Source: Escherichia coli
GTDB lineage: Bacteria; Pseudomonadota; Gammaproteobacteria; Enterobacterales; Enterobacteriaceae
Assembly (NCBI RefSeq): GCF_003334335.1
Contig: NZ_QOWQ01000021.1
Length of the DNA: 64,000 nucleotides
Strand: one strand, 5' to 3'
Part shown: piece after piece, positions 1-64,000 of the stretch
How the letters are laid out: each line of letters opens with the position of its first letter
How positions within the stretch are numbered: the first letter of the stretch is position 1
Notes under the pieces: generated by a model
What the model saw: only the letters and a program-made list of their open reading frames with translations
The model's database searches: none
What the model was told of the DNA's origin: nothing
Translations under genes and position numbers: made by a program

Positions 1-617
1 TTTTCCAGAATCAGCGGCCAGGAGGTCTGCTGTTCATACACCTCTACAGAACCGACCACATGCGGCATGATCACCTGTGCCGCCCCGGTTGAATAATCGC
101 CGCTATGCCCGGAATAACCGCCCGCCAGGTTCATATAACGTTGCAGTAAGGTTTGCGCTTTATGCAACACGCCAGAAGAGCGCCAGCCGTATGATCCGGC
201 AAAAATAGCCGATGGTCCGTTAGCTTTGCGAATGCGATCGTGTTGCTCATGAATCAGTTTTAATGCTTGTTCCCAGCTCACCTGTACATAGGTATCTTCG
301 CCACGACCTTTCGTCGGTTGCAGTGGATTATCGAGATAGCTTTTTCTCACCATCGGATGCTGAATACGCGTCGTGGTGTGTACCTGATCCGCCGCCGTAG
401 ACTGTAAGGAATTCGGTATGGTTTTCGCCAGCGCGCCTGTTGAAGAAACAATCTTGCCGTCCTTCACTTCTACGTTCATCGCTCCCCAACGTCCCGCGGT
501 GAGGATTTTACCGCCCTTCTCTTCTGCCCATGCGGGGAGCGGTGCTGCCGATGTCACCACCAGCGCTCCAGCGGCAATACCGCTGTGTTTAATAAATTCA
601 CGTCTTGTTAATGTCAT
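1..617 (-). CDS. torZ: TMAO/N-oxide reductase catalytic subunit TorZ (BisZ), 5-prime part only; gene continues past window start
   Basis: Reverse-strand frame starts at an ATG (complement about 615-617) and encodes a twin-arginine signal [10 protein letters not shown]...; sits directly downstream of torY as in the torYZ operon. Coordinates from manual counting. Confidence 0.8.
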
Positions 618-641
618 AACTTCCTCCCTGATCAACGAGGA

Positions 642-1742
642 TCACTGTTTCTCGGTAATATCTTTGGCGTTGTACTGGAAATACCGCGTTAAAATGTCCA
701 GTTCGTTTTCGCTCATGCTGGTTCGTGCCCCCATTCCTTTGGCAATGGACGGCCACGCATTGACGGTGTAATGGTCGGCGGCAATAGGGGCATGACAACC
801 AGCGCAATAGGTATCGTCAAGTTTTTCAGCGTATTGCCATAGCGGTTTACGGTCCGCTAATGCGGGGACGGTAAGCGCACCCTGTAAAGACGCCTGACGC
901 CATTGATTGCCGTATTCGTCAGCCTGCCATTCCCCGTTTACCGTGAGCGCCTTGATACCTTCTTCACTTAATGTGGCTAGCGCCAGCCGTTGACCTGCCG
1001 CCAGGTAGAGCGTGTTTTCACTGCCCTGCATTTGATAACCCTGCAACAGAACGATCGGCTGTTTGCCACTGGCATCAACGACGGTGAGATCGGTACCAGG
1101 ATTCACGGTAGCCAGCTCGCCTATGCGAGAAGTTTTGAAAGGATAAATATGTGCGCCATTAGTCACTGAAGTAGCGGCCTGACTTTCCAGCTCATGCGCC
1201 GCGTTGTCATCCATTTTTATTTCTGGCGGAAAATGGGCAATGCCTTTATGACAATCGATACAGGTTTCGCCGCCCTTTTGTGCTTTGTTATGCATTTTCT
1301 GCGCAGATTCACTTTGCGAGGCAATATCCATGGCATCAAAAGAATGGCAACTACGGCACGTTGCAGAGTCAGTTGCTTTTAATTCTTTCCATACTGTTTC
1401 GGCCATTTCCTGGCGATGAGTTTCGAACTTATCGTCACTGTCTATTTTGCCGCTAACAAATTCATGATAAATATCTTTAGATGCTTTTAATTTAGCAAAT
1501 AAATAATCCATCCCTGACTTTGGAATATGGCAATCTGCACATTCCGCACGTATCCCTTTCTGGTTCGAAAAGTGGACAGTTCCCTGATATACCTCAAAAG
1601 GTTTACTCATCGAGTGGCAGGAAAGGCAAAATGCTGTATCCGACGTTTTATGTAAGGCTTTTTGCGCCAGCAATAACCCGCCGCCACCAACCACAACCGC
1701 TATCAGCAAAAACAATAACCCAATGCGTTTTTTCCCTCGCAT
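642..1742 (-). CDS. torY: NapC/NirT-family multihaem c-type cytochrome TorY
   Basis: 366 aa track ORF with N-terminal membrane anchor and several CxxCH haem motifs (CLSCH, CADCH, CRSCH, CIDCH, CAGCH). Confidence 0.92.
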
Positions 1743-2050
1743 AGATTCCTCTAAATAAATTCCAGAACACCGAAATCATTGTATAATTAAATACACAACG
1801 AATTAACCGCTTGCATAACTCGGCACAACACTGCCTGAAATAATCGATAAAGAATATGATTTATTACAATGTAATCATTAATTGCTAAGGAATAACCCAG
1901 TTGCTATTTAGAATATATATTTATCAGTTTTAGCAATTTAAATCCCATAATCAATGTGAATATAAAAAATATTATTAGCACAACGCTATGTTCACTGTCA
2001 CCCGCTCAACAGATCACGGTTATCGTTCGTTTTTTATACTGCTCAGGGAT

Positions 2051-2082
2051 AAAAAAAGGCCCCTGTTGAAATTGCAGGGGCC
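2051..2082 (-). terminator. putative rho-independent terminator after cutC
   Basis: Inverted repeat ggcccctg...caggggcc preceded on the + strand by an A-run (T-run on the - strand), about 50 nt past the cutC stop. Confidence 0.55.
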
Positions 2083-2129
2083 TGGTACGAGCAAGCATCA
2101 TATTGGGCGACATGATGCAACGGTAAAAA

Positions 2130-2885
<756 letters not shown>

Positions 2886-2889
2886 TTAA

Positions 2890-3456
2890 TTACGCTGACT
2901 GCTCGCTGGCAACGATCTCTTCAATGGACCACGGATGAAACTTAATAGTTGTTTTGCCATCGGTGACCGCCAGCGTCGGATTCGGTAATCGCTCATGCTC
3001 ACCTTTTGGTGAACTGGTTTTAACTGAGATCCCCGGTAGGCTGAGTCCTTCATCAGAAAGCAATGCCAGCGCACGGGCATTCAGCGTTTCTGGATCACCC
3101 GGCAGAACGATTTCAATATGTTCCCAACCTTCGTGTGGGTAACGTTTTTCCCCGGGCCACGGTAGCTCCACAATAGAAAACTGCCAGTGCGCAACCTGTA
3201 CCGGTTCATGCAATTTAAACAGACAAATCGGTCTGCCATTGATCATATTTTCTGACAAAAGCTCGCCACACTGTTCAAACCCGCGACGCCAGCGTTCAGC
3301 AGTGGCGTTTTGATGGCAACGCAAAGAAATGTGATCGGCAGTCAGCGGAGTGATATTCAACCCCAGACGGAGGGAAAGTTCATCTAATGCGTGGGTAAAT
3401 CGCGGTAAATCCGATGCAATATCCTGCAGCTCGTCGATAGATTGCCAGTTCGCCAT
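2890..3456 (-). CDS. yecM: YecM, VOC/glyoxalase-fold protein
   Basis: Track ORF 2890..3462; the known protein starts at the second Met (MANWQSIDELQ...), 188 aa; flanked by cutC and argS. Confidence 0.88.
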   Translation of the reverse strand: MANWQSIDELQDIASDLPRFTHALDELSLRLGLNITPLTADHISLRCHQNATAERWRRGFEQCGELLSENMINGRPICLFKLHEPVQVAHWQFSIVELPWPGEKRYPHEGWEHIEIVLPGDPETLNARALALLSDEGLSLPGISVKTSSPKGEHERLPNPTLAVTDGKTTIKFHPWSIEEIVASEQSA

Positions 3457-3671
3457 AATCACTCTTCGTCTTTCAGTAAAAGCGTTAATTTACCCTGTTG
3501 CCCTGCGCCAACCAACCGCTGATTTCACGCCGCTTCTGATGCAATAGTGAAAACGGCAATACGCCACGCGCACGTTGCTGACGAAAACAGCCATTTGCAG
3601 TATACTCCCGCCCTAATTTCTTTAACTGGTGCGGGCAATTTTTGCTCGCTTCATCAATGTAAGGTATTCCG

Positions 3672-5405
3672 GTGAATATTCAGGCTCTTCTCTCAGAAAA
3701 AGTCCGTCAGGCCATGATTGCGGCAGGCGCGCCTGCGGATTGCGAACCGCAGGTTCGTCAGTCAGCAAAAGTTCAGTTCGGCGACTATCAGGCTAACGGC
3801 ATGATGGCAGTTGCTAAAAAACTGGGTATGGCACCGCGACAATTAGCAGAGCAGGTGCTGACTCATCTGGATCTTAACGGTATCGCCAGCAAAGTTGAGA
3901 TCGCCGGTCCAGGCTTTATCAACATTTTCCTTGATCCGGCATTCCTGGCTGAACATGTTCAGCAGGCGCTGGCGTCCGATCGTCTCGGTGTTTCTACGCC
4001 AGAAAAACAGACCATTGTGGTTGACTACTCTGCGCCAAACGTGGCGAAAGAGATGCATGTCGGTCACCTGCGCTCTACCATTATTGGTGACGCAGCAGTG
4101 CGTACTCTGGAGTTCCTCGGTCACAAAGTGATTCGCGCAAACCACGTCGGCGACTGGGGCACTCAGTTCGGTATGCTGATTGCATGGCTGGAAAAGCAGC
4201 AGCAGGAAAACGCCGGTGAAATGGAGCTGGCTGACCTTGAAGGTTTCTACCGCGATGCGAAAAAGCATTACGACGAAGATGAAGAGTTTGCCGAGCGTGC
4301 ACGTAACTACGTGGTAAAACTGCAAAGCGGTGACGAATATTTCCGCGAGATGTGGCGCAAACTGGTCGACATCACCATGACGCAGAACCAGATCACCTAC
4401 GATCGTCTCAACGTGACGCTGACCCGTGATGACGTGATGGGCGAAAGCCTCTACAACCCAATGCTGCCAGGAATTGTGGCGGATCTCAAAGCCAAAGGTC
4501 TGGCAGTAGAAAGCGAAGGGGCGACCGTCGTATTCCTTGATGAGTTTAAAAACAAGGAAGGCGAACCGATGGGCGTGATCATTCAGAAGAAAGATGGCGG
4601 CTATCTCTACACCACCACTGATATCGCCTGTGCGAAATATCGTTATGAAACACTGCATGCCGATCGCGTGCTGTATTACATCGACTCCCGTCAGCATCAA
4701 CACCTGATGCAGGCATGGGCGATCGTCCGTAAAGCAGGCTATGTACCGGAATCCGTACCGCTGGAACACCACATGTTCGGCATGATGCTGGGTAAAGACG
4801 GCAAACCGTTCAAAACCCGCGCGGGTGGTACAGTGAAACTGGCCGATCTGCTGGATGAAGCCCTGGAACGTGCACGCCGTCTGGTGGCAGAAAAGAACCC
4901 GGATATGCCAGCTGACGAGCTGGAAAAACTGGCTAACGCGGTTGGTATTGGTGCGGTGAAATATGCGGATCTCTCCAAAAACCGCACCACGGACTACATC
5001 TTCGACTGGGACAACATGCTGGCGTTTGAGGGTAATACCGCGCCATACATGCAGTATGCTTACACGCGTGTATTGTCCGTGTTCCGTAAGGCAGAAATTA
5101 ACGAAGAGCAACTGGCTGCAGCTCCGGTAATCATCCGTGAAGATCGTGAAGCGCAACTGGCAGCTCGCCTGCTGCAGTTTGAAGAAACCCTCACCGTGGT
5201 TGCCCGTGAAGGCACGCCGCATGTGATGTGTGCTTACCTGTACGATCTGGCTGGTCTGTTCTCTGGCTTCTACGAGCACTGCCCGATCCTCAGCGCAGAA
5301 AACGAAGAAGTGCGTAACAGCCGTCTGAAACTGGCACAACTGACAGCGAAGACGCTAAAGCTGGGTCTGGATACGCTGGGTATTGAGACAGTAGAGCGTA
5401 TGTAA
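3672..5405 (+). CDS. argS: arginine--tRNA ligase
   Basis: 577 aa ORF with class I aminoacyl-tRNA synthetase HIGH-type motif (HVGHLRS) and ArgRS-like sequence throughout; GTG start. Confidence 0.97.
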
Positions 5406-5424
5406 TCGATTTTTCGTGAGAGTA

Positions 5425-5460
5425 AAGCCTGATCAGGGTTACCTGATCAGGCTTTTTTAT
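5425..5460 (+). terminator. rho-independent terminator of argS
   Basis: Perfect hairpin agcctgatcagg / cctgatcaggct followed by T6, about 20 nt after the argS stop. Confidence 0.8.
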
Positions 5461-5581
5461 TGCCATCTAAATGTATTCTGAAAATGGACATGCCATTGTT
5501 TTCTGACTGTTGGATAAGAGGCCAGAAGCGTAATATCCGGCCCCAGGGAAACGATAACGGTTGAATTTAAGGAATACCGCA

Positions 5582-6070
5582 GTGTTTAAATTTCTTGTAT
5601 TAACATTAGGCATTATCTCTTGCCAGGCTTACGCAGAAGATACGGTTATAGTAAACGACCATGACATTTCAGCCATCAAAGATTGTTGGCAAAAAAATTC
5701 AGATGATGATACTGACATTAACGTGATCAAATCATGCCTGCGACAAGAATACAATCTCGTCGATGCGCAATTAAATAAAGCCTATGGTGAAGCTTATCGT
5801 TATATAGAACAAGTGCCACGCACAGGTGTAAAAAAACCTGATACCGAACAACTTAACTTGCTTAAAAAATCACAGCGAGCCTGGCTGGATTTTAGGGACA
5901 AAGAATGTGAATTAATCCTTTCAAATGAGGACGTTCAGGATTTAAGTGACCCTTATTCTGAATCAGAATGGCTCTCATGTATGATCATACAGACCAATAC
6001 GCGAACTCGCCAGTTGCAGCTATACCATAACTCTGAAGATTTTTATCCAAGCCCTTTGACAAGAGGATAA
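5582..6070 (+). CDS. yecT: YecT, secreted DUF1311-family protein
   Basis: Track ORF 5561..6070; a GTG at about 5582 preceded by aagga gives a 162 aa product with signal peptide VFKFLVLTLGIISCQAYA. Confidence 0.8.
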   Translation: MFKFLVLTLGIISCQAYAEDTVIVNDHDISAIKDCWQKNSDDDTDINVIKSCLRQEYNLVDAQLNKAYGEAYRYIEQVPRTGVKKPDTEQLNLLKKSQRAWLDFRDKECELILSNEDVQDLSDPYSESEWLSCMIIQTNTRTRQLQLYHNSEDFYPSPLTRG

Positions 6071-6189
6071 TTCACATCTTTTTGGCATGTTTTGTTGCAA
6101 GCTATTCCTGATAAATAATTGCAACAAGACATCGAGCCTTTTTCACTGAGTTATTAAACATACTCGCGAGCGCGTAATTTTTTTGTCCT

Positions 6190-6582
6190 TCAGCGATAAT
6201 TCACAATCACTTCATTACGTTGTACCTTTAGCGGTGGAATTAACCGCCCACCGCCTGGCACTTCCCAGATAAATCGCAACGGTTCTGCTGCCGCTATACC
6301 GGAAAAGGCCACGGTGGTTCCGCTCTGCCCCTCTAATTCGACACAACGAGATTGCGAACACAAGCGAACCCGCAGTCCTGAAGGTGTCGGGCCGATAAGC
6401 TGATAACGCCACGCTACCAGCGTCATCAATCCTGAAGCAGGTTGTCGCGTAGAAAGAGGCGCAGACGACATCGACTCACCGCGATGATTTAGCGTAATTC
6501 CTACACTACTTGCCTGCCACATCCCCTCCCCGGCGGCTTGCACCAGCAGCGGAAACAATAATATTGCTAATAAGGTTCTCAT
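6190..6582 (-). CDS. flhE: flagellar protein FlhE
   Basis: 130 aa ORF with signal peptide MRTLLAILLFPLLVQA; last gene of the flhBAE cluster. Confidence 0.92.
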   Translation of the reverse strand: MRTLLAILLFPLLVQAAGEGMWQASSVGITLNHRGESMSSAPLSTRQPASGLMTLVAWRYQLIGPTPSGLRVRLCSQSRCVELEGQSGTTVAFSGIAAAEPLRFIWEVPGGGRLIPPLKVQRNEVIVNYR

Positions 6583-8660
6583 TATTTGCCGCCAATTGTC
6601 GCCGTCATGCGGATATGTCGGTTATCAGACAGTTCCAGATTCGACAGGACCACTAACTGCGGCAAGCTGCGGCGCAGGAAGCGAGACAATAATGGTCGCA
6701 GCGCGTGGTTCACCAACAATACTGGCGGCGCACCCAGCATCTCCTGACGGGATAGCGCTTCCTGAGTTTGCGCCAGTAAACGATCCGCCAGCCCTGGCTC
6801 CAGTCCTCCCCCGCCCTGCAGCGCCTGTAGTAACAAACGTTCCAGCGGTGTATCGAGGCCAATAACATGGACTTCATCTTTGCCAGGAAACCACTGCTGG
6901 GTAATCGCCCGTCCCAACGCCACGCGCACGACGGCGGTTAATTCATGTGGATCGCTTTGGATGGGCGCATGTTCCGCCAGCGTTTCGAGAATGGTGCGCA
7001 TATCGCGAATCGGTACTTTTTCATCGAGGAGATTTTGCAGCACTTTATGCAGTGTGGTGAGCGTGACGACGCCAGGAACGAGATCTTCCGTCAGCTTTGG
7101 CATCTCCTGGGCGACGCGATCCAACAGCTGTTGCGCCTCCTGACGACCAAACAGCTCTGCGGCATGCTGGCTAATGAGGTGGTTAAGATGCGTTGCTACC
7201 ACCGTGCTGGCCTCAACCACTGTGTACCCCTGAATCTGCGCCTGTTCTTTTAGCGCACTTTCAATCCAGATAGCATTCAGGCCAAATGCCGGATCGACGG
7301 TCGCCTCACCAGGTAACGTCCCGGCAGCGGTTCCAGGGTTAATCGCCAGCCAGCGCCCCGGATAAGCATCACCACTGCCAATCTCCACGCCTTTCATCAA
7401 AATGCGATAGCGGGCAGGTTGCAGATCCATATTGTCGCGAATGTGCACCACTGGCGGCAGAAATCCCATCTCCTGGGCAAATTTCTTGCGGATACTGCGT
7501 ATACGGCCCAACAACTCACCATCCTGCTGGAAATCGACCATCGGGATCAGTCGATAACCCACTTCCATTCCCAGAGAATCTTCCAGTTGTACATCGTTCC
7601 ACGTCGCTTCGACAACGGTATTATTCTCTGCCATTTTTACCGGTTTGGGTTCGGCAGGCGCTTTTTGTTCGCGTCCGCGTATCCACCAGGCCAGCCCCAG
7701 CAATCCGGCAGTGAACAGCAAAAATACCAGGTTCGGCATTCCAGGCACCAGGCCGAGTAAACCGAGCACGGCGGCGCTTAACAACATAACGCTTGGGTTA
7801 CTGAAAAGCTGATTCACCATCTGCTCGCCAACATCCTGATCGGTGCTGACACGCGTAACGATGACCCCCGCGGCGGTAGAAATCACCAGCGCCGGAATTT
7901 GTGCCACCAGACCGTCGCCAATGGTCAATAGCGTATAACTTTCCGCCGCGTGTCCCATGCTCATGCCATGTTGCAGCACGCCGACCAGCAACCCGCCGAC
8001 AACGTTAATGACCATGATGAGGATCCCGGCGATGGCATCGCCGCGAACAAACTTACTTGCCCCGTCCATTGAGCCGTAAAAATCGGCTTCCTGAGTCACT
8101 TCGGAGCGGCGTTTTTTCGCCTCATCTTCACCAATCAATCCAGCGTTAAGGTCGGCGTCAATCGCCATCTGCTTACCCGGCATACCATCGAGAACAAAGC
8201 GCGCACCCACTTCTGCGATACGCCCGGCACCTTTGGTAATGACCATAAAGTTGATGATCACGAGAATGACAAACACCACGATACCGATAGCGAAATTGCC
8301 ACCAACGAGGAAGTGACCGAACGCTTCGACCACCTTCCCAGCCGCCGCCGCGCCGGTATGCCCTTCCATCAAAATGATACGGGTTGAAGCCACGTTAAGT
8401 GCCAGACGCAACAACGTAGTAAACAACAGAATGGTCGGAAACGCAGCAAACTCAAGCGTGCGCTGGGTAAACATCGCCACCAGCAACACCATGATCGACA
8501 AGGCAATATTGAAGGTAAACAACAGGTCGAGTATGAATGCGGGCAGTGGCAGCACCATCATCGACAAGATCAACAGGATCAAAATCGGTCCGGCAAGGAT
8601 CTGCCATTGTGTCGATTTCAGGTTTGCGGGCAGGCGCAGCATCGCGGCCAGATTACTCAT
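6582..8660 (-). CDS. flhA: flagellar type III export apparatus protein FlhA
   Basis: Track ORF 6582..8735 carries a 25-codon upstream extension; the conserved FlhA N-terminus MSNLAAMLRLPANLK starts at 8660 (692 aa). Confidence 0.95.
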   Translation of the reverse strand: MSNLAAMLRLPANLKSTQWQILAGPILILLILSMMVLPLPAFILDLLFTFNIALSIMVLLVAMFTQRTLEFAAFPTILLFTTLLRLALNVASTRIILMEGHTGAAAAGKVVEAFGHFLVGGNFAIGIVVFVILVIINFMVITKGAGRIAEVGARFVLDGMPGKQMAIDADLNAGLIGEDEAKKRRSEVTQEADFYGSMDGASKFVRGDAIAGILIMVINVVGGLLVGVLQHGMSMGHAAESYTLLTIGDGLVAQIPALVISTAAGVIVTRVSTDQDVGEQMVNQLFSNPSVMLLSAAVLGLLGLVPGMPNLVFLLFTAGLLGLAWWIRGREQKAPAEPKPVKMAENNTVVEATWNDVQLEDSLGMEVGYRLIPMVDFQQDGELLGRIRSIRKKFAQEMGFLPPVVHIRDNMDLQPARYRILMKGVEIGSGDAYPGRWLAINPGTAAGTLPGEATVDPAFGLNAIWIESALKEQAQIQGYTVVEASTVVATHLNHLISQHAAELFGRQEAQQLLDRVAQEMPKLTEDLVPGVVTLTTLHKVLQNLLDEKVPIRDMRTILETLAEHAPIQSDPHELTAVVRVALGRAITQQWFPGKDEVHVIGLDTPLERLLLQALQGGGGLEPGLADRLLAQTQEALSRQEMLGAPPVLLVNHALRPLLSRFLRRSLPQLVVLSNLELSDNRHIRMTATIGGK

Positions 8661-9801
8661 GGGTCGGTTTCTCGTTAATAAAATCCAGGGCTTCCGGCAC
8701 CGGAAGATGAGTAGGTTGTACAGGGCGCTGTCCACCAGCCAGACGCCAGCGTTTCAGTTGCCAGACCCAGGCCAGCACTTCCGCCACCGCGGCGTACAGT
8801 TGACCCGGGATTTGTTGACCAATCTCCGCATGTCGATACAGCGCTCGCGCCAGCGGCGGCGCTTCAAGCGTCGGGACGTTATTTTCAGCGCCAATTTCAC
8901 GAATGCGCAGCGCGACCAGCCCTGCACCTTTAGCGACCACTTTCGGTGCGCTCATTTTGTTTTCGTCATACTGCAACGCTACCGAATAGTGGGTCGGGTT
9001 ATTGACAATGACATCCGCTTTCGGCACATCGGCCATCATCCGACGCCGTGCGGCAGCTCGCTGCATCTGACGGATCCGTCCTTTAACATGGGGGTCGCCT
9101 TCGCTTTGTTTGAACTCATCACGAATATCCTGCCGCGACATTCGCAGCTTTTTCAGGTGGCTGAATATTTGGAAAAAGACGTCAAATCCCACCATTGGAA
9201 TGACACCAAGCACCACCAGCAGTGCGCATAGCCCTACCAAATCCATCGCATTACCCATGGCGGTAATCGGAGACTCGGCCATTAAGCGCATCATCTGCGG
9301 CCAGTGATGCCAGAGATAAAACCCCGTCACGCTGCCAACCAGGATGTTTTTCAAAATTGCTTTAAGCAACTCCGCGCCAGTCTGAGCCGAGAACATCCGT
9401 TTAATGCCCGGTAGCGGGTTGAGTTTGGAAAACTTCGGCTGCAAGGATTTGCCGCTAAATACCAGCCCTCCCAGCATGACCGGAGAAATGAGCGCCACCA
9501 GCACCACGCCGCTAATCAGCGGCAGCAGCGCCAGCATGGCTTCTCTGATCAGCAGAATAATCTGCCCGAGGATCAGATTCGGGTCATTGATAATACTGTG
9601 ATCAAAATGCAGCCCAGCGGAGAGCATGCCCGACAATCGACGGGCCAGCGACACACCGCCAAACCAGATAACACTAACGCCCACCAGCAAAATCAGCAGT
9701 GAGGTCAGTTCACGGGAACGCGGGATTTGCCCCTCTTCCCGCGCTTTTTCTAGTCGGTGAGGTGTGGGGGCTTCTGTTTTGTCGTCGCTCTCGTCAGACA
9801 C
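8653..9801 (-). CDS. flhB: flagellar export apparatus switch protein FlhB
   Basis: 382 aa ORF MSDESDDKTEAPTPHRLEKAREEGQIPRS... with the NPTH autocleavage motif (VIVNNPTHYSVAL). Confidence 0.95.
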   Translation of the reverse strand: MSDESDDKTEAPTPHRLEKAREEGQIPRSRELTSLLILLVGVSVIWFGGVSLARRLSGMLSAGLHFDHSIINDPNLILGQIILLIREAMLALLPLISGVVLVALISPVMLGGLVFSGKSLQPKFSKLNPLPGIKRMFSAQTGAELLKAILKNILVGSVTGFYLWHHWPQMMRLMAESPITAMGNAMDLVGLCALLVVLGVIPMVGFDVFFQIFSHLKKLRMSRQDIRDEFKQSEGDPHVKGRIRQMQRAAARRRMMADVPKADVIVNNPTHYSVALQYDENKMSAPKVVAKGAGLVALRIREIGAENNVPTLEAPPLARALYRHAEIGQQIPGQLYAAVAEVLAWVWQLKRWRLAGGQRPVQPTHLPVPEALDFINEKPTHE

Positions 9802-9929
9802 GTCGCCAATCCTGGAAAGAGTATTAAGCGTGAATGATGCCAGAGCGCAAAGCGTTCAATGGTTTGAGTAAGGGGCAAAACAGGCGGGATTTAGGGCTTT
9901 TGCTGCCACACATCAAGCATAGTGTGCGT

Positions 9930-9995
9930 TTGTCGGATGCGGCGTCATCGCCTTATCAGACCGCCTGATATGACGTGGTCACGCCACATCAGGCA
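9930..9995. repeat. REP-like extragenic palindromic element
   Basis: Intergenic sequence tcggatgcggcgtcatcgccttatcagaccgcctgatatgacgtggtcacgccacatcaggc resembles enterobacterial REP units (GCCGGATGCGGCG...CGCCTTATC). Confidence 0.55.
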
Positions 9996-10002
9996 ATACA
10001 AA

Positions 10003-10647
10003 TCAAAATCCAAGACTATCCAACAAATCGTCCACCTGATCCTGACTGGCTACCACGCCGGCTTTGCTGGTATCGACCTGAGGTCCATTAAGCAAACTCT
10101 GGTTTTCACGTTTTGGACGCGACTCCTGTTCCGGGATGTTTTCCAACAGCACCATCAGCAACTGGCGTTCGATCTCCTGAATGACATCCATCATCCGCTT
10201 AATGACCTGCCCGGTGAGATCCTGAAAATCCTGCGCCATCATGATTTCCAGCAGTTGCGCGTTAGTAAAGCTGGTATGCGCGGGTACATCTGCCAGAAAT
10301 TGTCGTGTATCTGTTACCAGTTCACGGGCGTCGGCAAGGTCAATCGGATCGGCAAACCAGTCATCCCAACGTTGGGTTAACGCTTTTGCTGATTTCTCCA
10401 TTTGATCCTGATGCGGTTGTGACGCCTCAACACTGTTCAGCGCCCGCTCCGCAGCCTGGGCGGTCATCTGCACAACATAGTACAAACGATCGCGCGCATC
10501 GGGGATGGCTTCCGCCGCTTCGGCAATGGCCTGATCCAGCCCCAGTTCCCGCAAACTGTCGCGCAGCATACGCGTCAGGCTGCCGATGCGCGCAATGATA
10601 TCGCCAGCTGAATGCTCGTCAGCAGGTTTGATTGATGGTTGCATCAT
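10003..10647 (-). CDS. cheZ: CheY-phosphate phosphatase CheZ
   Basis: Track ORF has a 10-codon extension; the CheZ start [18 protein letters not shown] gives 214 aa. Confidence 0.95.
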
Positions 10648-10657
10648 AGTCGCATCC

Positions 10658-12111
<1,454 letters not shown>

Positions 12112-12113
12112 CG

Positions 12114-12974
12114 TTAATCCTTACTTAGCGCATACACCGTCTGACCACGCAGCGTGAAGCGGCGCTCAAGGTGGCTAAAGTTTTCAGAGTGACCCGCAAA
12201 CAGCAATCCGTCGGGTTTAAGGAGCGGAACAAAGCGGCGCAAAATCTCCTGCTGGGTATTTTGATCGAAGTAGATCATGACGTTACGACAGAAGATCGCA
12301 TCAAACGGCCCCGGCACGGTGTACTGTTTCTCCAGTAGATTCAGCGGGGCAAAATCAACATAGTTCGCCAGCTCCTGACGCACGCGTACCAGCCCTTCAT
12401 GCGGTCCCGTCCCTCGCATGAAATACCGTTGCAGTTGCTGCGGCGTCAGGTTTTTCAACTCTTCATGGCGATAAATACCGCTTCTGGCTTTTTCCAGCAC
12501 TTCGGTGTCGATATCACTGGCAAACACTTTCCAGCGTCCGGGCGCGGTGCCCAATGTGTCAGCCAGCGTCATCGCAATGCTGTACGGCTCTTCGCCGGTC
12601 GAAGCCGCCGCGCTCCATACGCGATACTCGCCAGAACGGCGACGTGCGTGATCCGCGAGCAGAGGGAAATGGTGTGCCTCACGGAAAAATGCCGTCAGAT
12701 TCGTGGTCAGCGAATTGATAAACGCCTGCCACTCACCGCTGTGCTGATTAGATTCCAGCAAGTTCAGATAATGACCGAAATCCGTCAGTCCCAGCGAACG
12801 CAAACGACGAACCAGTCGGTTGTAAACCATGTCGCGTTTATGGTCAGCCAGAACGATCCCGGCTCGTTGATAGATCAATTGACTTATCCGCCGAAAATGC
12901 GCGTCGGAAAGCGCCAGGCGCTCGGTCATCTGTAACAATAAAGACGTTTGCCCACAGGGCAGAGATGAAGTCAT
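12114..12974 (-). CDS. cheR: chemotaxis methyltransferase CheR
   Basis: 286 aa SAM-dependent methyltransferase in the operon position between tap and cheB. Confidence 0.96.
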
Positions 12975-12992
12975 AGCGCCTTCTCAATCACT

Positions 12993-14594
12993 TCAGGATA
13001 CCACTGGCGCAATTTGTAACTGCGCCGACTCATGTCGTGCTACTTCATGTTCTTCAAGGGTAAATACCGCCACACGCGACGAAAGATGGTCGGCCTGATT
13101 CGCCAGTTGTTCCGTTGCCACCGCCGCTTCTTCTACCAGCGAGGCGTTCTGCTGAGTCACCTGATCCATCTGGCTGACAGCCTGTGCAACCTGCTCAATC
13201 CCCCGCTGTTGTTCTTCCGACGCAGAGGCAATTTCTCCCATAATGTCGTTCACGCGGGTCACCGAACTGACAATATCGATCATGGTCGCGGCGGCGTTAT
13301 TCACCAGTTTCGAACCCTGCTGGACACGATTGACTGACTCTTCGATCAGCCCTTTGATCTCTTTTGCTGCCTGCGCGCTACGGCTGGCAAGATTGCGCAC
13401 TTCACCTGCCACTACCGCAAAACCACGCCCCTGCTCTCCGGCGCGAGCCGCTTCCACTGCCGCATTCAGGGCCAGAATATTGGTCTGGAAAGCAATTCCG
13501 TCGATAACGCTGATAATGTCGCCAATTTTTTGCGAGCTGGTGGCGATCTCCTGCATGGTGTGAGTCATGGTACTGACCTGAACACCGCCCGCCTGCGCCG
13601 TTGTCGCGGCATTTTTTGCCAGTTCCGACGCCTGTCGTGCGTTATCGGCGTTTTGCCCTACCGTGGCGGTTAATTGCTCCATACTGGCGGCCGTTTGTGC
13701 CAGCGATGCCGCCTGCTGTTCGGTACGACTTGAGAGATCGTTATTGCCTGCGACAATCTCCGCGATCCCAATGTGCATCTCATGGCTTCCCTTACGCACA
13801 TCACTCACCGTCCCACGCAAAGCCTGCTGCATGGTCTTCAGGCTGGCAAAAATGGCGGTGATCTCATTACGACCATATACCGCAATCGGACGCGCCAGAT
13901 TACCCGCAGCAATGCTGTCAAAATGGCTACCAATAATGGCCAGTGGTTGAACAATCATCTTGCGCGTCCACCACAGCGCACTGCTGATGTAGATTGCCGC
14001 AACAATAATCATGCTGATAAACACCAGCGCCGAAATCTGATAGTTACGCTGACTTTGCGCACTGGCGGCTTCCAGCACATGGTTGATCTCCAGCTGCCAG
14101 GCCTCAAAGTTAACGTCAAACGCATTCTGTGATCCCTGCACCGGCGCAGTGAGGAAATCCGAAAGTTGATTACTTTCAAGCCAGGTCGCCTGATGTTCGA
14201 GATCGTTGTGCCAGCGGGCAAAACTTTTCTCCGTCTCTTTTTGCAATGCCCTGACGTGCTCGTTGCCCGCAGTCATCGCCATAAAACTTTTAAACAGCGT
14301 GGTGGATTGCGTCAGACTGGCGCGCGCCGTCGTCATCAACGTTTTAATGTCATCCGCCGGATAGCTAAGTGCCGTCAGAGTGCCCGCTTTGTTCAGCGCG
14401 GTACTGGCCTGTAACATTACCGCCCGAGTTTGCGCTAATGCCGCACGTTGCTGATTGCTCTGCTCGACCTGATTCAGTCGTTGCAAATCGTCGCGAAATG
14501 CCCAAAAAGACATGCCGTTACTGCCAATCTGCAAGATCCCGCAGAGAATCAAAATTAAAAACAGCGTGGTCGAAATTCGAATACGATTAAACAT
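12993..14594 (-). CDS. tap: methyl-accepting chemotaxis protein IV (dipeptide/pyrimidine sensor) Tap
   Basis: Track ORF 12993..14597; start at second Met (MFNRIRISTTLFLILILCG), 533 aa; HAMP and MCP signalling domain with methylation sites. Confidence 0.93.
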   Translation of the reverse strand: MFNRIRISTTLFLILILCGILQIGSNGMSFWAFRDDLQRLNQVEQSNQQRAALAQTRAVMLQASTALNKAGTLTALSYPADDIKTLMTTARASLTQSTTLFKSFMAMTAGNEHVRALQKETEKSFARWHNDLEHQATWLESNQLSDFLTAPVQGSQNAFDVNFEAWQLEINHVLEAASAQSQRNYQISALVFISMIIVAAIYISSALWWTRKMIVQPLAIIGSHFDSIAAGNLARPIAVYGRNEITAIFASLKTMQQALRGTVSDVRKGSHEMHIGIAEIVAGNNDLSSRTEQQAASLAQTAASMEQLTATVGQNADNARQASELAKNAATTAQAGGVQVSTMTHTMQEIATSSQKIGDIISVIDGIAFQTNILALNAAVEAARAGEQGRGFAVVAGEVRNLASRSAQAAKEIKGLIEESVNRVQQGSKLVNNAAATMIDIVSSVTRVNDIMGEIASASEEQQRGIEQVAQAVSQMDQVTQQNASLVEEAAVATEQLANQADHLSSRVAVFTLEEHEVARHESAQLQIAPVVS

Positions 14595-14639
14595 CAACGC
14601 TCCCCATCAGGCGGCAATGACCGCGTTAGTAAATACTCG

Positions 14640-16301
14640 TCAAAATGTTTCCCAGTTTGGATCTTGTTCAGCAATTCGCAGTCGTGGCTGTGCCGGTGGT
14701 TGCTCACTGGCAGGACGGGATGGTGTTTGCGGTTTATTGGTGAGTGGGCTGGCTGCCAGACGGAACGCGGAAACCGCTTGCGTTAAACGACTCGCCTGTT
14801 CTTCCAGCGCAGCGGCGGCGGCAGCTGATTCCTGCACCAGCGATGCGTTCTGTTGCGTGACGCGATCCATTTCCGAAACCGCCAATGCGACTTGATCGAT
14901 GCCACGGCTCTGTTCATCCGATGCCGATGCAATCTCGCCCATAATGTCAGTCACGCGAGTGACAGCATTGACGATATTGTTCATTGTTTCCCCGGCGCTT
15001 TCGACCAGCACCGAACCGGTATCAACGCGTGAGACGGAGTCTTCAATGAGGGCTTTGATCTCTTTTGCCGCCTGGGCGCTGCGACTGGCAAGATTACGCA
15101 CTTCACCCGCCACCACGGCAAAACCACGGCCCTGTTCACCCGCACGCGCGGCTTCAACCGCGGCATTCAGCGCGAGGATATTAGTCTGGAAGGCAATACC
15201 GTCGATAACGCTGATAATGTCGGCAATTTTCTTCGAACTATCGGCGATCTCATGCATCGTTTTCACTACGCCATCCACCACTTTGCCGCCGTGCTGGGCG
15301 GTGTCGGAGGCACTTTGCGCCAGTTGCGAGGCCTGGCGGGCGTTATCGGCGTTTTGCTTCACTGTCGCGGTGAGCTGCTCCATGCTGGCGGCAGTTTCTT
15401 CCAGCGCGGATGCCTGCTGTTCAGTACGGGAGGAAAGATCGGTGTTGCCCGCCGCAATTTCACGGGTACCGGCATAGATGGCATCTGAACCTTCGCGGAC
15501 ATGAGTGACGGTGTCAGTCAAAGAGCGTTGCATATGTGAAACGCTCTGCGCCAGGTCGCCCATTTCACTGCGCCCGTCAATGGTCAGGGTATTCGCCAGG
15601 TTACCACCGGCGATTTCGCGAATGTGAGCAATAATTTTTGCCAGCGGAGTAAGCAACATACGGCGAATGCCGTACCACGCCACCAGCAGAATCAATACCA
15701 CCACCAGCGCGATAACCGCCAGTTGCCACTGGGCAAATCGGTAATCATCTGCGTTGTCAGTGACGATATCGCGATACAGTTTTTCACTGCTGAGGGCGTA
15801 CTGAGCAAACGCTTCGCCCATTGCATTTTGCATTCCCTGGGTTGGCTGAGCGAAATAAGCTCCAGTATTGCCATAATCTAGATAATCAATCAGTTCAGTT
15901 AACGCTGTGTAATAGTTTTTATATTTTTCATCAATATTACGACTGGTAGCGACCATTTCAGGTAACGGTGCCATGCTTTTGAATTTTTTATAATGCGTCG
16001 CTGCCTGCGCCAATGTTTTCCTGGCGCTATCGAGCAATTCAACTTTGGCGTTACTTTGTTGATTGGAGGAATCCATCATCATCCGTACCGCTGAACGACT
16101 CAGGTTAATGCGCGTTTGCAGCATTAAATCCCAGGTTGACGTCAGCTCGCCCTGCTGTTCCCGTAATTGATTGGAAACCACAAAGCTCTTCTGGCTATGG
16201 TGAAGGGAAGAAAAAAACAGACTGCCGGAAATAAGCTGTAACAGTGCGAATACCCCCAGCACCATTACCAACAGCGTGACTACGCGGATACGGTTAATCA
16301 T
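14640..16301 (-). CDS. tar: methyl-accepting chemotaxis protein II (aspartate/maltose sensor) Tar
   Basis: Track ORF 14640..16322 has a 7-codon extension; the Tar start [18 protein letters not shown] gives 553 aa; C-terminal NWETF pentapeptide present. Confidence 0.94.
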
Positions 16302-16332
16302 AAGGCACCTTCCTGAAAACAAGTTGATCTCG

Positions 16333-16362
16333 TTATCGGCAAGAAGGGGGGAAACTTTATTG
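16333..16362 (-). promoter_or_regulatory. sigma-28 (FliA) class 3 promoter upstream of tar
   Basis: Reverse strand reads TAAAGTTT-N11-GCCGATAA, matching the sigma-28 consensus TAAA-N15-GCCGATAA, roughly 35-60 nt upstream of the tar start. Confidence 0.75.
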
Positions 16363-16445
16363 CTGATGCCACCCGCCGCGAAATTGAAATAAAAAACCCG
16401 ATGCGCAGATCATCGGGTTCATTTCAATTGAGGAAATCGGGAGAA

Positions 16446-16949
16446 TTACGCCACTTCTGACGCCGCGCTATCTAACAGCGCCATCTCTTCGCTGTTCAGC
16501 AGTTTTTCGATGTTCACCAGAATCAACATACGGTCGCCCAGTGCGCCCAGTCCAGTGAGATATTCTGTTGAAAGCGTCACGGCAAATTCTGGTGCCGGAC
16601 GAATTTGCTCCGCCGTCAATGAAAGCACGTCTGAAACGCCGTCAACCACGATGCCAACCACCCGTTGTCCGAGATTCAGGACGATAACTACCGTGTTGTC
16701 GTTATAGTCCACATCCACCTGGCTGAACTTAATTCGTAAGTCAACAATCGGCACAATAACCCCGCGCAGATTCGTGACGCCTTTGATAAACGCTGGCGTG
16801 TTCGCAATCCGTGTTACCTGATCGTAGCCACGGATCTCCTGCACTTTCAGGATATCAATACCGTACTCTTCATCACCAAGGGTAAATACCAGAAATTCCT
16901 GGCCTGACGGCTCGCTGGCCAGCTTTGTTACATTCGTCATACCGGTCAT
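16446..16949 (-). CDS. cheW: chemotaxis coupling protein CheW
   Basis: 167 aa [42 protein letters not shown]... Confidence 0.97.
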
Positions 16950-16969
16950 ATTGTTACCTTTTTACTCAT

Positions 16970-19861
<2,892 letters not shown>

Positions 19862-19865
<4 letters not shown>

Positions 19866-20749
19866 GCTTCCTCGGTTGTCGTCTGTTGTTGCGGATTTTT
19901 CACCGCACGCACATGCTCTTCCAGTTCAATAAACGACGGACGTTCGCTGGAATAGAGCGTTTTGCGACCAAACTCAACGGCGATAGGCGGTGCGTAACCG
20001 TTCAGATTAGAAAGCAGAGTGACTTTGACGCACTGCATCATTTTGCTGGTTTCGGCGCTTTTCTGACGTAAAACACTCGCTAATGGGGAAATAAATCCGT
20101 AAGCCAATAAAATGCCGAGGAAAGTCCCCACCATCGCATGTGCGATAAGCGCACCCAGCTCGGCGGCAGGACGATCGGCTGAACCTAACGCGTGAACGAC
20201 CCCCATTACAGCCGCGACAATACCAAACGCCGGAAGTGAGTCCCCGACCAGCGCCAGACTGTTCGCCGGGACTTCTGCCTCGCTTTCGTGCGTCTCAATC
20301 TCTTCATCCATCAGGGCTTCGATTTCGAAGGTGTTCATATGACCGCTGATAATCAGACGCAGATAATCGACGATAAAATCAAGCATGACGCTATCCGCGA
20401 GGATGCGTGGGTAGCTGGCGAAGATCTCGCTCTCACGGGGATTTTCAATATCACGTTCCAGCGAAAACATCCCCATCTGCCGCGATTTCGCCATCAACCG
20501 ATAAAGCAGAGCCAGCAGATCCATATACATTGCTTTGGTGTATTTGGAGCGACGAAACAGCAACGGCAGCGCCTTCAGCGTGCCTTTAATCGCTTTGCCA
20601 TTATTGCCGACGATAAACGACCCAATCCCTGCACCGGCAATAATCACCAGTTCAGCGGGTTGATAGAGTGCTCCAAGGCTTCCACCGGTCATCAAATAAC
20701 CGCCGAAAACTGTACCGAGAACAACCAGGTAACCTAATAAGATAAGCAC
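19862..20749 (-). CDS. motA: flagellar motor stator protein MotA
   Basis: 295 aa, four TM segments, (V/M)[17 protein letters not shown]-terminus. Confidence 0.96.
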
Positions 20750-20817
20750 GACATCATCCTTCCACTGTTGACCATGACAGGATGTTCAGTCGTCAGGCGT
20801 TAACGCGCGATTGGGGC

Positions 20818-20850
20818 AAAAAAAAGCAGCGGTACGTCGTTACCGCTGCT
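20818..20850 (-). terminator. rho-independent terminator after flhC
   Basis: Perfect inverted repeat gcagcggta...taccgctgc preceded on + by A8 (T-run on the - strand), about 30 nt downstream of the flhC stop. Confidence 0.75.
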
Positions 20851-20875
20851 GGAATGTTGCGCCTCACCGTATCAG

Positions 20876-21454
20876 TTAAACAGCCTGTACTCTCTGTTCA
20901 TCCAGCAGTTGTGGGATAATATCGGCAGGATTCTGGGAAAGTTTACGTCTTTTTACTGCCCGGGATGGCGGTTGACATAAGCTGCAGGCAAAGCTGCCAA
21001 CAGGCTGGTGAGCGTGGGTAATAAAATTGCCGCCGCAGCAGTTGCAGCTGGAAAGTTGCAGTAATCCACTTTCAACAAACCGCACCAATGTCCAGGCACG
21101 GGTTAATGCCAGCAGTGGTCCTTCTTCTGCTTGTGGGCACTGTTCAAGGTATAAACGGTAGGCTTTGATCACCGCATCGACGCCATTACACAAACCGGTT
21201 TTCAGTAAAAACTGCCATGCATTACAGAACATCGAAGCATGAACGTTTTGTTCCCAGGTCATAAACCAGTCGGTTGAGAATGGCAGCATGCCTTTCGGCG
21301 GTGGGCTTCCGCGCAGTTCTTTATAAAGTTTTATCAGGCGTCCGCGACTTAACTGTGTTTCGCTTTCCAGCATCTGCAAACGAGCGCCCAGGGTGATCAA
21401 TTCCATTGCCAGCTGAATATCCCGCGCTTCCTGAACAATGCTTTTTTCACTCAT
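20876..21454 (-). CDS. flhC: flagellar master regulator subunit FlhC
   Basis: 192 aa [30 protein letters not shown]... with zinc-binding cysteines. Confidence 0.97.
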
Positions 21455-21456
21455 GA

Positions 21457-21807
21457 TCAGGCCCTTTTCTTGCGCAGCGCTTCTTCAGGCTGATTAACAT
21501 CATTCAGCAAGCGTGTTGAGAGCATGATGCCGGTATGAATTTGCTGGAGATCGTCAACGCGGGAATCTTGCGTCAACTGAGTAATCGTCTGGTGGCTGTC
21601 AAAACGGAAGTGACAAACCAGTTGATTGGTTTCTGCCAGCTTAACCATTTGCGGAAGAGTCAGTGCCGCTAACGTTGTCGCCATTTCTTCATTTATGCCG
21701 AGACGAAACATAGCGGACGCTTTGTCCTGAACAATCAAACGCTGTGCAAGTAGTAAATATGACAAGTTGATGTCATAAATGTGTTTCAGCAACTCGGAGG
21801 TATGCAT
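21457..21807 (-). CDS. flhD: flagellar master regulator subunit FlhD
   Basis: Track ORF 21457..21816; conserved start [19 protein letters not shown] gives 116 aa. Confidence 0.95.
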
Positions 21808-22587
21808 TATTCCCACCCAGAATAACCAACTTTATTTTTATGCGGTTTCACCGCACCCCGTGATGTCGCCGGGAAGCCCCGGTAAAAAATAATTAGCATT
21901 AGAATAGTTGCGATAAGCTGCAATAAGCAGAACCACCTTTTTTGGTTTAATATGTCCTTACAAATAGAAATGGGTCTTTACACTTATCTAAGATTTTTCC
22001 TAAATCGACGCAACTGTACTCGTCACTACACGCACATACAACGGAGGGGGGCTGCGATTTTCAATAATGTGTGATGCAGATCACACAAAACACTCAATTA
22101 CTTAACATAAATGTATAAGTCATACTTTTGTTTTGGGTGTATTTCAATCTGTTAAAAAGTTTTTCGCTACGCTAGCAAGCAAAAATGAAACAGGAATAAT
22201 CGAAATGGGATGCTGCGCACAGTTAAAATAACTCACCGTAAATAATCATCTGCTATAAATAATCACTTTCATGCAATACCAGATAAGCTATTTTTAAACA
22301 GACACTTACCGCACAACAAACTAATTAAATACAAAGAAAGGCAACAATCAACTTAATGTTAATGAAATGTTTTACATATATTAACCACTTATTTAATGCG
22401 GAGAATCAGTACACTATTTTCTTATAATTACATTTGAAATTATATGATCACCGGGAGTGATTGATTAATTGTCTTTACTAATAATCAGACTAATATTTAC
22501 CTGTTTGACCGAGTTGGGATTGCGTCGTTTCTCCATTAGGAGTAAAGCTTTAATGTCACCTGAAGTTCACAGAATAAGGAACAGGTT
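21808..22587. promoter_or_regulatory. flhDC / uspC divergent control region (long AT-rich leader and promoter)
   Basis: About 780 bp AT-rich intergenic region upstream of flhD with no ORFs; individual binding sites not resolved. Confidence 0.6.
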
Positions 22588-23016
22588 ATGAGCTATAGCA
22601 ATATTCTTGTCGCTGTTGCGGTTACACCGGAAAGTCAGCAACTGCTGGCAAAAGCGGTATCTATCGCCAGGCCAGTAAAGGGACACATCAGTTTAATTAC
22701 TCTCGCTTCCGACCCGGAAATGTACAATCAATTAGCCGCGCCGATGCTTGAAGATTTACGCAGCGTGATGCAAGAAGAAACGCAAAGCTTTCTTGATAAG
22801 TTAATTCAGGATGCGGGGTATCCCGTTGACAAGACGTTTATTGCCTACGGTGAGTTAAGCGAACATATTCTGGAAGTATGTCACAAACATCATTTCGATT
22901 TGGTGATTTGCGGTAATCACAATCACAGTTTCTTTTCGCGAGCATCCTGCTCGGCGAAAAGAGTGATTGCCTCAAGTGAGGTCGATGTGCTGTTAGTTCC
23001 ACTTACGGGTGATTAA
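22588..23016 (+). CDS. uspC: universal stress protein C
   Basis: 142 aa UspA-family ORF MSYSNILVAVAVTPESQQLLAKAVSIARPV... Confidence 0.92.
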   Translation: MSYSNILVAVAVTPESQQLLAKAVSIARPVKGHISLITLASDPEMYNQLAAPMLEDLRSVMQEETQSFLDKLIQDAGYPVDKTFIAYGELSEHILEVCHKHHFDLVICGNHNHSFFSRASCSAKRVIASSEVDVLLVPLTGD

Positions 23017-23022
23017 CCGCTC

Positions 23023-26375
<3,353 letters not shown>

Positions 26376-26389
26376 CATACTCTCCTTAC

Positions 26390-27904
26390 TCAGGCAACTG
26401 CCTGGCTGACTTTAGGCATCGCAAGGCTCAGTGCCTGACGCTCATCTGCCTGCTCGTGTAACAATTCACCGGCGATTTCACCTTCCCGCATCACCACAAT
26501 CCGGTCGGCAACGCCGAGGACTTCAGGTAAGTCGCTGGAGGCAAACAGCACCGCCACACCCTGCGCCGCCAGCGCATAAATTACGTTATATATTTCGTGC
26601 TTAGCACCAACATCAATGCCGCGCGTAGGTTCATCCAGCAAAATGACCTTCATCTCTTCCGATAACCAGCGGCCCAGAATGGCTTTTTGCTGATTTCCGC
26701 CTGAGAGATTCATGATCAGTTGCTCAGCGCCCGGCGTTTTGATGTTGAGCGAACGAATGTGGTGATCGGCATTGTTTTCTTCCCAACCGTTGTTGATTAC
26801 ACAACCGCCGAGCACATGTTTACGTCTGGCACTGATGTTGATATTGTCGCGAACGGAGTGCACGGGAATAATGCCTTCCGCTTTGCGATCTTCCGGGCAG
26901 AGCATCATGCCTGCGGCAATGGCGTGGCTCGGTTTACGAATATCGATCGGCTGTTGGTCGATATAAACCTGACCGGCGGTGATTTGCGTCCCGCCAAACA
27001 AGCCTTTCATTAATTCGCTACGCCCCGCCCCTACCAGACCAAACAGCCCAACAATTTCACCACTGCGAACCGCCAGACTTATTGGCGTACGCACGCCTGG
27101 TGCTTTCACAGCATCAAGACGCAGGCGCTCCTCGCCATAACTACGAGGTTGCCAGCCGTAGATATCGCCAATGTCGCGCCCGACCATCGCCTGCACCAGC
27201 GCGTCGTGGTCAACCTGCTGCATATCGGTAAAGGTTTTGACATAACGTCCATCTTTAAAGACAGTGATGGCATCGCTGAGGGCAAATATTTCTTCCATAC
27301 GGTGAGAAACGTATAAGATCACCCGCCCCTCTTTTCGCAGTTCACGAATAACGCGGAAAAGATTGTCGATTTCGCGGGCAGAAAGGGAGCTGGTTGGCTC
27401 ATCAAAGGCGATAATTTTAGCGTTACGCGCCAGCGCCTTGGCGATTTCAACCATCTGCCACTGACCAATGGAGAGATATTTCAGCGGCGTGTCCGGGTCA
27501 ATATCCATACCAAGATGTTTAAGTTGTAAACCCGCCTCATAATTCAGCAATGAGCGATTCACAATGCCGCCTTTATGCGGCAGCTGGCCGAGATAGATGT
27601 TTTCCGCGACGGTCATTTCCGGCACGAGATGCAGTTCCTGGTAAATAATCGCCACACCCGCGTTAAGTGCTGCGGTCGTGTCGGAAAAGGACATTTCCTG
27701 CCCATTAATCACTACAGAACCCGTGGTTGGCGCATAGTTGCCGCTGAGGATTTTTAAGAGAGTTGATTTTCCTGCGCCATTTTCACCCATCAACGCATGA
27801 ACCTGACCGGCATAGCAGTCAAAACTAATATCCGTCAGCGCCTTAACGCCGGGAAACGTTTTACCGATGCCGCGAAATGAGAGATACGGGGTAGACTGTT
27901 GCAT
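26390..27904 (-). CDS. araG: arabinose ABC transporter ATP-binding protein AraG
   Basis: Track ORF 26390..27949; start [19 protein letters not shown] gives 504 aa; two Walker A motifs ([16 protein letters not shown]). Confidence 0.94.
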
Positions 27905-27973
27905 AACGTCTCCGTGAATCACTGGTCGTTCACACCCCCTCTGCATCATGCAGAGGGGAATTTTTCCGGCAAA

Positions 27974-28963
27974 TTACTTACCGCCTAAACCTTTTTTCTC
28001 CAGTTCTTCTTTAAAGTTGTCACGCGTGATCAGCACCACGTCGGTAACTTCGGTAAATTTTGGCGGTTCAACGTCTTTTGCTACCCAGTTGTAAAGCATT
28101 TCGCTGGATTTATAGCCATGTACGTCCGGGCTTGGCAGCAGGGAACCGTAGAAGCCGGTTGCCTGTGCTTTAGACAGTTCGCTCACCGCATCCACACCGT
28201 TAATGCCAATGCCGATGATATCGGCAGCTTTAAAGCCCTGACCTTCCGTCGCGCGTACGCCGCCCAGCACGGTGCTGTCGTTCATACCGACGATCAGCCA
28301 ATGTTTAACTTCCGGATGTTGAACCAGCATTGAGTTGGCAGCGTCAAATGCCCCCGGGATGTCGTTAGATTTGGTAGGTACCTGATAAATTTGTTTTTCC
28401 GGGAATCCGGCCGCTTTCAGCGCATCCATAGAACCCGTTGTACGGCGACGTGCCGTATCCAGTTCGTTGGCGGTAATCGCCATCACCGCGCTTTCTTTGA
28501 CATCCCAGCCACGTTTCTGCATCTCTTTATACAGTTCCTGACCCTGACGTTCGCCAATTTTAGTCGCCGCCATCATCACCAGCGGAACGGTATCCATTGG
28601 CTTACCTTTGGCGTTAACAAACTGGTCATCCACGGCAATGACTTTCATATCGTAGCCACGCGCTTTCGCGACGATGGCAGAGCCGAGTTTGGGGTCCGGA
28701 GTACAAATAACGAAACCTTTTGCGCCACTGGCAGCCAGGCTGTCGATCGCGTTCAATGTTTTTTCGCCATCCGGCACGGCAATCTTAATAACCTCAAACC
28801 CTAAATCCTTCCCGGCTTTATCGGCAAACTTCCATTCGGTCTGGAACCACGGCTCTTCCGGTTGCTTCACCAGGAAACCGAGCTTCAGGTTCTCCGCCAT
28901 AGCGGATTGTGACATAACGGCTGCCAGACCAATGGCTGCCAGGGCTTTAGTAAATTTGTGCAT
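27974..28963 (-). CDS. araF: arabinose-binding periplasmic protein AraF
   Basis: Track ORF 27974..29014; start MHKFTKALAAIGLAAVMSQSAMA (signal peptide) gives 329 aa. Confidence 0.94.
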   Translation of the reverse strand: MHKFTKALAAIGLAAVMSQSAMAENLKLGFLVKQPEEPWFQTEWKFADKAGKDLGFEVIKIAVPDGEKTLNAIDSLAASGAKGFVICTPDPKLGSAIVAKARGYDMKVIAVDDQFVNAKGKPMDTVPLVMMAATKIGERQGQELYKEMQKRGWDVKESAVMAITANELDTARRRTTGSMDALKAAGFPEKQIYQVPTKSNDIPGAFDAANSMLVQHPEVKHWLIVGMNDSTVLGGVRATEGQGFKAADIIGIGINGVDAVSELSKAQATGFYGSLLPSPDVHGYKSSEMLYNWVAKDVEPPKFTEVTDVVLITRDNFKEELEKKGLGGK

Positions 28964-29759
28964 GGTTCTCTCCAGCTTTAGTGTCGTTTTGTGTAGGGCA
29001 AAAACGAATGACATTCGTTAAATTAATCGGAAAACAAAGCATTACCTTTTAACTAAAAGATAAGTGACTGTGTTGACATAGTTTTAGCGAGAAATTAATT
29101 CTCCATAGGAGAGCAATATCACATCGCAGAATTACAGTGAGAACGTGCATAAATTTAGCGGGAAAAGACATAAGGGAAAGCCAATTTGTCAGACAAATTG
29201 TCGAATGCACAGCAGATTAATCCATAAGATTAGCCTGGAAATCCTTGTTGTCTTTGGTACCCATGCGGGATGTCTTCTTTTTAACCAGTCAATAGGCCGC
29301 ATTACCTGGCGTTGAGTTTTTGAAATGGTGTAATAACCACAACTCAAAGATGTGGAAAATGCGCGTCATTCATTTCGCCATTAATTATCACCGTGCTCAT
29401 TAATTAACAGAACACGTATAATGAGAGCCATCTCGCAAAAATGAAAAAACGTTTTATAAAATCATCATTTCATCATGAATTCAAATTAATCGTTTAATAT
29501 CAACAAGATACAAAAAGCACTATCATTAAAATTCATTGCAGTTACATTGATTTCATCAATGAAATGTAAAAATATATAAACTTGATGATTTAAGCATTTT
29601 CTTATACCCGTTCAGACGTTATTCTTATTTCAGATCATCGTCAGAATTGACTCCACGATCACATTTCGGACCGGCAGAAAGGAATTATTCTGCAAACAGT
29701 AATTATGGTGTTTTGATTTATCTTGCACCTCTCCACTTCTGGATATAAGGATATTAGGT
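28964..29759. promoter_or_regulatory. araFGH promoter / ftnB upstream intergenic region
   Basis: About 800 bp non-coding, AT-rich region between divergent araF and ftnB; AraC/CRP sites expected from the literature but not pinpointed here. Confidence 0.5.
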
Positions 29760-30263
29760 ATGGCAACCGCTGGAATGCTTCTCAAACTCAACTCTCAAAT
29801 GAACCGCGAGTTTTACGCATCCAATCTCTACCTTCACCTGAGTAACTGGTGTTCTGAACAGAGTCTGAACGGCACCGCCACTTTCCTTCGCGCCCAGGCA
29901 CAGAGTAATGTGACCCAAATGATGCGCATGTTTAACTTTATGAAGAGTGTCGGCGCTACCCCCATCGTTAAAGCCATTGATGTTCCCGGTGAAAAACTGA
30001 ACTCTCTGGAAGAACTGTTCCAAAAAACGATGGAAGAATACGAGCAACGTTCAAGCACGCTGGCGCAGTTAGCCGATGAAGCGAAAGAACTGAATGATGA
30101 TTCAACCGTCAATTTCCTGCGCGATCTTGAAAAAGAACAGCAGCATGATGGCCTGTTGCTGCAAACCATTCTTGATGAAGTGCGCAGTGCGAAACTTGCG
30201 GGTATGTGCCCTGTGCAGACCGACCAACATGTTCTGAATGTCGTGTCACACCAGCTGCATTGA
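29760..30263 (+). CDS. ftnB: ferritin-like protein FtnB
   Basis: 167 aa [41 protein letters not shown]... Confidence 0.93.
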
Positions 30264-30341
30264 TCATCATCGGCGCTAATGCATTGCGCCGATGAAGGTT
30301 TTGAGAAACCGCTGCCTCATCTGTTTGAAGCAGCGGTTTTT

Positions 30342-30593
30342 TTAATGGGATTCACCCTGTGGGGTAAACTTGAGTTCAATAAGCGCGATGGCTTTTTGGA
30401 TTGCCCGCATGGTGACCGGGTCTGCGGCGGCGGGATGGTTAGTAAAGTCGATATTCTTCAGCTGACTGGACATTTTTTCACGAACTTCAACGGGCGCGAT
30501 TACATCGAGAACATCCAGAATTTGTTTGATAACCAACTGGCAAGCAACCACATCAGAAACCAATTCCTGATCGGCATTCAGCGGCTGGGACAT
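30342..30593 (-). CDS. yecJ: YecJ (DUF2766 family)
   Basis: 83 aa [30 protein letters not shown]... in the conserved position after ftnB. Confidence 0.85.
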
Positions 30594-30680
30594 CGTAAAC
30601 TCCTGATAGCATTTTGAAAGCCGTTATAGTAGCGACTTCACATCTTCAGCGATAGTCACATCCACCGTCATCAGGACACA

Positions 30681-30706
30681 AAAAAACCTGCCGGAGCAGG
30701 TTTTTT
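30681..30706 (-). terminator. hairpin terminator downstream of azuC
   Basis: aaaaaacctgccggagcaggtttttt: stem cctgc/gcagg flanked by A-run and T-run, so it could act in both directions. Confidence 0.6.
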
Positions 30707-30707
30707 G

Positions 30708-30794
30708 TTATCGGAACATATTGCCTGGCGGTACGTCTTTGAACGTCTTGCAATAGTTATTGAACATACTTTTCAGGATTTTGCGCAGTTTCAT
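30708..30794 (-). CDS. azuC: small protein AzuC (28 aa)
   Basis: Reverse strand reads ATG AAA CTG CGC AAA ATC CTG AAA AGT ATG TTC AAT AAC TAT TGC AAG ACG TTC AAA GAC GTA CCG CCA GGC AAT ATG TTC CGA TAA = MKLRKILKSMFNNYCKTFKDVPPGNMFR; below the ORF-track length cutoff. Coordinates by manual count. Confidence 0.85.
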   Translation of the reverse strand: MKLRKILKSMFNNYCKTFKDVPPGNMFR

Positions 30795-31056
30795 CGCGGC
30801 ACTCCGACCATTTGTTATACAGGTGTTATTGTCTTTGCGCTTATAATATGACAACCATCACAAAAATCAATCTTTATGTGATACAAATCACATAAATACC
30901 CCTTTAATGTTATAAAAATGATAATCAAAAAACAGCCCCCCTATTTCTGACACCTACAGATGGCAAGAAATAGCGCCTGCCAGGCGTCTTTTCCGGCCAT
31001 TGTCGCAGCACTGTAACGCGTAAAATAGTGCTTTCTCTTACTCTTCTGGCTGGACC

Positions 31057-31380
31057 ATGAGACTTCTGATTCTGACTCTTTCATTAATAACGCTGGCGGG
31101 GTGTACGGTTACTCGCCAAGCCCATGTGAGCGAAGTTGACGTGGCAACAGGTATTGTACGGTTAGTTTATGACCAGGCTTTTTTGCAGCATGCCCATACC
31201 GATCGTTATGTCAGTCGCGGGATCGCCGATCGCGCATGCCAGCAGGAAGGCTATACCCACGCGGTCCCCTTTGGTCAGCCAGTAGGCAACTGTAGCCTTT
31301 TTGCGGGTTCCTTATGTTTGAATACGGAATTCACTTTGTCATATCAGTGCCATCATTCCGCCTTCCCTGTCTTTCTCTAA
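31057..31380 (+). CDS. yecR: lipoprotein YecR
   Basis: 107 aa ORF with lipobox LITLAGC in MRLLILTLSLITLAGCTV... Confidence 0.88.
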   Translation: MRLLILTLSLITLAGCTVTRQAHVSEVDVATGIVRLVYDQAFLQHAHTDRYVSRGIADRACQQEGYTHAVPFGQPVGNCSLFAGSLCLNTEFTLSYQCHHSAFPVFL

Positions 31381-31550
31381 ATATTTTAATCAGCGAGGGG
31401 ATCTTCGCTGATTAAAGAAATAGCGGTAATGCGTTTTATTCCCATTCGTATTTTTAATAATTGAAGTTTATATTTTACCTTTTGCAAATAATAAAATAAC
31501 AAATTATAGTGACGCCACAGCAACAAATATAACCTTTGTGGAGCACTATC

Positions 31551-32048
31551 ATGCTGAAACCAGAAATGATTGAAAAACTTAATGAGCAGATGAACCTGGA
31601 ACTGTACTCTTCACTGCTTTATCAGCAAATGAGCGCCTGGTGCAGCTATCATACCTTCGAAGGTGCTGCCGCGTTCCTGCGCCGTCACGCCCAGGAAGAG
31701 ATGACGCATATGCAGCATCTGTTTGATTACCTGACTGATACCGGCAATTTACCGCGTATTAATACCGTTGAATCTCCGTTTGCTGAATATTCCTCACTTG
31801 ATGAATTATTCCAGGAAACCTATAAACACGAACAATTAATCACCCAGAAAATTAACGAACTGGCTCATGCTGCAATGACCAATCAGGACTACCCAACATT
31901 TAATTTCCTGCAATGGTATGTTTCTGAGCAGCATGAAGAAGAGAAACTGTTCAAATCGATTATTGATAAATTAAGCCTGGCAGGCAAAAGCGGCGAAGGT
32001 CTGTATTTTATCGACAAAGAACTCTCTACCCTCGACACACAAAACTAA
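31551..32048 (+). CDS. ftnA: ferritin FtnA
   Basis: Track ORF 31536..32048; start [21 protein letters not shown] gives 165 aa. Confidence 0.95.
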
Positions 32049-32055
32049 TGCTCTC

Positions 32056-32083
32056 CGGCGGCAGGTTTACTGCCGCCGTTTCA
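32056..32083 (+). terminator. terminator between ftnA and convergent yecH
   Basis: Hairpin cggcggcag gtttac tgccgccg followed by ttt, immediately after the ftnA stop. Confidence 0.7.
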
Positions 32084-32085
32084 AA

Positions 32086-32325
32086 TCAGTGACGGCAAAT
32101 CTTACTCTGATCGGTCGAAAAACCGTCTTCCGAAGGTATAAATTTGCCTTTTGCTGCCAGAAACGCTACCAGCTCTCCCGCAGTCATCCCTTCTGCCGAG
32201 CAGGTGTGAAAACGTGCCTGTTCACCAAAACGCGCTTTAATCGCAGCTTCCAGACTGGCATGCGTATATTGCTCGCCTGATTCAATCATCATATTTAACA
32301 CTTCATGACCGTGAATAGAGTCCAT
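32086..32325 (-). CDS. yecH: YecH (DUF2492 family)
   Basis: 79 aa ORF MDSIHGHEVLNMMIESGEQYTHASLEAAIKARFGEQARFHTCSAEG... Confidence 0.88.
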   Translation of the reverse strand: MDSIHGHEVLNMMIESGEQYTHASLEAAIKARFGEQARFHTCSAEGMTAGELVAFLAAKGKFIPSEDGFSTDQSKICRH

Positions 32326-32515
32326 CGTTCCTCCTCAAAAAAAAGCCTAGCGTAGCGATTACCGCTTATGAAGACTTTGCGCCAGCGCAGGACTGAATGC
32401 TTTTATTGTACATTTATATTTACACCATATGTAACGTCGGTTTGACGAAGCAGCCGTTATGCCTTAACCTGCGCCGCAGATATCACTCATAAAGATCGTC
32501 AGGACAGAAGAAAGC

Positions 32516-33727
32516 GTGAAAAACAGAACCCTGGGAAGTGTTTTTATCGTGGCGGGAACCACAATTGGCGCAGGCATGCTGGCAATGCCGCTGGCTGCGG
32601 CAGGTGTTGGTTTTAGCGTCACGTTAATCTTGTTGATTGGGCTTTGGGCGTTGATGTGCTACACGGCGCTATTACTGCTGGAGGTGTACCAGCATGTTCC
32701 GGCAGATACCGGTCTTGGCACGCTGGCAAAACGCTATCTGGGACGCTACGGTCAGTGGCTGACGGGCTTCAGTATGATGTTCTTAATGTATGCTCTGACT
32801 GCGGCATACATCAGCGGTGCCGGTGAATTGTTGGCCTCCAGCATCAGCGACTGGACAGGTATTTCAATGTCGGCAACCGCTGGCGTGCTGTTGTTCACTT
32901 TTGTTGCCGGTGGCGTGGTTTGTGTCGGGACATCGCTGGTCGATTTGTTTAACCGTTTTCTGTTCAGCGCCAAAATTATTTTTCTGGTGGTGATGCTGGT
33001 ATTGCTGCTACCGCATATTCACAAAGTGAATCTTTTAACCCTGCCGTTGCAACAGGGGCTGGCTCTGTCAGCAATCCCGGTGATTTTTACCTCATTTGGT
33101 TTTCACGGTAGCGTGCCGAGTATTGTCAGCTATATGGATGGCAACGTTCGTAAGCTACGCTGGGTGTTTATAACCGGTAGTGCGATCCCCCTGGTGGCAT
33201 ATATTTTCTGGCAGGTGGCAACGCTTGGCAGCATTGATTCAACAACCTTTATGGGATTGCTGGCTAATCATGCTGGATTAAACGGGCTGTTACAGGCGTT
33301 ACGCGAAATGGTGGCCTCTCCGCATGTTGAGCTGGCAGTGCATTTATTTGCTGATTTAGCCCTCGCCACGTCATTTCTCGGCGTTGCGTTAGGCTTATTT
33401 GATTATCTGGCTGATTTATTTCAGCGTTCAAATACCGTTGGTGGACGGTTGCAAACTGGTGCAATTACCTTTCTGCCGCCGTTGGCGTTTGCACTGTTTT
33501 ATCCACGAGGATTTGTGATGGCGCTGGGTTACGCCGGTGTGGCGCTGGCGGTACTGGCATTGATTATCCCTTCGCTGTTGACCTGGCAAAGCAGAAAGCA
33601 CAATCCTCAGGCGGGTTACCGGGTGAAAGGTGGTCGTCCGGCGCTGGTGGTGGTGTTTCTCTGTGGTATTGCTGTGATTGGCGTGCAATTTTTGATTGCG
33701 GCAGGGTTGTTACCAGAAGTGGGGTGA
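32516..33727 (+). CDS. tyrP: tyrosine-specific transporter TyrP
   Basis: 403 aa multi-TM aromatic amino acid permease; GTG start. Confidence 0.95.
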
Positions 33728-33788
33728 TCAGATAGCCTCAAATTCCTTATTGGGTGCCAGAATTAACGCTGACACCCAATTTGACCTC

Positions 33789-34454
33789 TTAATGCAGGCA
33801 GCACTGCTTAAATTTCTTACCACTACCGCACGGGCAAGGATCGTTACGCCCCGGTTTCTCTTCTGCTTTGATCGGTTGCTGAACAGCTTTTTCCTGCGGA
33901 TGCGCCATCCAGTACGCATGTAGATCAAGCGCCGCCAGTCGAATGGCATCTACGCTCTCTTCAAACGCTTCTGGCGACATTTTCTCTACCCGCTCGAAGT
34001 TTTCCTCAGTACCGTGCAGCGCAATCGCCTCCAGCGCTGGTTTTAACGAATCGGGCAACGTTGACCAGTCAGAAAGTGCCACGCCCCGCATATAGCCAAA
34101 GCACCACTCCTCAACAATCGTCAGCTCGCTGCCATCAACTTCTCGCAAGCCGAATAACGGCTCAAACTGCTCCGGGAATTCGTTCAGACGCTCTGCGGTA
34201 TCGGCCATATGTTGAAAAGCCAGATTCATAAAGCGCGTCATCTCTTTCTCTGACGCCCAGCGCGGCACATAGTCAGCCCCACCCCACACGGCAACCAGCC
34301 ACTGTTCCGGTTCAATCTCTTGCGGAGAACTCAACACCGCCGTCAATAAACCGTCCAGCTCCGCCACATCAAGGATGGCGTGGTCAGTGTTGTATTTGGT
34401 CAGAATATCGTCCAGCCATTCCAACTCACTTTCGTTTAACGGTCCCGTTTTCAT
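33789..34454 (-). CDS. yecA: YecA, UPF0149 protein with C-terminal SEC-C zinc motif
   Basis: 221 aa ORF ending ...[19 protein letters not shown] (SEC-C motif). Confidence 0.92.
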
Positions 34455-34649
34455 ACGCTTTTCCTTGTGGATCTCAACTCGCCAGCACCTATCTTACATG
34501 CCGGTCCGTATCAGAGATACTTTTTGAGTGGCTTTGCTGGTGATTAAAAATTAGGGAGGGTGTAACGACAAGTTGCAGGCACAAAAAAACCACCCGAAGG
34601 TGGTTTCACGACACTGCTTATTGCTTTGATTTTATTCTTATCTTTCCCA

Positions 34650-34704
34650 TGGTACCCGGAGCGGGACTTGAACCCGCACAGCGCGAACGCCGAGGGATTT
34701 TAAA
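34650..34704 (-). tRNA. leuZ: truncated tRNA-Leu (leuZ-type, anticodon UAA), 3-prime ~55 nt only; prophage attachment-site remnant
   Basis: tggtacccggagcgggacttgaacccgcacagcgcgaacgccgagggattttaaa is the reverse complement of the tRNA-Leu 3-prime end through the anticodon loop; identity stops there and the D-arm/acceptor 5-prime half is absent. Not an intact tRNA. Confidence 0.8.
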
Positions 34705-34810
34705 AACTATCAACCACCATTTATAAATCATAACGTTATGATTTTATTAAGTATACAGATAAAGCAATATGGCGCTATTTGATGCTTTTGTTACTTTTCA
34801 TCGCCACTTT

Positions 34811-35812
34811 TTACCCTCTATTGTCAAAGGGATTCAGTTCAACAGCAGCCTCTAAATGACCCGGCGCAAAGTGTGCATAACGCATAGTCATTTTTATATC
34901 GCTATGCCCCAGTATTTTTTGCAACACAAGAATATTTCCTCCCCGCATCATAAAATGGCTGGCAAACGTATGACGTAGCACATGAGTTAATTGTCCGTCA
35001 GGAAGTTCGATCTTTGCTCTCTTAATAGCGGCGTCAAAAGCCTCATAACATGGTGAAAAAAGCGCCCCGCGTTTTTTAGGAAGCATGGCCTGCAATTGAG
35101 GTGAAATAGGTACAGTGCGGTTCTTCTTTCCTTTGGTTTTAACAAATGTGATTCGTCCAGGCAGTATTTGAGATTGCTTTAATCCCTCTGCTTCACTCCA
35201 CCTGGCACCAGTCGCAAGCCCAATACGGACGACAACACCCAAATCTTTATTCCGTGACTCATCACATGCAATCAGAAGGCGTTCAATCTCATCTGCATAC
35301 AGAAACGCCTGTTCCTTTTCTTCCTCACGAAACTTGCGAATACCTGTCAATGGATTTTCACCAGACCACTCCCCAAGGCGCTTCAGTTCAGCAAAAACAG
35401 CATGTAAATATGACTGTTCGCGATTAACGGTTGCTTCACTAAGTTTTTTCTTCCCCTTTGGATTCCATTCACCTGATAACCGCCGCTCCCTGTAGATGGC
35501 AAACATATTTTTATCAAATTGAGAAGCAAACGGATCACCCAACCTAGAACAAATCGCCTCAAGTTTAGCCTTGCGCTCTTCACCGGAAGACAACGTTTTA
35601 CCGTACATTTCAAACCAGCGAGCAACCAACTCGGAAAGACGGGGGCCAGAACCATCCTGAAACTCGCCCCCTAAATTACCGTTCATTAAACGGCGCTCAT
35701 AAGAGAGCGCCTCACCTTTAGTAGCAAACTGCTTACGAATGCGTTTTCCTGCTGCTCCGTAGGGATAGCATTCACAGAGCCATTTACCAGTAGATAGTTT
35801 ACGAACAGACAT
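34811..35812 (-). CDS. int: P2-type tyrosine integrase
   Basis: Track ORF 34811..35887; start MSVRKLSTGKW aligns with the P2 Int N-terminus; catalytic R...HxxR...Y motifs (ATGARWSEA, HVLRHTFASH, MRYAHFAP). Confidence 0.9.
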   Translation of the reverse strand: MSVRKLSTGKWLCECYPYGAAGKRIRKQFATKGEALSYERRLMNGNLGGEFQDGSGPRLSELVARWFEMYGKTLSSGEERKAKLEAICSRLGDPFASQFDKNMFAIYRERRLSGEWNPKGKKKLSEATVNREQSYLHAVFAELKRLGEWSGENPLTGIRKFREEEKEQAFLYADEIERLLIACDESRNKDLGVVVRIGLATGARWSEAEGLKQSQILPGRITFVKTKGKKNRTVPISPQLQAMLPKKRGALFSPCYEAFDAAIKRAKIELPDGQLTHVLRHTFASHFMMRGGNILVLQKILGHSDIKMTMRYAHFAPGHLEAAVELNPFDNRG

Positions 35813-35846
35813 ATTAAAAAGTGCACACCAAGGAAAATTTTCGTGA

Positions 35847-36104
35847 TTAAGATGGTTGCTCAACCCGCATAAAGAGCTTTTCATCAACTAACTGCTCCCA
35901 TTCATCGGGATCAAGCTCCCAAGAAGGAGCCGACATATCATCCTCATCCCCCTCATTTACAAAAGTAACCAAATAGAAAGGAAGATCTCCGGGCTCATCG
36001 TCATCGTCCTTGACAATATGAACATTAGTAACAACTATACGATTAGATGGATTAACTTTAGATACATATAAACCAATTAATGGAATTTGCGGATTAGTTA
36101 CCAT
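35847..36104 (-). CDS. hypothetical highly acidic 85 aa protein (cargo between repressor and integrase)
   Basis: ATG with upstream agagg SD; product has runs of D/E (VKDDDDEPGDLPFYLVTFVNEGDEDDMSAPSWELDPDEWEQLVDE); no family recognised. Confidence 0.6.
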   Translation of the reverse strand: MVTNPQIPLIGLYVSKVNPSNRIVVTNVHIVKDDDDEPGDLPFYLVTFVNEGDEDDMSAPSWELDPDEWEQLVDEKLFMRVEQPS

Positions 36105-36302
36105 AATTCATTTACCTCTTTGGACTTCCTCATGAACAAAGACTTACTTTTCTTTAAGACCATAACAAGTAATTCACACCATTTCTTACATCACTAGTTG
36201 CCCCCTCCCACCTTTGTCAGCTCGCTTAATTTATCTTTTTCATTTCTTTTAAAGTCGGTAAAGCAAGCTTTTGTCACAATATCTTTCTCCAACAACTATC
36301 TA

Positions 36303-36947
36303 TCAGAAAAGAACACTGCCTAATAAAACACCAACAACGAAACACATTCCTGTTTCTTTCGGGTATTTTCTAATTATTTGCTGAAAATTCATCTGTAATT
36401 GACTACCGGCAGAATTGTTGGCAGTTAATTTCTTTTCTCCTTCCACTGATTGTTGGTCTAACCAGGAAAGAGCCATCTGAAGCTGAGAACGAGTAAGATC
36501 GTTTAAGCGACCCGTTCCGAAATTGATATGGCAATAGCGGATAAGTTTTTGACGAAGCACTCCATCTTCACTATTACGAAGTAAAATACTTACAAGCGCC
36601 TTACGCGCATCATGATCTTTACATCGTTCAAGCATCGCACACAGAAAGCTCTCTGCGGTCTTATATTGATTCATTGTTATATCATCAATACTGTCTACAC
36701 CAATCTCTGCATGCAATTTTTGCCAAATAATAAACGCCTCGGTATTGCTGGCATCTACAATAGCAGCAACTAATCTATTTAATGCCTTCCGTTGCCCCTT
36801 AAGTAAGGGGCGTGGATCACTGTTATTGCTCGAAGGAATTGCGATATTGACGGTATGAGAGCCATCATATCGCCCTATCTGAATATTCTTTTCTTGGTAA
36901 TCTCGCCCAGCAATACGATTATCTGAACCGTTTGAGTTGACCGTCAT
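36303..36947 (-). CDS. hypothetical 214 aa protein with C-terminal hydrophobic anchor (cargo between repressor and integrase)
   Basis: Long ORF with good SD (ggaggtgg before ATG), C-terminal TM-like tail MCFVVGVLLGSVLF; N-terminus shares NRIAGRDY motif with the upstream repressor C-terminus. Confidence 0.7.
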   Translation of the reverse strand: MTVNSNGSDNRIAGRDYQEKNIQIGRYDGSHTVNIAIPSSNNSDPRPLLKGQRKALNRLVAAIVDASNTEAFIIWQKLHAEIGVDSIDDITMNQYKTAESFLCAMLERCKDHDARKALVSILLRNSEDGVLRQKLIRYCHINFGTGRLNDLTRSQLQMALSWLDQQSVEGEKKLTANNSAGSQLQMNFQQIIRKYPKETGMCFVVGVLLGSVLF

Positions 36948-36962
36948 GCCACCTCCTTGCTA

Positions 36963-37367
36963 TCACTTACCCTTTGTTTCGTTATAGTCACGGCCTGCGA
37001 TGCGGTTATTCCCGCCAGAGATATTTAACCCTCCCCCTGATGACTGACTCTCCTTTTCAGTGACTGCACCTTTCAAAGCACCAATCACCGCGTTTTTCAC
37101 ATCTAGTGAGGCACTCCGAAAACGTGTGATCAACTCCTGCTCATCATCGTTATAAGTTTCAGGTGAATGAATTCCCAACACGACATACTGAACATCAAGG
37201 CCAAAACGCGACAACGCTGATAAGTACGCCGCATCAGGAAAGCTATCCCCTTTCTCATATCTAAGTTGGGTTAACTTTTTAACCCCACCAATATCACTCA
37301 TAGCGACTTGGCTAAGACCCAGCCGTTCCCTTTCCTCACGCAACCGTTGGCCAATATCATTTTTCAT
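36963..37367 (-). CDS. XRE-family HTH repressor (immunity repressor, P2 C / CI equivalent)
   Basis: 134 aa; N-terminal HTH_XRE (IGQRLREERERLGLSQVAMSDIGGVKKLTQLRYEKG); leftward, divergent from the cox-like gene as in P2 immunity regions. Confidence 0.8.
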   Translation of the reverse strand: MKNDIGQRLREERERLGLSQVAMSDIGGVKKLTQLRYEKGDSFPDAAYLSALSRFGLDVQYVVLGIHSPETYNDDEQELITRFRSASLDVKNAVIGALKGAVTEKESQSSGGGLNISGGNNRIAGRDYNETKGK

Positions 37368-37376
37368 ACAAAAACC

Positions 37377-37405
37377 TTGACAGGTATCTTTTTTGATACC
37401 AAAAT
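37377..37405 (+). promoter_or_regulatory. candidate early promoter with embedded operator palindrome GGTATC-N6-GATACC
   Basis: TTGACA -35 hexamer, 17 bp spacer containing the perfect inverted repeat ggtatcttttttgatacc, then caaaat; lies between divergent repressor and cox-like genes. Confidence 0.5.
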
Positions 37406-37442
37406 ACTTTCATGAGCCATTAGATGAACACAATATACCACT

Positions 37443-37661
37443 ATGAAACAAGTTGTTCACGACACCAGATCACGGATTCCGCGTAACACAGCTACAGGAC
37501 CGCGACTGGCACTTCGATTGTCAGCAGAAGAGCGAGCCGTCATTGATGAAATGGCAACTAAAGAACAGCGCTCATCCTCTAACATGGCACGCATGATCTT
37601 CCTTCGTGGCCTTGAGATTATCCAGAAAGAGCAAAACCAATCTTCATGCTCAGGAGGTTAA
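37443..37661 (+). CDS. ribbon-helix-helix DNA-binding protein (Cox/Cro/Apl-equivalent first early gene)
   Basis: 72 aa; RLALRLSAEERAVIDEMATKEQRSSSNMARMIFLRGLE fits a strand-helix-helix pattern; first rightward gene after the repressor. Confidence 0.6.
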   Translation: MKQVVHDTRSRIPRNTATGPRLALRLSAEERAVIDEMATKEQRSSSNMARMIFLRGLEIIQKEQNQSSCSGG

Positions 37662-37665
37662 CGGG

Positions 37666-37869
37666 ATGCAAGGTATAACAATAAACATCAACGTTAATGC
37701 CCCTTACGTATCTCTGAAGAAATACGCCGAGATAACAGGCATTCCTCTTAACACATGCAAAAAGATGTTGGCTGACGGTCGAATTATTATCCGCCCCAAA
37801 CGCGCCAAAATGGAAAAACCAGAAGTAAACCTTATAGCTATGTTAAAAGACGCAATAGCCAACAGCTAA
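37666..37869 (+). CDS. small HTH regulatory protein (AlpA/excisionase-like fold, tentative)
   Basis: Internal Met of track ORF 37606..37869; YVSLKKYAEITGIPLNTCKKMLADGRI looks like a short HTH. Confidence 0.5.
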   Translation: MQGITININVNAPYVSLKKYAEITGIPLNTCKKMLADGRIIIRPKRAKMEKPEVNLIAMLKDAIANS

Positions 37870-37936
37870 ACAATGAAGCGAGCATAACTATGAAGAAAAC
37901 GTTTCATTAAAAACATCAAGATTTGAAGGTGTTGAC

Positions 37937-38131
37937 ATGACTGACTCCACTCAAACAAAAGACTTATACAGCGATTTACGATTCATCATCATACAACAGC
38001 AATCAGGCAGACTGGATCCAACACGTGCAAGCAAGGCCTGGAAAGAAGCACTTACCGATCAGGGGATCGATGTAATTAGCGAAGTCATGGCTGAAGTGAT
38101 TTTTAAGCTAACAAGAGACGAATCACTGTAA
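37937..38131 (+). CDS. hypothetical protein, 64 aa
   Basis: Track ORF in the early operon; no family recognised. Confidence 0.45.
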   Translation: MTDSTQTKDLYSDLRFIIIQQQSGRLDPTRASKAWKEALTDQGIDVISEVMAEVIFKLTRDESL

Positions 38132-38156
38132 TCATCGCATAAGGACCGAGTGAAGA

Positions 38157-38480
38157 ATGAAGCAACAACGAAATGCACGCATCAATAACAACACCGAACG
38201 CCACGTTGCACGCCAGCACTTCCGTAAAAATAGTGCGACCGCAACCACTGAAATCCATACCACACCAGACGGTCATCAGATAAAACAAACCGGAAAGCAC
38301 ACCTGGGCGATTGGCGACACTGGCATCGTTATTCACAAAAGTTTTCGTAGCCCTGTTACTGGCAGAATTAATTTTACCCTGACTCGCGGAGATGATTACT
38401 TCGGACAGGACTTCACATTTTTTGAAGCCTTAAGAACGGTCGATCGGTTAATGACTGGTCGTAATTTTCACGCTAAATGA
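38157..38480 (+). CDS. hypothetical basic protein, 107 aa
   Basis: Track ORF, co-directional and tightly packed in the early operon. Confidence 0.5.
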   Translation: MKQQRNARINNNTERHVARQHFRKNSATATTEIHTTPDGHQIKQTGKHTWAIGDTGIVIHKSFRSPVTGRINFTLTRGDDYFGQDFTFFEALRTVDRLMTGRNFHAK

Positions 38481-38493
38481 TACAGATGAAAAC

Positions 38494-38709
38494 ATGGAAA
38501 CATACAAAATTAAAGATATTGAACACCATGACGGTTTTTTCAGCGCTGAACATGTTGCTTGTGTTGTCAGGATTTTCAATGAAGTAGATGTGATTTTGAA
38601 GCAAAACATAAAGCTTGAAATCATCGCAAAAAGCGAAGCAGACGCCATTGAAATAAAAAAAGCTATTGAACGTCAGATAATACAGTTGACAAGTACCATT
38701 GTATTTTAA
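38494..38709 (+). CDS. hypothetical protein, 71 aa
   Basis: Track ORF, early operon. Confidence 0.45.
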   Translation: METYKIKDIEHHDGFFSAEHVACVVRIFNEVDVILKQNIKLEIIAKSEADAIEIKKAIERQIIQLTSTIVF

Positions 38710-38727
38710 GCAACAGGAAAAATAACC

Positions 38728-38967
38728 ATGACCAGAAATTACAAAGAAATCGTCAATCAGATCATTAAGGCTTACAGCCACCGCATTGCAAAATTACCCG
38801 AGTTCATACGCATAATGGAGACGCATTCATTAATGCAAGGACTGAACGGGTTGGCACTGGCCGCATTGGCAGCTAACGATATTGATGCCACCATCGAAAT
38901 AAACAACCTGTTATTAGACATTGAAAAAGGCGGAAACATAGAACCCTACAATCTGGAGGCCGCATGA
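38728..38967 (+). CDS. hypothetical protein, 79 aa
   Basis: Track ORF, early operon; stop overlaps the next small ORF (ATGA). Confidence 0.5.
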   Translation: MTRNYKEIVNQIIKAYSHRIAKLPEFIRIMETHSLMQGLNGLALAALAANDIDATIEINNLLLDIEKGGNIEPYNLEAA

Positions 38968-39089
38968 GCGTATTTCTTTCATGGCTAATTCTGATTATCT
39001 CCGTACTTATGGCAATCGGCATTATGCGAATTATCCACACACTGAAGGATATCGAATTATTCTTTACCGGCGATAAACGCCGTAAATAA
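38964..39089 (+). CDS. small hydrophobic peptide, 41 aa (single TM)
   Basis: ATG preceded by ggagg SD; MSVFLSWLILIISVLMAIGIMRIIHTLKDIELFFTGDKRRK; below ORF-track cutoff, found by manual translation. Confidence 0.5.
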   Translation: MSVFLSWLILIISVLMAIGIMRIIHTLKDIELFFTGDKRRK

Positions 39090-39101
39090 AGCGAAAACGT
39101 T

Positions 39102-39197
39102 ATGAAGAATGTAAAAGCAATACTCACCATTGCCAGTGTGTGGCTGATATTTCAGGTGTGTGCGCTTATCTGGTTAGCCCTGAAGATCTGGGAATAA
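39102..39197 (+). CDS. small hydrophobic peptide, 31 aa (single TM)
   Basis: MKNVKAILTIASVWLIFQVCALIWLALKIWE; weak SD; found by manual translation. Confidence 0.35.
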   Translation: MKNVKAILTIASVWLIFQVCALIWLALKIWE

Positions 39198-39302
39198 CCT
39201 TAAGCTTCAAATAAGAACGCAATAACACCAGAAAACATACGAACAATTAATTAAGGCATTCATGCCATCGGGTTCCCTTTGTCTTTTTTCAGGAGTCAAC
39301 AA

Positions 39303-39527
39303 ATGAGAACAGTCGAATCACCCGCAACCGCCAGACCAGTTAACCATCATGCACATATCAGCATGGCCGCGAGAAAAGCCGAGCGTGCGCATATCTGCGA
39401 ATTGCTCCGAGACCTGGTTAACACGGCGAAAGAGAAGCACTCCTCCCCGCTGGAAACCTGTTCAGCCATTGAACGACTGATTGCAACGCTCACGAACAAC
39501 ACCGAACTGAAGGGGTCAGCGCAATGA
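39303..39527 (+). CDS. hypothetical protein, 74 aa
   Basis: Internal ATG of track ORF 39279..39527 preceded by aggag; stop overlaps the exonuclease start. Confidence 0.5.
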   Translation: MRTVESPATARPVNHHAHISMAARKAERAHICELLRDLVNTAKEKHSSPLETCSAIERLIATLTNNTELKGSAQ

Positions 39528-40105
39528 ACCATCTCATGATTGACACCGAAACACTGGGTAACGGACCGGACGCAGCCATATTCGCGATCGGGGCGGTGTT
39601 TTTCGACCCGTTCACCGGAAAGCTGGGCAAGCAGTTTGAGAAATTCATCGACCCGGTAGATTCAGAACGCAACGGCGGAACCGTCAATGCAGCCACCGCT
39701 GTATGGTGGGCCGGACAATCCGTGGAGGCCAGATCCTGCCTGCGCAACGCAGAGGGAACAGAGCTTGCGGCAGTAACCGAATTTCTGGCGTTCATTTCAC
39801 GCAATATGCATGACGAAAGCACGGGCAATTCACTGACCATATGGTGTAAGGGCGCATCCTTCGATTTCCCGATCCTGAAATCCGCCATAACACGCACAGC
39901 CGGAGAAAAAAGCATCCCCTGGTGCTACTGGAACGAGCGCTGTATGCGCCCGCTTATCGCCATGGCTGAATCAACTGGATGGAAAATGCCAGGCAGATCA
40001 GGAAAAGAGGCCATTGCTCACACCGCGCTGGGCGACGCCATTTACCAGGCAAAGGTCGTGTCAGAAATCTGGCAGCGCTTCACAACACCATTCCTGAACA
40101 TATGA
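39524..40105 (+). CDS. DnaQ-like 3-prime-5-prime exonuclease (DEDDh family)
   Basis: 193 aa; Exo I motif MIDTETLG and Exo III motif HTALGDA. Confidence 0.75.
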   Translation: MNHLMIDTETLGNGPDAAIFAIGAVFFDPFTGKLGKQFEKFIDPVDSERNGGTVNAATAVWWAGQSVEARSCLRNAEGTELAAVTEFLAFISRNMHDESTGNSLTIWCKGASFDFPILKSAITRTAGEKSIPWCYWNERCMRPLIAMAESTGWKMPGRSGKEAIAHTALGDAIYQAKVVSEIWQRFTTPFLNI

Positions 40106-40338
40106 GGTGAAGCCATGGTCGCCATCCTGAATGTGTGTTGCTGCCCCCCCCTGAACGTGGAAAGAAAAGCCCGCGCATCGCTGCGTTTATTCCGCGACGG
40201 CGTGCGGAATTTTTCACGCATAAAACCCCACGACTACCTGGTAATAAGAATCGGTTTCCGCTGGCGATTACTGAGCAAAAACAACGGGGCGTCATGGGAT
40301 TTATTAACGCACGAAACCTATAACAAAGAGGCCGCGTT

Positions 40339-41319
40339 ATGAGCAAAGAACTGTTATCCGGTACGCCACTGAAATGGGTGGGCGGAAAAAGCCGCATCAT
40401 GAACACACTGAAGGCGCACCTGCCAGAAGCCGACTGTCTGGTTGAGCCGTTCGTGGGCGGCGCATCGGTATTCATGAACACCAGTTACAAGCGTTACATC
40501 CTGGGTGATTCCAATGGTGCGCTGATTAATTTCTACCGGCAAGCTAGGGACAACACCGACAGCCTGATCGACGAGGCGAAAACCCTGTTCCTGAACCACA
40601 ACAACAGGGGTGACTATCTCATCATTCGCGAAACCTTTAACGCAGAGAATCATGCCTTCCTGAACAGCAGAACGGGAATAAGCGACCGCCGTGAACTGCG
40701 ACTGGCCGCCATGTTTTTGTACCTGAACCGACACAGCTTTAACGGTTTGTTCCGCGTGAACGGAAAAGGCGATTTTAACGTGCCTTTCGGCTGCTACCGC
40801 AAGCCCTACTTCCCTGAGCGTGAAATCCGCGCATTTGCAGACAAGGCAAACAGCACCCGAACGCTGCTTATCCACGCAGATTTTAAGGATACGCTGAACT
40901 CTGCCAGTCACCTGTTCGGCATGGGCAACACGCTTTGCGTGTACTGCGATCCCCCTTACCTGCAATTCAGTGGCCGGGACAATTTTACCGCCTACGGAAA
41001 ACCATTCGATGAAGACGAGCACGTTCGTCTGAGGGCAGCGCTTGACCGCCTTTCACAGGAAACGGGCGGCATGACCAGCATCACCATCTCCAATTCCGAC
41101 ACACCGGAAACACGACGCATTTATCGGGGTTACCGGATGAACTGCATACAGGCACCACGAAGCGTTGGCGCAAGAACCCGGGAATCAGCACCGGAGGTTA
41201 TCGCCACCCTGAGACAGTGCGACGCCTGCGGTCACCATGGCGGTGGCTACTGCCCGGACTGCGGACCTGTAACGGGAGATGCAACTTACAGCGTGATGTT
41301 TACCCCTGCCAGTACGTGA
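40339..41319 (+). CDS. Dam-family DNA N6-adenine methyltransferase with C-terminal Cys-rich extension
   Basis: 326 aa; FxGxG SAM motif (VEPFVGGASVF) and catalytic DPPY; C-terminus CDACGHHGGGYCPDCGP looks like a zinc ribbon. Confidence 0.85.
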   Translation: MSKELLSGTPLKWVGGKSRIMNTLKAHLPEADCLVEPFVGGASVFMNTSYKRYILGDSNGALINFYRQARDNTDSLIDEAKTLFLNHNNRGDYLIIRETFNAENHAFLNSRTGISDRRELRLAAMFLYLNRHSFNGLFRVNGKGDFNVPFGCYRKPYFPEREIRAFADKANSTRTLLIHADFKDTLNSASHLFGMGNTLCVYCDPPYLQFSGRDNFTAYGKPFDEDEHVRLRAALDRLSQETGGMTSITISNSDTPETRRIYRGYRMNCIQAPRSVGARTRESAPEVIATLRQCDACGHHGGGYCPDCGPVTGDATYSVMFTPAST

Positions 41320-41354
41320 ATAAACAGATGAATCAGTAACACCGGAGTCAGGAA

Positions 41355-41591
41355 ATGAATAGCGAAAACAACAAAGAGCTTTTGCGGGAATTGCGTCTCA
41401 TCGCCCGTGCACATGAGGAAGCAGCAAAAGTTATCGCTGCTGCTGGAAGACCAGAGCTCGTTATCGCTTCAGCAATCTCACTGAGGATCACCATGGAAGC
41501 AATCCGGGTGATTCAGGATCAGGAAAGTGAAATCGCCACCCTTAAAAAGCAGCTCAACGAGAAATCTGCCGGGCAAAGGAGTCAGCAATGA
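41355..41591 (+). CDS. hypothetical protein, 78 aa
   Basis: Track ORF; predicted helical; early operon. Confidence 0.45.
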   Translation: MNSENNKELLRELRLIARAHEEAAKVIAAAGRPELVIASAISLRITMEAIRVIQDQESEIATLKKQLNEKSAGQRSQQ

Positions 41592-41806
41592 TCCAGGAAT
41601 CAACCGTTATCCGGTTCACAGCCAACGGCCGTCAGTACGAGGTAGACGAAGCCCTGATTGATTACAGCATGACCCGCCAGAGCTCACGCTTTCAGGACAT
41701 GTACCACATCCGGCTAATCAACGGTTCGTCTTTCAACGCCACAAACGTGGAAGAAGTACGCGTGCTGACAGCAACACGCAACACGGGAGGTAAAGCGTGG
41801 CAGTGA
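41588..41806 (+). CDS. hypothetical protein, 72 aa
   Basis: Track ORF overlapping neighbours by a few nt, indicating translational coupling. Confidence 0.45.
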   Translation: MIQESTVIRFTANGRQYEVDEALIDYSMTRQSSRFQDMYHIRLINGSSFNATNVEEVRVLTATRNTGGKAWQ

Positions 41807-42147
41807 TTTATATCGCCGGCCCCATGACCGGATACGAAGACTGCAATAGAACGGCGTTTTGCCTGGAGGATCTGAAGCTTCGGTGCGCCGGAAACATCGT
41901 TCTTAATCCTGCCGTACTGCCTGACGGATTAAGCCAGCAGCAGTACATGAGTATTTGTATTCCGATGCTCATGTGTGCCGATGCCATTTACTTACTGGAT
42001 GGATGGGAAGAATCCGCTGGCGCACGGGCTGAGTACGCAATGGCGCTCAAACTGAACATGCCAGTGTCATTCCCGGAAAACCGGGCAGCCGTCGAAACCG
42101 TCGCGCAGCTGCTTCACAAATCAAAAGCCACACAGGCGACTGAGTAA
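41797..42147 (+). CDS. DUF4406 / nucleoside 2-deoxyribosyltransferase-like protein
   Basis: 116 aa; VIYIAGPMTG ... LLDGWEESAGARAEYAMALKLNMPV resembles the small Rossmann-like DUF4406 family common in prophages. Confidence 0.6.
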   Translation: MAVIYIAGPMTGYEDCNRTAFCLEDLKLRCAGNIVLNPAVLPDGLSQQQYMSICIPMLMCADAIYLLDGWEESAGARAEYAMALKLNMPVSFPENRAAVETVAQLLHKSKATQATE

Positions 42148-42585
42148 CCGACCGGAGATCGAAACATGATTGCGCGAAGAGCTGCCAACCGCCTCACAGG
42201 CTTTATTCCAGGCAAGGTTGATCATGCACTCCATCACGGCGCTGTCACTTTCCTCAACAAAGGAGAGGCGCGCAATCATGCATTCTGGGGTGAGCACGTG
42301 GCGCTGGCTAATCAGTCTTTGATAGCTAAGCGCCTGCCATTCAGCCTTTTCAGCTCTGATAGAAAGAGAGGCAGCCATGACCTGCCACACCAGAAAGAGC
42401 ACCACACTGGCGAAAACAAACGTTGCGCTGTCGCAAAAAATGAATGCGGCAACAATCGCAAGGAAAGCGCTAATCCTCAGAACCAAGGAAGCGCGACGGT
42501 GGAGAAGGCTTGTCATGTGTTCAAGCCAGTAGCTGTACCACAGGTCAAAAAGAATTTCGTAATCAGAAGGGAGCTTATCACTCAT
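42121..42585 (-). CDS. hypothetical membrane protein (about 154 aa, 2 TM) encoded antisense to the early operon
   Basis: Track ORF 42121..42768; first ATG at 42585 gives MSDKLPSDYEILFDLWYSYWLEHM... with two hydrophobic helices; its 3-prime end overlaps the DUF4406 gene convergently by about 27 nt. Confidence 0.55.
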   Translation of the reverse strand: MSDKLPSDYEILFDLWYSYWLEHMTSLLHRRASLVLRISAFLAIVAAFIFCDSATFVFASVVLFLVWQVMAASLSIRAEKAEWQALSYQRLISQRHVLTPECMIARLSFVEESDSAVMECMINLAWNKACEAVGSSSRNHVSISGRLLSRLCGF

Positions 42586-42765
42586 CAGAAACACCCCGCG
42601 TATGCAGACAATCACCAGTTGCCAGGTGATATTAATTCGCAACATTCTAACCACATCAGCACGCAACACAAAAACCGCTTGCCAGCGCTCGTCGTGTCGG
42701 GTTACATTTCCGCTGCACCTCATAAAACGGGTGCCGGGATTTCCACCCCGCTGACAAACGAAGCG

Positions 42766-42790
42766 CACAGCCGCGCCAGCGGTTTTTTTG
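42766..42790 (+). terminator. terminator-like hairpin plus T-run in non-coding gap
   Basis: ccgc-gcca-gcgg followed by ttttttt. Confidence 0.35.
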
Positions 42791-43258
42791 TGCGTACTGT
42801 ATCGCCACGTCTTTTTCGCGTCAGAATTATGGCGGGGCGTACAGGGCCGACTTCGGTCGGGCCGGTTTCTTCGTTTGCCGGTTGTGGAAACCCTGTACGT
42901 CTCGCCACCCTGAGTTTTCCACCTCTGGTTGGTGAGTTTTCAAAATTCACAAACGAAGAGGCCACACCATGGCAAACCGCAAGCAACAGCGCGCCCGCGC
43001 TGAGCGTCTTCACATCCACAGCGAAATCAACCGCAGACTTTTCCGCGCAACACGCGTCGCGCAAATCATGCATATCAACATGCTGCATGAGCGCACGCAC
43101 GCACTATCAAACCGTTACTGCGCTGCCGTCTTCAGCTATCTGGCCGAAGACCTGGCAGAACTGCAAAGCCTCATCAACCAGCACCGATAAACCACATCCG
43201 GAAGCTATCCCACACCTGCACGCGGGAGGCTTCCGCACATCTGTTACCGGAGGTTCTC

Positions 43259-43675
43259 ATGAAGAGCGTTAAGGGACTTTCAGATATTCAGGACTTTTTT
43301 AACTGGATGTGGGCGGAGGATCCCCTGCTGGCTTCCCGCCTGAACGACTGGCACGACTGTTACCGTCGCGCCTGTAAACAGGCTGCCCGCAGCGTCACCA
43401 CATACGGGGATTTCTCCTTCACCGTTGACGATCGTTACCGCGTGGACGTGAAAGGTGATGGTGATGGCTTTGGTTTATTTCACATCAACGGCATCGACAG
43501 CACCACCATCAGCTGGTCGTCATCAGAGATGGCGCTTGTGCTGGAGATGACAAACCACAGCGTGGCCGTGAAAGGTATATACACCGCAGAAGACTTTATC
43601 GGTGAATACCAGCGCCTTCTCATGCTGTACCGCGCGGCGTTTCAGGCGGCAACTGCCGGGGAGTGCGACGCATGA
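43259..43675 (+). CDS. hypothetical protein, 138 aa (upstream of A; B/orf-equivalent position)
   Basis: Track ORF; stop overlaps the start of gene A (ATGA). Confidence 0.55.
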   Translation: MKSVKGLSDIQDFFNWMWAEDPLLASRLNDWHDCYRRACKQAARSVTTYGDFSFTVDDRYRVDVKGDGDGFGLFHINGIDSTTISWSSSEMALVLEMTNHSVAVKGIYTAEDFIGEYQRLLMLYRAAFQAATAGECDA

Positions 43676-46185
43676 GCGACCATAACGCACAACTGGCGTA
43701 CCCGTGGAACGCCCCGCTGCAAGTTATCGATCCTGAAACGTTCGGCAGAGCGCAACCAACCGCATTACGCCAGGTCATTCAGAGCTACATCAACGAAGAC
43801 ATTCGCATTGATGCCAGACTAGATGAAGAAACCGTCGCCTTCCTGACAAACACAGACGAAGGCAAGCGAATTAATTTGCATCTTCACCGCGACGAAGAGC
43901 GTCGGATCAGACTGGAAAAAGTGGTGCGGCGCAAACGCGAATATCCGCCCACGCTGGTATCGAAAGCCATGGCAGAACTTCGCGCCCTGCCCTCGTTTCT
44001 TGGTAACGCGCTCATTCGTGATCTGGCGCGTTTAAACCGCAAACAGCAAAGCGCCCGCCATGAAGGCGTGAAAAACAACAATACACACGTGGCTGATAAC
44101 TTTGTTCGCCGTGGACTGCGCACACGCCTGAAACGCATCGAACAGGTGAATGAACGCTTCGCCACGACAGCATTCAAAGCCACCGCAGCGCGTCATCGCC
44201 TTGATGAATTACTCATGCTGCCACAACTCAACCGTGATCAAATTCAGCGCCTTGCCACACTAACGGCGGCGGCATTTTCCACCGAACTGGAACGCATATG
44301 TGATGAAGTTACTGAGCGGACAGGAAAAGGTGACGATAACCTGTTCACCTGGTTGCTGACTTACCAGCAGCTGGCGCGCATGGCGTTAAAACTGGGCGTG
44401 ACCCCACCATACTGGCCGTCACTCGAGATCAGACGTGACCGCCGCACGGCACCAGACCCTGAACTGGTACCGGGTGCGGTAATGCGTATCACCTGCGCCA
44501 CCTGGTGGAACAACCAGCTGCGCCACCTCGCAGATCTCTGGCGGGAGGAATTACTGCGTGCCGCCGGAAGAGTATCGCGCAAGGCATCCCCCTACATCAG
44601 TCATGAGTCACTCCAGGAATTCCGGGAGAAACGCCAGCGCACCCGTGATTTTCTCAAAAGCTGGGACATTGAAAACGAAGACGGTGAACGCCTGAGTCTG
44701 GAGGACGTGTACTGGTCAGGGCTGGGGAATCCGCGCAACCGCCGCAACGAGATGATGGCCTGCGTCAGAGGGATGGAACAGGTCGCCGAATCGCGTGGTG
44801 ACTCCGCGTTCTTCGTGACAGTAACCTGCCCTTCCCGCTTTCACAGCGTGAACGAGGACGGCAGCCTGAACCCGAAATACAACGGTGCCACCGTGCGCGA
44901 TGCCAGTGATTATCTGGTTTACGACGTCTTTGCAGCTGCAAGAAAAAAACTCAACAAAGAAGGCCTGAGCTGGTACGGGGTGCGCACCGTTGAGCCACAC
45001 CATGACGGCACACCACACTGGCACATGCTAGTATTCACTTCCCCGGACAATGAAGAACGCATCATTGAAATCATGCGTGACGCAGCAATCAAATCAGATC
45101 GCGCAGAACTGGGGAATGATATTTCTCCGCGCTTCAAGTGCGAAAAAATCGACCCGGCAAAAGGCACACCGGCAAGCTACATCGCAACCTATATCGGCAA
45201 GAACCTGGACACCAGCACCTTCCATAACAATGACCCGAAAACCGGCAAACCTTACGCCGATAAAGAATCGGGAAAAACCATGGCGGAAACCGTGGAAAAC
45301 GCCATTGCCTGGGCGAGTCTCCATCGCATCCGTCAGTTCCAGTTCTTCGGAATCCCGCCCCGCCAGGTATGGCGTGAACTCCGCCGCCTTGCCGGACAGA
45401 TGGAGCGCAACCCCGCATCACCGAAGCGCCTGGACCATGACGACATTGACGCCATTCTGGCCGCCGCTGACGTGGGGTGTTTTGCCACCTACATCAACCG
45501 TCAGGGCGGCGTGCTCATTCCACGCAACCTGTACCTGATCCGCACCGCATACGAAACCGCAGATGAGGCCAATGATTACGGGGAATTTCCTCAACGTATC
45601 TGGGGAATATGCGCCCCGTCGCTCGGCGAGCGCTACACCATCTGTACCCATCCGGACGAATGGAAACTGGTCAGAAAAGAAGCGAAAACCGACAACAGCA
45701 CGGACGAGGATTTTGACGTTGGGGGCGGCTTCGCCGCACCTTGGACTCGTGGCAATAACTGTCCCCATGATGAAAAAACAGACACCGGAGAGGGTAAAAC
45801 CCCACCACCGGAAACCAGGAAAGAACAAAAACTGGTCGTCCCGGGAGGTGATTTGGGTGAGTGGTTAAGGTCACTGACCCCCACAGAGCGAAAACAACTC
45901 ACCAGGCAGCTGAAAGATGCGCCATCTGACACAAAAACCGTGAAAACCGGCGGCCCCACCACGCCCGATGACGTCATACATGTGCGTACAGCATTGCCGC
46001 TGACTGACGTCACCACCACCGTAATCAAGTCGGCACTGAGCGCGACGGGCGAGGAGCTACACAGTGGCGCAGCACTTTCCGTACACAGAGGTGCACGCGT
46101 TCGCCTGCCTGACGGGCGGATTGTGCACTGGGATGAGAAATCACGAAGCCTGGTGGCAGCAGATCAACCGGAGGTGAACCCATGA
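43672..46185 (+). CDS. A: rolling-circle replication initiator endonuclease (P2 gpA family)
   Basis: Track ORF 43663..46185; HUH-type motif HWHMLVF and twin-tyrosine motif ASYIATYIGKN as in P2 A. Confidence 0.88.
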   Translation: MSDHNAQLAYPWNAPLQVIDPETFGRAQPTALRQVIQSYINEDIRIDARLDEETVAFLTNTDEGKRINLHLHRDEERRIRLEKVVRRKREYPPTLVSKAMAELRALPSFLGNALIRDLARLNRKQQSARHEGVKNNNTHVADNFVRRGLRTRLKRIEQVNERFATTAFKATAARHRLDELLMLPQLNRDQIQRLATLTAAAFSTELERICDEVTERTGKGDDNLFTWLLTYQQLARMALKLGVTPPYWPSLEIRRDRRTAPDPELVPGAVMRITCATWWNNQLRHLADLWREELLRAAGRVSRKASPYISHESLQEFREKRQRTRDFLKSWDIENEDGERLSLEDVYWSGLGNPRNRRNEMMACVRGMEQVAESRGDSAFFVTVTCPSRFHSVNEDGSLNPKYNGATVRDASDYLVYDVFAAARKKLNKEGLSWYGVRTVEPHHDGTPHWHMLVFTSPDNEERIIEIMRDAAIKSDRAELGNDISPRFKCEKIDPAKGTPASYIATYIGKNLDTSTFHNNDPKTGKPYADKESGKTMAETVENAIAWASLHRIRQFQFFGIPPRQVWRELRRLAGQMERNPASPKRLDHDDIDAILAAADVGCFATYINRQGGVLIPRNLYLIRTAYETADEANDYGEFPQRIWGICAPSLGERYTICTHPDEWKLVRKEAKTDNSTDEDFDVGGGFAAPWTRGNNCPHDEKTDTGEGKTPPPETRKEQKLVVPGGDLGEWLRSLTPTERKQLTRQLKDAPSDTKTVKTGGPTTPDDVIHVRTALPLTDVTTTVIKSALSATGEELHSGAALSVHRGARVRLPDGRIVHWDEKSRSLVAADQPEVNP

Positions 46186-46586
46186 CACGATTCCATTGTG
46201 TACTCCAGCGCCATGATTTCAGCGCCATCATGAGTGGACGCATTCCGGCACTGACGCTGAGCGGCGTCAGTGTTCGACCACAGCCAGGCGACGAACTGGA
46301 GATCACGATCGCAAACCCCGATCGCAGCACAGATACCGTCATGACCGACATCCTGACTGCAAGAATCAACACCGACAGAAGCGCATTCATCGTTGCCGTG
46401 CGCCCTCGTCGCGCCATATCAGAGCCTGAACCACTGACTCCCGTAGGAAAAATCATGCAGGCATACCACGAAAAACAGACCAGAAAACTCAACGAAGAAC
46501 TGGCAAGAACGCTGGCCGTCGTTAACCGAAAAGCGGCAATTGTCCGCTATGTGCATTCGGCCGCCAGCAGGCAATCACACAGGTAA
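46182..46586 (+). CDS. hypothetical protein, 134 aa (first gene after A)
   Basis: Track ORF; ATGA overlap with the stop of A. Confidence 0.5.
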   Translation: MTRFHCVLQRHDFSAIMSGRIPALTLSGVSVRPQPGDELEITIANPDRSTDTVMTDILTARINTDRSAFIVAVRPRRAISEPEPLTPVGKIMQAYHEKQTRKLNEELARTLAVVNRKAAIVRYVHSAASRQSHR

Positions 46587-46595
46587 CAAAAGACC

Positions 46596-46805
46596 ATGAA
46601 CATGACCAGAAACAGCAAACCGAAGGAGCACACCATGAACGACATCAGGAGGATCAGCGACAAAGAGCTTACGAAAATGATTGAGTCGGCGCAGCAGCTG
46701 CTTTCACGACGAAATCCGGTTGTGGAAGAAACATGGTGGGAAAATTTACTGGCAGCACTGACCGAACTCCGCGAACGCCGGAACAACGAAGGAGCCGCCA
46801 AATGA
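46596..46805 (+). CDS. hypothetical protein, 69 aa
   Basis: Track ORF; stop overlaps the next start. Confidence 0.45.
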   Translation: MNMTRNSKPKEHTMNDIRRISDKELTKMIESAQQLLSRRNPVVEETWWENLLAALTELRERRNNEGAAK

Positions 46806-47140
46806 AGACACCCAGAATGACCGGAAAGGTAATCATTTTACGCTACCTGGAAACGCACGCACGCTTCAGCACACCAGAGCTGGTTGAAAAACTGGGCGTG
46901 AAAAGGACCATCATTAATCAGGCCGCCGGAAAGATGGTACGCGAAGGGCTGCTGGTTGTGGACGGGTACACGGACAAGATAACGCATTACCGGAAGCCAA
47001 CGGAAAAGGAACGACTGGAGCTGGAGCGGCGGGCTGAACAGCAACAAAAGCCGTCCGTAATCCAGGACTGCAAGCGAAGCGAAATCATGAAGCGAATTCT
47101 GTTTATCTACGGCGCTGGCGAAGAGCTGCCAGTCATCTAA
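46802..47140 (+). CDS. winged-helix DNA-binding protein (about 112 aa)
   Basis: Internal ATG of track ORF 46733..47140 overlapping the previous stop; ILRYLETHARFSTPELVEKLGVKRTIINQAAGKMVREGLLVVDG resembles a MarR/winged-helix fold. Confidence 0.55.
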   Translation: MKTPRMTGKVIILRYLETHARFSTPELVEKLGVKRTIINQAAGKMVREGLLVVDGYTDKITHYRKPTEKERLELERRAEQQQKPSVIQDCKRSEIMKRILFIYGAGEELPVI

Positions 47141-47172
47141 CCCCAACAATAAAACCAACACGGGAGACAAAT

Positions 47173-47490
47173 ATGCCAACACAGGTTGCAACAGAGGGAC
47201 GACTGGCAGCAGACCCGAACACAAGGAGAACAACCAAAGGAACCAACGTCACAACGGCACAACTGGCGGTATCACTACCCTGCCATGGAGCAGAACAGCC
47301 AACCACAATGTGGCTTTACTTTATTGCATTCGGGAAGCAGCACGAAGAACTGGCAAAACACAGAAAAGGCGATCTGATTCTGGTGCACGGAAACTTGCAG
47401 GTAAACAGGTATCAGGACAAGTACGGGCAACAGAAAGAGAGCTGGCAGTTGCTGGCGCAAAGCATTATCAGCTCAAGAACCGGGCGATGA
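47173..47490 (+). CDS. SSB-like OB-fold protein lacking the acidic C-terminal tail
   Basis: 105 aa; pattern G-L-DP--R-T--G-----LA ... W--V--FGK-AE ... KG--V-V-G-L---RY-D--G mirrors the SSB N-terminal OB domain; no DDDIPF-type tail. Confidence 0.6.
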   Translation: MPTQVATEGRLAADPNTRRTTKGTNVTTAQLAVSLPCHGAEQPTTMWLYFIAFGKQHEELAKHRKGDLILVHGNLQVNRYQDKYGQQKESWQLLAQSIISSRTGR

Positions 47491-47508
47491 CTTCTCGCAT
47501 GTTACCCT

Positions 47509-47552
47509 CAGCAGCGAGGGTAACACAGGATTTCTTTTTTCAGTCAAACCGA
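47509..47552 (+). terminator. rho-independent terminator ending the rightward A operon
   Basis: Perfect inverted repeat gttaccctc agcagc gagggtaac followed by a T-rich run (tttcttttttc). Confidence 0.75.
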
Positions 47553-48268
47553 AATCGGCCGCTTGTCGCGTATGCATAGGTGACCACCGCACCCAGCGCA
47601 TTCACACGCTTCTTCACATAAATCACATTACCATCCTGATAGTCACCGTATGGGTAGCAAATAAATATTGTTTTTTGCAAATCAGGATCATCAACAAATG
47701 CCCCTGAACAACTTTTTGAGCTACCGCGACTGTACTCATAGGGAGCGGAATAGAATGAATCTTCACCCGGAAGAAAATATATCAGCGTAACCAGGAGGGT
47801 AAACAGAATCATCCAGGTAAGAAGGCACATACCCGAAAAAAACTTAAGATACGATGTAACCCCGGTAAATTTAGACCGATCAACCAGGTTCTTTTTCAAC
47901 AGGCACAGTGAGGCAAAAACCGAAAGCACCACAGACACTGAAACAAGGCAGTTTGTCGTGAACGAATAAAGGTAGGTAATTCTGTAAACATCGTTTCGCC
48001 ACCAAATAAAAAGAAAAATCCCCCCCAAAACAGAAAGCGTGACAAAAGTTAAATAAGGATATGAGTAATTTTTCACAGTTCTCACCCGGCAGTCTCCCAC
48101 TGATTCAGACAGATGAATATCATCACCACCTGCCACAAAAAATCGCAAGATCAAAACTGCACAAAAGCGCACGAAATTGCACAATTTTTCTAATGTACTT
48201 TTTCCCCATTCCGCCCGGTAACGGCGCTGGCTGAGGCCGGTTTGCACGGTGCACGAAAAACGAGGCAA
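47540..48268 (-). CDS. hypothetical multi-pass membrane protein in the A-Q cargo hotspot (start uncertain; likely GTG near 48076, about 178 aa)
   Basis: Track ORF with three hydrophobic helices and about 75 aa C-terminal soluble domain; body looks markedly AT-rich by eye; candidate GTG start preceded by ggtgag SD. Confidence 0.6.
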   Translation of the reverse strand: MPRFSCTVQTGLSQRRYRAEWGKSTLEKLCNFVRFCAVLILRFFVAGGDDIHLSESVGDCRVRTVKNYSYPYLTFVTLSVLGGIFLFIWWRNDVYRITYLYSFTTNCLVSVSVVLSVFASLCLLKKNLVDRSKFTGVTSYLKFFSGMCLLTWMILFTLLVTLIYFLPGEDSFYSAPYEYSRGSSKSCSGAFVDDPDLQKTIFICYPYGDYQDGNVIYVKKRVNALGAVVTYAYATSGRFRFD

Positions 48269-48269
48269 T

Positions 48270-48310
48270 TGCAGCGCGCAGGCGACGAGGGAAGGGCGCC
48301 CGAATTGAGG
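48270..48310. other. candidate cos (cohesive end) region
   Basis: GC-rich tract gcgcaggcgacgagggaagggcgcc between hotspot and portal, where P2-type cos lies; about 13 of 19 positions match my recollection of the P2 cohesive end GGCGAGGCGGGGAAAGCAC. Confidence 0.3.
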
Positions 48311-48630
48311 GGTGGAAGGCAGGTTGCTTTATTTGGGGTCGTATTGCGCGTGATACGCACGCAGTGAAGCCGGTTCTGAAAAAACCACACCGAAACAGAG
48401 TCAGAAAAACAGGCCGCCAGAATGCGTCTGGTTGAGTTTTACGGGGTCGGGATTAAATGCGGAAACATCACACCGCAGGCATGACGCGAAAAAGAGAAAA
48501 ACCACAGCAAAACATAATGTTAAATGTTATTGATGAGTTGAGAAGCGAAAGGTGTATTGCGTTGACAGAGCTGGAGAGTCGGGGCATAAATTTTTTATGC
48601 CCCGGCGAAGCAGCCGACAAGCGAAGCGCG

Positions 48631-49674
48631 TCAGCTGGCGCCATCCTGAAGCAGCGAATAGGGATTAAAGCGCATCACTTCAACCCCAAGCCATTCATTG
48701 ACATGCTTCATCGCTTCCATGACCGGTTGCAACTCGTTGATGAAAAATACCCTCGCCGCCTTCTCAACGTCACCGAACGCCGCGTTCCCGTCAGGCATTG
48801 CCCCCATCAGCTGAGGCGGTACACGGTGAGCCGCAAGGATATCGTCGCGGGCACTCCCCTTGATGTTAAGGAATTCGTCCTTCGCGGTGATTTGCTGGAA
48901 CGGCAGTATTTGCACACCATCCTTGCCGCCACCTGGCGCGTGCAGAAGGATATTGCGGAACGCCCCCTTGCCACGGGATTCCGTGAGTGTTTTCTTGATG
49001 GCTTCCACGCTTTCAGCGTTTGCCTGGGCGGCACCAACATAGACAATGCACCCGGCATGTGAACCGTTGTCATAGTAGAGCTTGCGGAACGTATCCGCTG
49101 AGTTCGACAGACTCACCGACAGCAACCCACCGATATACTCCGGCATCCCGTAGATTTCCTGGTTGATATCGGGGTTCAGAACGTGGCACACAGCCCCCTT
49201 ACGGAAAGCAAATTCAGAACCATCATCATTGAGGTACCAGTACGTATCGAGATCACTGCCCCGCCGCGTGTATTTCGCCAGCGCAGGACGAAGCGCAATG
49301 GGTTCACCGAACTTGTTGCGGCGGACTTCAAGATAGGCATTACCGAACACGAACCAGTCCAGCGCAAACGCGGAAAACGCCTGGCGGGACAGTAGCGGAT
49401 GAGGAACAAAGCAGCCGTTCAGGGCATTACGCTTAAAATACAGGGCCGACTGGTGCCATGATGCACGACGCGAGGCGCGAGCAATGGCATTCCAGTCCAT
49501 GGGGGTGTCATAGTAGCGGCCATTATCGGCGCACGACATGTTATCAAGCAGATCAAGACGGCTTGCTTCATAAGGACCGTCAAACGTGAAAGCACTGAGT
49601 GACGGCGCTGATTTCAGTGCATCAGCCAGTGAGCCCGTGCCGCGCTTTCCGGTGTATTTTTTACGTTTACTCAT
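48631..49674 (-). CDS. Q: portal protein (P2 gpQ family)
   Basis: 347 aa; position next to terminase large subunit, leftward as in P2. Confidence 0.85.
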   Translation of the reverse strand: MSKRKKYTGKRGTGSLADALKSAPSLSAFTFDGPYEASRLDLLDNMSCADNGRYYDTPMDWNAIARASRRASWHQSALYFKRNALNGCFVPHPLLSRQAFSAFALDWFVFGNAYLEVRRNKFGEPIALRPALAKYTRRGSDLDTYWYLNDDGSEFAFRKGAVCHVLNPDINQEIYGMPEYIGGLLSVSLSNSADTFRKLYYDNGSHAGCIVYVGAAQANAESVEAIKKTLTESRGKGAFRNILLHAPGGGKDGVQILPFQQITAKDEFLNIKGSARDDILAAHRVPPQLMGAMPDGNAAFGDVEKAARVFFINELQPVMEAMKHVNEWLGVEVMRFNPYSLLQDGAS

Positions 49675-49679
49675 TGTGT

Positions 49680-51458
49680 TCAGAACTCCATTGCAAAGCC
49701 ACGATTATCCTCACGCTCTGCGCCGATTGGCTCATTGATAACAGCAAGCATGGTTGCCCAGGCGAGATCACCATGACTGACACCGCGTGAGCGGTCAGTG
49801 TCATAGGTGATATAGCCGCCGGGCGTCTGTATTTTTCGCACCGATGCAAAGGCCTGTACCAGGTCGCGCTCGCTGCGGTCATACTCCCAGCGTCCGGCAC
49901 GGACCACCTGAAGCATCTTCATGACCAGCGCCCGCTTTGAAGCGATATTAAAGTTATACGGAACAGCCAGGGGGAAGAATTTTTTCACTATCTGATAAAC
50001 CCCTTCCCCGTTCCCGCCGGTGACATCAATCCCGATATGCTTCACATTGTATTTTTGGGTGTACTCCTCAATCAGGGCGGCCTGCTGTTCAAACTCCATG
50101 CCCTGAACCCTGACGGTTTCCACCGTACGAAAACGCCCACCGGCAACAAGGGGTGGCACGCACACCGACAGCGCCCCGCAGTCCCCCTTCCCGCTGCTGC
50201 CGTTGGCGTCATACCCGAGCCAGACTTCCCTCACCCCCATAGGGCGGACAGCAAAAGGCTTCCAGTCCGGCCATTCGTCATAGCCATCAACACCGCACCC
50301 GACGAGCGTATTCAGACTGAAGGCTGCCTCACCATCACGGACAAATTCGCACATGTACAGATTGCGAAATTCACTTTCTGTATTTTCGCCGCGAATATCA
50401 TCAATACTGGTGAACTGCCATCCGTTAGCGACAGCATCCTCAATGGTGACAATCTGCCGCCACGTTTTGTCGGGAAAGAGCACGCCCCTCTTCAGGTGAG
50501 CATGTGAAACATCAAACTCACTGCGTTTTGAGCGTGGCTGTTCGCTGTTCCAGCGGTCCCCCGTCCAGAACTGATACGCCTCATGCATTTCCCCCGACGG
50601 CGTCGAGAAGTAAGTGCGCGTAAGCCCTTCCAGGGTCGCCATTGCCCCGGCAACCTTCCTGAGGTTCACAAAGTTACTGACCCAGAAAAATTCGTCGAAT
50701 TTAAGATGACCGGTATAGGACTGCGCGGTGGCAGCTGACGTACCGAGGAAGTGCAGCTCCGCGCCGTTGGACAGCACGATCTTGTCGCCCCCTTTCAGCT
50801 CAACATCCACTTCCAGCGCCGCCTGCTGAATAAAATGCTTGAACTGATACGCCTGACGACGGGAGGCGGACAAAAATATCTGGTTGCGCTGACACCCGGC
50901 GGAGACGTCATCACGCAGTGCATCAAGGAGCGCCTCGCGCGCAAAATACCAGGTCGCACCAATCTGACGCGACTTCAGGATCATACGGTTGCGGTGGTGA
51001 CGGTTTTCGTACCATTCACGTTGATGCCACGCCAGCGTCGGGAGGATTTTTTCACGAAGCGCGACAATCTGTTCTTCGGTGAAGTGATTTTTCAGTCTGC
51101 GTTTACGGGGCTTTTTACCGGAAACGGCCTGTTCTCCCTGACCGTCATTCAGTTTTTTCAGCTGGCGCGTGAGAAGGTCAATTTCCTTAAAATCGCTGCC
51201 GCTTTTCTCTGTTTTTGTGGTGAGCTGGATCAGGCGCGCATCAATGGACTGGGTGACCCGCTGGATCGGAGGTGTGGCATCCCACTCATCGCGTTTTTTC
51301 CATGAGTAAATCGTGTTCTGGCTGATCCCCATCAGTTGCGAGATTTCCGCAGGTGTGTACCCTTGCCAGTAAAGTTGTCTTGCCCTTATGCGGACAAATG
51401 CATCCTGAATCATTGACGCCCCCTTGCTGTTTGATCTCAAGAGTAAACGCCCGCGCAT
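49680..51458 (-). CDS. P: terminase large (ATPase) subunit (P2 gpP family); start may be internal
   Basis: 592 aa track ORF; N-terminal HTH-like segment and downstream ATPase/nuclease regions; size matches P2 gpP. Confidence 0.85.
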   Translation of the reverse strand: MRGRLLLRSNSKGASMIQDAFVRIRARQLYWQGYTPAEISQLMGISQNTIYSWKKRDEWDATPPIQRVTQSIDARLIQLTTKTEKSGSDFKEIDLLTRQLKKLNDGQGEQAVSGKKPRKRRLKNHFTEEQIVALREKILPTLAWHQREWYENRHHRNRMILKSRQIGATWYFAREALLDALRDDVSAGCQRNQIFLSASRRQAYQFKHFIQQAALEVDVELKGGDKIVLSNGAELHFLGTSAATAQSYTGHLKFDEFFWVSNFVNLRKVAGAMATLEGLTRTYFSTPSGEMHEAYQFWTGDRWNSEQPRSKRSEFDVSHAHLKRGVLFPDKTWRQIVTIEDAVANGWQFTSIDDIRGENTESEFRNLYMCEFVRDGEAAFSLNTLVGCGVDGYDEWPDWKPFAVRPMGVREVWLGYDANGSSGKGDCGALSVCVPPLVAGGRFRTVETVRVQGMEFEQQAALIEEYTQKYNVKHIGIDVTGGNGEGVYQIVKKFFPLAVPYNFNIASKRALVMKMLQVVRAGRWEYDRSERDLVQAFASVRKIQTPGGYITYDTDRSRGVSHGDLAWATMLAVINEPIGAEREDNRGFAMEF

Positions 51459-51480
51459 TCATCCAGGTATCCGGTGCCAT

Positions 51481-51498
51481 TGTCGCCACGCTCTTACA
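51481..51498 (+). promoter_or_regulatory. candidate Ogr/Delta-type late-promoter activator site (TGT-N12-ACA)
   Basis: tgt cgccacgctctt aca about 75-90 nt upstream of the O start codon in the divergent P/O intergenic region. Confidence 0.45.
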
Positions 51499-51570
51499 AC
51501 ATCGCCGCCTTGAGGCGCAGCCATCCCCTTATCATCATGAAGAAAAGCAACCCACAGAAAGGGGATTTAC

Positions 51571-52407
51571 ATGGCAAGTAAAAACGCGCCAGTACGGAAA
51601 AAATTCCGCGTCGCCGTCTCGGGCACCACCATCGACGGGCGTGAGATTTCGGGGCTGATGTTGCGTCAGGCCGCTGAGAATTACGACCCGGAAGTGTGGG
51701 GGTCACGGGTGAACGTGGAGCACATGCTTTCACGTATGCCATCCAGTGAATTCAGTGCCGTGGGCGATGTGATTTCACTGTCCACCGAAGAAATCAGGGA
51801 AGGCAAACTGGCCGGCCGCACCGCACTGTATGCCGAAATTGAGCCCACCGACCGCATGACGCAGATGCTGAATGATGGCAAGAAAATCTACTCAAGCATT
51901 GAGCTTGAACCCAACATTGATGCCGTTGGCGGCCCTTACGTAATTGGCCTGGCAATGACCGATACCCCGGCAAGTCTCGGCACTGAACGACTGAAGTTTG
52001 CCGCCCAGCAGCGCGCCAGCATCATGCAGTTCAACAGCCGCAACGGTGAGCCAGTCATGTTCACCGAATGTATGGAAGCGGAACTCGCGGCCTCCGTACA
52101 GGACAGCACCGAAGAAAGCCAGAAATGGTTTTCGCGCGTCATGGCGCTCATCAGCAAAACCCGTGACACGGACAGCGAGCAGTTCGCTCACGTGCGCGAA
52201 GCCGTCGAGAGCATTGCCACGGAACAGGCCGGCCTTCTGGATCGCTTCCATGCGATGGAAGAGCAACAGCGCAGTGATAAGGCATCACTGGAAACCCTGA
52301 CCCGCGAACTGACTGAACTGAAGGCGCAGCTGAAAACCGAAGATGCAGACAAGGAACAGCGCTTTGCTTCAACCGGTGGCAACAGCCACGCCCTGGCTGA
52401 TTTTTAA
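51571..52407 (+). CDS. O: capsid scaffolding protein (P2 gpO family)
   Basis: 278 aa; conserved segments (F..GV.G.T.DGR.IS, Y.S.E..PN, G.Y..GLA.TD.PASLGTE.L.F) align with my recollection of P2 gpO. Confidence 0.85.
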   Translation: MASKNAPVRKKFRVAVSGTTIDGREISGLMLRQAAENYDPEVWGSRVNVEHMLSRMPSSEFSAVGDVISLSTEEIREGKLAGRTALYAEIEPTDRMTQMLNDGKKIYSSIELEPNIDAVGGPYVIGLAMTDTPASLGTERLKFAAQQRASIMQFNSRNGEPVMFTECMEAELAASVQDSTEESQKWFSRVMALISKTRDTDSEQFAHVREAVESIATEQAGLLDRFHAMEEQQRSDKASLETLTRELTELKAQLKTEDADKEQRFASTGGNSHALADF

Positions 52408-52422
52408 CTGAGGAACAAAATC

Positions 52423-53517
52423 ATGGGAAACCGCTTAACGCTTTCTCGCGAAGGTCGCAGCAATCTTGAGGCCTATCTTGCACGCCAGGCTGAACTGGCC
52501 GAAACCACCGTAGAACGACTGGGGAAAACCTTCAGCGTTGATCCGGCTGTTCATCAGAAGATGGAAAACGCCATCAAAGAGAGCGACGAGCTGCTGAAAA
52601 GAATCAACAGCATCGGCGTTGACGATCAGGAGGGTGAAAAAGTCCTGGTGAATACCAGCGGCCCCATCGCCAGCACCAACTCAACCAGTGACGGCGTGAA
52701 GCGACGCAATCCCGCTGACGTCTCTGATCTGGCATCACGTCGTTATCGCTGCGAACAGGTGAACTACGACACCTTCATCAGCTACGCACAGATTGACGCG
52801 TGGAGCAGCCAGAAAAACTTCCAGCAACTGCTGAGTGCACAAATCACCCGACAGATTGCACTGGACCGTATCATGATTGGCTTTAACGGTGAGTCGCACG
52901 CCATCATCTCCGATCGTTCTGCCAACCCGAAACTTCAGGACGTTAACACCGGGTGGCTGAAACACATCCGTGAACACGCCACGACGCGTGTCGTGAAGGC
53001 AATGACGCTGACCCGTCGCGATCATGAAAACAAACTGGTTGCAAAAGGCGACTACGGCAACGCTGACGCGATGGTTAACGACATTCGTTCTTCCGTACTG
53101 GATGAGTGGCACAAGGACGCCCCGGATCTGGTTGTTGTCATGGGCCGCAACCTGTTCAACACGCTGCGTCTGCCTATGATTAACGCCATCAGCACCACCA
53201 ACCCGAACACGGAGCTGGTCGCCGGACAGCTGATTACAGCCTCCCGCACCATTGGCGCGCTGCCGACCTTCTTTGCGCCGTACTTCCCGGACGATGCCAT
53301 GCTGATCACGTCGTTCAGCAACCTTTCGGTGTACTTCCAGAAAGGGTCACTGCGTCGCTTCATCCGTGAAGAGCCGGAGTACAACCGTATCGCCACCTAC
53401 CAGTCCATGAACGACTGCTACGTGGTGGAAGACTACGGCAAATGTGCGCTGATTGAGGGCATTTCTTTCGCCGGTGAAGATCCGGAAGACAAGGAAGAGG
53501 CAGAAGCGCAGGCGTAA
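52423..53517 (+). CDS. N: major capsid protein (P2 gpN family)
   Basis: 364 aa, directly after scaffold with SD agga before ATG. Confidence 0.85.
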   Translation: MGNRLTLSREGRSNLEAYLARQAELAETTVERLGKTFSVDPAVHQKMENAIKESDELLKRINSIGVDDQEGEKVLVNTSGPIASTNSTSDGVKRRNPADVSDLASRRYRCEQVNYDTFISYAQIDAWSSQKNFQQLLSAQITRQIALDRIMIGFNGESHAIISDRSANPKLQDVNTGWLKHIREHATTRVVKAMTLTRRDHENKLVAKGDYGNADAMVNDIRSSVLDEWHKDAPDLVVVMGRNLFNTLRLPMINAISTTNPNTELVAGQLITASRTIGALPTFFAPYFPDDAMLITSFSNLSVYFQKGSLRRFIREEPEYNRIATYQSMNDCYVVEDYGKCALIEGISFAGEDPEDKEEAEAQA

Positions 53518-53566
53518 CGCATCATGGCGGGCACATGCGCCCGCCGGTTAATCAGGAGTCGAATAC

Positions 53567-54376
53567 ATGCTGACACCGGCACAACGATACCTTCAGCGCG
53601 TGATGGCGCATCATCGGGCTGATCCATTCAGTCGCGAAGAGCAGCGAACACGAACGGCACATGAACAGGTTCTTCACCAGTTACGCCTCGCCCAGTTGCA
53701 GCTGAAGGGCGTGCAGTCGAACATCGCGAAAGCGGAGCTGAAGAAGCACCTGATACCGAATTTTGAAGGCTGGATAGACGGCACGCTGGCAGGCGACAGC
53801 GGACGCCAGGACGAAGTCATTACCACCATGATGGTGTGGGCAATTGACTGCCGGGATTATCCGCTGGCACTGCGTATCGGTGAGTACGTCATTCGTCACC
53901 GGCTGGCACTGCCGGACAACTTCGGGCGCGATTCGGCGACCGTGCTCACCGAAGAAATTGCCGAAGTTGTGCTGACAGAAGCCGCCACCAACAGCGAAAC
54001 CGACTTATCCGGCTATATCCGTATGCTGGACGAGCTGGATGCACTGGTTCACGACCAGGACATGCCGGATCAGGTTCGTGCAAAACTACATAAGGCGCGG
54101 GCATTTTCACGGCGCGCATCAGGCAGTACGGAAGACATGACTGTGTCACTTGGTCTGCTGCGTGAAGCCATGCGCATCAATCCGGCAGCGGGCGTGAAGC
54201 GTGAAATCGCCACGCTGGCCAGAAAGGTATCAAAGGTTCAGCCGGAACCGGAAAAACCGGCAGAAGAGAAAAGTAAATCGAAAGCAACATCAGGGCGCAA
54301 AAAGCCGACTACAAAAGCGACGGCCAGAAAAGCCACGAAAAAAACCGCCGCAAAACCGGCGCGCAAGGCGACCTGA
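53567..54376 (+). CDS. M: terminase small/endonuclease subunit (P2 gpM family)
   Basis: 269 aa with lysine-rich C-terminus; position after N. Confidence 0.75.
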   Translation: MLTPAQRYLQRVMAHHRADPFSREEQRTRTAHEQVLHQLRLAQLQLKGVQSNIAKAELKKHLIPNFEGWIDGTLAGDSGRQDEVITTMMVWAIDCRDYPLALRIGEYVIRHRLALPDNFGRDSATVLTEEIAEVVLTEAATNSETDLSGYIRMLDELDALVHDQDMPDQVRAKLHKARAFSRRASGSTEDMTVSLGLLREAMRINPAAGVKREIATLARKVSKVQPEPEKPAEEKSKSKATSGRKKPTTKATARKATKKTAAKPARKAT

Positions 54377-54484
54377 TAACACCGGACCCGACCTCGTCGG
54401 CAGGCGGCGCGACCGGTGATCTGATCGCTGACTCCCGGTCATTTTCACCGGTCGCCCACCGCCTGATCTACAGGAGAAGACATC

Positions 54485-54979
54485 ATGAGCATGGTAGCCA
54501 GACCCCGTGTGAACGACGCCACGGATGACACGACAGACATCGACGACGGAGAAGCGCGCATCAGTACAGACGCGTTCTGGCCGGATATCGTGCTGAAAGA
54601 GCTGCGCCTTGCCATGCGCATTCCCGGGCGCACCACCACCTCACGTCTGCTGCATTCGGCCACCGAAGCTGTGGCACATGTAACGGCAGAGCTTGACGCC
54701 TGGAAACAGAAACAGGAGGCGGCGGGACGGTCGACACTGGCGGACGTTCCGGCAGCACACATCAACGGTGAGAGCGTGAACGTGCACCGGTATCGACGCG
54801 CGGTGTATGCACTGACCCGCGCGGGCGTTCTTGAGCGTTCGCGGGATGTGGACACCACCGACAAAGGTGATCGCCGGGCCGATGCGCTGGACATGCAGAT
54901 TGAAGATATGTGGCGCGATGCACGCTGGGCAATATCCGATATTCGCGGCGTCAGACGGATTTATGCGGAGCTGATTTAA
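54485..54979 (+). CDS. L: head completion/stabilisation protein (P2 gpL family)
   Basis: 164 aa in the conserved position. Confidence 0.75.
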   Translation: MSMVARPRVNDATDDTTDIDDGEARISTDAFWPDIVLKELRLAMRIPGRTTTSRLLHSATEAVAHVTAELDAWKQKQEAAGRSTLADVPAAHINGESVNVHRYRRAVYALTRAGVLERSRDVDTTDKGDRRADALDMQIEDMWRDARWAISDIRGVRRIYAELI

Positions 54980-55179
54980 TGAAGGTAACCGCGCATGACG
55001 GCGACACCGTTGACTTACTCTGCCAGCGTCATTACGGCATGACAAAGGGCGTGACAGAGCGCGTTCTGGCTGCCAATCCGGGGCTGAGTAACACGGTATT
55101 CCTCACTGCCGGGCAGGAAGTTGAATTACCGGAAATCACACAGGAAAAACAGCGCGAAACCGTTCAGTTGTGGGATTGA
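54979..55179 (+). CDS. X: tail protein X (P2 gpX family)
   Basis: 66 aa MKVTAHDGDTVDLLCQRHYGMTKGVTERVLAANPGL...; start overlaps the L stop (TAATG). Confidence 0.7.
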   Translation: MKVTAHDGDTVDLLCQRHYGMTKGVTERVLAANPGLSNTVFLTAGQEVELPEITQEKQRETVQLWD

Positions 55180-55181
55180 TT

Positions 55182-55472
55182 ATGTTTCAGAGAATTTACG
55201 ACCACATTACGTTTTTCACATCCGTCATGGTCACCGGTATAGGGGTTATGACGCTGAGCGAGAAGATGGCGCTGGCAGGACTGATTCTGGGGGCGCTTTC
55301 ACTGCTGCGCGGATGGATGCACAGAACACGTATGGAGCAGGCACAGGAGCGGCGCAATGAGCTTATTGCACGCATTGCCGACCAGATGCAGCACCGACCA
55401 CTAAAAGGCAGCGAGAAGCGCGCTCTGGAAGCCCTGAATGCAGACGGGGAATCACATGCCAGGACAGATTAA
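55182..55472 (+). CDS. Y: holin (P2 gpY-like)
   Basis: About 96 aa from internal ATG of track ORF 55170..55472; hydrophobic helices (FFTSVMVTGIGVMTL, ALAGLILGALSLL) then charged C-terminus. Confidence 0.7.
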   Translation: MFQRIYDHITFFTSVMVTGIGVMTLSEKMALAGLILGALSLLRGWMHRTRMEQAQERRNELIARIADQMQHRPLKGSEKRALEALNADGESHARTD

Positions 55473-55995
55473 ACGCTATGCCGTTGCCGCCATCGTGGCG
55501 CTGGGTTTTTCGCTGGCCCCCGGGGAGCTGAGAACCTCACAGGAGGCACAGGAAAAAATTGCCACCTGGGAAGAGTGTCGGGCATTCCCGTACAGGGATA
55601 TCGCTGGCGTGAAAACCGTGGGTTGTGGCTCAACGGGAAACGTCCCCGACCGCCACCATACCAAACAGGAAGTTGCCGGTCGATGGGTGAACGATTTACG
55701 ACGGGCGGAGAACTGCATCAATCAGAATTTCAATGGCCGCGACATGCCACAACGCCACTTTGAGGCAATGACGGATGCTGCCTTTAATCTGGGGTGCAAA
55801 GGCCTGATGTGGTTTAAGGGGCGTGACGGGAGGATGCACAGAACAACCATCTGGAAGTTCGCTCAGGGAAAGAACTGGAGCGCAATGTGCGGCAGGCTGA
55901 CGGATTTTGTGAACAGCGGCGGACGCTATTCACAGGGGCTGTTTAACCGGCGCAATGACTTCAGGAACTGGTGTATGAACGGAGTGAAGCAATGA
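55456..55995 (+). CDS. K: endolysin (lysozyme-like, possible SAR N-terminus)
   Basis: Track ORF 55438..55995; N-terminal hydrophobic stretch RYAVAAIVALGFSLAPG then lysozyme-like domain; directly after holin. Confidence 0.75.
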   Translation: MPGQIKRYAVAAIVALGFSLAPGELRTSQEAQEKIATWEECRAFPYRDIAGVKTVGCGSTGNVPDRHHTKQEVAGRWVNDLRRAENCINQNFNGRDMPQRHFEAMTDAAFNLGCKGLMWFKGRDGRMHRTTIWKFAQGKNWSAMCGRLTDFVNSGGRYSQGLFNRRNDFRNWCMNGVKQ

Positions 55996-56426
55996 AAACA
56001 CCTGCCGTGTTGCTCTGGTTTCTTGCCACCCTGTTGCTTTGTGGCCTGACAGGCTGGGAAGCATACCGCAAAGGGAAGGAAAGTCTCGGACGGGAACAGA
56101 TGATGGACATCATAGAGGACAACCGCGCCGCCATGCAGGAAGTTCGCCATGCATACACAGACTTTTCCAGGGTGATAAACGTGATCCGCATTCTGGACCA
56201 GCAACGGATTGCAGAAGGAGAGCAACGACGTGAAGAAATGCAAAAAGACGCGCAGGGTGACACGTGTGCCAGCGCTTATCCTCCCGCTGCTGTTACTGAG
56301 CGGTTGCAGCAACACGCAGCACACATTGAAAACCAGACTCGTTTACGAGCCGGTGCCGACAGTTCTGACAAGGCAGACCCCGGTTCCGGCACTGGAAATA
56401 CCCGTGACATGGTACAGGGTGACTGA
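55992..56426 (+). CDS. i-spanin (Rz/LysB-like)
   Basis: Start overlaps endolysin stop; single N-terminal TM (MKTPAVLLWFLATLLLCGLTGW) followed by charged helical periplasmic domain. Confidence 0.7.
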   Translation: MKTPAVLLWFLATLLLCGLTGWEAYRKGKESLGREQMMDIIEDNRAAMQEVRHAYTDFSRVINVIRILDQQRIAEGEQRREEMQKDAQGDTCASAYPPAAVTERLQQHAAHIENQTRLRAGADSSDKADPGSGTGNTRDMVQGD

Positions 56427-56541
56427 ATGGAGCGATCGGCTACTGGAAGCACTCGACACATGCAACGCAGACAAGGCTGCGATCGCCTGGCTGGATAAAC
56501 AAAGAGCAGAGCGGGCGCAAGATGCGCCCCATCAGGAGTAA
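56230..56541 (+). CDS. o-spanin (Rz1/LysC-like outer-membrane lipoprotein), alternate frame overlapping the i-spanin gene
   Basis: GTG preceded by aaggag; lipoprotein signal (V)KKCKKTRRVTRVPALILPLLLLSGC; starts inside the i-spanin gene in another frame and extends past it. Confidence 0.7.
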   Translation: MKKCKKTRRVTRVPALILPLLLLSGCSNTQHTLKTRLVYEPVPTVLTRQTPVPALEIPVTWYRVTEWSDRLLEALDTCNADKAAIAWLDKQRAERAQDAPHQE

Positions 56542-56544
56542 ACG

Positions 56545-58515
56545 ATGAGCAAAAAACACTTTGAACTGATTACTGCCACCAACCGCGCAGAATTCGCTGA
56601 AAAAGTTAACAAGCGATTACAGGAAGGCTGGGAACTTCTCGGTAATGCCGGTATTGCATCAGAGCCGGGAGTCCCCTGGTATCTCATGCAGGCTATGGTT
56701 TCAGGCAGTGATGACCAGGGAGGCACCATTATCACCCCGACATCCGACAGCGAACCGGAGTGGTATTACGTTGTGGTGAGCGCTGGTCAGTCCAACTCTA
56801 TGGCATACGGTGAGGGGTTACCTCTCCCGGACAGTTACGATAAACCCGATTCGCGCATTCGCCAGCTGGCACGCCGCAGCACCGTAACCCCGAGCGGAAA
56901 AGCCTGTGCCTATAACGACATCATTCTGGCGGATCACTGCCTGCATGACGTGCAGGATATGAGCCAGTACAACCACCCGAAAGCCGACCTGAACAAAGGT
57001 CAGTATGGCTGTGTGAGTCAGGGATTGCACATTGCGAAGCGCCTGCTGCCATTTATCCCGGCAAATGCGGGGATCCTTCTGGTCCCATGCAGCCGTGGCG
57101 GTTCCGGCTTTACAACCGGTGATGCGGGGCAATTCAGCGAGATCGGCGGCGCAACTGAAAAATCCTGCCGCTGGGGAACGAACACGCCGCTGTACAAGGA
57201 TTTAATCAGCCGCACAAAAGCAGCGCTGGCGAAAAATCCGAAAAACGTCCTGCTGGCCGTCTGCTGGACACAGGGCGAGGCAGATCTTGAGAAAGAACAA
57301 AACGCCGCACAGCATAAAGATCTTTTCACAGCCATGGTGAAGCAGTTCCGGGCTGACCTGGCCGATGTTGCGAAGCAGTGCAACCAGGGCAACCCTGAAA
57401 GCGTGCCGTGGATTTGTGGAGATACCACCTACCACTGGAAAAAAACCTACGAAGCACAGTACGCAACCGTGTATGGCGGATACAAAAACAGCACTGAGAA
57501 GAATATTGTTTTTGTGCCTTTTGTTACGGATGAGTACGGGAAAAACACCCCAACAAACGAGCCGACAGAAGATCCGGATATTGCGGAAGCGGGTTATTAC
57601 GGTGCCGCATCCCGCAGTAGCGGAAACTGGGTAAGCCATCTGCGTGGAACGCACTTCAGCTCATGGGCCCGCCGGGGCATTATTGCCGATCGCATGGCGT
57701 CAGCAATCCTGCTTAACGTCGGCCGCACGCTGCCATTTATTGCGGGTACAGAGCCGGAACGCGTGGCAAAACCATCACAGGATGCACCGGGCGGCATCAG
57801 TAAGCCATCTTCACCGGAAGCAGAACAACCGGCAGTCAGACCGGGGCCGGTCACGCTCATGAGTCTGCTGGCATCATCTCCTGAACTGGAAAGCCAGGGC
57901 TGGACGCTGAGCGAAGGCAAAAACGGGGCCAACACACCAAAACAACTGAAAGACACGCTGATCGGTGATGAGGAAGCAACAGGGAAAAAAGCCCTGAAAC
58001 TGACCAAACAGGAAGGCAATACCTGGTATCTGGAGCATAAGGCCGGTAATGGTGCTGACCTTCTGAAAAATGGCGGGACTGTAAGTTGCCGATTCAAAAT
58101 CGAGGGTGAGCTGAAAAAAGACCAGTACGCAATGGCGATGTACTGGAAAACATCAGCATTACCGCAGGATGTGAAATTACTGGGGGCAGATCCAAATAAT
58201 TTATTGCTCTCATTCTTTCTTCAGACAGACAGCGCAAACCTGAATCTGATGTATCACAAAACGCCAAACGAACAACTGGGAACCTTTGGTCAGTTCAATA
58301 ACAACTGGCACACCATAGCGTTTCGTTTTGCGGGAAACAACAGCACCCAGGTAACACCGGTTCTGGATGGCGTGGACGGAAAACCGTTCATGCTTTCCAC
58401 ATCAAAAGCCGATGTTACCAACGACACGTTACGCGTGACCGATATCACGTATCGGCCGACCTATACCGTACTGATTGACAGCCTGAGCGTTGTCGTAAAT
58501 CAGCCACCGGCATAA
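56545..58515 (+). CDS. NanS-p-like prophage sialate O-acetylesterase (DUF1737 + SGNH hydrolase + C-terminal domain)
   Basis: 656 aa; N-terminal MSKKHFELITATNRAEFAEKVNKRLQEGWELLG (DUF1737-like), SGNH block VVVSAGQSNSMAYGEG, overall size as in prophage NanS-p esterases. Confidence 0.75.
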   Translation: MSKKHFELITATNRAEFAEKVNKRLQEGWELLGNAGIASEPGVPWYLMQAMVSGSDDQGGTIITPTSDSEPEWYYVVVSAGQSNSMAYGEGLPLPDSYDKPDSRIRQLARRSTVTPSGKACAYNDIILADHCLHDVQDMSQYNHPKADLNKGQYGCVSQGLHIAKRLLPFIPANAGILLVPCSRGGSGFTTGDAGQFSEIGGATEKSCRWGTNTPLYKDLISRTKAALAKNPKNVLLAVCWTQGEADLEKEQNAAQHKDLFTAMVKQFRADLADVAKQCNQGNPESVPWICGDTTYHWKKTYEAQYATVYGGYKNSTEKNIVFVPFVTDEYGKNTPTNEPTEDPDIAEAGYYGAASRSSGNWVSHLRGTHFSSWARRGIIADRMASAILLNVGRTLPFIAGTEPERVAKPSQDAPGGISKPSSPEAEQPAVRPGPVTLMSLLASSPELESQGWTLSEGKNGANTPKQLKDTLIGDEEATGKKALKLTKQEGNTWYLEHKAGNGADLLKNGGTVSCRFKIEGELKKDQYAMAMYWKTSALPQDVKLLGADPNNLLLSFFLQTDSANLNLMYHKTPNEQLGTFGQFNNNWHTIAFRFAGNNSTQVTPVLDGVDGKPFMLSTSKADVTNDTLRVTDITYRPTYTVLIDSLSVVVNQPPA

Positions 58516-58579
58516 CAATGCTTCCCAGCCATCCGGCGGGGAAGCTCGCTGACAACCGGGAAAATAAAAGGAGCAAGCC

Positions 58580-58744
58580 ATGGGATTTATTCATCAGATA
58601 ATGTTGTATTTCAGTACCGCCGTATCCCTTCTGTATCTGATCTCAGGGGGATATAAAGCCGTCCGCAATTTCTGGAACAAAAAGATAGATGAAGCAGCCG
58701 CCAGGAAATCAGCTGGCGGAGCGGTCAACGGGGTATTGCCATAA
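58580..58744 (+). CDS. small hydrophobic protein, about 54 aa
   Basis: ATG preceded by aaggag; MGFIHQIMLYFSTAVSLLYLISGGYKAVRNFWNKKIDEAAARKSAGGAVNGVLP; found by manual translation. Confidence 0.45.
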   Translation: MGFIHQIMLYFSTAVSLLYLISGGYKAVRNFWNKKIDEAAARKSAGGAVNGVLP

Positions 58745-58796
58745 CAACAGGCACAGCGCATCAGAACGGCACCACTGTCCACAGCAAAAGAAACAA

Positions 58797-58820
58797 AAAA
58801 CCCTCCGGTATACGGAGGGT
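58797..58820. other. stable hairpin in the esterase-R intergenic region
   Basis: ccctccg gtatac ggaggg, preceded by an A-run but not followed by a T-run on the + strand. Confidence 0.4.
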
Positions 58821-58916
58821 GCAAGAGGGGAAAGGTGAGCAAGAAAGAACCCGAATTAAAAGCCATTTAATTTTGAGATTTTTAATTGCCACACGCAACA
58901 CGTTCTACGGTGTTTT

Positions 58917-59387
58917 ATGCTGAAACTGAATTCATTACGCGAAGCTCTGACCAGCAACTGCCGGTGGTGTAAGGCCAGCCCGGAAAAATTCACGGTATTC
59001 ATTGAATCGGGTGGCATTGAAACCACCGGTGAATCCCCCTCATTCCTGTACCGCTACAACCTGGTGTTGTTCGTCATGGACTTCACAGAAAGTATCGACA
59101 ACATCATGCTGCCGGTCATGGCGTGGCTGTACAGGAATCAGCCGGATCTTCTTCTCAATCCGGAGAAGAACAAAAGCATCAAATTTTCGACGGCCATCAA
59201 CGATGACGACAGTGCCGATATCCTGCTGGAAATCCCGGTATGGGAGCGCGTGATTGTGCGCCGTAATGACGACGGCACGGTGACGGCAGAGCACATCGGT
59301 GAGCCCCCGATAAGCCGGGCACTGGAAGCATGGCGCGTAGTGTTTGAAGACATGACGTGGCGAACCGGAACGGAGACCAGCACATGA
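58917..59387 (+). CDS. R: tail completion protein (P2 gpR family)
   Basis: 156 aa in the conserved position before S. Confidence 0.75.
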   Translation: MLKLNSLREALTSNCRWCKASPEKFTVFIESGGIETTGESPSFLYRYNLVLFVMDFTESIDNIMLPVMAWLYRNQPDLLLNPEKNKSIKFSTAINDDDSADILLEIPVWERVIVRRNDDGTVTAEHIGEPPISRALEAWRVVFEDMTWRTGTETST

Positions 59388-60019
59388 GAGCGGACCGCGA
59401 ACTGGATGTCATCTTTCAGGATATTCTTTCCGGCCTGTCGGCAGCCGGAATTCAGCGCACGGCAATGAGCGTGGGTAAGGTCGTCCGACAGCTACAGACA
59501 AAACGCATCAGAAGCCAGGTATCCCCGGAAGGCCAGCCATGGGAGAAACGAAAACGCCGCATCATGCGCATACAAAAAGGCGTGAAGTTTATCTGGAAGG
59601 ACGGCCAGGTAAGAAACCTGAAAAACTGGAGCACGTCACAGGGATGTTTCGGGCAGAAAATCACCGGCTACGATACGGACGCCGGGGGGATCAGGACGTT
59701 TTACAAGGCAGACATCGGGGACTACCTGGAAATTAACACACAGCGCGTCGCAGCAAGAGCATCACGTCGCTCACCTATGTTCGAAAAGCTGAGAACAGCA
59801 CGCTTTCTGAGAATCATCCCCGACACAAACGGCGTAAGTGTCGGCTTTCAGGGCCGGGCCGCGCGTATTGCCAGAGTGCATCAGTTCGGTGAGGTGGGCC
59901 TGGTATCACCCGGGAACGCCACGAAATACCCCGTGCGCGAGCTGCTGGGCCTGAACGAAAAAGACAAACAGCAAATCACAGAAACCGTGATTGCCGGACT
60001 GGGGAAAGCAGCGAAATGA
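59384..60019 (+). CDS. S: virion morphogenesis / tail completion protein (P2 gpS family)
   Basis: Internal ATG of track ORF 59357..60019 overlapping the R stop (ATGA). Confidence 0.7.
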   Translation: MRADRELDVIFQDILSGLSAAGIQRTAMSVGKVVRQLQTKRIRSQVSPEGQPWEKRKRRIMRIQKGVKFIWKDGQVRNLKNWSTSQGCFGQKITGYDTDAGGIRTFYKADIGDYLEINTQRVAARASRRSPMFEKLRTARFLRIIPDTNGVSVGFQGRAARIARVHQFGEVGLVSPGNATKYPVRELLGLNEKDKQQITETVIAGLGKAAK

Positions 60020-60597
60020 ACATCGAGCTTATGCGTCTGCTGGAAAACATTGTGCGGATTGGTGTGGTTACGGAAATCAACACCGACACCTGGAAGGTGC
60101 GTGTGCAGACCGGCGGCCTGACCACAAACTGGATCCAATGGAACAGCGGGCGGGCCGGAAAATTTAAAATCTGGATCCCCCCATCACCGGGCGAACAGGT
60201 GTTTCTCCTATGCCCGGGCGGCAATCCGGAAACCGCAGTCAGCGCAGGAAGTCTGTACAGCAACGACAACCCGCCACCGGGATCGCTGGAAAACGAAATG
60301 GTCATTACCGCGCCGGACGGTGCGGAATTTCGCTATAACGCACAGGAAAGCAGCCTGACGGCCAGAGGTATAAAAACCGCAACCATTACGGCTGAAACCA
60401 GTATCACGCTGGACGCGCCAAAGGTGGAATGTACGCAGTTGCTGAAGACAAAGACATTCGAGCTGACCAGCGGCGGAACAATGAAAGGCAACGTGAAACA
60501 CAGTGGCGGCAGCCTCGAATCAAACGGCATCACCGTACACACCCACGTACACAGCGGAGTGAAGAGCGGTAGCGATACGAGCGGAGGCCCACAATGA
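60016..60597 (+). CDS. V: baseplate spike/assembly protein (P2 gpV family)
   Basis: 193 aa; overlaps neighbours by 4 nt. Confidence 0.75.
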   Translation: MNIELMRLLENIVRIGVVTEINTDTWKVRVQTGGLTTNWIQWNSGRAGKFKIWIPPSPGEQVFLLCPGGNPETAVSAGSLYSNDNPPPGSLENEMVITAPDGAEFRYNAQESSLTARGIKTATITAETSITLDAPKVECTQLLKTKTFELTSGGTMKGNVKHSGGSLESNGITVHTHVHSGVKSGSDTSGGPQ

Positions 60598-60962
60598 GTA
60601 CCGGCTACACAGGCATGAATCACGCAGGCTACGGAACGCTGACAGACATCGACCATCTGAACCAGTCAATCACGGATATTATCCTGACACCGGAAGGTTC
60701 GCGTGTTATGCGGCGCGAGTATGGCAGCAACCTGCCCGTTCTTCTTGACAGTCCGGCAAATGAAATAACCAGACTGCGCTGTATGAGTGCTGCCGTGATC
60801 GCCATTACACGATGGGAGCCACGCGTTGCCATAAACAGCGTGGACCTGACGTGGAGAAACAATGGCAGCGCAGTGTTATCCATGAGCTATCTGATTGTAA
60901 GCACCATGCAGAGCGCCAGTATTTCCGTTGATATACAGGGAGGGAAGGATGCCGACAATTGA
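60594..60962 (+). CDS. W: baseplate wedge protein (P2 gpW / gp25-like)
   Basis: 122 aa; conserved position. Confidence 0.75.
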   Translation: MSTGYTGMNHAGYGTLTDIDHLNQSITDIILTPEGSRVMRREYGSNLPVLLDSPANEITRLRCMSAAVIAITRWEPRVAINSVDLTWRNNGSAVLSMSYLIVSTMQSASISVDIQGGKDADN

Positions 60963-61845
60963 TTTATCCCAGCTGCCGCAACCGGCGATCATTGAATCGC
61001 TGGATTATGAAGTGATTCTGGCACAGACAAAGACATTCATGATTAGCGTCTTTCCGGAAGCCATGCGCGATGAAGTGGCGGCAGCCCTTGAACTGGAGTC
61101 AGAACCACTGAACATCATCGCTCAGGCTATGGCATGGCGGGAGCTGTTACTGCGGCAGCGAATCAATGATGGCGCAGCGGCCTGTATGCTGAGTCATTCA
61201 TCAGGAAGCGATCTTGACAATCTGGGTGCAAACATGAATGTGCAGCGCCTGGTTATCACCGAAGCAACGGAGACCACACCGGCGGTAATGGAAAGTGACG
61301 CCGCGTTCCGGATGCGGATACAGAGCGCCTTTGAAGGGATGAGTGTTGCCGGGCCTTCCGGCTCATATGAGTATTTTGCACGCAGCGCAAGCGGAAAAGT
61401 GGCAGATGCCAGAGCAACCAGCCCGGCACCGGCGGAAGTTGTGGTTGCGCTCCTTTCAGCCGACGGAGACGGAACGGCGAACGAAGCACTGATTAACGAA
61501 GTGAAAGCCGTACTGAACGACGAAACAGTTCGCCCCGTGGCGGACAGACTGACGGTGAAAAGCGCGGAAATCATCAGCTACAAGATTGATGCGACACTCT
61601 ATTTTTACCCGGGGCCGGAATCAGAACCCATACTTCAGGCCGCACGAGCACAACTGGAGGCGTGGCTGGCAGAGCAGCGAAGAATTGGTCGTGACGTTGC
61701 CCGTTCAGCCATCATGGCGGCCCTGCATGTGCCCGGAGTTCAGCGGGTGGAGTTAACACAACCAGCGAAGGATCTGGTGATCAGCGAAACACAGGCGGCG
61801 CGATGCTCCGCCACAGAGATTCGCGCCGGGGGGACCGATGAGTAA
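60949..61845 (+). CDS. J: baseplate assembly protein J
   Basis: Internal ATG of track ORF 60928..61845; about 298 aa. Confidence 0.75.
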   Translation: MPTIDLSQLPQPAIIESLDYEVILAQTKTFMISVFPEAMRDEVAAALELESEPLNIIAQAMAWRELLLRQRINDGAAACMLSHSSGSDLDNLGANMNVQRLVITEATETTPAVMESDAAFRMRIQSAFEGMSVAGPSGSYEYFARSASGKVADARATSPAPAEVVVALLSADGDGTANEALINEVKAVLNDETVRPVADRLTVKSAEIISYKIDATLYFYPGPESEPILQAARAQLEAWLAEQRRIGRDVARSAIMAALHVPGVQRVELTQPAKDLVISETQAARCSATEIRAGGTDE

Positions 61846-62557
61846 AACGGTGCTTCCGCCGTCTGCCAGTGTTTTTCTGAAAACCGTTGATCGCTCCGGG
61901 GAAAAAATCAGCCAGCTGCCGGTGAAACTTAACACCCTGTGGAATGCGGACGAATGCCCTGAAGTACTGCTGCCATGGCTCGCATGGACGCTTTCAGTGG
62001 ACAGATGGGATAAGGCATGGACGGAAGAGACTCGCCGGGACGTTATACGCGAGTCGTGGATGGTTCACCGTCATAAGGGGACCATCAGCGCCATGAGAAG
62101 AGCTATTGCCCCGTTCGGCGCGCTGCTGAGCATTACAGAGTGGTGGGAAAACGGCGACCCTCCAGGCAGTTTTCGTCTCAACATCGATGTTACACATGCA
62201 GCCCTGACAGAGGCGACCTATCAGGAAATGGAGCGCATGATTGCGCTGGCGAAGCCGGTAAGCCGTCACCTGAAAGCACTGAGGCTGACATACATTGCAA
62301 AAGGGGAAGTCTTTACCGGGGCAGTGAGTCATAGCGGAGACATCATACAGGTATATCCGGACGCAACACTGCCGAACCCCTGCATTACCGGAGGAGAAAT
62401 TTATTGTGCTGGCGCGATTTACGACAGTGACATAACCCGGGTTAAACCGGATACGGAGATACCGTCACCGTGCGCCGCACAAGCCGCTATCTGTATAGCC
62501 GGAACAACATACGACGGCACAACGACCATCGTAAAACCGGCACCGGAGGAACCATGA
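61838..62557 (+). CDS. I: baseplate/tail formation protein I, with C-terminal extension
   Basis: 239 aa, overlaps J stop; longer than my recollection of P2 gpI. Confidence 0.65.
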
Positions 62558-64000
62558 CACAGAAATACAAAACCATTATCACCACTGAGGGCCGCCGGAA
62601 GCTGGCCGAAGCCCTGAAGCCCGGTGGAAAAAAAGTCACCCTGGCAAAGATGCAGGTGGGCGACGGCAACGGCCAGGAAGTGGAGCCATCAGAAGGGCAA
62701 AAACAACTGGTGAAAAAAGTCTGGGAAGGGAATATCTCCAGCATCACACAGGATGCGGAGAATGAAAGCTTTGTCACCGCAGAGCTGGTTATTCCTGCTG
62801 ACCAGGGCGGCTTCTGGGTGAGGGAGATTGGGTTATTCGATGATGAAGGTGCCCTGATTGCTGTTGGCAACGTAGCAGAAGGTTACAAACCGAAGCTGGA
62901 GGAAGGTTCAGGTCGGGAGCAGGTATTCAGGATGGTTATTCTCCTGAGTAATATTTCTGCGCTGAATATTAAACTGGATCAGTCAGTTGTCATGGTCACA
63001 AAAGCCGCTCTGGATCAGGCCATCAAAGAACATGAAAAAAGCGGCACCCACCAGTCTGCATCCACAAGCACAAAGGGATTTGTGCAACTGAGCAGTGCCA
63101 CCGACAGTGACAGCGAAGAAACAGCCGCAACCTCTAAGGCCATCAAAACGCTGAAAGGAATGATTAATGAAAAATCTTCAGTCACTGACGCCACGACCAG
63201 CCAGAAAGGCATCGTCCGGCTGAGCAGCGAAACGGGCAGCGCCGCCGAAAACGCCGCTGCAACACCAAAGGCAGTCCAGCTCACCATGCAGAAAGCCACT
63301 GAAGCCGAAAAACTGGCTGAACAGGCTAAACAGAGTGCACAGGCAGCAAGTGAGAAAGCCTCAACACTGGAGCAACAAATCAATGCCACAAACCAGACCG
63401 TACAACAACTTCAACAGTCAACACAAAGCGGAGCACAGAAGGCGAAATATACCGCGCTGACCGTTGATCTCAATACACTGGGAAAACCAGAACACCACGG
63501 GGATTACTATCAGTCGGCCAATAAAGATGCAACCACCGCCATGCACTACCCCGTTGAACAGGCGGGATACCTGTCCGTGAAAATGGGAGCCTGGGGTTTC
63601 TGTCAACAGGAATACACTACATGGAACCCCATCAGGAAGTTTGTCAGGGCTGTCAACGGTAATTTCACCGGAAATGGTCCATGGACGGACTGGAAGGAAC
63701 TGGGGGCCGAGGGGCCAGCGGGTCAACAAGGACCTGCCGGGCCGACGGGGCCGCAGGGGAACACCGGGCCACGAGGTTCGCAGGGAGAAACAGGAAGACA
63801 GGGCCCGGCAGGTCCACAGGGCCCGACAGGTGAAACCGGACCACAGGGACCACAAGGGCCAACCGGAAGGCTGGTACCCGGGGAAATTTACAGCATCGGA
63901 ACATACATTATTGCCGCACTAGCCCCGTATATAACCGACATCGGCAGAACCTATCAGCCAGGAGAAACTGTATCGGGTTCACGCCTTAAGCGATGCGCCC
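62554..64000 (+). CDS. H: tail fibre protein (P2 gpH-like), 5-prime part; open to window end
   Basis: ATG overlapping I stop; [40 protein letters not shown]... conserved tail-fibre N-terminus; frame stays open to the window end by manual translation, so absent from the ORF track. Confidence 0.75.
63714..63870 (+). repeat. collagen-like Gly-X-Y triplet repeat tract within the tail fibre gene
   Basis: Translation reads [52 protein letters not shown]; the DNA shows periodic ggnccn units. Confidence 0.7.

Follow-up and report, generated by a model that had tools for sequence, protein, structure and literature searches.

An uninterrupted, IS-free flhD-uspC intergenic region in an Escherichia coli chromosomal segment

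The 780 bp between the divergent start codons of flhD and uspC in the stretch of Escherichia coli DNA analyzed here (64,000 nucleotides; hereafter the window) very probably represent the ordinary, ancestral flhD-uspC intergenic region, free of insertion sequences (IS) and under the usual control of flhDC. The gap contains no IS sequence, is colinear with the gap of other E. coli, and lies between intact genes. The sequence-only reading of this DNA had described a long, uninterrupted flhDC control region, a description that stands for the full 780 bp. These 780 bp are nevertheless not all flhDC control region, since the divergent uspC gene shares the gap and about 199 nt of it are the transcribed flhD leader.

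Organization of the flhDC-uspC locus

The window is a segment of the E. coli chromosome, probably of a phylogroup-A-like strain, the phylogroup being suggested by similarity to K-12. On the minus strand, the genes follow the order torZY-cutC-argS-flhEAB-cheZYBR-tap-tar-cheWA-motBA-flhCD; uspC comes next on the plus strand, followed by otsAB-araHGF. The flagellar and chemotaxis genes from flhE through flhD are all intact. The list of open reading frames (ORFs) begins flhD at an upstream GTG (21816), while the RefSeq annotation of identical DNA places the start at the ATG at 21807, and the boundaries of flhD and uspC used here (Table 1) agree with the annotation of three related records (strains ECZP248 and EC416, and a K-12-like record). 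FlhD is 100% identical to the K-12 protein (WP_001295647.1) and FlhC is likewise identical to its K-12 counterpart, whereas UspC matches the EC416 protein exactly but shows one change (K18Q) against the K-12-like protein.

Table 1. Positions of genes, regulatory landmarks, and substitutions at the flhDC-uspC locus of the window; negative distances are relative to the transferred flhD start
Feature	Position	Strand	Description
flhC CDS	20876..21454	-	192 aa, intact; from the ORF list and the identical protein (WP_001291603.1) in the K-12-like record and EC416
flhD CDS	21457..21807	-	Intact; 116 aa, counted from the ATG at 21807
AsflhD antisense RNA locus (predicted)	21785..22006	+	About 221 nt; antisense to the leader of flhD and to 22 nt at the 5' end of its CDS
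Intergenic interval	21808-22587		Between the divergent start codons of flhD and uspC; 780 bp, the entire gap
flhD 5' leader	21808..22006	-	About 199 nt (198 nt in K-12)
flhDC core promoter (putative)	22007..22041	-	Putative -10 TACAGT (22018-22013) and -35 TTGTAT (22041-22036), 17-nt spacer
CRP site TGTGATGCAGATCACA	22070..22085		Perfect TGTGA-N6-TCACA palindrome, centred at -71.5 from the transferred start
TTAA IS5 hotspot	22102..22105		-96 to -99, unoccupied (PMC5100188; Barker et al.; Wang and Wood)
8-bp IS1 target CATAAATG	22106..22113		Duplicated around IS1 in MG1655-type K-12; single copy in the window
AT-rich negative-control zone	22106..22482		-100 to -476, intact; G+C 26-31%
T to C substitution	22213		-207 from the flhD start; private
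G to A substitution	22391		-385, and 197 nt upstream of the uspC ATG; rare, recurrent
uspC-proximal segment	22483..22587	+	Presumed leader of uspC, with a presumed ribosome-binding site (AGGAAC) 9 nt upstream of the ATG
uspC CDS	22588..23016	+	142 aa; ATG at 22588

The flhD start was placed at window position 22006 by transfer from K-12, in which the 3' end of the antisense RNA AsflhD coincides with the flhD start (U00096.3 position 1,978,395; PMC9600491). This placement follows from the K-12 start lying 198 nt before the ATG, together with one extra T in the leader of the window. Two independent checks support it, as the CRP site then falls at -71.5 and the TTAA sequence at -96 to -99. The spacing of -71.5 for the CRP site at flhDC is the one reportedly described by Soutourina et al. 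in 1999. CRP acts as a positive regulator on the flhDC upstream region (PMC5493358), and its site is invariant in all 10 aligned lineages. The extra T belongs to a run at 21938-21943 (an A-run in the mRNA, at about +63 to +68), which comprises six T in the window, ECZP248, and EC416 and five in the K-12-like record and the other seven aligned lineages. The uspC-proximal end of the gap is also strongly conserved, with 5 variable columns out of 105.

The putative flhDC hexamers (TACAGT and TTGTAT) were assigned from their spacing to the start site, and the core promoter segment in which they lie is nearly invariant across the 10 lineages. A generic promoter scan did not call this promoter, as is expected for a promoter that depends on an activator. 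The generic promoter and terminator scan was given no weight, because it returned fewer matches than shuffled sequence did and failed to detect the real flhDC promoter. The sole sigma-70-like match in 21700-22700 is weak (TCGAAA-18-TAAAAT, 22200-22229, plus strand) and points toward uspC; the window-private substitution at 22213 lies within its spacer, and its -10-like hexamer is variable at 22224 in three other genomes.

AsflhD spans positions 1,978,175-1,978,395 of U00096.3 in K-12 (PMC9600491), and the corresponding segment of the window differs from that of the K-12-like record only by the single indel in the T-run. Rfam has no family for AsflhD. The codon changed in the AsflhD promoter mutation (FlhD D12) corresponds to the plus-strand GTC at 21772-21774 and adjoins a -10-like hexamer, CATAAA (21774-21779), which ends 6 nt before the predicted AsflhD start. 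The transfer of coordinates is consistent, since the D12 promoter mutation (PMC9600491) falls beside this hexamer. A transcript from the predicted locus would begin near plus-strand position 21785 and, as an AsflhD RNA, would be processed by RNase III.

Absence of insertion sequences from the intergenic region

Several searches of different kinds give the same picture of a gap without mobile elements. The interval 21808-22587 holds no ORF of at least 60 aa (two ORFs of 40 aa only), and a repeat search of the flhD-uspC gap found no direct repeats. The sole inverted repeat at the gap is a pair of 12-nt arms lying 605 nt apart, one of them within uspC; this pair is at chance level and was discarded as a meaningful repeat. 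BLAST queries consisting of an IS1 copy (K-12-like record) and an IS5-like copy (strain 1506) gave only chance matches against the whole 64-kb window (best E 0.2-0.5), and a fuzzy search of 21700-22700 for the end sequences of eight E. coli IS types found none. An Rfam scan of positions 20000-24000, with E up to 1, returned zero matches. The upstream zone contains no IS bounded by terminal inverted repeats and a target-site duplication, the 8-bp MG1655 target being present in single copy. Downstream of the flhD start there is no interruption and no loss of flhDC; the sequence runs unbroken and intact through the leader, flhD, and flhC. The ORF, repeat, BLAST, and IS-end searches thus bear out the earlier statement that the region lacks a transposase-like ORF and terminal inverted repeats.

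An IS remnant, which had been set in advance as the finding that refutes the uninterrupted state, was detected neither in the alignments nor in the IS BLAST nor in the IS-end search, and the check for a large deletion was equally negative. In an alignment of 10 lineages (the window and nine others, down to 94.6% identity and including O157:H7 and A0 34/86), the gap is colinear, with indels of 1-2 nt only, all of them in the leader. It is extremely improbable that a remnant, an excision scar, or a deletion was missed by such a simple reading, given that the gap is colinear base for base with uninterrupted genomes of many lineages, that IS ends and IS homology are both absent, and that the length is the norm for the species.

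Comparison with alleles that do carry an IS places the window on the uninterrupted side. The K-12-like record aligns to the window as two BLAST pieces that overlap on 22106-22113 and have IS1 between them; its IS1 block measures 776 bp including the 8-bp duplicated target, whereas the window is continuous at these positions. Once IS1 is removed from the K-12-like sequence, only 3 of the 780 positions differ (the extra T in 21938-21943, T to C at 22213, and G to A at 22391). The MG1655 reference allele shares with the window the flanks on both sides of the insertion point, but its 768-bp IS1 and 8-bp duplication are absent from the window. The native locus of BW25113 and of 'poorly motile' MG1655 has the same flanking genes, the same order of landmarks, and identical FlhD and FlhC proteins. 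The targets of the IS5 alleles known from MC1000 and from motile BW25113 isolates (at -96 to -99 or at more distal positions as far as -476; PMC5100188, PMC11237407) are unoccupied, and in contrast to these alleles the window has no IS5 sequence at all. Across the TTAA at 22102-22105, the window is continuous with uninterrupted genomes. An IS5 insertion reported 516 bp before the flhD ATG (PMC11237407) corresponds to the CTAA at 22321-22324, which is likewise unoccupied in the window.

A sequenced culture may in principle consist of a mixture in which some cells carry an IS upstream of flhDC and the assembly records the majority, IS-free allele. Mixtures with and without IS5 at this locus have been found in Keio and CGSC 7740 stocks (PMC11237407), and close relatives of the window are IS-active near the locus. 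Such a mixture is nonetheless very unlikely here, as the window gives no sign of it (a single consensus cannot show a mixture) and its 64 kb contain zero copies of IS1 or IS5.

Distribution of the uninterrupted region among E. coli genomes

The flhD-uspC gap of the window matches 5,422 of 5,426 complete E. coli genomes, and at least 80% of it is covered in one place in 5,272 of the 5,426. The 150 genomes without 80% coverage in any single place can be set beside about 118 genomes, of the same 5,426, in which the gap is split over two places, a pattern expected from insertions of more than about 0.9 kb. When 60 records were drawn at even steps along the match ranking, the gap was one unbroken piece of 777-780 bp in 57; the remainder comprised one genome with IS1 inside the gap (K-12 MG1655) and two partial cases. 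Among the matches listed, a length of 777-780 bp is found in nearly every E. coli genome, and the exact length of 780 bp is confined to a few top matches. The IS-free gap is therefore the norm for the species, shared by about 95% of sequenced E. coli. As the species norm, the uninterrupted state tells little about the strain; the IS-free flhDC-uspC arrangement is already known as the default and is hardly informative.

The IS1 allele upstream of flhDC is, on the other side, a peculiarity of laboratory strains. A probe for the MG1655 IS1 junction was fully covered in 42 of the 5,426 genomes, and among the matches listed all were K-12-sized chromosomes. Two further strains have IS1 at other points of the locus: in E05, IS1 is accompanied by a deletion extending from tar to about window position 22367, in the uspC-proximal part of the gap, and in MB50, IS1 abuts the equivalent of window position 21916, within the flhD leader. 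The behaviour of the MG1655 reference, whose motility is boosted by IS1, should not be assumed for the strain from which the window derives. The locus can serve as a clean wild-type comparator for laboratory flhDC alleles and as a coordinate map of the known landmarks (Table 1).

Predicted regulation of flhDC

Published work bears out the earlier statement on laboratory strains, in which motility increases when IS1 or IS5 inserts upstream of flhDC (PMC5100188, PMC5493358, PMC11237407, PMC4183435). Stimulating insertions have been located at -96 to -99, -166, -303, -315, and -476 (PMC5100188), and the IS-activated alleles of this range comprise IS1, IS5, and IS3. A thyA cassette placed at the same sites raises flhDC as an IS does, which indicates that activation results from disruption of the upstream zone and not from a promoter borne by the IS (PMC4183435). 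The flhDC upstream region has been described in the context of stress-induced DNA destabilisation (SIDD) and H-NS, and the promoter requires CRP, while repressors bound in or upstream of it include H-NS, LrhA, OmpR, RcsAB, Fur, IHF, MatA, and YjjQ (PMC5493358). High flhDC expression lowers survival of acid shock (PMC11237407). The expression of flhDC is also set by unlinked genes that lie outside the window (lrhA, clpX, hns, and others; PMC8652233).

Taken with the landmarks of the window, these reports suggest a scheme in which flhDC would be transcribed from a weak sigma-70 promoter dependent on CRP bound at -71.5, and about 380 bp of AT-rich DNA beyond the promoter would lower this transcription. 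The flhD leader of about 199 nt would double as the template of the antisense RNA AsflhD. In laboratory K-12, insertions of IS1 or IS5 between -96 and -476 disrupt the upstream zone, and flhDC expression and motility increase. Since the upstream zone of the window has no such break, the usual control of flhDC, with many inputs and mostly in the repressed state, is to be expected. The bglGFB, fucAO, and glpFK operons may offer a parallel, in that AT-rich, destabilised upstream DNA represses a CRP-dependent promoter and is a target of IS5 (PMC5493358); the likeness is an analogy from the literature, and flhDC, unlike these operons, is not silent in wild strains.

The sequence-only reading had taken the missing IS as a sign of native flhDC regulation. 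[quoted passage not shown] The expression state of flhDC is something that we infer from the anatomy of the locus, and the case for native expression is weakened by the substitution at -207, the substitution at -385, and the lineage-specific extra base in the leader, none of which could be matched to a mapped binding site in the literature covered.

Private and rare substitutions

The window differs from ECZP248 and EC416 by about 5-10 substitutions in 29-35 kb. Four substitutions in about 29 kb distinguish it from both strains, at positions 9347, 22213, 22391, and 29468, the last of which lies in the araF-ftnB intergenic region. The substitution at 9347 falls in flhB on the minus strand and changes residue 152 of FlhB, part of the flagellar export gate, from threonine to asparagine (T152N). 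The C allele at 22213, represented by the 41-mer GGAATAATCGAAATGGGATGCTGCGCACAGTTAAAATAACT centred on this position, occurs in 0 of 5,426 genomes, as against 4,958 of 5,426 for the 41-mer with the T allele, and the position lies within a block of 48 nt (22176-22223) that is invariant in nine diverse lineages. The A allele at 22391 occurs in 5 of 5,426 genomes, on at least two other haplotypes, and falls in the most variable segment of the gap. EC416 has private substitutions of its own, at 22287 in the flhD-uspC gap and at 29366 in the araF-ftnB intergenic region. The presence of two of the four private SNPs within 780 bp was considered as a signal of selection and was found unconvincing, since EC416 shows private SNPs in the same intergenic regions, and such clustering in AT-rich intergenic DNA is thus not peculiar to the window.

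These substitutions bear on whether a gap without an IS could still depart from native regulation, with the change at -207, perhaps in combination with that at -385 or with the additional leader base, altering a repressor or nucleoid-protein site and shifting the expression of flhDC or uspC. The rarity of the C allele, the position of 22213 in an invariant block inside the zone where disruption activates flhDC (PMC5100188), and the reported motility-activating point mutations upstream of flhDC (PMC11237407) all speak for such an effect, as does the fact that two of the four window-private substitutions fall within the 780 bp and a third is FlhB T152N. Against these points, neither 22213 nor 22391 could be assigned to a mapped binding site, such as one for LrhA, OmpR, or H-NS, from the literature covered, in which PMC8652233 gives no positions. 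Furthermore, the private substitutions of EC416 indicate that clustering is general, the change at 22391 sits in a variable segment and recurs on other backgrounds, a single-base change is far milder than an insertion of 0.8-1.2 kb, and the substitutions could be sequencing errors. A departure from native regulation without an IS is accordingly judged unlikely, and the ordinary, IS-free region under usual control remains the preferred reading.

Taken alone, the change at -207 may have no effect or may stem from an error in sequencing; that it is a mild cis-regulatory variant has only a small chance. It is the only loose end of potential at this locus, being a private substitution in an invariant block that could represent a natural cis-regulatory variant. 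That a natural isolate tuned its flhDC expression by this private base change instead of an IS is a similarly slender prospect. The recurrent G to A change at -385 and FlhB T152N might stem from the same selection on motility within this lineage.

Observations on neighbouring sequences

Close relatives of the window show IS activity near the locus, with IS1 in both yecT and torY of ECZP248 and an IS5-like element in ftnB of strain 1506, at points corresponding to window positions of about 5840, 1-1125, and 29935; the window itself is IS-free. A prophage of the P2/P88 type is inserted in a tRNA-Leu gene and occupies window positions 34650-64000, its far end lying beyond the window. At this site, the relatives have tRNA-Leu, tRNA-Cys, and tRNA-Gly followed by pgsA-uvrC, whereas the window retains only the 3' 55 nt of tRNA-Leu (34650-34704), and ARAGORN predicted zero tRNAs in the window. 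The prophage genes encode an integrase (34811-35887, minus strand), a DNA methyltransferase, a gpA-like nickase, portal, large terminase, scaffold, major capsid, and small terminase proteins; in comparison with the best catalogued phage, 25% of the query matched, at 78.6% identity. Finally, ECZP248 is one base short at positions 10741 and 25252 relative to both the window and EC416, and the loss at 10741 makes its cheY a frameshifted pseudogene in RefSeq, whereas cheY of the window is intact.

Follow-up and report, generated by a model that had tools for sequence, protein, structure and literature searches.

On the reverse strand of the window, by which we mean the whole 64,000-nt stretch of Escherichia coli DNA that was analysed, the locus around positions 30342–30911 holds one short coding sequence, the RNA that carries it, the control elements of that RNA and a downstream gene:

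30342–30593, minus strand: yecJ (DUF2766), downstream of azuC
30673–30836, minus strand: AzuCR (AzuR / IsrB / IS092) transcript, from the RefSeq annotation and PMC8915982
30680–30706, minus strand: intrinsic terminator, consisting of A6 (30706–30701), stem CCUGC (30700–30696), loop UCCG (30695–30692), stem GCAGG (30691–30687) and U7 (30686–30680)
30708–30794, minus strand: azuC coding sequence, 28 codons plus a TAA stop, with its ATG at 30794
30721–30747, minus strand: best computed cadA pairing region, AzuCR nt 90–116 against cadA −17 to +9, inside the azuC ORF
30802–30805, minus strand: Shine-Dalgarno GGAG, 7 nt 5′ of the ATG, from the sequence and at least 95% conserved
30819–30825, minus strand: FnrS target CACCUGU in the 5′ UTR, 25–31 nt upstream of the ATG, from PMC8915982 and complementarity
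30843–30870, minus strand: sigma-70 promoter from a promoter scan, −35 TTGATT (30870–30865), 16-nt spacer, −10 TATTAT (30848–30843)
30847–30862, no strand assigned: second CRP-type site, TGTGATGGTTGTCATA, with one mismatch, over the spacer and −10; from a pattern search, conserved
30877–30892, no strand assigned: upstream CRP-type site, a perfect TGTGA-N6-TCACA palindrome from a pattern search, half-sites conserved
30895–30911, no strand assigned: published NarP repressor site region (K-12 1988060–1988076, PMC12266141), converted by the coordinate offset given below

An earlier note on this DNA had read the reverse strand of 30708–30794 as encoding the 28-aa protein AzuC, naming a mismatch on alignment to the E. 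coli azuC locus as what would speak against it, and we found this reading to be right. The sequence MKLRKILKSMFNNYCKTFKDVPPGNMFR, followed by the stop codon TAA at 30710–30708, is the exact reverse-strand translation of the interval and is 100% identical to K-12 AzuC, with no mismatch. Window positions 30435–31035 are identical over 601 bp to NC_000913.3 1987600–1988200 (E. coli K-12 MG1655); at the K-12-to-window coordinate offset of 1957165, RefSeq azuC (b4663, K-12 1987873–1987959) falls at 30708–30794 and the RefSeq ncRNA azuR (b4434, K-12 1987843–1988001) at 30678–30836 (159 nt). Against the NCBIfam equivalog NF033642 'stress_AzuC' the peptide scored 75.9 bits (cutoff 30, E 1.3e-21), with the match spanning profile positions 1–26 of 26. 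A 401-bp query (30600–31000) matched 5420 of the 5426 complete E. coli genomes, where the feature beneath the match in other complete genomes is 'azuC: stress response protein AzuC', and the protein accession WP_010723106.1 is common to the window locus and related genomes.

For the protein search, the natural 48-aa ORF that contains the frame stood in as query for the 28-aa peptide. It matched 98 database proteins, all with precomputed Pfam PF28150 (PF28150.1), and those named by their source were mostly 'stress response protein AzuC'. The homologues came from Escherichia, Shigella, Citrobacter, Klebsiella and Raoultella, and further from Enterobacter, Leclercia, Buttiauxella, Pluralibacter and Cronobacter; an alignment of 20 of the 98 contained 18 invariant positions. 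A Pfam-A scan of the extended 48-aa ORF gave no match, and the Pfam-A copy used probably predates PF28150. No match labelled Salmonella appeared in the 48-aa ORF search, and neither Salmonella nor Klebsiella pneumoniae had a genome matching the AzuC N-terminal pattern in a scan of one genome per species, the only Klebsiella with AzuC in both the genome scan and the protein search being the K. oxytoca group. These missing matches could reflect either true absence or drift in residues 1–10.

The earlier note also held that the frame is invisible to the ORF track and that the length cutoff hides real small proteins, and both points were borne out: the frame is unlisted at the default cutoff of 60 aa, and yecV (14 aa) is a second such gene in the window. 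When the minimum was lowered to 20 aa, the azuC frame appeared only inside a 48-aa TTG-start ORF (30708–30854). We see next to no chance that this longer ORF, starting from the TTG at 30854, is the real product. The window does hold 21 further open codons in frame ahead of the ATG, and some gene callers give 40–48-aa versions. However, the published transcription start, at 30836, falls downstream of this TTG, which leaves the 28-aa ATG form as the real one. The in-frame open stretch 5′ of the ATG also varies among loci from 1 to 57 codons, with an in-frame stop no more than 11 codons upstream in 29 of 57 loci, and this variable extension with its frequent early stops marks the ATG at 30794 as the conserved start. 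Extension sequences are unrelated among genera, whereas a conserved GGAG stands directly 5′ of the ATG and was found in the commonest contexts upstream of it at homologous loci.

The coding evidence comes from a genome scan (GTDB, one genome for each species) in which the query, a degenerate DNA pattern covering AzuC residues 1–10 only, yielded 59 loci. In 56 of these the unconstrained residues 11–27 were also present, with the stop falling at codon 28 or 29; we rejected the other three (in Treponema, Doudnabacteria and Tatlockia), where those residues and the stop are absent, as chance matches. The frame is thus kept at 27–28 codons in 56 species of approximately 20 enterobacterial genera. 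Over codons 11–27, the variable sites at codon positions 1, 2 and 3 numbered 4, 6 and 16 of 17, and the pooled pN/pS in the AzuC frame was 0.15 with zero stops among 50 distinct homologous segments.

This pattern bears directly on the reading of the RNA as purely non-coding with an incidental 28-codon frame, which is given some colour by its first description as the sRNA candidate IS092/IsrB, by its action through base pairing and by the RefSeq ncRNA over the locus. Against it, frame, length, start codon and Shine-Dalgarno are retained in 56 species, the pN/pS is 0.15, third positions vary at 16 of 17 sites versus 4–6 of 17 for first and second positions, and a tagged protein, ribosome binding and a GlpD phenotype are on record in the literature (PMC8915982). 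The substitution pattern already refutes the non-coding reading, to which we attach a negligible probability. The azuC frame is under protein-level purifying selection, and the combination of K-12 identity and coding-type substitution across 56 other species takes it far beyond chance.

The opposite strand was a further candidate, with a 48-aa antisense ORF at 30705–30851 on the plus strand. Its frame is open in the window and, across the 51 nt tested, has no stop in any of the 50 distinct segments, an openness which is, however, expected opposite a conserved ORF. In the per-frame test the antisense frame behaves as non-coding, with a pN/pS of 3.4, since the wobble sites of AzuC fall on its first codon positions, and the remaining frames had stops or a pN/pS above 1 in the homologous segments. 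With no family or annotation in support, it is exceedingly improbable that the coding gene lies on the plus strand. We are close to certain that the 28-codon frame is azuC, carried on the dual-function RNA AzuCR, a characterised E. coli locus. As far as the sequence comparisons reach, no evidence contradicts the AzuC identification in this host strain, which is not K-12.

The AzuCR transcript begins at K-12 position 1988001 (window 30836) and is 164 nt long, which places its 3′ end at 30673 (Raina et al. 2022, PMC8915982); it was originally an sRNA candidate, IS092/IsrB (PMC8915982). The −10 element ends 7 nt upstream of this start, and the −35 and −10 hexamers are each at least 95% conserved among 57 sequences; in Fig. 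[quoted passage not shown] Published binding sites crowd the same region. The FNR site (K-12 1988039–1988058) and the PhoP site (1988046–1988063) from a 2025 study (PMC12266141) convert to window 30874–30898, where the upstream CRP-type site overlaps these FNR and PhoP repressor sites. AzuCR transcription is repressed by CRP (PMC8915982), and the second CRP-type site, judging by its position, fits repression via promoter occlusion. In the 57-sequence alignment the promoter, CRP sites, FnrS site, Shine-Dalgarno and terminator are approximately 80–95% conserved or better, with a sharp loss of conservation directly 3′ of the U-run. The whole-RNA fold of AzuCR is only slightly more stable than those of shuffled sequences (z −1.8), and Rfam 15 contains no family matching the RNA.

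The peptide has a net charge of +6 and a hydrophobic moment of 0.53–0.60 over residues 1–20, reached by 0.6–1% of shuffles for segments 1–20 and 2–19 and by 3.6% for 1–18. This predicted amphipathicity agrees with the published amphipathic-helix model for the N-terminal ~20 residues. The protein is located at the inner membrane and co-purifies with GlpD, and it increases dehydrogenase activity; the tagged protein has been detected, and ribosome binding and the GlpD phenotype have been shown (PMC8915982).

[quoted passage not shown] The cadA pairing is located near the cadA ribosome-binding site (PMC8915982), and the region predicted by our ungapped complementarity scan (dG −23.2 kcal/mol, equalled by 1 of 100 shuffles) fits the published description of the site. 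For galE, the top ungapped matches to AzuCR were no better than shuffles (4 of 100), and no site was singled out. [quoted passage not shown] At 7 bp, this short site was not ranked first by the ungapped complementarity scan. AzuCR is bound by both Hfq and ProQ and co-precipitates with ProQ; its level is lower in a proQ deletion, and its stability is ProQ-dependent (PMC8915982).

Taken as a mechanism, the sigma-70 promoter would start AzuCR at 30836, with two CRP-type sites and the FNR, PhoP and NarP sites overlapping the promoter, and the A6-hairpin-U7 intrinsic terminator would end it at ~30678. Acting as mRNA, AzuCR would be translated from GGAG-N7-ATG into a 28-residue, +6 peptide with a predicted N-terminal amphipathic helix, an amphipathic membrane peptide that would activate GlpD. 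Acting as regulatory RNA, it would repress cadA and galE by pairing through the intra-ORF stretch, in the case of cadA with the ribosome-binding region; since that stretch lies inside the ORF, translation and pairing compete. FnrS bound to the 5′ UTR CACCUGU would block AzuC synthesis anaerobically. To this model our analysis contributes the K-12 identity, the family, the selection, the cis elements, the cadA and FnrS complementarity and the amphipathicity; translation, membrane and GlpD binding, target repression and chaperone binding are taken from the literature only. The earlier note missed the dual-function RNA, and the locus is more than a small-protein gene.

The hairpin behind azuC had been described in that note as a bidirectional-looking terminator, and the description stands for the sequence, which is symmetric and folds on both strands; as to function, the analysis gave no sign of plus-strand termination. 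The element AAAAAA-CCTGC-TCCG-GCAGG-TTTTTTT (30706–30680) begins one base past the azuC stop. As minus-strand RNA it folds at −18.0 kcal/mol (z −5.3, 0 of 200 shuffles as good) and as plus-strand RNA at −14.3 kcal/mol (z −3.5, 1 of 200 shuffles as good). It was missed by a consensus terminator scan, probably through pairing of the A and U runs, and is revealed by direct folding. Stem, A-run and U-run are identical in 56 of 57 sequences with a variable loop, the single exception having another stem with both runs retained; the A-run moves with the hairpin even at loci where the hairpin is 15–20 nt farther from the stop codon, and A6, stem and U7 are more conserved than azuC synonymous sites.

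That the hairpin works as a terminator in both directions, also ending a plus-strand RNA (one resembling STnc370 at ~30648–30712, or an antisense to yecJ), we consider very unlikely. Besides folding well on both strands, with A-run and T-run each at least 95% conserved, the site has a weak Rfam STnc370 match on the plus strand (30648–30712, 33.4 bits, E 0.057) and a plus-strand promoter-like site at 30603–30630, approximately 50–80 nt upstream. The STnc370 score, however, is to be set against a gathering score of 54; the terminator alone is aligned, and the pairs of the 5′ hairpin are non-canonical. Promoter-like sites occur at chance frequency (2 found versus 1.8 expected), and the interval between hairpin and yecJ is poorly conserved, with no conserved plus-strand element before the hairpin. 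The gene yecJ is co-directional with azuC, the nearest plus-strand gene, ftnB, ends at 30263, 417 nt off, and the window annotation contains no converging plus-strand transcription unit ending at the hairpin. The A-rich 5′ flank also matches a published feature of ProQ-specific RNAs (PMC7367173), and ProQ is needed for the stability of AzuCR. Such a tract ahead of the terminator is a ProQ-specific RNA signature that disfavours Hfq (Stein et al. 2020, PMC7367173), and for the A-tract we would favour a ProQ-type terminator over bidirectional termination. Membership of Rfam RF02064 STnc370 was rejected, the match being below the gathering score and absent from the gathering-level scan, as was a sub-threshold match to Rfam rsmX, which is a terminator-only similarity.

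Downstream, azuC and yecJ are separated only by the terminator. In 53 of 56 species azuC is followed by a yecJ homologue of the same orientation, which usually begins 160–220 nt past the azuC ATG and 80–130 nt past the stop. The upstream neighbour is variable: yecR lies ~300 nt away in Escherichia and ~2.6 kb or more away elsewhere. The only loose threads at the locus are how tightly azuC and yecJ are linked and how unusually little the symmetric terminator varies. AzuCR and yecJ may form a conserved functional unit, or an unannotated plus-strand RNA might also end at the symmetric hairpin, a pair of ideas that we rate as unlikely. If true, read-through or ProQ- or Hfq-modulated termination at the hairpin could set yecJ expression. 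In the part of the text of the AzuCR paper available to us, yecJ is not mentioned, and neither the yecJ coupling nor the plus-strand RNA appears (PMC8915982). Between yecR and the azuC promoter there is also a terminator-like hairpin, CGCCTGGCAGGCG, with a weak T-tail at 30974–30986 (minus strand); it is probably a chance match, with 1 found against 0.9 expected and no obvious transcript.

Focusing on the wider window, the DNA is 99.2–99.4% identical to MG1655 from 776 to 34704 and is not from K-12. The K-12 IS1H upstream of flhD is absent, with the junction near 22106–22113. Adjoining the K-12 IS1H position is a perfect CRP palindrome, TGTGATGCAGATCACA, at 22070–22085, ~270 nt upstream of the flhD start codon; by its position it is probably the CRP site of the flhDC promoter. 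The match to K-12 breaks off within the leuZ tRNA gene, at 34704, and a P2-family prophage (34705–64000) lies directly after yecA, with genes for an integrase, a replication endonuclease, a portal, a terminase, a P2-type capsid and tail genes. ARAGORN found no intact tRNA in 33000–64000. At least 80% of the query 34400–59000 is matched in only 14 of 5426 complete E. coli genomes, at 98.4–98.5% identity. Other small genes and RNAs in the window were:

2051–2358, minus strand: MicL, Rfam 381.9 bits, inside cutC
5447–5491, minus strand: yecV, 14 aa, MSIFRIHLDGNKKA, an exact match to the K-12 annotation
16349–16426, plus strand: C0465, Rfam 111.6 bits, in the chemotaxis gene region
42715–42789, plus strand: isrK, Rfam 64.1 bits, in the prophage
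42825–42912, plus strand: C4 antisense RNA, Rfam 82.1 bits, in the prophage

MicL and C0465 are known E. coli sRNA families, and the side-by-side isrK and C4 antisense RNA are presumably the usual immunity RNA pair of P1/P7/P2-type phages. At 14 aa, yecV is too short even for the ORF listing at its 20-aa minimum, and yecU lies beyond the prophage, outside the window. A related strain carries the homologous prophage, in which PGAP annotates more coding sequences shorter than 60 aa.

The azuC/AzuCR locus is already known, with a RefSeq annotation and a detailed published mechanism, and nothing biologically new is claimed for it here. The case serves as a positive control, in which reading of the raw sequence recovered an experimentally validated 28-aa gene hidden by a 60-aa cutoff. 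The 56-species comparison, with its coding pattern, near-invariant A/U-flanked terminator and yecJ linkage, is a modest by-product and not a discovery.

Compared with known systems, the locus matches E. coli K-12 AzuC/AzuCR most closely: the 601 identical bp include the promoter, CRP sites, 5′ UTR, ORF and terminator, and the neighbours are the same, yecJ and yecR. There are zero differences from the K-12 azuC locus, although the host strain differs. Hemm et al. 2008/2010 are reportedly the reference for AzuC of E. coli K-12. RF02064 STnc370 has a terminator hairpin of nearly the same sequence as the azuC hairpin on the plus strand, whereas its 5′ hairpin is unsupported at the azuC locus, which is not a member. 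ProQ-type terminators (PMC7367173) resemble that of azuC in their short GC stem and in an adjoining 5′ A-run able to pair with the 3′ oligo-U; in contrast to these, AzuCR also binds Hfq, and the part of the A-tract in AzuCR is one that we infer. The SgrS/SgrT system is alike in that one transcript combines a small protein with base pairing in carbon metabolism (PMC8915982). In SgrS, however, coding and pairing belong to distinct regions with PtsG as their common target, whereas those of AzuCR overlap, compete and serve different pathways (PMC8915982).

Follow-up and report, generated by a model that had tools for sequence, protein, structure and literature searches.

A leuZ fragment next to an integrase gene in Escherichia coli: probable integrase-proximal junction of an HP1/186-type P2-family prophage

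Results

Genes and features at the leuZ locus

We analysed a stretch of Escherichia coli DNA of 64,000 nucleotides (contig NZ_QOWQ01000021.1 of assembly GCF_003334335.1), which is called the window in the following, and the features that were identified around its leuZ junction are collected in Table 1. On the minus strand, nucleotides 33-87 of leuZ, the gene of tRNA-Leu(UAA), were found between yecA and the gene of a tyrosine integrase, and this fragment (TTTAAAATCCCTCGGCGTTCGCGCTGTGCGGGTTCAAGTCCCGCTCCGGGTACCA) agreed with the K-12 gene at 55 of 55 positions. It begins where the anticodon loop does and ends with CCA, whereas the 5′ 32 nt of leuZ were not found in the 64-kb window, even when up to 3 mismatches were allowed. 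The integrase reading frame ends 106 nt from the fragment. These data are in line with an initial annotation of this DNA, according to which only the 3′ 55 nt of the tRNA gene are present and the integrase gene lies about 100 nt away. The fragment occurs once in the window and chance similarity was ruled out, since the match is complete and none of 100 shuffled sequences contained it. ARAGORN detected no tRNA gene in the whole 64 kb and the Rfam tRNA model scored 15.8 bits at the fragment, which is below the gathering threshold of 29 bits. Judged from its sequence, the fragment does not encode a functional tRNA.

On the integrase side, identity to the K-12 chromosome ends exactly at position 34704 and the integrase region adjoins, as expected for the proposed prophage/chromosome junction inside leuZ. 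The same annotation had described identity to the 3′ portion of leuZ that then switches to phage DNA. This description applies at position 34704, but in the opposite direction the identity to the leuZ locus passes the tRNA's 3′ end (34650) and extends leftwards as normal chromosome. The arrangement of yecA, leuZ fragment and integrase gene was present in 492 of 5426 complete E. coli genomes, and the practical value of the present data is that they define precise boundaries for a common E. coli prophage.

Table 1. Features of the leuZ junction and of the adjoining prophage, with positions in the window
Feature	Position	Strand	Basis
yecA, 221 aa, bacterial-side flanking chromosomal gene	33789..34454	-	100% to K-12 YecA (tblastn); annotated as yecA in EC2 and K-12
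Integrase-proximal copy of the 124-bp direct repeat (att identity block), apparently the displaced host copy	34581..34704	-	identical to EC2 intact-side copy and K-12 attB
3′ETS-leuZ copy (orphan), 67 nt, downstream of int	34583..34649	-	67/67 to K-12 b4759
3′ETS-leuZ terminator hairpin AAACCACC/GGTGGTTT, then T-run	34587..34606	-	inverted repeat I3
AAGCAGTGTCGTG (AAGCAGUGUCGUG), complement of RyhB (around nt 35-46) and of the 5′ end of RybB	34607..34619	-	duplex prediction with K-12 RyhB and RybB
leuZ 3′ 55 nt: anticodon loop, 3′ anticodon-stem strand, variable arm, T-arm, 3′ acceptor strand, CCA	34650..34704	-	K-12 match
TTTAAAATCCCTCG, 14-nt invariant segment, probable core/strand-exchange region (anticodon loop and 3′ stem strand)	34691..34704	-	16-allele att alignment
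Phage arm between int and core (P arm)	34705..34810	-	K-12 identity ends at 34704; elements positionally conserved in relatives
Perfect 20-bp palindrome AAATCATAACGTTATGATTT	34725..34744	.	inverted repeat I2
Inverted second copy of the arm site, ATGGCGCTAT	34769-34778	+	found de novo
AAGTGGCGATG, probable arm-type integrase binding site	34799..34809	-	found de novo; matches the 186-type consensus of PMC3448106
HP1-type tyrosine integrase, 333 aa	34811..35812	-	Pfam Int_N and Phage_integrase; PHROG 1
CI-type repressor, head of the leftward operon (predicted)	36963..37367	-	PHROG repressor families; transcriptional regulator in EC2
P2-family (Peduoviridae) prophage, 29.3 kb of about 38 kb	34705..64000	.	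collinear EC2 prophage and EC2 annotation; remainder beyond the window

Extent of the repeat and the att core

When the K-12 attB, the intact leuZ side of EC2 and the window were aligned, 124 bp were identical in all three sequences and divergence was seen on both sides. This block consists of the 55 nt of leuZ, the 67 nt of 3′ETS-leuZ and 2 more bases; starting in the anticodon loop, it passes the CCA and continues for a further 69 nt up to ...GGTGGTTTTTTTGT. In the initial annotation the att core had been put at roughly 55 bp, but the repeat common to both prophage ends measures 124 bp and the probable core 14 nt. The former estimate covers less than half of the real duplication and misses a second functional element, and the first reading has to be corrected in this point: the length of the repeat is not readable from the tRNA alone. 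Direct repeats of this size should be long enough for RecA-dependent deletion or gene conversion.

Comparison of 16 att alleles, HP1 included, indicated that TTTAAAATCCCTCG is the sole stretch that is invariant in all of them, and the functional core is probably this 14-nt segment at the anticodon loop. Identity of attP with attB starts at the first base of the 7-nt anticodon loop TTTAAAA. The same left boundary was observed in the integrase-side copies of all HP1-type integrase relatives, as in the window, and it was conserved among relatives of 69 to 100% identity. In the attP sites of HP1, mEp390, Fostie and ZF40 it lies one base further 5′. Over all alleles the start of identity varies by a single base, despite the fact that two unrelated integrase families sit on opposite sides of the block. 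As to the sample, most IMG/VR contigs with integrase relatives are prophage calls that were trimmed 3 bases after the integrase gene, and about 11 of them reach the att region. Three of these contigs (L040, L041, L045) resemble genuine attP sites in that arm-like repeats are seen on either side, but the downstream genes of L045 constitute a lysis cassette.

The second functional element of the repeat

In the K-12 annotation, the 67 nt that directly follow leuZ are listed as the small regulatory RNA 3′ETS-leuZ (b4759). Set free from the glyW-cysT-leuZ transcript by RNase E, this RNA functions as a sponge of RyhB and RybB and binds Hfq via ARN repeats (bioRxiv 10.1101/2021.04.25.441314). The window copy is identical to b4759 over its full length, with the RyhB/RybB segment, the A-rich Hfq-binding region and the terminator. 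In contrast to the K-12 gene, it is located behind a truncated tRNA and an integrase gene and not behind the glyW-cysT-leuZ operon, and therefore we consider it a sequence copy and not an established member of this RNA class by biogenesis. An Rfam scan returned no family that covers the 3′ETS, and sub-threshold matches concerned terminator-like parts only. When RNAduplex was applied to full-length RNAs, inflated whole-molecule duplexes were obtained, and only the 12-13-nt core complementarity to RyhB and RybB was used.

The pairing segment was unchanged in all E. coli-type phage alleles, although the flanking positions vary. The phage 3′ETS alleles show differences in the A-rich Hfq-binding region, in the terminator loop and in the U-tail. 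In 7 alleles, A-T has become G-C in the terminator stem by compensatory changes that maintain it, and pairing of the tRNA T-stem is likewise preserved by double changes in phage alleles. Such stem-preserving double changes are to be expected if the copy supplied by the phage must work.

With a 69-nt query, 7,098 copies were counted over 5,425 E. coli genomes, which corresponds to about 1,670 extra copies, and therefore duplication at leuZ, by HP1-type and by other elements, is common. In PEC399 (NZ_CM168011.1 1967384-1967450) and in four other complete genomes, the best 3′ETS-leuZ copy was only 90-95% identical to K-12; here a phage allele may have taken the place of that of the host, for instance after prophage loss via the repeats.

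Integrase, repressor operon and phage arms

The integrase contains the catalytic residues of its family, namely R (ATGARWSE), HxxR (HVLRHT) as well as H and Y (GHSDIKMTMRY). Its closest relative of solved structure is the catalytic domain of the HP1 integrase (1AIH, E=2.8e-74). Identity to the HP1/HP2 Int amounts to 59% over the full length (residues 1-331), and HP1, HP2 and S2 are the nearest relatives among isolated phages. The CI-type repressor, a 214-aa reading frame, an 85-aa reading frame and int appear to form a leftward operon that points at the att site, and a promoter-like site was located at 37459-37432 (minus strand). The two reading frames between repressor and int are at a typical cargo position. 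The 85-aa frame (35847-36104, minus strand) belongs to PHROG 17127 of unknown function and the 214-aa frame (36303-36947, minus strand) to PHROG 5825 with a weak Flk-like match; PADLOC and NCBIfam returned no function for either of them.

A promoter/terminator scan reported no terminator-like site between int and the identity block, and this result carries little weight since the same scan missed the known 3′ETS terminator. The latter failure is likely due to greedy extension of the stem into the T-run. Transcripts leaving int probably end at the 3′ETS-leuZ terminator, both in the prophage and in attP. RNA folding of the int 3′ region (z = -1.6) was uninformative.

Two kinds of elements were found in the phage arm. 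The palindrome is conserved as AATCATAA-N-TTATGAT in integrase relatives, and its resemblance to the IHF consensus suggests that it is possibly a binding site for IHF or another bending protein. The arm motif was detected before any comparison with the literature, and it corresponds to the reverse complement of the 186-type arm consensus tgccGCCActt that is given in PMC3448106. On the opposite arm, EC2 carries GTGGCGGT, GTGGCGAT and ATGGCGAT at 11-bp spacing, and we predict 186-type arm sites on both sides of the core. Among integrase relatives with identities as low as 69%, arm motif and palindrome are found at the same places. The most remote relatives have RTGGCAGCA as arm motif, and similar repeats are also present downstream of the block in L040.

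The far end as seen in EC2

EC2 was the best match of the window. The two sequences are collinear up to base 63999, with 98.7% identity over 40.7 kb and 99.2% over the last 10.6 kb. The order in EC2 is pgsA, glyW, cysT and intact leuZ, followed by hok, ogr, D, tail, baseplate, lysis and head genes, then by replication genes, CI-type repressor and int, and finally by the leuZ fragment and yecA. The two 124-bp copies of EC2 are 38,026 bp apart, and the intact leuZ lies at the ogr/hok end. Projected onto the window, its glyW-cysT-leuZ cluster would lie about 8.7 kb beyond the last base. The postulate that the intact tRNA gene is situated at the other prophage end, outside the window, is thus borne out in this near-identical relative, and its 99% identity makes the same reconstitution probable for the genome from which the window stems. 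Moreover, an intact copy is expected in this genome because leuZ is, to our knowledge, the only E. coli tRNA gene with an anticodon for UUA.

The part of the prophage that lies within the window comprises replication, portal, terminase, capsid, lysis and baseplate genes, while the tail sheath, D and ogr portion is located beyond its end. In the RefSeq annotation of EC2 the P2-type set includes portal Q, terminase P and M, scaffold O, capsid N, baseplate V/W/J/I, sheath and tube, D, ogr and the replication endonuclease A. Likeness to named phages was weak at the DNA level, with P88/Xuanwuvirus at 17% coverage and 74% identity. A record of phage 520873 contains indels and a split int and ends before leuZ, and for this reason it did not serve to map the crossover.

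Some further genes of the element were recorded. At its int-distal end, adjoining the intact leuZ and outside the window, EC2 carries a gene for a Hok/Gef-family toxin (positions 12135-12275 of record L002). The arm region on the hok side is variable, and the EC2 version is common to 10 genomes at >=80% of the query. In the window, a 656-aa protein (56545-58515, plus strand) is encoded between the lysis cassette and the tail genes; it is annotated as DUF6645 in EC2, falls into PHROG 143 of unknown function and had no PADLOC or NCBIfam match.

Origin of the two repeat copies

Since the two 124-bp copies of EC2 are identical, the crossover is not mappable in that phage, and RecA-dependent events between the repeats could be the cause of this identity. 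Therefore, we used lysogens with distinguishable copies, namely a degraded related element and an unrelated lambdoid phage.

In strain 149, the interval between leuZ and yecA is occupied by a degraded element (about 21 kb; NZ_CP028596.1 2195275-2216680) that has an integrase of the same family. IS30 and IS3 have inserted into this element, its tape-measure gene is frameshifted and its head genes are missing, but it retains int, both att copies and ParM-type partition genes. Its copy on the intact side shows two single-nucleotide differences from K-12 (3′ETS +9 A>C and T>C in the T-tail) with the arm repeats following next, whereas its int-side copy is identical to K-12. The same pattern as on the intact side of strain 149 was seen in a second strain. 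In principle, these differences could also be later mutations or results of gene conversion.

Strain 2017C-4173W12 has a lambdoid prophage at leuZ. Here, the intact leuZ exhibits the phage T-stem pair (C-G -> T-A, as in the attP sites of mEp390 and Fostie) together with phage-type 3′ETS changes, and the copy adjoining yecA is pure K-12. These polymorphisms place the crossover 5′ of 3′ETS +9 for the HP1-type family (strain 149) and 5′ of the T-stem for the lambdoid phage (2017C-4173W12). Taken together, the two lysogens indicate that a fragment such as that in the window represents the displaced host original and that the 3′ half of the intact gene is derived from the phage.

We infer that strand exchange takes place in or next to the anticodon loop, because the start of identity is conserved and the 14-nt TTTAAAATCCCTCG is invariant; the exact cleavage points would fall into this region. 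For HP1, strand exchange has reportedly been mapped by experiment to the anticodon stem-loop region, which agrees with this placement.

Discussion

Nature of the junction

The region 34581-34810 is very likely the integrase-proximal junction of an HP1/186-type P2-family prophage of about 38 kb that resides in the anticodon loop of leuZ. Such an element would have entered by site-specific integration into the leuZ tRNA-Leu(UAA) gene, catalysed by its tyrosine recombinase. The corresponding attP would consist, after int, of an arm in which 186-type Int arm sites accompany a palindrome that is probably a bending site, of a core starting at TTTAAAATCCCTCG, of an exact replacement for what lies 3′ of the crossover (the 3′ 48 nt of leuZ, the 67-nt 3′ETS-leuZ and its terminator) and of a further arm, where three arm sites are in phase. 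Recombination in the anticodon loop or close to it would join the 5′ part of the host leuZ to the 3′ part of the phage at the far end, so that the operon glyW-cysT-leuZ-3′ETS stays intact by virtue of the phage-borne 3′ part. The host 3′ part (55 nt of leuZ, 3′ETS-leuZ and terminator) would be left as an orphan beside int and yecA, and this is what the window would present. On this basis we expect, about 8.6-8.8 kb past base 64000, glyW, cysT, the 5′ 32 nt of leuZ, TTTAAAATCCC...TTTTTTTGT and an arm with RTGGCGNT repeats. As such, this is an ordinary att junction of a well-known kind, and the one new aspect is that an sRNA sponge is exchanged and its sequence doubled when a phage integrates at leuZ.

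Comparison with related integration systems

HP1 (Peduoviridae, Hpunavirus) integrates into a tRNA-Leu gene, as stated in PMC3448106. The parallels to the window concern several features: int is transcribed towards attP, TGGCGAT/TGGCGGT-type repeats are present in both attP arms, the core begins with ATTTAAAATCCCTCG in the anticodon loop of tRNA-Leu(UAA), and the phage brings along the rest of the tRNA and the next downstream gene, by which the operon is restored. Starting from int, the attP of HP1 consists of the repeats CTGGCGAT and CTGGCGGT, of ATTTAAAATCCCTCG with the 3′ rest of tRNA-Leu(UAA), of a complete tRNA-Lys and of the repeats CTGGCGAC and AGTGGCGGT. The identity block of HP1 reportedly measures 182 bp, versus 124 bp here. 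The window differs from HP1 in its host site (E. coli leuZ) and in its downstream cargo, which is 3′ETS-leuZ with its terminator instead of tRNA-Lys. Outside int, the phage of the window is distant from HP1 and shows the weak Xuanwuvirus/P88-like resemblance mentioned above.

For the wider group, Nilsson and Haggard-Ljungquist (2011, PMC3448106) place 186 in tRNA-Ile and PhiESP and PhiKPN in tRNA-Met. They also report that 186/HP1-type phages tend to tRNA genes and have long common cores with a variable reach beyond the tRNA (50 and 110 nt), and therefore the long repeat itself is a known feature of this group. With the 186-type phages described there, the prophage of the window shares the long tRNA-restoring attL/attR core, the tgccGCCActt arm sites and the CI-type repressor region. 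It differs from them in the target tRNA, and neither leuZ nor an sRNA in the common core is described in the accessible part of that paper. For O145:H28, leuZ has been named among the sites where integrative elements insert (PMC7067040), and within the literature searched we found no paper that links 3′ETS-leuZ with prophage att sites.

A second type of leuZ phage is represented by the lambdoid phages mEp390 and Fostie and by the Pectobacterium phage ZF40, the attP sites of which cover the same leuZ block through 3′ETS and terminator (about 120-130 bp, 80-89% identity). As with the HP1-type element, the phage copy replaces the 3′ half of the host leuZ in the lambdoid lysogen. In contrast, the integrase of these phages is only about 21% identical to that of the window, its gene lies on the opposite side of the block, convergent with leuZ and adjoining the intact tRNA in lysogens, and the TGGCG-type arm repeat is missing.

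Alternative explanations

The far end of the prophage lies outside the window and a degraded version of such an element does exist at leuZ (strain 149), so that one might regard the fragment as a relic of a degraded or rearranged prophage, the other end of which has no matching copy, with leuZ supplied elsewhere or lost. We consider this extremely improbable. The window is collinear to its last base with the complete 38-kb prophage of EC2, its int, replication, head, lysis and baseplate genes are intact, the single-copy status of the tRNA-Leu(UAA) gene calls for an intact copy, and even the degraded element of strain 149 retains both repeat copies and an intact leuZ.

A crossover far from the anticodon loop, for instance in the T-loop, at the tRNA's 3′ end or inside the 3′ETS, would imply that the window copy is partly phage-derived and that the boundary at 34704 is merely an end of homology. 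The identical copies of EC2 do not fix any position, the polymorphisms of strain 149 limit the crossover to the 63 nt upstream of 3′ETS +9, and Williams reportedly described in 2002 that T-loop and 3′-end sublocations are used by other integrase families. On the other hand, the left boundary is conserved among the integrase relatives, and the 14-nt anticodon-loop segment is the sole invariant stretch out to HP1, whose T-arm and acceptor differ. In addition, the polymorphisms of the lambdoid lysogen locate the crossover of that phage 5′ of the T-stem, and the reported mapping of HP1 strand exchange points in the same direction. Taking both sides into account, we judge a distant crossover to be improbable, and strand exchange at the anticodon loop is the reading adopted here.

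Possible consequences for sponge dose

In addition to the junction as interpreted above, and not as an alternative to it, the orphan leuZ′-3′ETS-leuZ might form the 3′ terminus of the repressor-int transcript, and its processing might yield the RyhB/RybB sponge a second time. If so, lysogeny would retune the thresholds of the sRNAs of iron and envelope-stress responses. The copy is complete and identical to the K-12 sRNA, including pairing segment and terminator, it lies on the same strand as int and 106 nt downstream of it with no terminator-like site called in between, and the extra copies across E. coli genomes as well as the constancy of the pairing segment in E. coli-type phage alleles with varying flanks would fit this idea. 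However, for its natural release the RNA has to be cut by RNase E out of a tRNA precursor, and the 5′ half of the tRNA is missing from the orphan. Moreover, transcription of the int operon is usually low in lysogens, a host origin not long ago or gene conversion from one 124-bp repeat to the other could account for the conservation of the pairing segment, and few independent alleles were sampled. All in all, we regard a second sponge dose from the orphan as conceivable but rather unlikely.

A more general proposal, which we put forward with similar reserve and as an unlikely possibility, is that at least two unrelated integrase lineages targeting leuZ carry their own 3′ETS-leuZ allele in attP, and that lysogeny swaps the allele of the operon and leaves the host allele at the 3′ end of the repressor-int operon, by which the sponge dose is changed. 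Should this apply, response thresholds of iron and envelope-stress sRNAs would be altered in many E. coli strains with an element at leuZ. Depending on the leuZ integrant, sponge allele and copy number may vary among strains employed for work on RyhB and RybB or among natural isolates.

Two observations concern the variety of elements at this site. In CP8-3_Sichuan (NZ_CP053736.1 around 2305171-2305324) the intact leuZ is followed by another 3′ETS-leuZ allele (GGGAAACATCAGAAT--AATC, loop TCCG) and then by an arm unlike that of the HP1-type or the mEp390-type, which indicates at least a third kind of element at leuZ. In a 79-kb contig (L028 4100-5340, IMGVR_UViG_2740892219_000010) two unrelated prophages are arranged in tandem at leuZ, with an HP1-type int, one copy of the 124-bp block and, directly thereafter and convergent, an integrase of the mEp390 type (348 aa), and it seems that another phage can integrate at either of the att copies.

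Follow-up and report, generated by a model that had tools for sequence, protein, structure and literature searches.

The window analysed was a 64,000-nt stretch of the Escherichia coli contig NZ_QOWQ01000021.1 (NCBI RefSeq assembly GCF_003334335.1). The features of the lysogeny region of its P2-like prophage are listed below from the promoter side of the repressor gene to the integrase gene.

37432..37459, minus strand: Pc-like promoter (TGAACA-16-TATATT, extended TG), from a consensus scan in which this class is not above shuffle expectation
37377-37405, plus strand: Pe-like promoter facing the Pc-like one, from the same kind of scan and likewise of a class not above shuffle expectation
36963..37367, minus strand: immunity repressor, 134 aa, with an XRE-type HTH, a helix, and a C-terminal tail (phrog_8, RstR/DicA-like HTH)
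36978..37028, minus strand: repressor C-terminal tail motif LNISGGNNRIAGRDYNE, mirrored at the ORF214 N-terminus
36303..36947, minus strand: ORF214 (WP_001537125), Flk_N family, with a C-terminal hydrophobic anchor (ORF call, profile matches, RefSeq)
36891..36941, minus strand: ORF214 N-terminal motif VNSNGSDNRIAGRDYQE, 11 of 17 residues identical to the repressor tail, low-confidence or coil in the monomeric model
36432..36815, minus strand: predicted Flk repeat domain, ORF214 residues ~45-172, five helices (pLDDT 88-95), aligning with K-12 Flk 27-146
36306..36350, minus strand: C-terminal hydrophobic anchor of ORF214, residues 200-214, MCFVVGVLLGSVLF-type, with conserved G206 and G210 (GxxxG)
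36105..36302, minus strand: non-coding spacer, 198 nt, between ORF214 and ORF85, found in the E. coli DUF8087 cassette only
35847..36104, minus strand: ORF85 (WP_001537123), small acidic DUF8087 protein occupying the cargo slot (ORF call, RefSeq)
34811..35812, minus strand: tyrosine integrase (int), 333 aa (RefSeq annotation), without its own SD, 34 nt 3' of ORF85

ORF214 and ORF85 are real, conserved genes, co-oriented between the repressor gene (named 'transcriptional regulator' in RefSeq) and int. They agree with an earlier description made from the letters alone (hereafter the sequence-only reading): 214 aa with a C-terminal hydrophobic anchor and 85 aa of acidic composition, each with an SD. 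Both start with ATG, preceded by a strong SD in ORF214 (AAGGAGGTGGC) and by AGAGG in ORF85. Purifying selection was detected on both (dN/dS of 0.20-0.26 in ORF214 and, from a divergent pair, 0.11 in ORF85). The baseline taken from P2 was confirmed in NC_001895, where nothing separates C (25591-25890) from the int gene after it (24462-25475) and where Pc is found upstream of C; the facing Pc-like and Pe-like promoters of the prophage are arranged as Pc and Pe are in P2. No terminator-like sites were found on the minus strand in the repressor-to-int stretch. Expression of ORF214 and ORF85 from the lysogenic transcript is plausible because the genes are co-oriented with the repressor and int and no terminator-like site intervenes. 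The lysogeny operon would then run from Pc through the repressor, ORF214, and a cargo slot holding ORF85 to int.

It had also been considered that the two ORFs might be excisionase or integration host factors, or that ORF85 might be an artefact of N-terminal extension. No such match was obtained for either ORF. ORF85 was rejected as an extension of int because it is in a different frame; it also has its own family and its own SD, and the longer, TTG-started int ORF that reaches position 35887 is a mechanical artefact.

ORF214 was assigned to PF27202 (Flk_N; phrog_5825) and ORF85 to PF26332 (DUF8087; phrog_17127), the latter being named 'DUF8087 domain-containing protein' in RefSeq. The PF27202 assignment is a precomputed one, carried by P0001, whose sequence equals that of ORF214, and by each of the 120 homologues listed; PF26332 was present on all 23 homologues of ORF85. 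Neither ORF matched in the Pfam-A profile scan; both families are newer entries, and PF27202 was absent from the scanned copy. Profile searches of PDB sequences returned nothing below E 0.4, the PADLOC defence models matched neither, and a literature search for the PF27202 and PF26332 names found no paper mentioning either family.

ORF214 has three parts: an N-terminal segment modelled with low confidence, a single helical Flk repeat modelled with high confidence, and a short hydrophobic stretch at the C-terminus, the predicted anchor. This stretch, residues 200-214, is the sole hydrophobic segment (Kyte-Doolittle mean 2.4). Through this tail, ORF214 would be held in the inner membrane facing the cytoplasm, but 14-15 residues are short for a membrane span, which counts against anchoring. 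The fold search returned three-helix-bundle matches of moderate Z, with designed helical proteins scoring almost as high. Identity of ORF214 between genera was 57-62%.

The Flk repeat is homologous to that of Flk ('Fluke', RflH; E. coli b2321; Salmonella), which inhibits the flagellar type III secretion switch; the two share 27% identity across 120 residues (E 3e-9). Flk is a tail-anchored cytoplasmic inhibitor acting on a membrane machine (PMC13344023). Both proteins have a cytoplasmic body on a C-terminal hydrophobic anchor (a predicted topology in ORF214), and both look like binding, non-catalytic regulators. That ORF214 is a phage copy of Flk altering flagellar type III secretion in the lysogen is nevertheless hardly credible. 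The NCBIfam Flk model did match (E 1e-15), residues 46-165 aligned to Flk 27-146, and the predicted anchor has the same design, but the score against this equivalog model (NF007987; ORF214 residues 38-168 on profile positions 21-151 of 339) was 57.8 bits against a curated cut-off of 353. ORF214 is also shorter (214 vs 331-333 aa) and differs at its N-terminus, where an extra motif copies the repressor tail. It has a single repeat where Flk has two: residues 27-146 and residues 151-220 of K-12 Flk both aligned to one stretch of ORF214. The gene is prophage-borne and always beside an XRE repressor, not linked to flagellar genes. It is common in non-flagellate hosts, being found in 1158 blocks of the assembly collection index in prophages of Klebsiella pneumoniae, a normally non-flagellate species. 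Architecture, score, and host range led to the rejection of a flagellar role.

In about 100 related loci from at least 10 enterobacterial genera, an ORF214 homologue was located directly 3' of an XRE-type repressor, whatever the immunity type. The order repressor, Flk_N gene, variable interval, int was observed in all 91 scorable loci (59 distinct repressor/partner pairs), a set that spans Escherichia, Klebsiella, Serratia, Enterobacter, Erwinia, Kosakonia, Hafnia, Edwardsiella, Arsenophonus, and others. The scan of GTDB species representatives gave 13 loci, and that of viral contigs was much richer. The gap between the repressor and the Flk_N gene was 7-22 nt in 57 of the 59 pairs. Mutual identity of the repressors ranged from 33 to 100%, and several immunity types are therefore covered. 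On Mu-like phage contigs, the repressor/Flk_N pair adjoins transposase genes. An inovirus-like contig encodes HTH_XRE, a G/N-rich strand motif, and Flk_N in one chain (P0278), as a divergently read regulator without any membrane anchor.

Thus, ORF214 is a fixed companion of its repressor type and not an insertion. The proposal that two non-core genes had been inserted between the repressor and int is upheld for ORF85, which occupies a variable slot, and fails for ORF214. At least 519 of 5,426 complete E. coli genomes matched part of the repressor-to-ORF85 stretch and, among the E. coli matches listed, most spanned the repressor and most of ORF214. In the GenBank phage set, no cultured phage with the ORF214 gene was found, except for one prophage-derived record.

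The first ~20 residues of ORF214 (VNSNGSDNRIAGRDYQE) mirror the last ~20 of the repressor (LNISGGNNRIAGRDYNE). The same relation was found in 59/59 pairs, with '..INVSGxGNR[VI]AGRD[YF]NENKK' at the repressor C-end and 'MxVNSxGxxNRxAGRD[FY]xEN' at the partner N-end. A six-frame translation of the window contained no copy of the motif besides these two. In the prophage studied here, the mirror is in the protein and not in the DNA, since 1 of the 11 identical motif residues has the same codon; shared codons were more frequent in other pairs (5/10 to 8/12). The identity is argued to reflect selection rather than recent duplication, because only this one codon is shared. Gene conversion as the cause was argued against on the same count, to be read beside the higher sharing in the other pairs. 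In Enterobacterales, the motif is nearly invariant and the HTH variable. The ORF214 N-terminus can be written as 11-residue repeats (NRIAGRDYQEK / NIQIGRYDGSH, and in Hafnia NRAASRDFHEN / NVQAGRDVISI).

In distant lineages, Mu-like phages included, the motifs of both partners change together: FAARDIVN/FAGRDIVN in lineage L110, VTTGDVVN/VAAGDIKN in L109, and VGQSIAGNV/VGQAVAGDL in L111. The cognate pairing of six lineages had the best score among all 720 permutations. In shuffle tests, the observed score was reached in 0/500 shuffles for four of the six lineages, and covariation was weak in L113 and the Ralstonia lineage L102 (7/500 and 6/500 shuffles, respectively). The sublineage L112/L108 has no strand-type tail; instead, a helical motif is common to both partners. 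As a separate observation, the Ralstonia and helical-motif cases suggest that C-end/N-end matching extends beyond Flk_N.

Invariable linkage to the repressor, together with the covarying terminal motif, points to a role of ORF214 in the immunity or lysogeny circuit. The position of the gene would also suit a Sie-type superinfection-exclusion membrane protein that blocks phage DNA entry independently of the repressor, with the motif being incidental. Sie-type genes between repressor and integrase include Sie2009 of lactococcal phages and Ltp of TP-J34, as well as Glo of K139. They resemble ORF214 in their lysogeny-module position, their membrane association (predicted for ORF214), and their expected expression in the lysogen. 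A membrane-associated protein encoded at this site and expressed in lysogens occupies the classical Sie position. Ltp and Glo, however, are exposed outside the cytoplasm, whereas the bulk of ORF214 would be cytoplasmic and none of it periplasmic. A weak relative, phrog_6521, is filed under 'moron ... membrane protein', and a cI-int hotspot has been reported in K139-like phages (PMC9122126). Against this, exclusion genes are usually variable, dispensable accessories, but ORF214 is conserved and fixed by its repressor across genera and immunity types, and its motif covaries with the repressor tail. Furthermore, the single-chain HTH-Flk_N fusion has no anchor, and PADLOC gave no match for ORF214. 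Superinfection exclusion was thus considered an unlikely function.

How the two motifs could act together was addressed with AlphaFold2. ORF214(1-195) and the C-terminal 36 residues of the repressor were modelled as one linked chain with a paired 37-row alignment, which gave no support for docking. Both parts were low-confidence coil in the fused chain (pLDDT 39-51 for the N-terminal motif and 34-43 for the repressor tail). The test represents a single chain at 1:1 and is blind to oligomers or a third partner. The simple version, in which a pseudo-ligand docks on the Flk domain, was down-weighted because both motifs stayed at low confidence.

The missing self-docking would agree with the motifs not binding each other and both being read by one third factor: either a protease or adaptor, with the motif as a degron, or an antirepressor, such as one encoded by a satellite or phage. 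ORF214 would then be a decoy or competitor at the membrane, shielding the repressor or exposing it. The motifs are terminal and predicted to be flexible, as is usual for degrons and short linear motifs, and a near-invariant motif beside a varying HTH in Enterobacterales is expected under a common reader. P4-like satellites, which are abundant, derepress P2-like helpers (10.64898/2026.02.27.708500). However, no candidate third factor was found within the window, the six-frame translation offered no further copy of the motif, and direct matching explains more simply how the partners covary across unrelated phage types. A third factor is accordingly regarded as possible, although on the doubtful side.

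A genomic signature of the same kind, i.e., adjacent genes with a short G/N/S-rich C-end/N-end motif that matches and covaries within the pair, is known from amyloid signalling pairs (HET-s/NWD2, BASS, and Bab/Agp of E. coli; 10.1101/2024.11.07.622273). By analogy, cross-beta templating could inactivate the repressor, leading to induction, or activate the membrane protein, leading to cell death. The 11-residue repeats at the ORF214 N-terminus are consistent with such a pair. The motif is also unstructured in the monomer model, although low-confidence coil speaks neither for nor against a cross-beta fold. The architecture is unlike that of such pairs: where the known ones combine an NLR/TPR sensor with a pore-forming (Bell/HeLo) effector, the prophage has an HTH repressor and an anchored Flk repeat. 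The motif is also shorter and more charged than those of the amyloid pairs, and one sublineage shares a helical motif instead. An amyloid-type signalling pair of this kind is distinctly improbable.

The interval between the Flk_N gene and int is variable. It was represented by 60 distinct intervals of 300-1900 bp encoding at least eight unrelated protein clusters, among them DUF8087, YebY-like secreted proteins, BRCT-containing proteins, a Zn-finger and TM pair, and others. Mosaic breakpoints map to the start of int and, within ORF214, to the conserved YCHINFGTGRLNDL block, and the 3' end of ORF214 (linker and anchor) is exchanged together with the cargo. The cassettes would be swapped by recombination in the stretch from the conserved ORF214 middle to the int start. 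The DUF8087 gene starts about 10-40 nt past the Flk_N stop in other genera, compared with 198 nt in E. coli. The possibility that the 198-nt spacer is a remnant of another cargo type was rejected, as no DNA similarity was detected beyond its own cassette type.

The slot therefore has conserved flanks and unrelated, swappable content, as in prophage cargo hotspots. In K139-like Vibrio phages, the cI-int interval has been described as such a hotspot (Rousset et al. 2022, PMC9122126), and in P2-like phages the one 'between integrase and primase' (10.64898/2026.02.27.708500). They share with the slot a position just upstream of int in the lysogeny operon and interchangeable, unrelated cassettes. 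The slot differs in that its repressor side is bounded by a conserved partner gene whose 3' end moves with the cargo, and in that none of the cassettes found matches a named defence system. PADLOC gave no match for the YebY-like cargo and only weak PDC-S48/WYL domain matches for the BRCT proteins and, over ORF85, ORF214, and these two cargo types, the slot was not enriched in recognised anti-phage systems. The suggestion of a slot for cargo or lysogenic conversion thus holds for the interval directly before int and not for ORF214, which is no moron, being invariably linked to the repressor and carrying the covarying motif.

ORF85 is interchangeable cargo and a candidate lysogenic-conversion or competition factor, which would be read from the same lysogenic transcript as the repressor and ORF214. 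It contains 19 acidic and 5 basic residues (pI 4.05, net charge about -14 over 85 residues), and the acidic runs DDDDE and EGDEDD are conserved in its family. This composition had suggested an analogy with DNA-mimic anti-restriction proteins of the Ocr/ArdA kind, which extends to charge alone. The fold is predicted to be a small SH3/Tudor-like barrel of five strands with one helix (pLDDT 76.7), no sequence or fold match to Ocr/ArdA-type proteins, which form elongated and largely helical dimers, was obtained, and AFDB matches were limited to family members. The lack of Pfam, PDB-sequence, and PADLOC matches also speaks against DNA mimicry, and anti-restriction would be expected to help at phage entry rather than from a lysogenic operon. 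A DNA-mimic function is very unlikely.

The reading preferred here, to which a probability of about 45% is given, is that ORF214 acts as a membrane partner linked to the repressor, either engaging it or competing with its tail, and that ORF85 is unrelated, swapped cargo. The cytoplasmic part of ORF214 would comprise a flexible motif of ~20 residues copying the repressor tail and the helical Flk repeat, which resembles a small protein-binding bundle. The most plausible mechanism is that, through the two motif copies, ORF214 takes part in the same interaction as the repressor: the proteins could associate, by homotypic strand pairing or higher-order assembly, or vie for one binding site. Either physical contact or competition would be expected to affect repression, in that ORF214 would tether or titrate a fraction of the repressor at the membrane, tuning immunity, induction, or the establishment of lysogeny. 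The Mlc repressor is held at the membrane by PtsG, and the proposed logic of a soluble repressor titrated by a membrane-bound partner is alike, sequestration being presumed for the prophage. ORF214 has no homology to PtsG and differs from it in sharing the repressor operon and copying the repressor tail. A literature search for a repressor-linked membrane partner found nothing specific.

A bolder version of the membrane-partner reading is that the motifs form a templating (prion-like or amyloid-type) or strand-zipper switch, through which a membrane-anchored sensor captures or converts the repressor, and that the module is a mobile 'split repressor'. This is rather improbable. If true, repression would answer a membrane or infection signal and lead to induction or abortive death without RecA cleavage or a soluble antirepressor, and the split repressor would be common to P2-like, Mu-like, and filamentous phages.

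The partner hypothesis is directly testable. The precise slot, from the conserved middle of ORF214 to int, can be mined for lysogenic-conversion and anti-phage genes, DUF8087 included. Among the prophages of Enterobacterales, the P2-like ones rank with the most common, and the Klebsiella version of the gene occurs in more than 1000 index blocks. A repressor with an obligatory membrane-anchored partner that copies its tail would constitute a new layer of lysogeny control.

The E. coli chromosome in the window (tyrP, 32516-33727; yecA, 33789-34454) is followed by a P2-like (Peduoviridae) prophage, the left end of which begins with int. The closest GenBank phage record was the prophage-derived 'Escherichia phage 520873' (Xuanwuvirus; immunity region 87% identical), and the structural genes were only ~72-74% identical to those of phage P88 and its relatives. 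The immunity region contained the following features:

37459-37432, minus strand, Pc-like promoter
37377-37405, plus strand, Pe-like promoter, reading an Arc-like gene and a Cox-like gene
36963-37367, minus strand, XRE-type HTH repressor, 134 aa
36303-36947, minus strand, ORF214
198-nt spacer between ORF214 and ORF85, in minus-strand order
35847-36104, minus strand, ORF85
34811-35812, minus strand, int

No terminator-like site was found on the minus strand from the repressor to int. In phage P2, int lies directly 3' of C with nothing between, and the sequence-only reading was therefore correct in its P2 baseline and coordinates.

The Arc-like repressor is a 72-aa ORF (37443-37661, plus strand; phrog_3431, E 2e-28); at least one RefSeq genome with identical sequence (NZ_AP045180) is annotated instead with a 45-aa minus-strand 'hypothetical protein' (window 37457-37594), and this antisense call is probably a mis-call. 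The accessory genes carried in the early region (40339-43272) are absent from P2: one codes for a DNA methyltransferase (40339-41319), one is nucleoside 2-deoxyribosyltransferase-like (41797-42147), and one encodes 368 aa that include a regulator-like domain (42166-43272). Between gpA (43663-46185) and the portal gene, the known P2 hotspot (window 46182-48268) holds three genes, encoding a 134-aa protein (phrog_14984), a Ren-like exclusion protein (phrog_142; 46733-47140), and a 242-aa protein (47540-48268, minus strand). No tRNA genes were detected with ARAGORN in the whole window (1-64000), though the prophage adjoins yecA, which in K-12 is followed by leuZ-cysT-glyW; the right end of the prophage must lie outside the window, as must any tRNA att site.

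ORF214 and ORF85 are real genes. The plausible SD sequences proposed earlier were found for both (strong for ORF214, its own for ORF85). ORF214 belongs to phrog_5825 (E 6e-92) and Pfam PF27202 (Flk_N), has homologues 57-62% identical in Klebsiella, Serratia, Enterobacter, Erwinia, Raoultella, Kosakonia and other genera, and showed a dN/dS of 0.20-0.26. ORF85 belongs to phrog_17127 and Pfam PF26332 (DUF8087; conserved core GLYVS..R.VVT.V..DDDDEEGD..FFLVTFV.EGDEDDMSAPS.E.DP.EW), with a dN/dS of 0.11 from one divergent pair. Its reading frame differs from that of int, so the artefact considered earlier, an N-terminal extension of int, was ruled out.

Gene order was compared across ~100 related loci, including Klebsiella and Erwinia genomes, 13 GTDB species representatives, 80 IMG/VR contigs, and extra loci reached via DUF8087. 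All loci with a readable layout had the order repressor, Flk_N gene, variable interval of 300-1900 bp, and int. Of 59 distinct pairs, 57 had the Flk_N start 7-22 nt after the repressor stop; the others were Erwinia, where a YebY-like gene is inserted, and Arsenophonus. The integrases were 74-100% identical; the repressors were only 33-100% identical to that of the window, so several immunity types are represented. Given the constant order, the short gap and these immunity types, ORF214 constantly accompanies this class of repressor and is not a moron. The proposal of two non-core inserted genes thus stands for ORF85, which occupies the variable slot, and fails for ORF214, which is always repressor-linked. 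A 1,751-bp query (int start to repressor) had partial matches in at least 519 of the 5,426 complete genomes of E. coli; among the matches listed, most span the repressor and most of ORF214, and the complete arrangement including ORF85 occurs in only 10 genomes. The repressor stop and ORF214 start share a reading frame (window 36948-36977; ..KGK * * QGGG M..), and the intergenic gap is divisible by three at most loci (9, 15 or 18 nt), which would fit an ancestral single ORF but may be due to chance.

One motif is shared by the repressor, in its final ~20 residues, and by ORF214, in its initial ~20 (LNISGGNNRIAGRDYNE and VNSNGSDNRIAGRDYQE, respectively, in the window), and this mirror motif was present in all 59 distinct repressor/partner pairs. 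No further copies were found in a six-frame translation of the window. The match in the window pair is at the protein and not the DNA level: 11 of 17 residues are identical, and only one of these 11 has the same codon. As judged from these sequences, the codon mismatch favours selection acting on the peptide over a recent duplication or gene conversion. Only 136 related clusters were returned when 1.84 billion representative proteins were searched with a profile, and in the distant clusters the N-terminus of the partner varies jointly with the tail of its cognate repressor, as in three comparison loci:

Repressor tails and partner N-termini in distant loci
L110: repressor tail SQTFNAPISGGEFAARDIVNH, partner N-terminus TQEFNNQIHDGQFAGRDIVNN
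L109: repressor tail QQFNGPVGTVTTGDVVN, partner N-terminus QQFHGAVEQVAAGDIKN
L111: repressor tail QVFHGKVGQSIAGNVDQRGAKVGV, partner N-terminus QVFREDVGQAVAGDLVNSGVVINI

For six lineages, the cognate assignment had the top score among all 720 permutations, and in four of the six none of 500 shuffles reached the observed score. Weaker matches were seen in a Mu-like contig (L113) and in the Ralstonia Peduoviridae phage record YO188_2 (L102, ON170321), where 6 of 500 shuffles reached the observed score.

In YO188_2 (2441-3401), the 155-aa repressor ends ...MVFHGSVGDVKNISGDYNET... and the next gene (122 aa, start MKSRFEFHGEVKKVINGTTIF) has a central TM segment and no Flk_N domain; the mirror principle may therefore extend past Flk_N partners. 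In one sublineage (L112 2070-3175, L108 2-944), the repressor C-terminal domain is different and helical, and the shared element is a helix motif, D..RLAR[IL]..LL, located mid-repressor and at the partner N-terminus (P0182, P0187, P0202, P0203).

Residues 46-165 of ORF214 align with residues 27-146 of E. coli K-12 Flk (27% identity, E 3e-9), and the segment aligns a second time, to Flk 151-220; ORF214 therefore has one repeat, whereas Flk has two. The domain was predicted with AlphaFold2 at pLDDT 88-95 as five helices (residues 50-67, 71-82, 92-125, 129-143, and 153-174), followed by a variable linker (166-195). The putative C-terminal hydrophobic anchor noted earlier is the sole hydrophobic stretch (residues 200-214, with a conserved GxxxG). 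Flk is a cytoplasmic tail-anchored protein that inhibits the flagellar export switch (PMC13344023). A flagellar role for ORF214 is unlikely, because its score of 57.8 bits falls below the Flk equivalog cut-off of 353 and the gene is abundant among Klebsiella prophages.

In the simplest reading, the two motif copies would bring ORF214 and the repressor into a single interaction, binding each other or competing for one site; in either case, membrane-held ORF214 would tether or titrate the repressor. Docking was modeled with AlphaFold2 using ORF214(1-195) flexibly linked to the last 36 repressor residues, with 37 cognate pairs in a paired alignment. The two motifs were low-confidence coil (pLDDT 34-51), and stable 1:1 docking to the repressor tail was unsupported by this linked-chain model. 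The motifs may instead assemble in a higher-order or homotypic manner, or be recognized by a third factor. They may also template one another in the amyloid manner: their genomic signature is that used to find HET-s/NWD2 and Bab/Agp, although the attached domains are entirely unlike those of these systems. With the docking result and these options, the repressor-ORF214 interaction is a tentative reading, though still the leading one.

Two arrangements beyond P2-like prophages tie the repressor and its Flk_N partner together. The pair adjoins transposase genes in Mu-like phage contigs, and in an inovirus-like contig (L115 2531-3250) HTH_XRE, a G/N-rich strand motif and Flk_N form a single 239-aa chain (P0278), which lacks the anchor and is encoded divergently from Rep_1 and Phage_DNA_bind genes.

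Eight or more unrelated kinds of content occupied the Flk_N-int interval: YebY-like secreted proteins (115-118 aa; commonest in E. coli), BRCT + WYL-like proteins (287-294 aa), DUF8087 proteins (81-107 aa), 291-297-aa proteins whose C-terminal segment is BRCT-like and weakly matches the DNA-ligase BRCT region, ~200-aa secreted proteins, a Zn-finger + TM pair, and two singletons. None of these cargo types matched a named defence system. The genes that come after the distant repressor/Flk_N pair of L109 (3097-4362) encode proteins of 123 aa and 290 aa, the latter with a TIR_2 domain, which suggests that defence-type cargo may follow the pair there. DUF8087 is nearly restricted to this slot (Escherichia, Edwardsiella, Klebsiella, Serratia, Raoultella, and Izhakiella), a degraded Yersinia prophage being the sole exception seen. 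In pairwise comparisons, mosaic breakpoints lay in the conserved YCHINFGTGRLNDL block of ORF214 and at the int start, so what is exchanged is a cassette made up of the cargo gene plus the linker and anchor of ORF214. The cargo-gene stop overlaps the int start codon at several loci; int has no SD in the window, so it may be translationally coupled to the preceding gene. In two E. coli-type contigs (L064 and L065, ~6854-7108), the DUF8087 gene seems truncated, with only 31 codons left in frame, so decay of the cargo may be under way in some prophages.

The cargo slot is known in outline, as a cI-int hotspot in K139-like phages (PMC9122126) and an 'integrase-primase' hotspot in P2-like prophages (10.64898/2026.02.27.708500). 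No description of a repressor-linked Flk_N partner or a covarying mirror motif was found in the searchable literature. The Flk_N gene was absent from the cultured phages of the GenBank phage set, except for the prophage-derived record 520873, in which it is fragmented and unannotated. In that record (NC_049344, 1039-3081), the integrase is split into two CDS and the Flk_N match into three pieces, through either frameshifts or sequencing errors. We rate the Flk_N partner with repressor accessory factors and terminal-motif gene pairs, with a modest chance that the partner and its mirror motif are more unusual than either.

Follow-up and report, generated by a model that had tools for sequence, protein, structure and literature searches.

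Amyloid signalling motif pairs are defined by a motif of at least 15 amino acids which is found at the C-terminus of one protein and again at the N-terminus of the protein encoded by a neighbouring, collinear and closely spaced gene (bioRxiv 10.1101/2020.01.06.895854). The motifs have been reported to be disordered and to show a compositional bias, in which asparagine, glutamine, glycine, valine and isoleucine are overrepresented and lysine, proline and leucine underrepresented, and in HET-s/NWD2 and BASS1/6 one member of the pair carries two pseudo-repeats and the other one (bioRxiv 10.1101/2020.01.06.895854). In these fungal (HET-s/NWD2) and bacterial (BASS) pairs the motifs, of ~15-25 aa, form many families and join a sensor of the NLR/STAND or a similar immune type, with an N-terminal motif, to a membrane-targeting Bell/HeLo death domain, with a C-terminal one. 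The pair Bab/Agp (BASS11), which is borne by an E. coli prophage, is an abortive-infection system (bioRxiv 10.1101/2024.11.07.622273). HTH proteins and repressors are mentioned in neither of these two papers.

Other described systems resemble individual parts of the locus that is the subject of the present work. In the SinI/SinR pair of Bacillus subtilis, which is encoded by adjacent genes, SinI resembles the C-terminal association element of SinR and binds through it. The flagellar export regulator Flk (RflH) of Salmonella and E. coli has the helical Flk_N domain and, after it, a membrane anchor at the C-terminus, and the P2 C and P22 C2 repressors combine an HTH fold with a gene position divergent from cox-like genes and beside int. 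Repressor activity can also be set via aggregation or a flexible C-terminal tail, as in RstC/RstR of CTX-phi and in the control of the Mu repressor by ClpXP.

The DNA analysed here is a 64,000-nucleotide stretch from E. coli, referred to below as the window, whose part between 34.8 kb and a point past 62 kb belongs to a P2-like prophage (Peduoviridae, Xuanwuvirus-type) adjoining yecA. The features of its immunity locus are collected in Table 1. The Arc-like and Cox-like divergent genes, whose assignment also follows from the annotation of phage 520873, form the context that identifies the immunity switch. Promoter-like sites are present on both strands of the divergent control region but do not exceed chance expectation, and the prophage part of the window contains no LexA box.

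Table 1. Features of the prophage immunity locus, with positions counted from the first nucleotide of the window.
Feature	Position	Strand	Description
Integrase gene	34811-35812 (as annotated)	minus	Marks the left end of the prophage beside yecA; context only
DUF8087 ORF	35847-36104	minus	Left end of the prophage; context only
Partner gene, 214 aa	36303-36947	minus	N-terminal motif, Flk_N helical domain and predicted C-terminal membrane anchor
Predicted C-terminal transmembrane anchor, partner residues 198-214	36306-36356	minus	Hydropathy scan; helix 355-372 of the fusion model
Flk_N-type helical domain, partner residues ~44-168	36444-36818	minus	Local HMM from homologue alignment; all-helical in AF2, pLDDT ~90
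Partner residues 21-38, NIQIGRYDGSHTVNIAIP	36834-36887	minus	Conserved second beta-prone segment (family alignment)
Partner N-terminal motif, copy 1, VNSNGSDNRIAGRDYQE, residues 3-19	36891-36941	minus	Core at 36897-36920; pLDDT ~30
Intergenic spacer, 15 nt	36948-36962	minus	Holds the Shine-Dalgarno sequence AAGGAGGT, read from sequence
XRE-family HTH gene, putative repressor, 134 aa	36963-37367	minus	HTH ~5-65, two helices ~74-107, disordered tail 104-134
Repressor tail motif, LNISGGNNRIAGRDYNE, residues 114-130	36978-37028	minus	Core NRIAGRDY at 36984-37007, then the basic end TKGK
Divergent control region	37368-37442		Between the repressor gene and the early genes (Arc-like/Cox-like); from gene arrangement
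Arc-like early gene	37443-37661	plus	phrog_3431, E 2e-28
Cox-like early gene	about 37666-37869	plus	phrog_575, E 6e-27

The 134-amino acid HTH protein is taken to be the immunity repressor because of its matches to HTH_31/HTH_3 in Pfam and to phrog_8, phrog_4 and phrog_3 in PHROGs, its resemblance to P22 C2 and P2 C, and the position of its gene, which is divergent from the Arc-like and Cox-like genes and beside the integrase gene. This combination of an HTH_XRE domain with a gene that lies beside int and diverges from the early operon is that of the XRE-type prophage repressors. The match to P22 C2 is weak at the level of sequence, as are the fold matches to SinR, P2 C and P22 C2 that Foldseek returned from the PDB for the repressor part of a fusion model, the best of which, to SinR/SinI (1b0n), has an E value of 0.025. 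HTH domains alone were found in the protein and no S24 peptidase domain was detected, in line with the preliminary description of the locus. Unlike P2 C and P22 C2, the protein has an N/G-rich tail, the chain stopping 27 residues past the last helix, and a motif-bearing membrane partner. Because the gap to the partner gene measures 15 nt and a Shine-Dalgarno sequence lies 5 nt ahead of the partner ATG, co-transcription and coupled translation are likely, and the lysogen probably produces repressor and partner jointly. Related loci typically have a spacing of -4 to +34 nt.

The repressor ends ...NISGGNNRIAGRDYNETKGK (...GGGLNISGGNNRIAGRDYNETKGK), and the partner begins MTVNSNGSDNRIAGRDYQEK (MTVNSNGSDNRIAGRDYQEKNIQIGRY). 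The longest substring common to the two proteins is NRIAGRDY, which occupies residues 121-128 of the repressor and residues 10-17 of the partner; among 20,000 composition-preserving shuffles of both proteins, a common substring of 8 residues was never obtained and one of 7 residues was obtained in 4. The core is encoded by aac cgc atc gca ggc cgt gac tat in the repressor and by aat cgt att gct ggg cga gat tac in the partner, so that the third position differs in all eight codons, and the similarity runs over about 17 residues in all. Both the shared core in the two minus-strand ORFs and its differing codons had been reported in the preliminary description and were confirmed by reading the sequence and by the substring comparison. 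The selection on the peptide which that description proposed, as opposed to recent copying of DNA, agrees with the independent codon choice and with the conservation of both copies across Enterobacterales. A recent DNA duplication or gene conversion is ruled out by the independent codon use. The chance low-complexity match, which had been named as one of the outcomes that would overturn the observation, is ruled out by the shuffles together with the family-wide conservation. A fusion of the two products by translational bypass or read-through was likewise rejected, since the take-off and landing codons differ everywhere and a strong Shine-Dalgarno sequence and an ATG precede the partner. The membrane nature of the partner, the existence of many co-varying motif classes and the spread over P2-like and Mu-like phages lie beyond that preliminary description.

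The partner belongs to phrog_5825 (E 5.6e-92). Flk_N (PF27202) is precomputed on all of its close homologues; the local release of Pfam gave no match for the partner itself. The protein follows the Flk_N pattern of a helical domain succeeded by a C-terminal transmembrane anchor, and a profile search started from the partner family retrieves true Flk proteins as distant relatives. It is nevertheless distinct from Flk, scoring 57.8 bits against the NCBIfam equivalog (NF007987), below the cut-off of 353, with a single Flk_N domain and a different N-terminus, whereas true Flk proteins have a proline-rich MQP.SGP... start, two Flk_N repeats and a length of ~330-400 aa, and lack both the beta motif and a repressor neighbour. 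Because the predicted topology is tail-anchored, the N-terminal motif would face the cytoplasm. The conserved segment at residues 21-38 can be recognised in some lineages as a repeat of the motif (..FIGRDLVNISIP) and is degenerate in the window. A profile search of PDB sequences with the partner found no match, Foldseek with the fusion model gave HTH matches alone and none for Flk_N, no defence family of PADLOC was matched by any type of partner, and PHROGs offered nothing for the partner types beyond “membrane protein” or families without known function; no homologue of known function was found that would indicate the outcome of the pairing.

Across prophage repressors, among which the preliminary description had recommended looking for the motif, the pair is a recurrent one: prophages of both the P2-like and the Mu-like kind carry it at their immunity locus in Enterobacterales and Gilliamella. 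The module was found in 519 of 5,426 complete E. coli genomes (~10%), and partner homologues are present in Escherichia, Klebsiella, Serratia, Erwinia, Kosakonia, Hafnia and Arsenophonus, with the N-terminal consensus M.VNS.G..NR.AGRDF.EN.IQI..FDG.HT.NIAIPS across all of them. The homologous repressors end ..INVSG.GNR[IV]AGRD[YF].E.KK, the repressor and partner genes are adjacent in 12 genomes of different species, and the motif residues R, G, D and E do not vary between genera. More distant repressors, including those of Mu-like prophages of Pectobacterium and Gilliamella with rve transposase and AAA_22 genes, carry different G/N/Q-rich tails, and the protein encoded downstream begins every time with the corresponding variant (Table 2). 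A database search with the motif alone returned 8 short fragments and nothing else. Among deposited phage genomes the pairing occurs in one record alone, which has a disrupted partner gene without annotation, and the searchable literature yielded no relevant description of the repressor/partner pairing, of the motif, of Flk_N or of membrane antirepressors in this connection.

Table 2. Repressor tails and the N-termini of their cognate partners at individual loci.
Locus	Repressor tail	Partner N-terminus
L016	QIFNGDISGQFAGNQIIN	QEFNGTAQGQFSSRDIIN
L018	NT..GQIAGGNIY	NTAEQIAGRDIY
L020	QVFNSKVSGQVSAENIYN	QNFYGQVDQVAANNIYN
L089	QVFHGNVGQVVEGSITN	QDFHGDVGQVAAGDINN
L091	QVFHGAVSGGVAARDIIN	QEFQGNVDGGVAGRDIVN
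L220	FHS	FHS
L269	IHGNVMGNVIKGNV	IKGDVGNVVSGSV
L271	PIGDIFGRDL	PVGDVAGRDI

The motif falls into about 20 sequence classes, and the tails match the N-terminus of their own partner better than those of other partners. Coincidences that are specific to a class include FHS with FHS, GQA with GQA as against GQV with GQV, NRAAG with NRAAG, NRTAG with NRTAG, GNV..G.V and GD[IV].GRD. When cognate assignments were permuted among 11 motif classes, the sum of the cognate scores was 459, compared to 287 +/- 29 for the permuted pairs (p <= 1e-5), and among 23 tail classes, a set which took in the tail-less controls (negatives) and the exceptions described below, it was 880, compared to 543 +/- 45 (z 7.5, p <= 5e-6). 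At identical residues in 13 cognate pairs of different lineages, 56 of 133 codons are themselves identical, where 50.6 would be expected if the two copies were independent; codon choice is therefore independent, and the match is maintained at the level of the protein. Within the NRxAGRDY class, where position 3 of the partner may be I, V, L, A, T, N or S and the corresponding position of the tail is I or V, no fine residue-level co-variation was found. The suggestions made in the preliminary description, that the peptide is a common interaction motif or that the partner mimics the repressor tail, are both compatible with the co-variation between tail and partner.

The tail and the N-terminal motif behave as modules with respect to the proteins that bear them. 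The same tail is borne by different HTH domains (L104, L005, L269), and a crude hydropathy scan places a membrane segment in 44 of the first 46 partners, whose bodies are of several types: Flk_N with a C-terminal anchor, two-TM hairpins of 118-173 aa without Flk_N, and bitopic proteins with a cysteine-containing periplasmic end. That the membrane-protein body is interchangeable argues for recognition of motif by motif over recognition of a domain by the motif. Two tail-less homologues of the repressor (P0221, P0237), which belong to other P2-like prophages and resemble P2 C and P22 C2, have no motif-bearing partner; an integrase gene or unrelated ORFs lie downstream of them. In the exceptions to the pairing the tail is present and the downstream product is a secreted protein (L198, L199) or a small bitopic protein (L231, L238) without the motif, or the motif is present and the upstream HTH protein absent (L268). 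The slot after the partner is variable, and no third gene is consistently linked to the pair.

In composition, the aligned motif segments are enriched relative to SwissProt in asparagine (3.5x), glycine (2.1x), glutamine (1.3x) and valine (1.3x), and depleted in leucine (0.08x), proline (0.12x) and lysine (0.28x); isoleucine is not enriched (1.0x). An AF2 model of a 1:1 repressor-(GGGGS)5-partner fusion, computed with a paired alignment, contains the folded HTH domain with the two helices that follow it (helices within 2-107), a confident helical Flk_N bundle (pLDDT ~90) and a terminal helix, and leaves repressor residues 104-134 at pLDDT ~30, with both motifs strandless and disordered. A concatemer of tail and N-terminus reached a pLDDT of 42, with short strands alone. 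These single-chain predictions of the fusion and the concatemer lend no support to pairing of motif with motif, and they speak neither for nor against cross-beta fibrils that template the partner.

The co-variation of tail and partner suggests that the lysogeny switch is physically linked to the cell membrane in a way not described so far. The most economical reading, which we hold with moderate confidence, is that the copies of the peptide pair directly and homotypically and so couple the repressor to a membrane protein. The shared peptide would be an N/G-rich, beta-prone segment of ~17-20 residues, disordered on its own, with one copy at the C-terminal end of the repressor and one, or in some lineages two, at the cytoplasmic N-terminus of the partner, and the copies would dock strand to strand, as a beta-zipper or, at the extreme, as a cross-beta stack of the amyloid-signalling type. 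The repressor would thereby be physically coupled to an inner-membrane protein, with tail and partner forming an exchangeable accessory cassette on an otherwise ordinary XRE repressor. Besides the co-variation, the codon independence, the composition and the interchangeable bodies, the Gilliamella phages and the all-in-one protein P0374, both described below, count in favour of this reading; the lack of residue-level co-variation within the NRxAGRDY class, the exceptions and the AF2 models count against it. The outcome could be sequestration or antirepression, stabilisation, or a membrane effector guarded by the repressor; the most likely consequence would be that the partner sets the amount of free repressor, which it would sequester, stabilise or, as SinI does SinR, antagonise, and the lysogeny switch would gain a membrane-linked input. 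The parallel with SinI/SinR is an analogy of logic only and not one of homology: in that system helical hooks and a soluble SinI are involved, whereas here the shared segment is a disordered, beta-prone tail beyond the helices and the partner is membrane-anchored.

A sub-case of homotypic pairing, in which information would flow in the opposite direction, is true amyloid (prion-like) signalling, where the cross-beta fold of one protein templates that of the other, the repressor is the sensor and the membrane protein is a killing or exclusion effector, whether through abortive infection, through superinfection exclusion or as a toxin of the addiction type that the repressor tail restrains. The signature found here is that used for the discovery of amyloid signalling motifs (BASS), with local matches of 17-24 aa in 23 classes between the C-terminus of one product and the N-terminus of the next, encoded by collinear genes only a few nucleotides apart; the composition of the motif agrees with that of the known motifs, save for isoleucine, and many hypervariable motif classes, a membrane-targeting partner and a prophage setting are shared with the known pairs as well, Bab/Agp providing a precedent in a prophage hotspot of E. 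coli (bioRxiv 10.1101/2024.11.07.622273). What differs is the HTH repressor and the reversed polarity. The sensor position is held by an XRE repressor and not by an NLR/STAND or TPR protein, the membrane protein bears the motif at its N-terminus and is of the Flk_N or another TM type, without a match to Bell/HeLo in Pfam or PADLOC, and the pair would be co-expressed constitutively from the immunity operon; such constant co-production in the lysogen sits uneasily with a switch of the trigger type. Two pseudo-repeats against one, a possible further parallel, are confined to a minority: two xxGRDx cores 15 residues apart occur in 10 of 261 unique partner N-termini, and the core is single in 64 of the 65 repressor tails that have one. 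Taken together with the low confidence of the concatemer model, these differences make templated signalling rather unlikely in our estimation. A broader form of the same idea, to which we likewise give only a small share of our confidence, is that a diversifying motif of the amyloid-signalling type connects membrane proteins to the immunity repressors of P2-like, Mu-like and perhaps also filamentous phages, and that a templated cross-beta switch either inactivates the repressor (membrane-triggered induction) or fires a membrane effector (repressor-guarded abortive infection or exclusion).

The two copies might instead never touch, being read by a third party such as a protease or adaptor (ClpXP, Lon, FtsH/RseP) or a phage antirepressor, so that the partner, as a decoy or a competitor, would modulate the turnover of the repressor. 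The tails are disordered and end in a basic cluster, with at least two K/R within the last 7 residues in 133 of 150 unique tails and a K+R share of 36% in those residues as against 14% in the repressor body. Such ends recall the C-terminal ClpX signal of the MuA type and the Mu repressor, which is degraded by ClpXP under the control of its tail; filamentous and transposable phages, to which RstC/RstR and the Mu repressor belong, are also kinds in which some relatives of the present locus were found, although those systems are not known to be related to it in sequence or to involve a shared-motif partner or a membrane protein. A further parallel is the degradation of the CII protein of phage 186 by the membrane proteases FtsH and RseP (PMC7708051). 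The basic end is, however, missing from the partner copy of the motif, no third gene is consistently linked to the pair, and a host factor cannot account for about 20 cassette-specific classes, several of which occur within a single host genus. Among the repressors of the Gilliamella phages, residues 1-100 are 97-99% identical, the tails are 41-67% identical and the partners differ, which indicates that the specificity resides within the phage cassette and not in a host factor; because of this cassette-specific variation within one genus, a host factor that reads both peptides is disfavoured, and we regard a third-party reader of any kind as doubtful. A reading without any interaction is also to be considered, in which HTH-motif-membrane proteins underwent repeated fission, the junction was duplicated and the copies were kept separately, for instance as flexible linkers. 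One chain that combines an HTH domain, a G/N-rich segment at the junction and Flk_N does exist (P0374), in the regulator position of an inovirus-like contig, but it is the only fusion found and its match is marginal (E 7e-4), many independent fissions would be required with the same segment duplicated every time, and linkers are not normally as conserved as this motif, with its invariant residues; such a relic is accordingly improbable. Self-cleavage or processing of the LexA/CI type at the Ala-Gly bond, which the preliminary description had entertained, draws on the presence of AG in both copies in the window and on its near invariance in NRxAGRDY tails. AG lies ~10 residues from the C-terminus and not in an inter-domain hinge, and it is replaced by SS, SA, EG, AS or AA in other co-varying classes, in which the pairing rule still holds; with the S24 domain missing as well, and no LexA box, this idea was rejected and retains only a very slight probability.

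To our knowledge, P2-like and Mu-like prophages are not SOS-inducible, and little is understood of how they sense when to leave the host. A conserved and fast-diversifying peptide by which the master repressor is connected to a membrane protein would offer a concrete and testable input to, or output of, the lysogeny switch, and the orthogonal motif classes could be exploited as a natural set of short, specific docking peptides. If pairing of the amyloid-signalling type proves to be true, the mechanism would extend from immune sensors of the NLR type to transcription factors and to common enterobacterial prophages, and if the templated cross-beta reading holds, no earlier amyloid signalling module would have been based on a transcription factor.

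Several tandem HTH paralogues can precede a single partner. The Salmonella salamae locus L104 (767-2801) and the locus L054 each carry two or three tandem HTH paralogues which differ in their HTH domains, every one of which bears the NR[VI]AGRDY tail, and a single Flk_N partner lies downstream of each array. This arrangement suggests that one Flk_N partner may serve several repressors in these loci.

The repressor tails end in a cluster of basic residues, with K and R making up 36% of the last 7 residues versus 14% of the protein body; such K/R-rich C-termini recall the MuA type of C-terminal ClpX recognition signal. The bitopic partners of five loci (L086, L087, L091, L096 and L271) have in common a C-terminal motif on the periplasmic side, C.[FY].G..[YF].[VW]G...C, and the same end is found at L231 and L238 on a small protein which has no N-terminal motif. 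This end may constitute a periplasmic sensing domain.

Features of the window and of a related locus
Feature	Location	Strand	Remark
DUF8087 ORF	35847-36104	-	occupies the slot between partner gene and integrase
Basic repressor C-terminus (example)	36966-36977		K/R cluster
Arc-like repressor ORF	37443-37661	+	phrog_3431, E 2e-28
Antisense 45-aa ORF	37457-37594	-	hypothetical protein in RefSeq annotation of 99.9%-identical DNA
P0374	L267 2531-3250		divergent regulator; HTH, G/N-rich segment and Flk_N in one chain

Between partner and integrase genes lies a slot whose contents differ among loci (the window, L003, and L004-L015): DUF2511 is found there in 85%-identical E. coli prophages, and further membrane or secreted ORFs occupy it in other loci. 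The slot looks like a moron insertion site. The plus-strand ORF beyond the repressor gene is clearly an Arc-like repressor by its PHROG match, and the RefSeq annotation of the near-identical DNA, which calls the antisense ORF in its stead, is likely to be mistaken. Escherichia phage 520873 (NC_049344, L002) is the sole deposited phage record with the module (2453-3065); its partner gene is broken across three frames and unannotated, and its repressor tail is intact.

The stretch of the window taken up by the prophage (34811-64000) contains no LexA box (consensus CTGT-N8-ACAG) and no evident SOS-controlled antirepressor; the lone match to the consensus, at 20765, lies within host DNA. Flk_N or Flk_N-like segments also occur in other architectures. 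P0374, encoded on an inovirus-like contig together with Rep_1 and Phage_DNA_bind, has no membrane anchor; in P0347, a Rha/Ant-like N-terminal region is fused to an Flk_N-like segment; and residues 51-132 of the partner weakly match the PHROG "anti-repressor Ant" (phrog_245). Flk_N proteins and phage antirepressors may have the Flk_N fold in common.

Follow-up and report, generated by a model that had tools for sequence, protein, structure and literature searches.

A conserved palindrome filling the early promoter spacer of a P2-like prophage as the probable single operator of its immunity repressor

The locus described here belongs to a complete P2-like prophage of about 37 kb, inserted between tRNA-Leu and yecA in Escherichia coli. 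The window, by which we mean the whole stretch of 64 kb (64,000 nucleotides) that was analysed, holds the switch region, and the remaining 9 kb of the prophage lie in L085. The prophage encodes a P2-family capsid, a GPO scaffold, terminase, portal, a gpA-type replication endonuclease, ogr and late-control D. Its DNA matches E. coli chromosomes at 100% identity, and with a threshold of 80% DNA identity it is present in 524 of 5426 complete E. coli genomes. Among named phages, Escherichia phage 520873 (Peduoviridae, Xuanwuvirus) alone shares this DNA region, and it alone gives a full-length match to the repressor. Beyond it, tblastn against the named phages gave only partial HTH matches, distant ones at 38-57%, in phages of Burkholderia, Ralstonia and Pseudomonas, and no characterised relative was found among them. 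RefSeq labels the region only as "transcriptional regulator / hypothetical protein". A literature search on Xuanwuvirus, on P88/pro147/520873 and on P2-like palindromic operators returned no account of the present switch, and no reports of binding, footprints or transcription starts for this phage or its relatives. The genes and signals at the locus are the following, with coordinates in the window:

36303..36947, minus strand: second gene of the leftward (lysogenic) operon, 214 aa, with a C-terminal membrane anchor and an N-terminal motif that matches the repressor tail.
36963..37367, minus strand: immunity repressor gene, 134 aa, Cro/C1 (XRE, HTH_3).
37375..37378, minus strand: probable Shine-Dalgarno sequence of the repressor gene (AAGG), as read from the sequence.
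37377..37382, plus strand: -35 hexamer TTGACA of the early promoter, Pe, from the promoter scan; TTGAC is kept in relatives.
37383..37400: probable operator dyad, perfect, 18 bp, assigned from sequence, conserved register and covariation with the recognition helix; on the plus strand GGTATC (37383-37388), TTTTTT (37389-37394) and GATACC (37395-37400).
37400..37405, plus strand: -10 hexamer CAAAAT of Pe, after a 17-bp spacer; the family pattern is CAnnAT.
37412, plus strand: predicted transcription start of Pe, placed by spacing and alignment at the A of a conserved TCAC, 7 nt beyond the -10.
37432..37440, minus strand: predicted extended -10 (TGGTATATT) of the repressor promoter, Pc, from the promoter scan and a nearly invariant block.
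37443..37661, plus strand: first early gene, Arc-like ribbon-helix-helix (RHH) protein, 72 aa; phrog_3431, E=2.2e-28, with a weak match to Pfam RHH_5.
37666..37869, plus strand: second early gene, Cox-like excisionase/regulator, 67 aa; phrog_575, E=2.8e-27; annotated in phage 520873.

The initial annotation had drawn attention to a perfect 18-bp palindrome, GGTATC-N6-GATACC, lying between a TTGACA -35 hexamer and a -10-like element in the short gap that separates the divergent repressor and RHH genes. Each part of this description holds: the repeat is perfect, the two hexamers are 17 bp apart in a register that is kept in every relative examined, and the gap between the divergent genes is 75 bp. 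The same annotation took the RHH gene for the cox-like gene, which is wrong. The RHH protein is Arc-like, and the Cox-like gene is the next one in the operon. The RHH gene has no recognisable Shine-Dalgarno sequence, and it is kept as a protein in relatives. In its place RefSeq/PGAP calls an ORF of 45 aa on the minus strand (37457-37594) that has no family matches. The RHH gene is also uncalled in L087, probably an annotation error there as in the window.

The dyad fills the spacer of Pe, and its final C is at the same time the first base of the -10 hexamer. In the promoter scan TTGACA-17-CAAAAT matches at 10 of 12 positions, the -10 being the weak element (4/6). Pe is the only promoter on either strand of the window in which an exact TTGACA stands 16-18 nt from a -10 with at least four matches of six, and it is where the early operon of the prophage begins. 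The -35 hexamer lies 10 bp to the right of the repressor start codon. The probable Shine-Dalgarno sequence of the repressor gene overlaps the first two bases of this -35 on the opposite strand, and relatives keep CCTTGAC or CTCTTGAC at the overlap. The switch is therefore extremely compact.

Perfect inverted repeats of the 6-N6-6 type are not rare. There are 24 in the window, and 222 when spacers of 0 to 10 are allowed. For this reason, the case for an operator is built here on position and conservation, and not on the palindrome alone. That such a repeat should coincide exactly with a given promoter spacer has a probability of about 4^-6, or 2.4e-4. The perfect dyad occurs once in the window, where its three copies with two mismatches all lie outside the prophage. 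A search for a second or distal operator in the window and in the remaining 9 kb of the prophage, allowing up to three mismatches, gave matches at chance level only. We also weighed a half-site-like TATACC at 37434-37440 as a possible second operator of low strength, and rejected it because it is constant in lineages whose dyads differ.

Homologues of the repressor are numerous, about 200 at 40-93% identity in Enterobacterales, Gilliamella and others. A scan of IMG/VR returned 80 loci, which comprise 43 distinct repressor/dyad combinations (43-93% repressor identity) and 29 distinct dyads. In all 43 combinations an 18-bp dyad stands directly 3' of a TTGAC-type -35 and takes in the first base of a CAnnAT -10. 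Among the 29 dyads, 163 of 174 arm pairs are complementary, and the central two nucleotides are always A/T. The outer GGTA/TACC is nearly constant, and the inner arm bases vary symmetrically, giving arms such as GGTATC/GATACC, GGTATAA/TTATACC, GGTACG/CGTACC and GGTGTG/CACACC, and further GGTACTCG/TGAGTACC, GGTGCAGA/TCTGCACC and GTTATCTT/AAGATAAC. The abundance of 6-N6-6 repeats in the window might suggest that the palindrome is a chance feature or the site of a host factor, but the relatives leave this view almost no credibility. The arrangement is kept, with compensatory changes in the arms, across Enterobacterales and more distant hosts, and the dyad sequence shifts with the phage repressor, as would not be needed if a constant host factor bound it.

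Some departures from the pattern should be noted. Positions 1-2 of the left arm are variable (TGTATC in strain Bongo, GATATC in L023), and so the core that is truly contacted may be shorter than 18 bp. The repressor homologue of strain Bongo is labelled "uL18 family ribosomal protein", a probable annotation error. In L038, at the end of an IMG/VR contig, the sequence past the dyad centre is an apparent reverse complement of the 3' end of the repressor gene itself. Such a join would amount to a fold-back chimera at the palindrome, in all probability an artefact of the assembly or of the library.

The repressor matches PHROG repressor/regulator families as well as Pfam HTH_31 and HTH_3. The profile of the family, when compared with the PDB, matched the P22 c2 repressor at E=1.3e-6. 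P22 c2 is the closest Cro/C1 HTH, at a sequence identity of only 27%. In the AF2 model, the five helices of a Cro/C1 HTH DNA-binding domain are followed by two C-terminal helices and a disordered tail (residues 103-134). Superposed on the P22 c2-operator complex, the model fits at 1.6-1.9 A. The recognition helix comprises residues 31-39, with K30-K31-L32-T33-Q34-L35 in the alignment to P22 c2, where L32 stands opposite Val33. P22 c2 binds an 18-bp palindromic operator as a homodimer, and thymine methyl groups pack around its Val33 in each half-site (PMC5175364). The likeness concerns the N-terminal domain of P22 c2 and its 18-bp operators.

In the relatives, the identity of helix residue 32 goes with positions 4-5 of the half-site as follows:

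residue 32 L: positions 4-5 AT (GGTAT), 22 of 23 loci.
residue 32 Q: positions 4-5 AC (GGTAC), 12 of 14 loci.
residue 32 W: positions 4-5 GT (GGTGT), 3 of 3 loci.
residue 32 R: positions 4-5 GC (GGTGC), 2 of 2 loci.
residue 32 K: positions 4-5 AA, 1 of 1 locus.

The three exceptions are hybrid dyads with one arm of each kind. The covariation is not phylogenetically independent, and permutation statistics therefore overstate its significance. Across the dyad, positions 4-5 of the two half-sites are 10 bp apart, as one would expect if an HTH dimer read them. The rule also proved correct for a homologue that was fetched independently, the tail-less P0101 of E. coli (L087). It has a KKLTQL helix, and its dyad, GGTATAAATAATTATACC in the upstream arrangement TTGACT-GGTATAAATAATTATACC-AATAT, agrees with a prediction made from the rule beforehand. 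In the Salmonella homologue P0117 (VTKLTQL), CATATATTTTTTTATACC stands at the position of the dyad, with an intact AT core and degenerate outer bases on the left.

The other candidate binder of the dyad is the RHH protein. RHH is encoded by the first gene downstream of Pe, and P22 Arc and other proteins of the RHH class use dyad operators that sit between the -35 and -10 elements; the Arc operator of P22 lies in the spacer of Pant. The present locus resembles Arc/Pant in the placement of the operator and in the presence of an Arc-like gene, and a conserved RHH protein might in principle recognise the conserved outer GGTA/TACC. The dyad could then serve an autoregulatory or Cro-like RHH, either instead of the HTH repressor or in competition with it, as with CI and Cro of lambda. 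The natural variation argues otherwise: unlike the Arc operator, the dyad follows the HTH repressor and not the RHH. There are three independent groups in which RHH is at least 95% identical, yet the dyads differ and follow the helix of the repressor (L040 vs. L047; L046 vs. L050 and L051; L049 vs. L065, L068, L070 and L083). At least 10 lineages without RHH and Cox keep the dyad, and in these the first early gene encodes a phrog_925 HTH protein. The Mantel correlation with the dyad is 0.61-0.72 for the recognition helix and 0.37 for RHH, the latter no higher than the 0.36 of the non-HTH regions of the repressor and therefore suggestive of shared ancestry only (these figures are descriptive, since the loci are related). 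An RHH operator is thus unlikely.

The palindrome could also act as RNA. The dyad is always transcribed, since any promoter of the repressor must lie to its right, and a hairpin in the 5' leader of the repressor mRNA could affect stability or translation. The minimum free energy fold of the predicted leader does include the 6-bp hairpin of the dyad. Also, the 11 non-complementary arm pairs in the 29 dyads include seven that would be G-U in the leftward transcript vs. three in the rightward one, but this split is not significant and the cases are interrelated. The leader fold is unexceptional when compared with shuffled sequences (z=-0.77; 44 of 200 shuffles fold as well). An element of structure only would need neither the fixed length of 18 bp nor the fixed register with the hexamers nor the conserved outer bases, and the dyad co-varies with protein residues. 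We consider a role as an RNA hairpin very improbable, more so than a role as an RHH operator.

The initial annotation had proposed that the dyad is a repressor operator that occludes the early promoter. The conserved position, the covariation with the recognition helix and the exclusion of RHH all support the proposal, and the dyad is very probably the single operator of the immunity repressor, one that would silence Pe by filling its spacer. The anatomy of the site, its conservation, its covariation with the recognition helix and its independence of RHH are observations; from here on we infer physical binding, the dimeric state of the repressor, both transcription starts and the effects on Pc.

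A repressor dimer would set its recognition helices, one per groove, into two major grooves that are separated by one helical turn, and read GGTAT on one side and ATACC on the other, the A/T-rich centre being probably uncontacted. Because the site occupies the whole spacer of Pe and the first base of its -10, the bound repressor would exclude RNA polymerase. Silencing of Pe would shut the rightward early operon (RHH, the Cox-like gene and on to the replication genes), and lysogeny and immunity would thereby be maintained.

How the repressor gene itself may be transcribed is suggested by the promoter scan, which gives TGAACA-16-TATATT with an upstream TG on the minus strand (37459..37432) as the candidate Pc, with a predicted start near 37425. 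The extended -10 lies inside a block of about 30 bp, 37419-37449 (TTAG..GATCACAATATACCACTATGA), that is nearly invariant across lineages even though their repressors are only about 55% identical. The block may also hold a binding site for RHH or Cox. It spans the start codon of the RHH gene (TTAG..GA(T)CACAATATACCACTATGA), and most relatives have a GATC site there; the prophage encodes a Dam-type methylase. With the predicted starts at about 37412 and 37425, Pc would probably be face-to-face with Pe. The polymerase footprint at Pc would then overlap that at Pe, and repression of Pe should relieve interference on Pc. The Pc transcript would have to cross the operator, and repressor bound some 25-40 bp downstream of the Pc start could become a roadblock at high concentration.

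The organisation invites comparison with P2 and WPhi, which are phages of the same kind and share the order int, leftward repressor, and rightward early operon with a Cox-like gene. The present prophage differs by the extra Arc-like RHH gene before cox and, more importantly, by its operator. The C repressors of P2 and WPhi recognise two direct repeats, 22 or 34 bp apart from centre to centre (PMC1904263, PMC2995052), whereas here there is a single inverted repeat, with no direct-repeat pair beside Pe. P2 C, whose structure has been solved (PMC2995052), is absent from the PDB matches of the family profile at E<=0.1, and no similarity to it was detected in that comparison. Phage 186 with its CI and Apl is also P2-like and has an HTH repressor at the early promoter. 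The promoters of P2 and 186 are face-to-face (PMC1904263, PMC5001618), as Pe and Pc may be here, and in 186, repression relieves the transcriptional interference between the opposed pR and pL (PMC5001618).

The protein-DNA interface has its nearest likeness outside the P2 group. The present system would act in the manner of HTH repressors with palindromic operators, those of the 434 type or P22 c2, within a P2-type genome layout. P22 c2 has in addition a C-terminal domain cleavable through RecA, and binds six operators cooperatively, whereas the present repressor has 134 aa, no peptidase domain and one operator. The lambdoid CI switch similarly combines several cooperative operators with an S24 cleavage domain, in contrast to the one operator and the missing cleavage domain here. 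Stable lysogens do not usually rely on one operator that lacks cooperative partners. In sum, the genetic switch is of an ordinary kind and the mechanism is textbook; the literature searched has no earlier account of one in this repressor family.

The finding adds a third type of immunity module in P2-like phages, with a palindromic operator, to the P2 C and 186 CI types. With the residue-32 rule (L/Q/W/R to AT/AC/GT/GC), one can predict from sequence to which immunity group a prophage of this P2-like type belongs, and the repressor/operator family offers a compact set of orthogonal pairs.

Searches for a route to induction gave negative results. The 134-aa repressor has no Pfam match to an S24 peptidase or a RecA-mediated autocleavage domain, and no antirepressor or tum gene is annotated in the prophage. 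LexA boxes (CTGT-N8-ACAG, up to one mismatch) occur at a chance-level count, none of them convincing within the prophage, and an SOS-controlled antirepressor route through a LexA box was rejected on this count.

The disordered tail of the repressor offers a different lead. The motif NRIAGRDY is common to the tail (36984-37007, minus strand; context ..GGNNRIAGRDYNE..) and to the N-terminus of the membrane-anchored 214-aa partner encoded by the next gene of the operon (36897-36920, minus strand; context ..GSDNRIAGRDYQE..). Between the two genes, each of the eight motif codons has a different third base. Across lineages (L040-L084) the motif shifts in parallel in both proteins, as in L078, which has FHGAVSGGVAARDIINN in one and FQGNVDGGVAGRDIVNQ in the other. 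In 12 representative lineages, the similarity of the two motifs within a locus exceeded that in all of 20,000 re-pairings. In the tail-less homologue P0117, the integrase gene lies directly downstream and there is no partner gene. The partner belongs to phrog_5825 and is weakly Flk-like; Pfam gave nothing significant for it. AF2 predicted no defined or confident pairing for a fused pair.

The layout of the two genes is similar to that of amyloid-signalling pairs, such as Bab/Agp of E. coli, in which the C-terminus of a small protein is paired with the N-terminus of the adjacent product (bioRxiv 10.1101/2024.11.07.622273), a likeness that we take as a lead only. We entertain as a rather improbable idea that the operator forms the DNA side of an immunity module that has not been described so far, in which the repressor would be controlled via a tail motif that co-evolves with the membrane-anchored partner. 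If so, the partner might act by tethering, templating or releasing the repressor, and thereby couple a membrane or infection signal to operator occupancy and induction.

Elsewhere in the prophage there are genes of a cargo-like character. A gene for a 656-aa DUF6645 protein (56545-58515, plus strand) follows the lysis genes and precedes the tail/virion-morphogenesis genes. A ParE-family toxin-like gene (40126-40353, plus strand) adjoins the Dam methylase gene, and a Hok/Gef gene lies at the end of the prophage (4135-4275 in L085). All three are possible accessory or defence genes.
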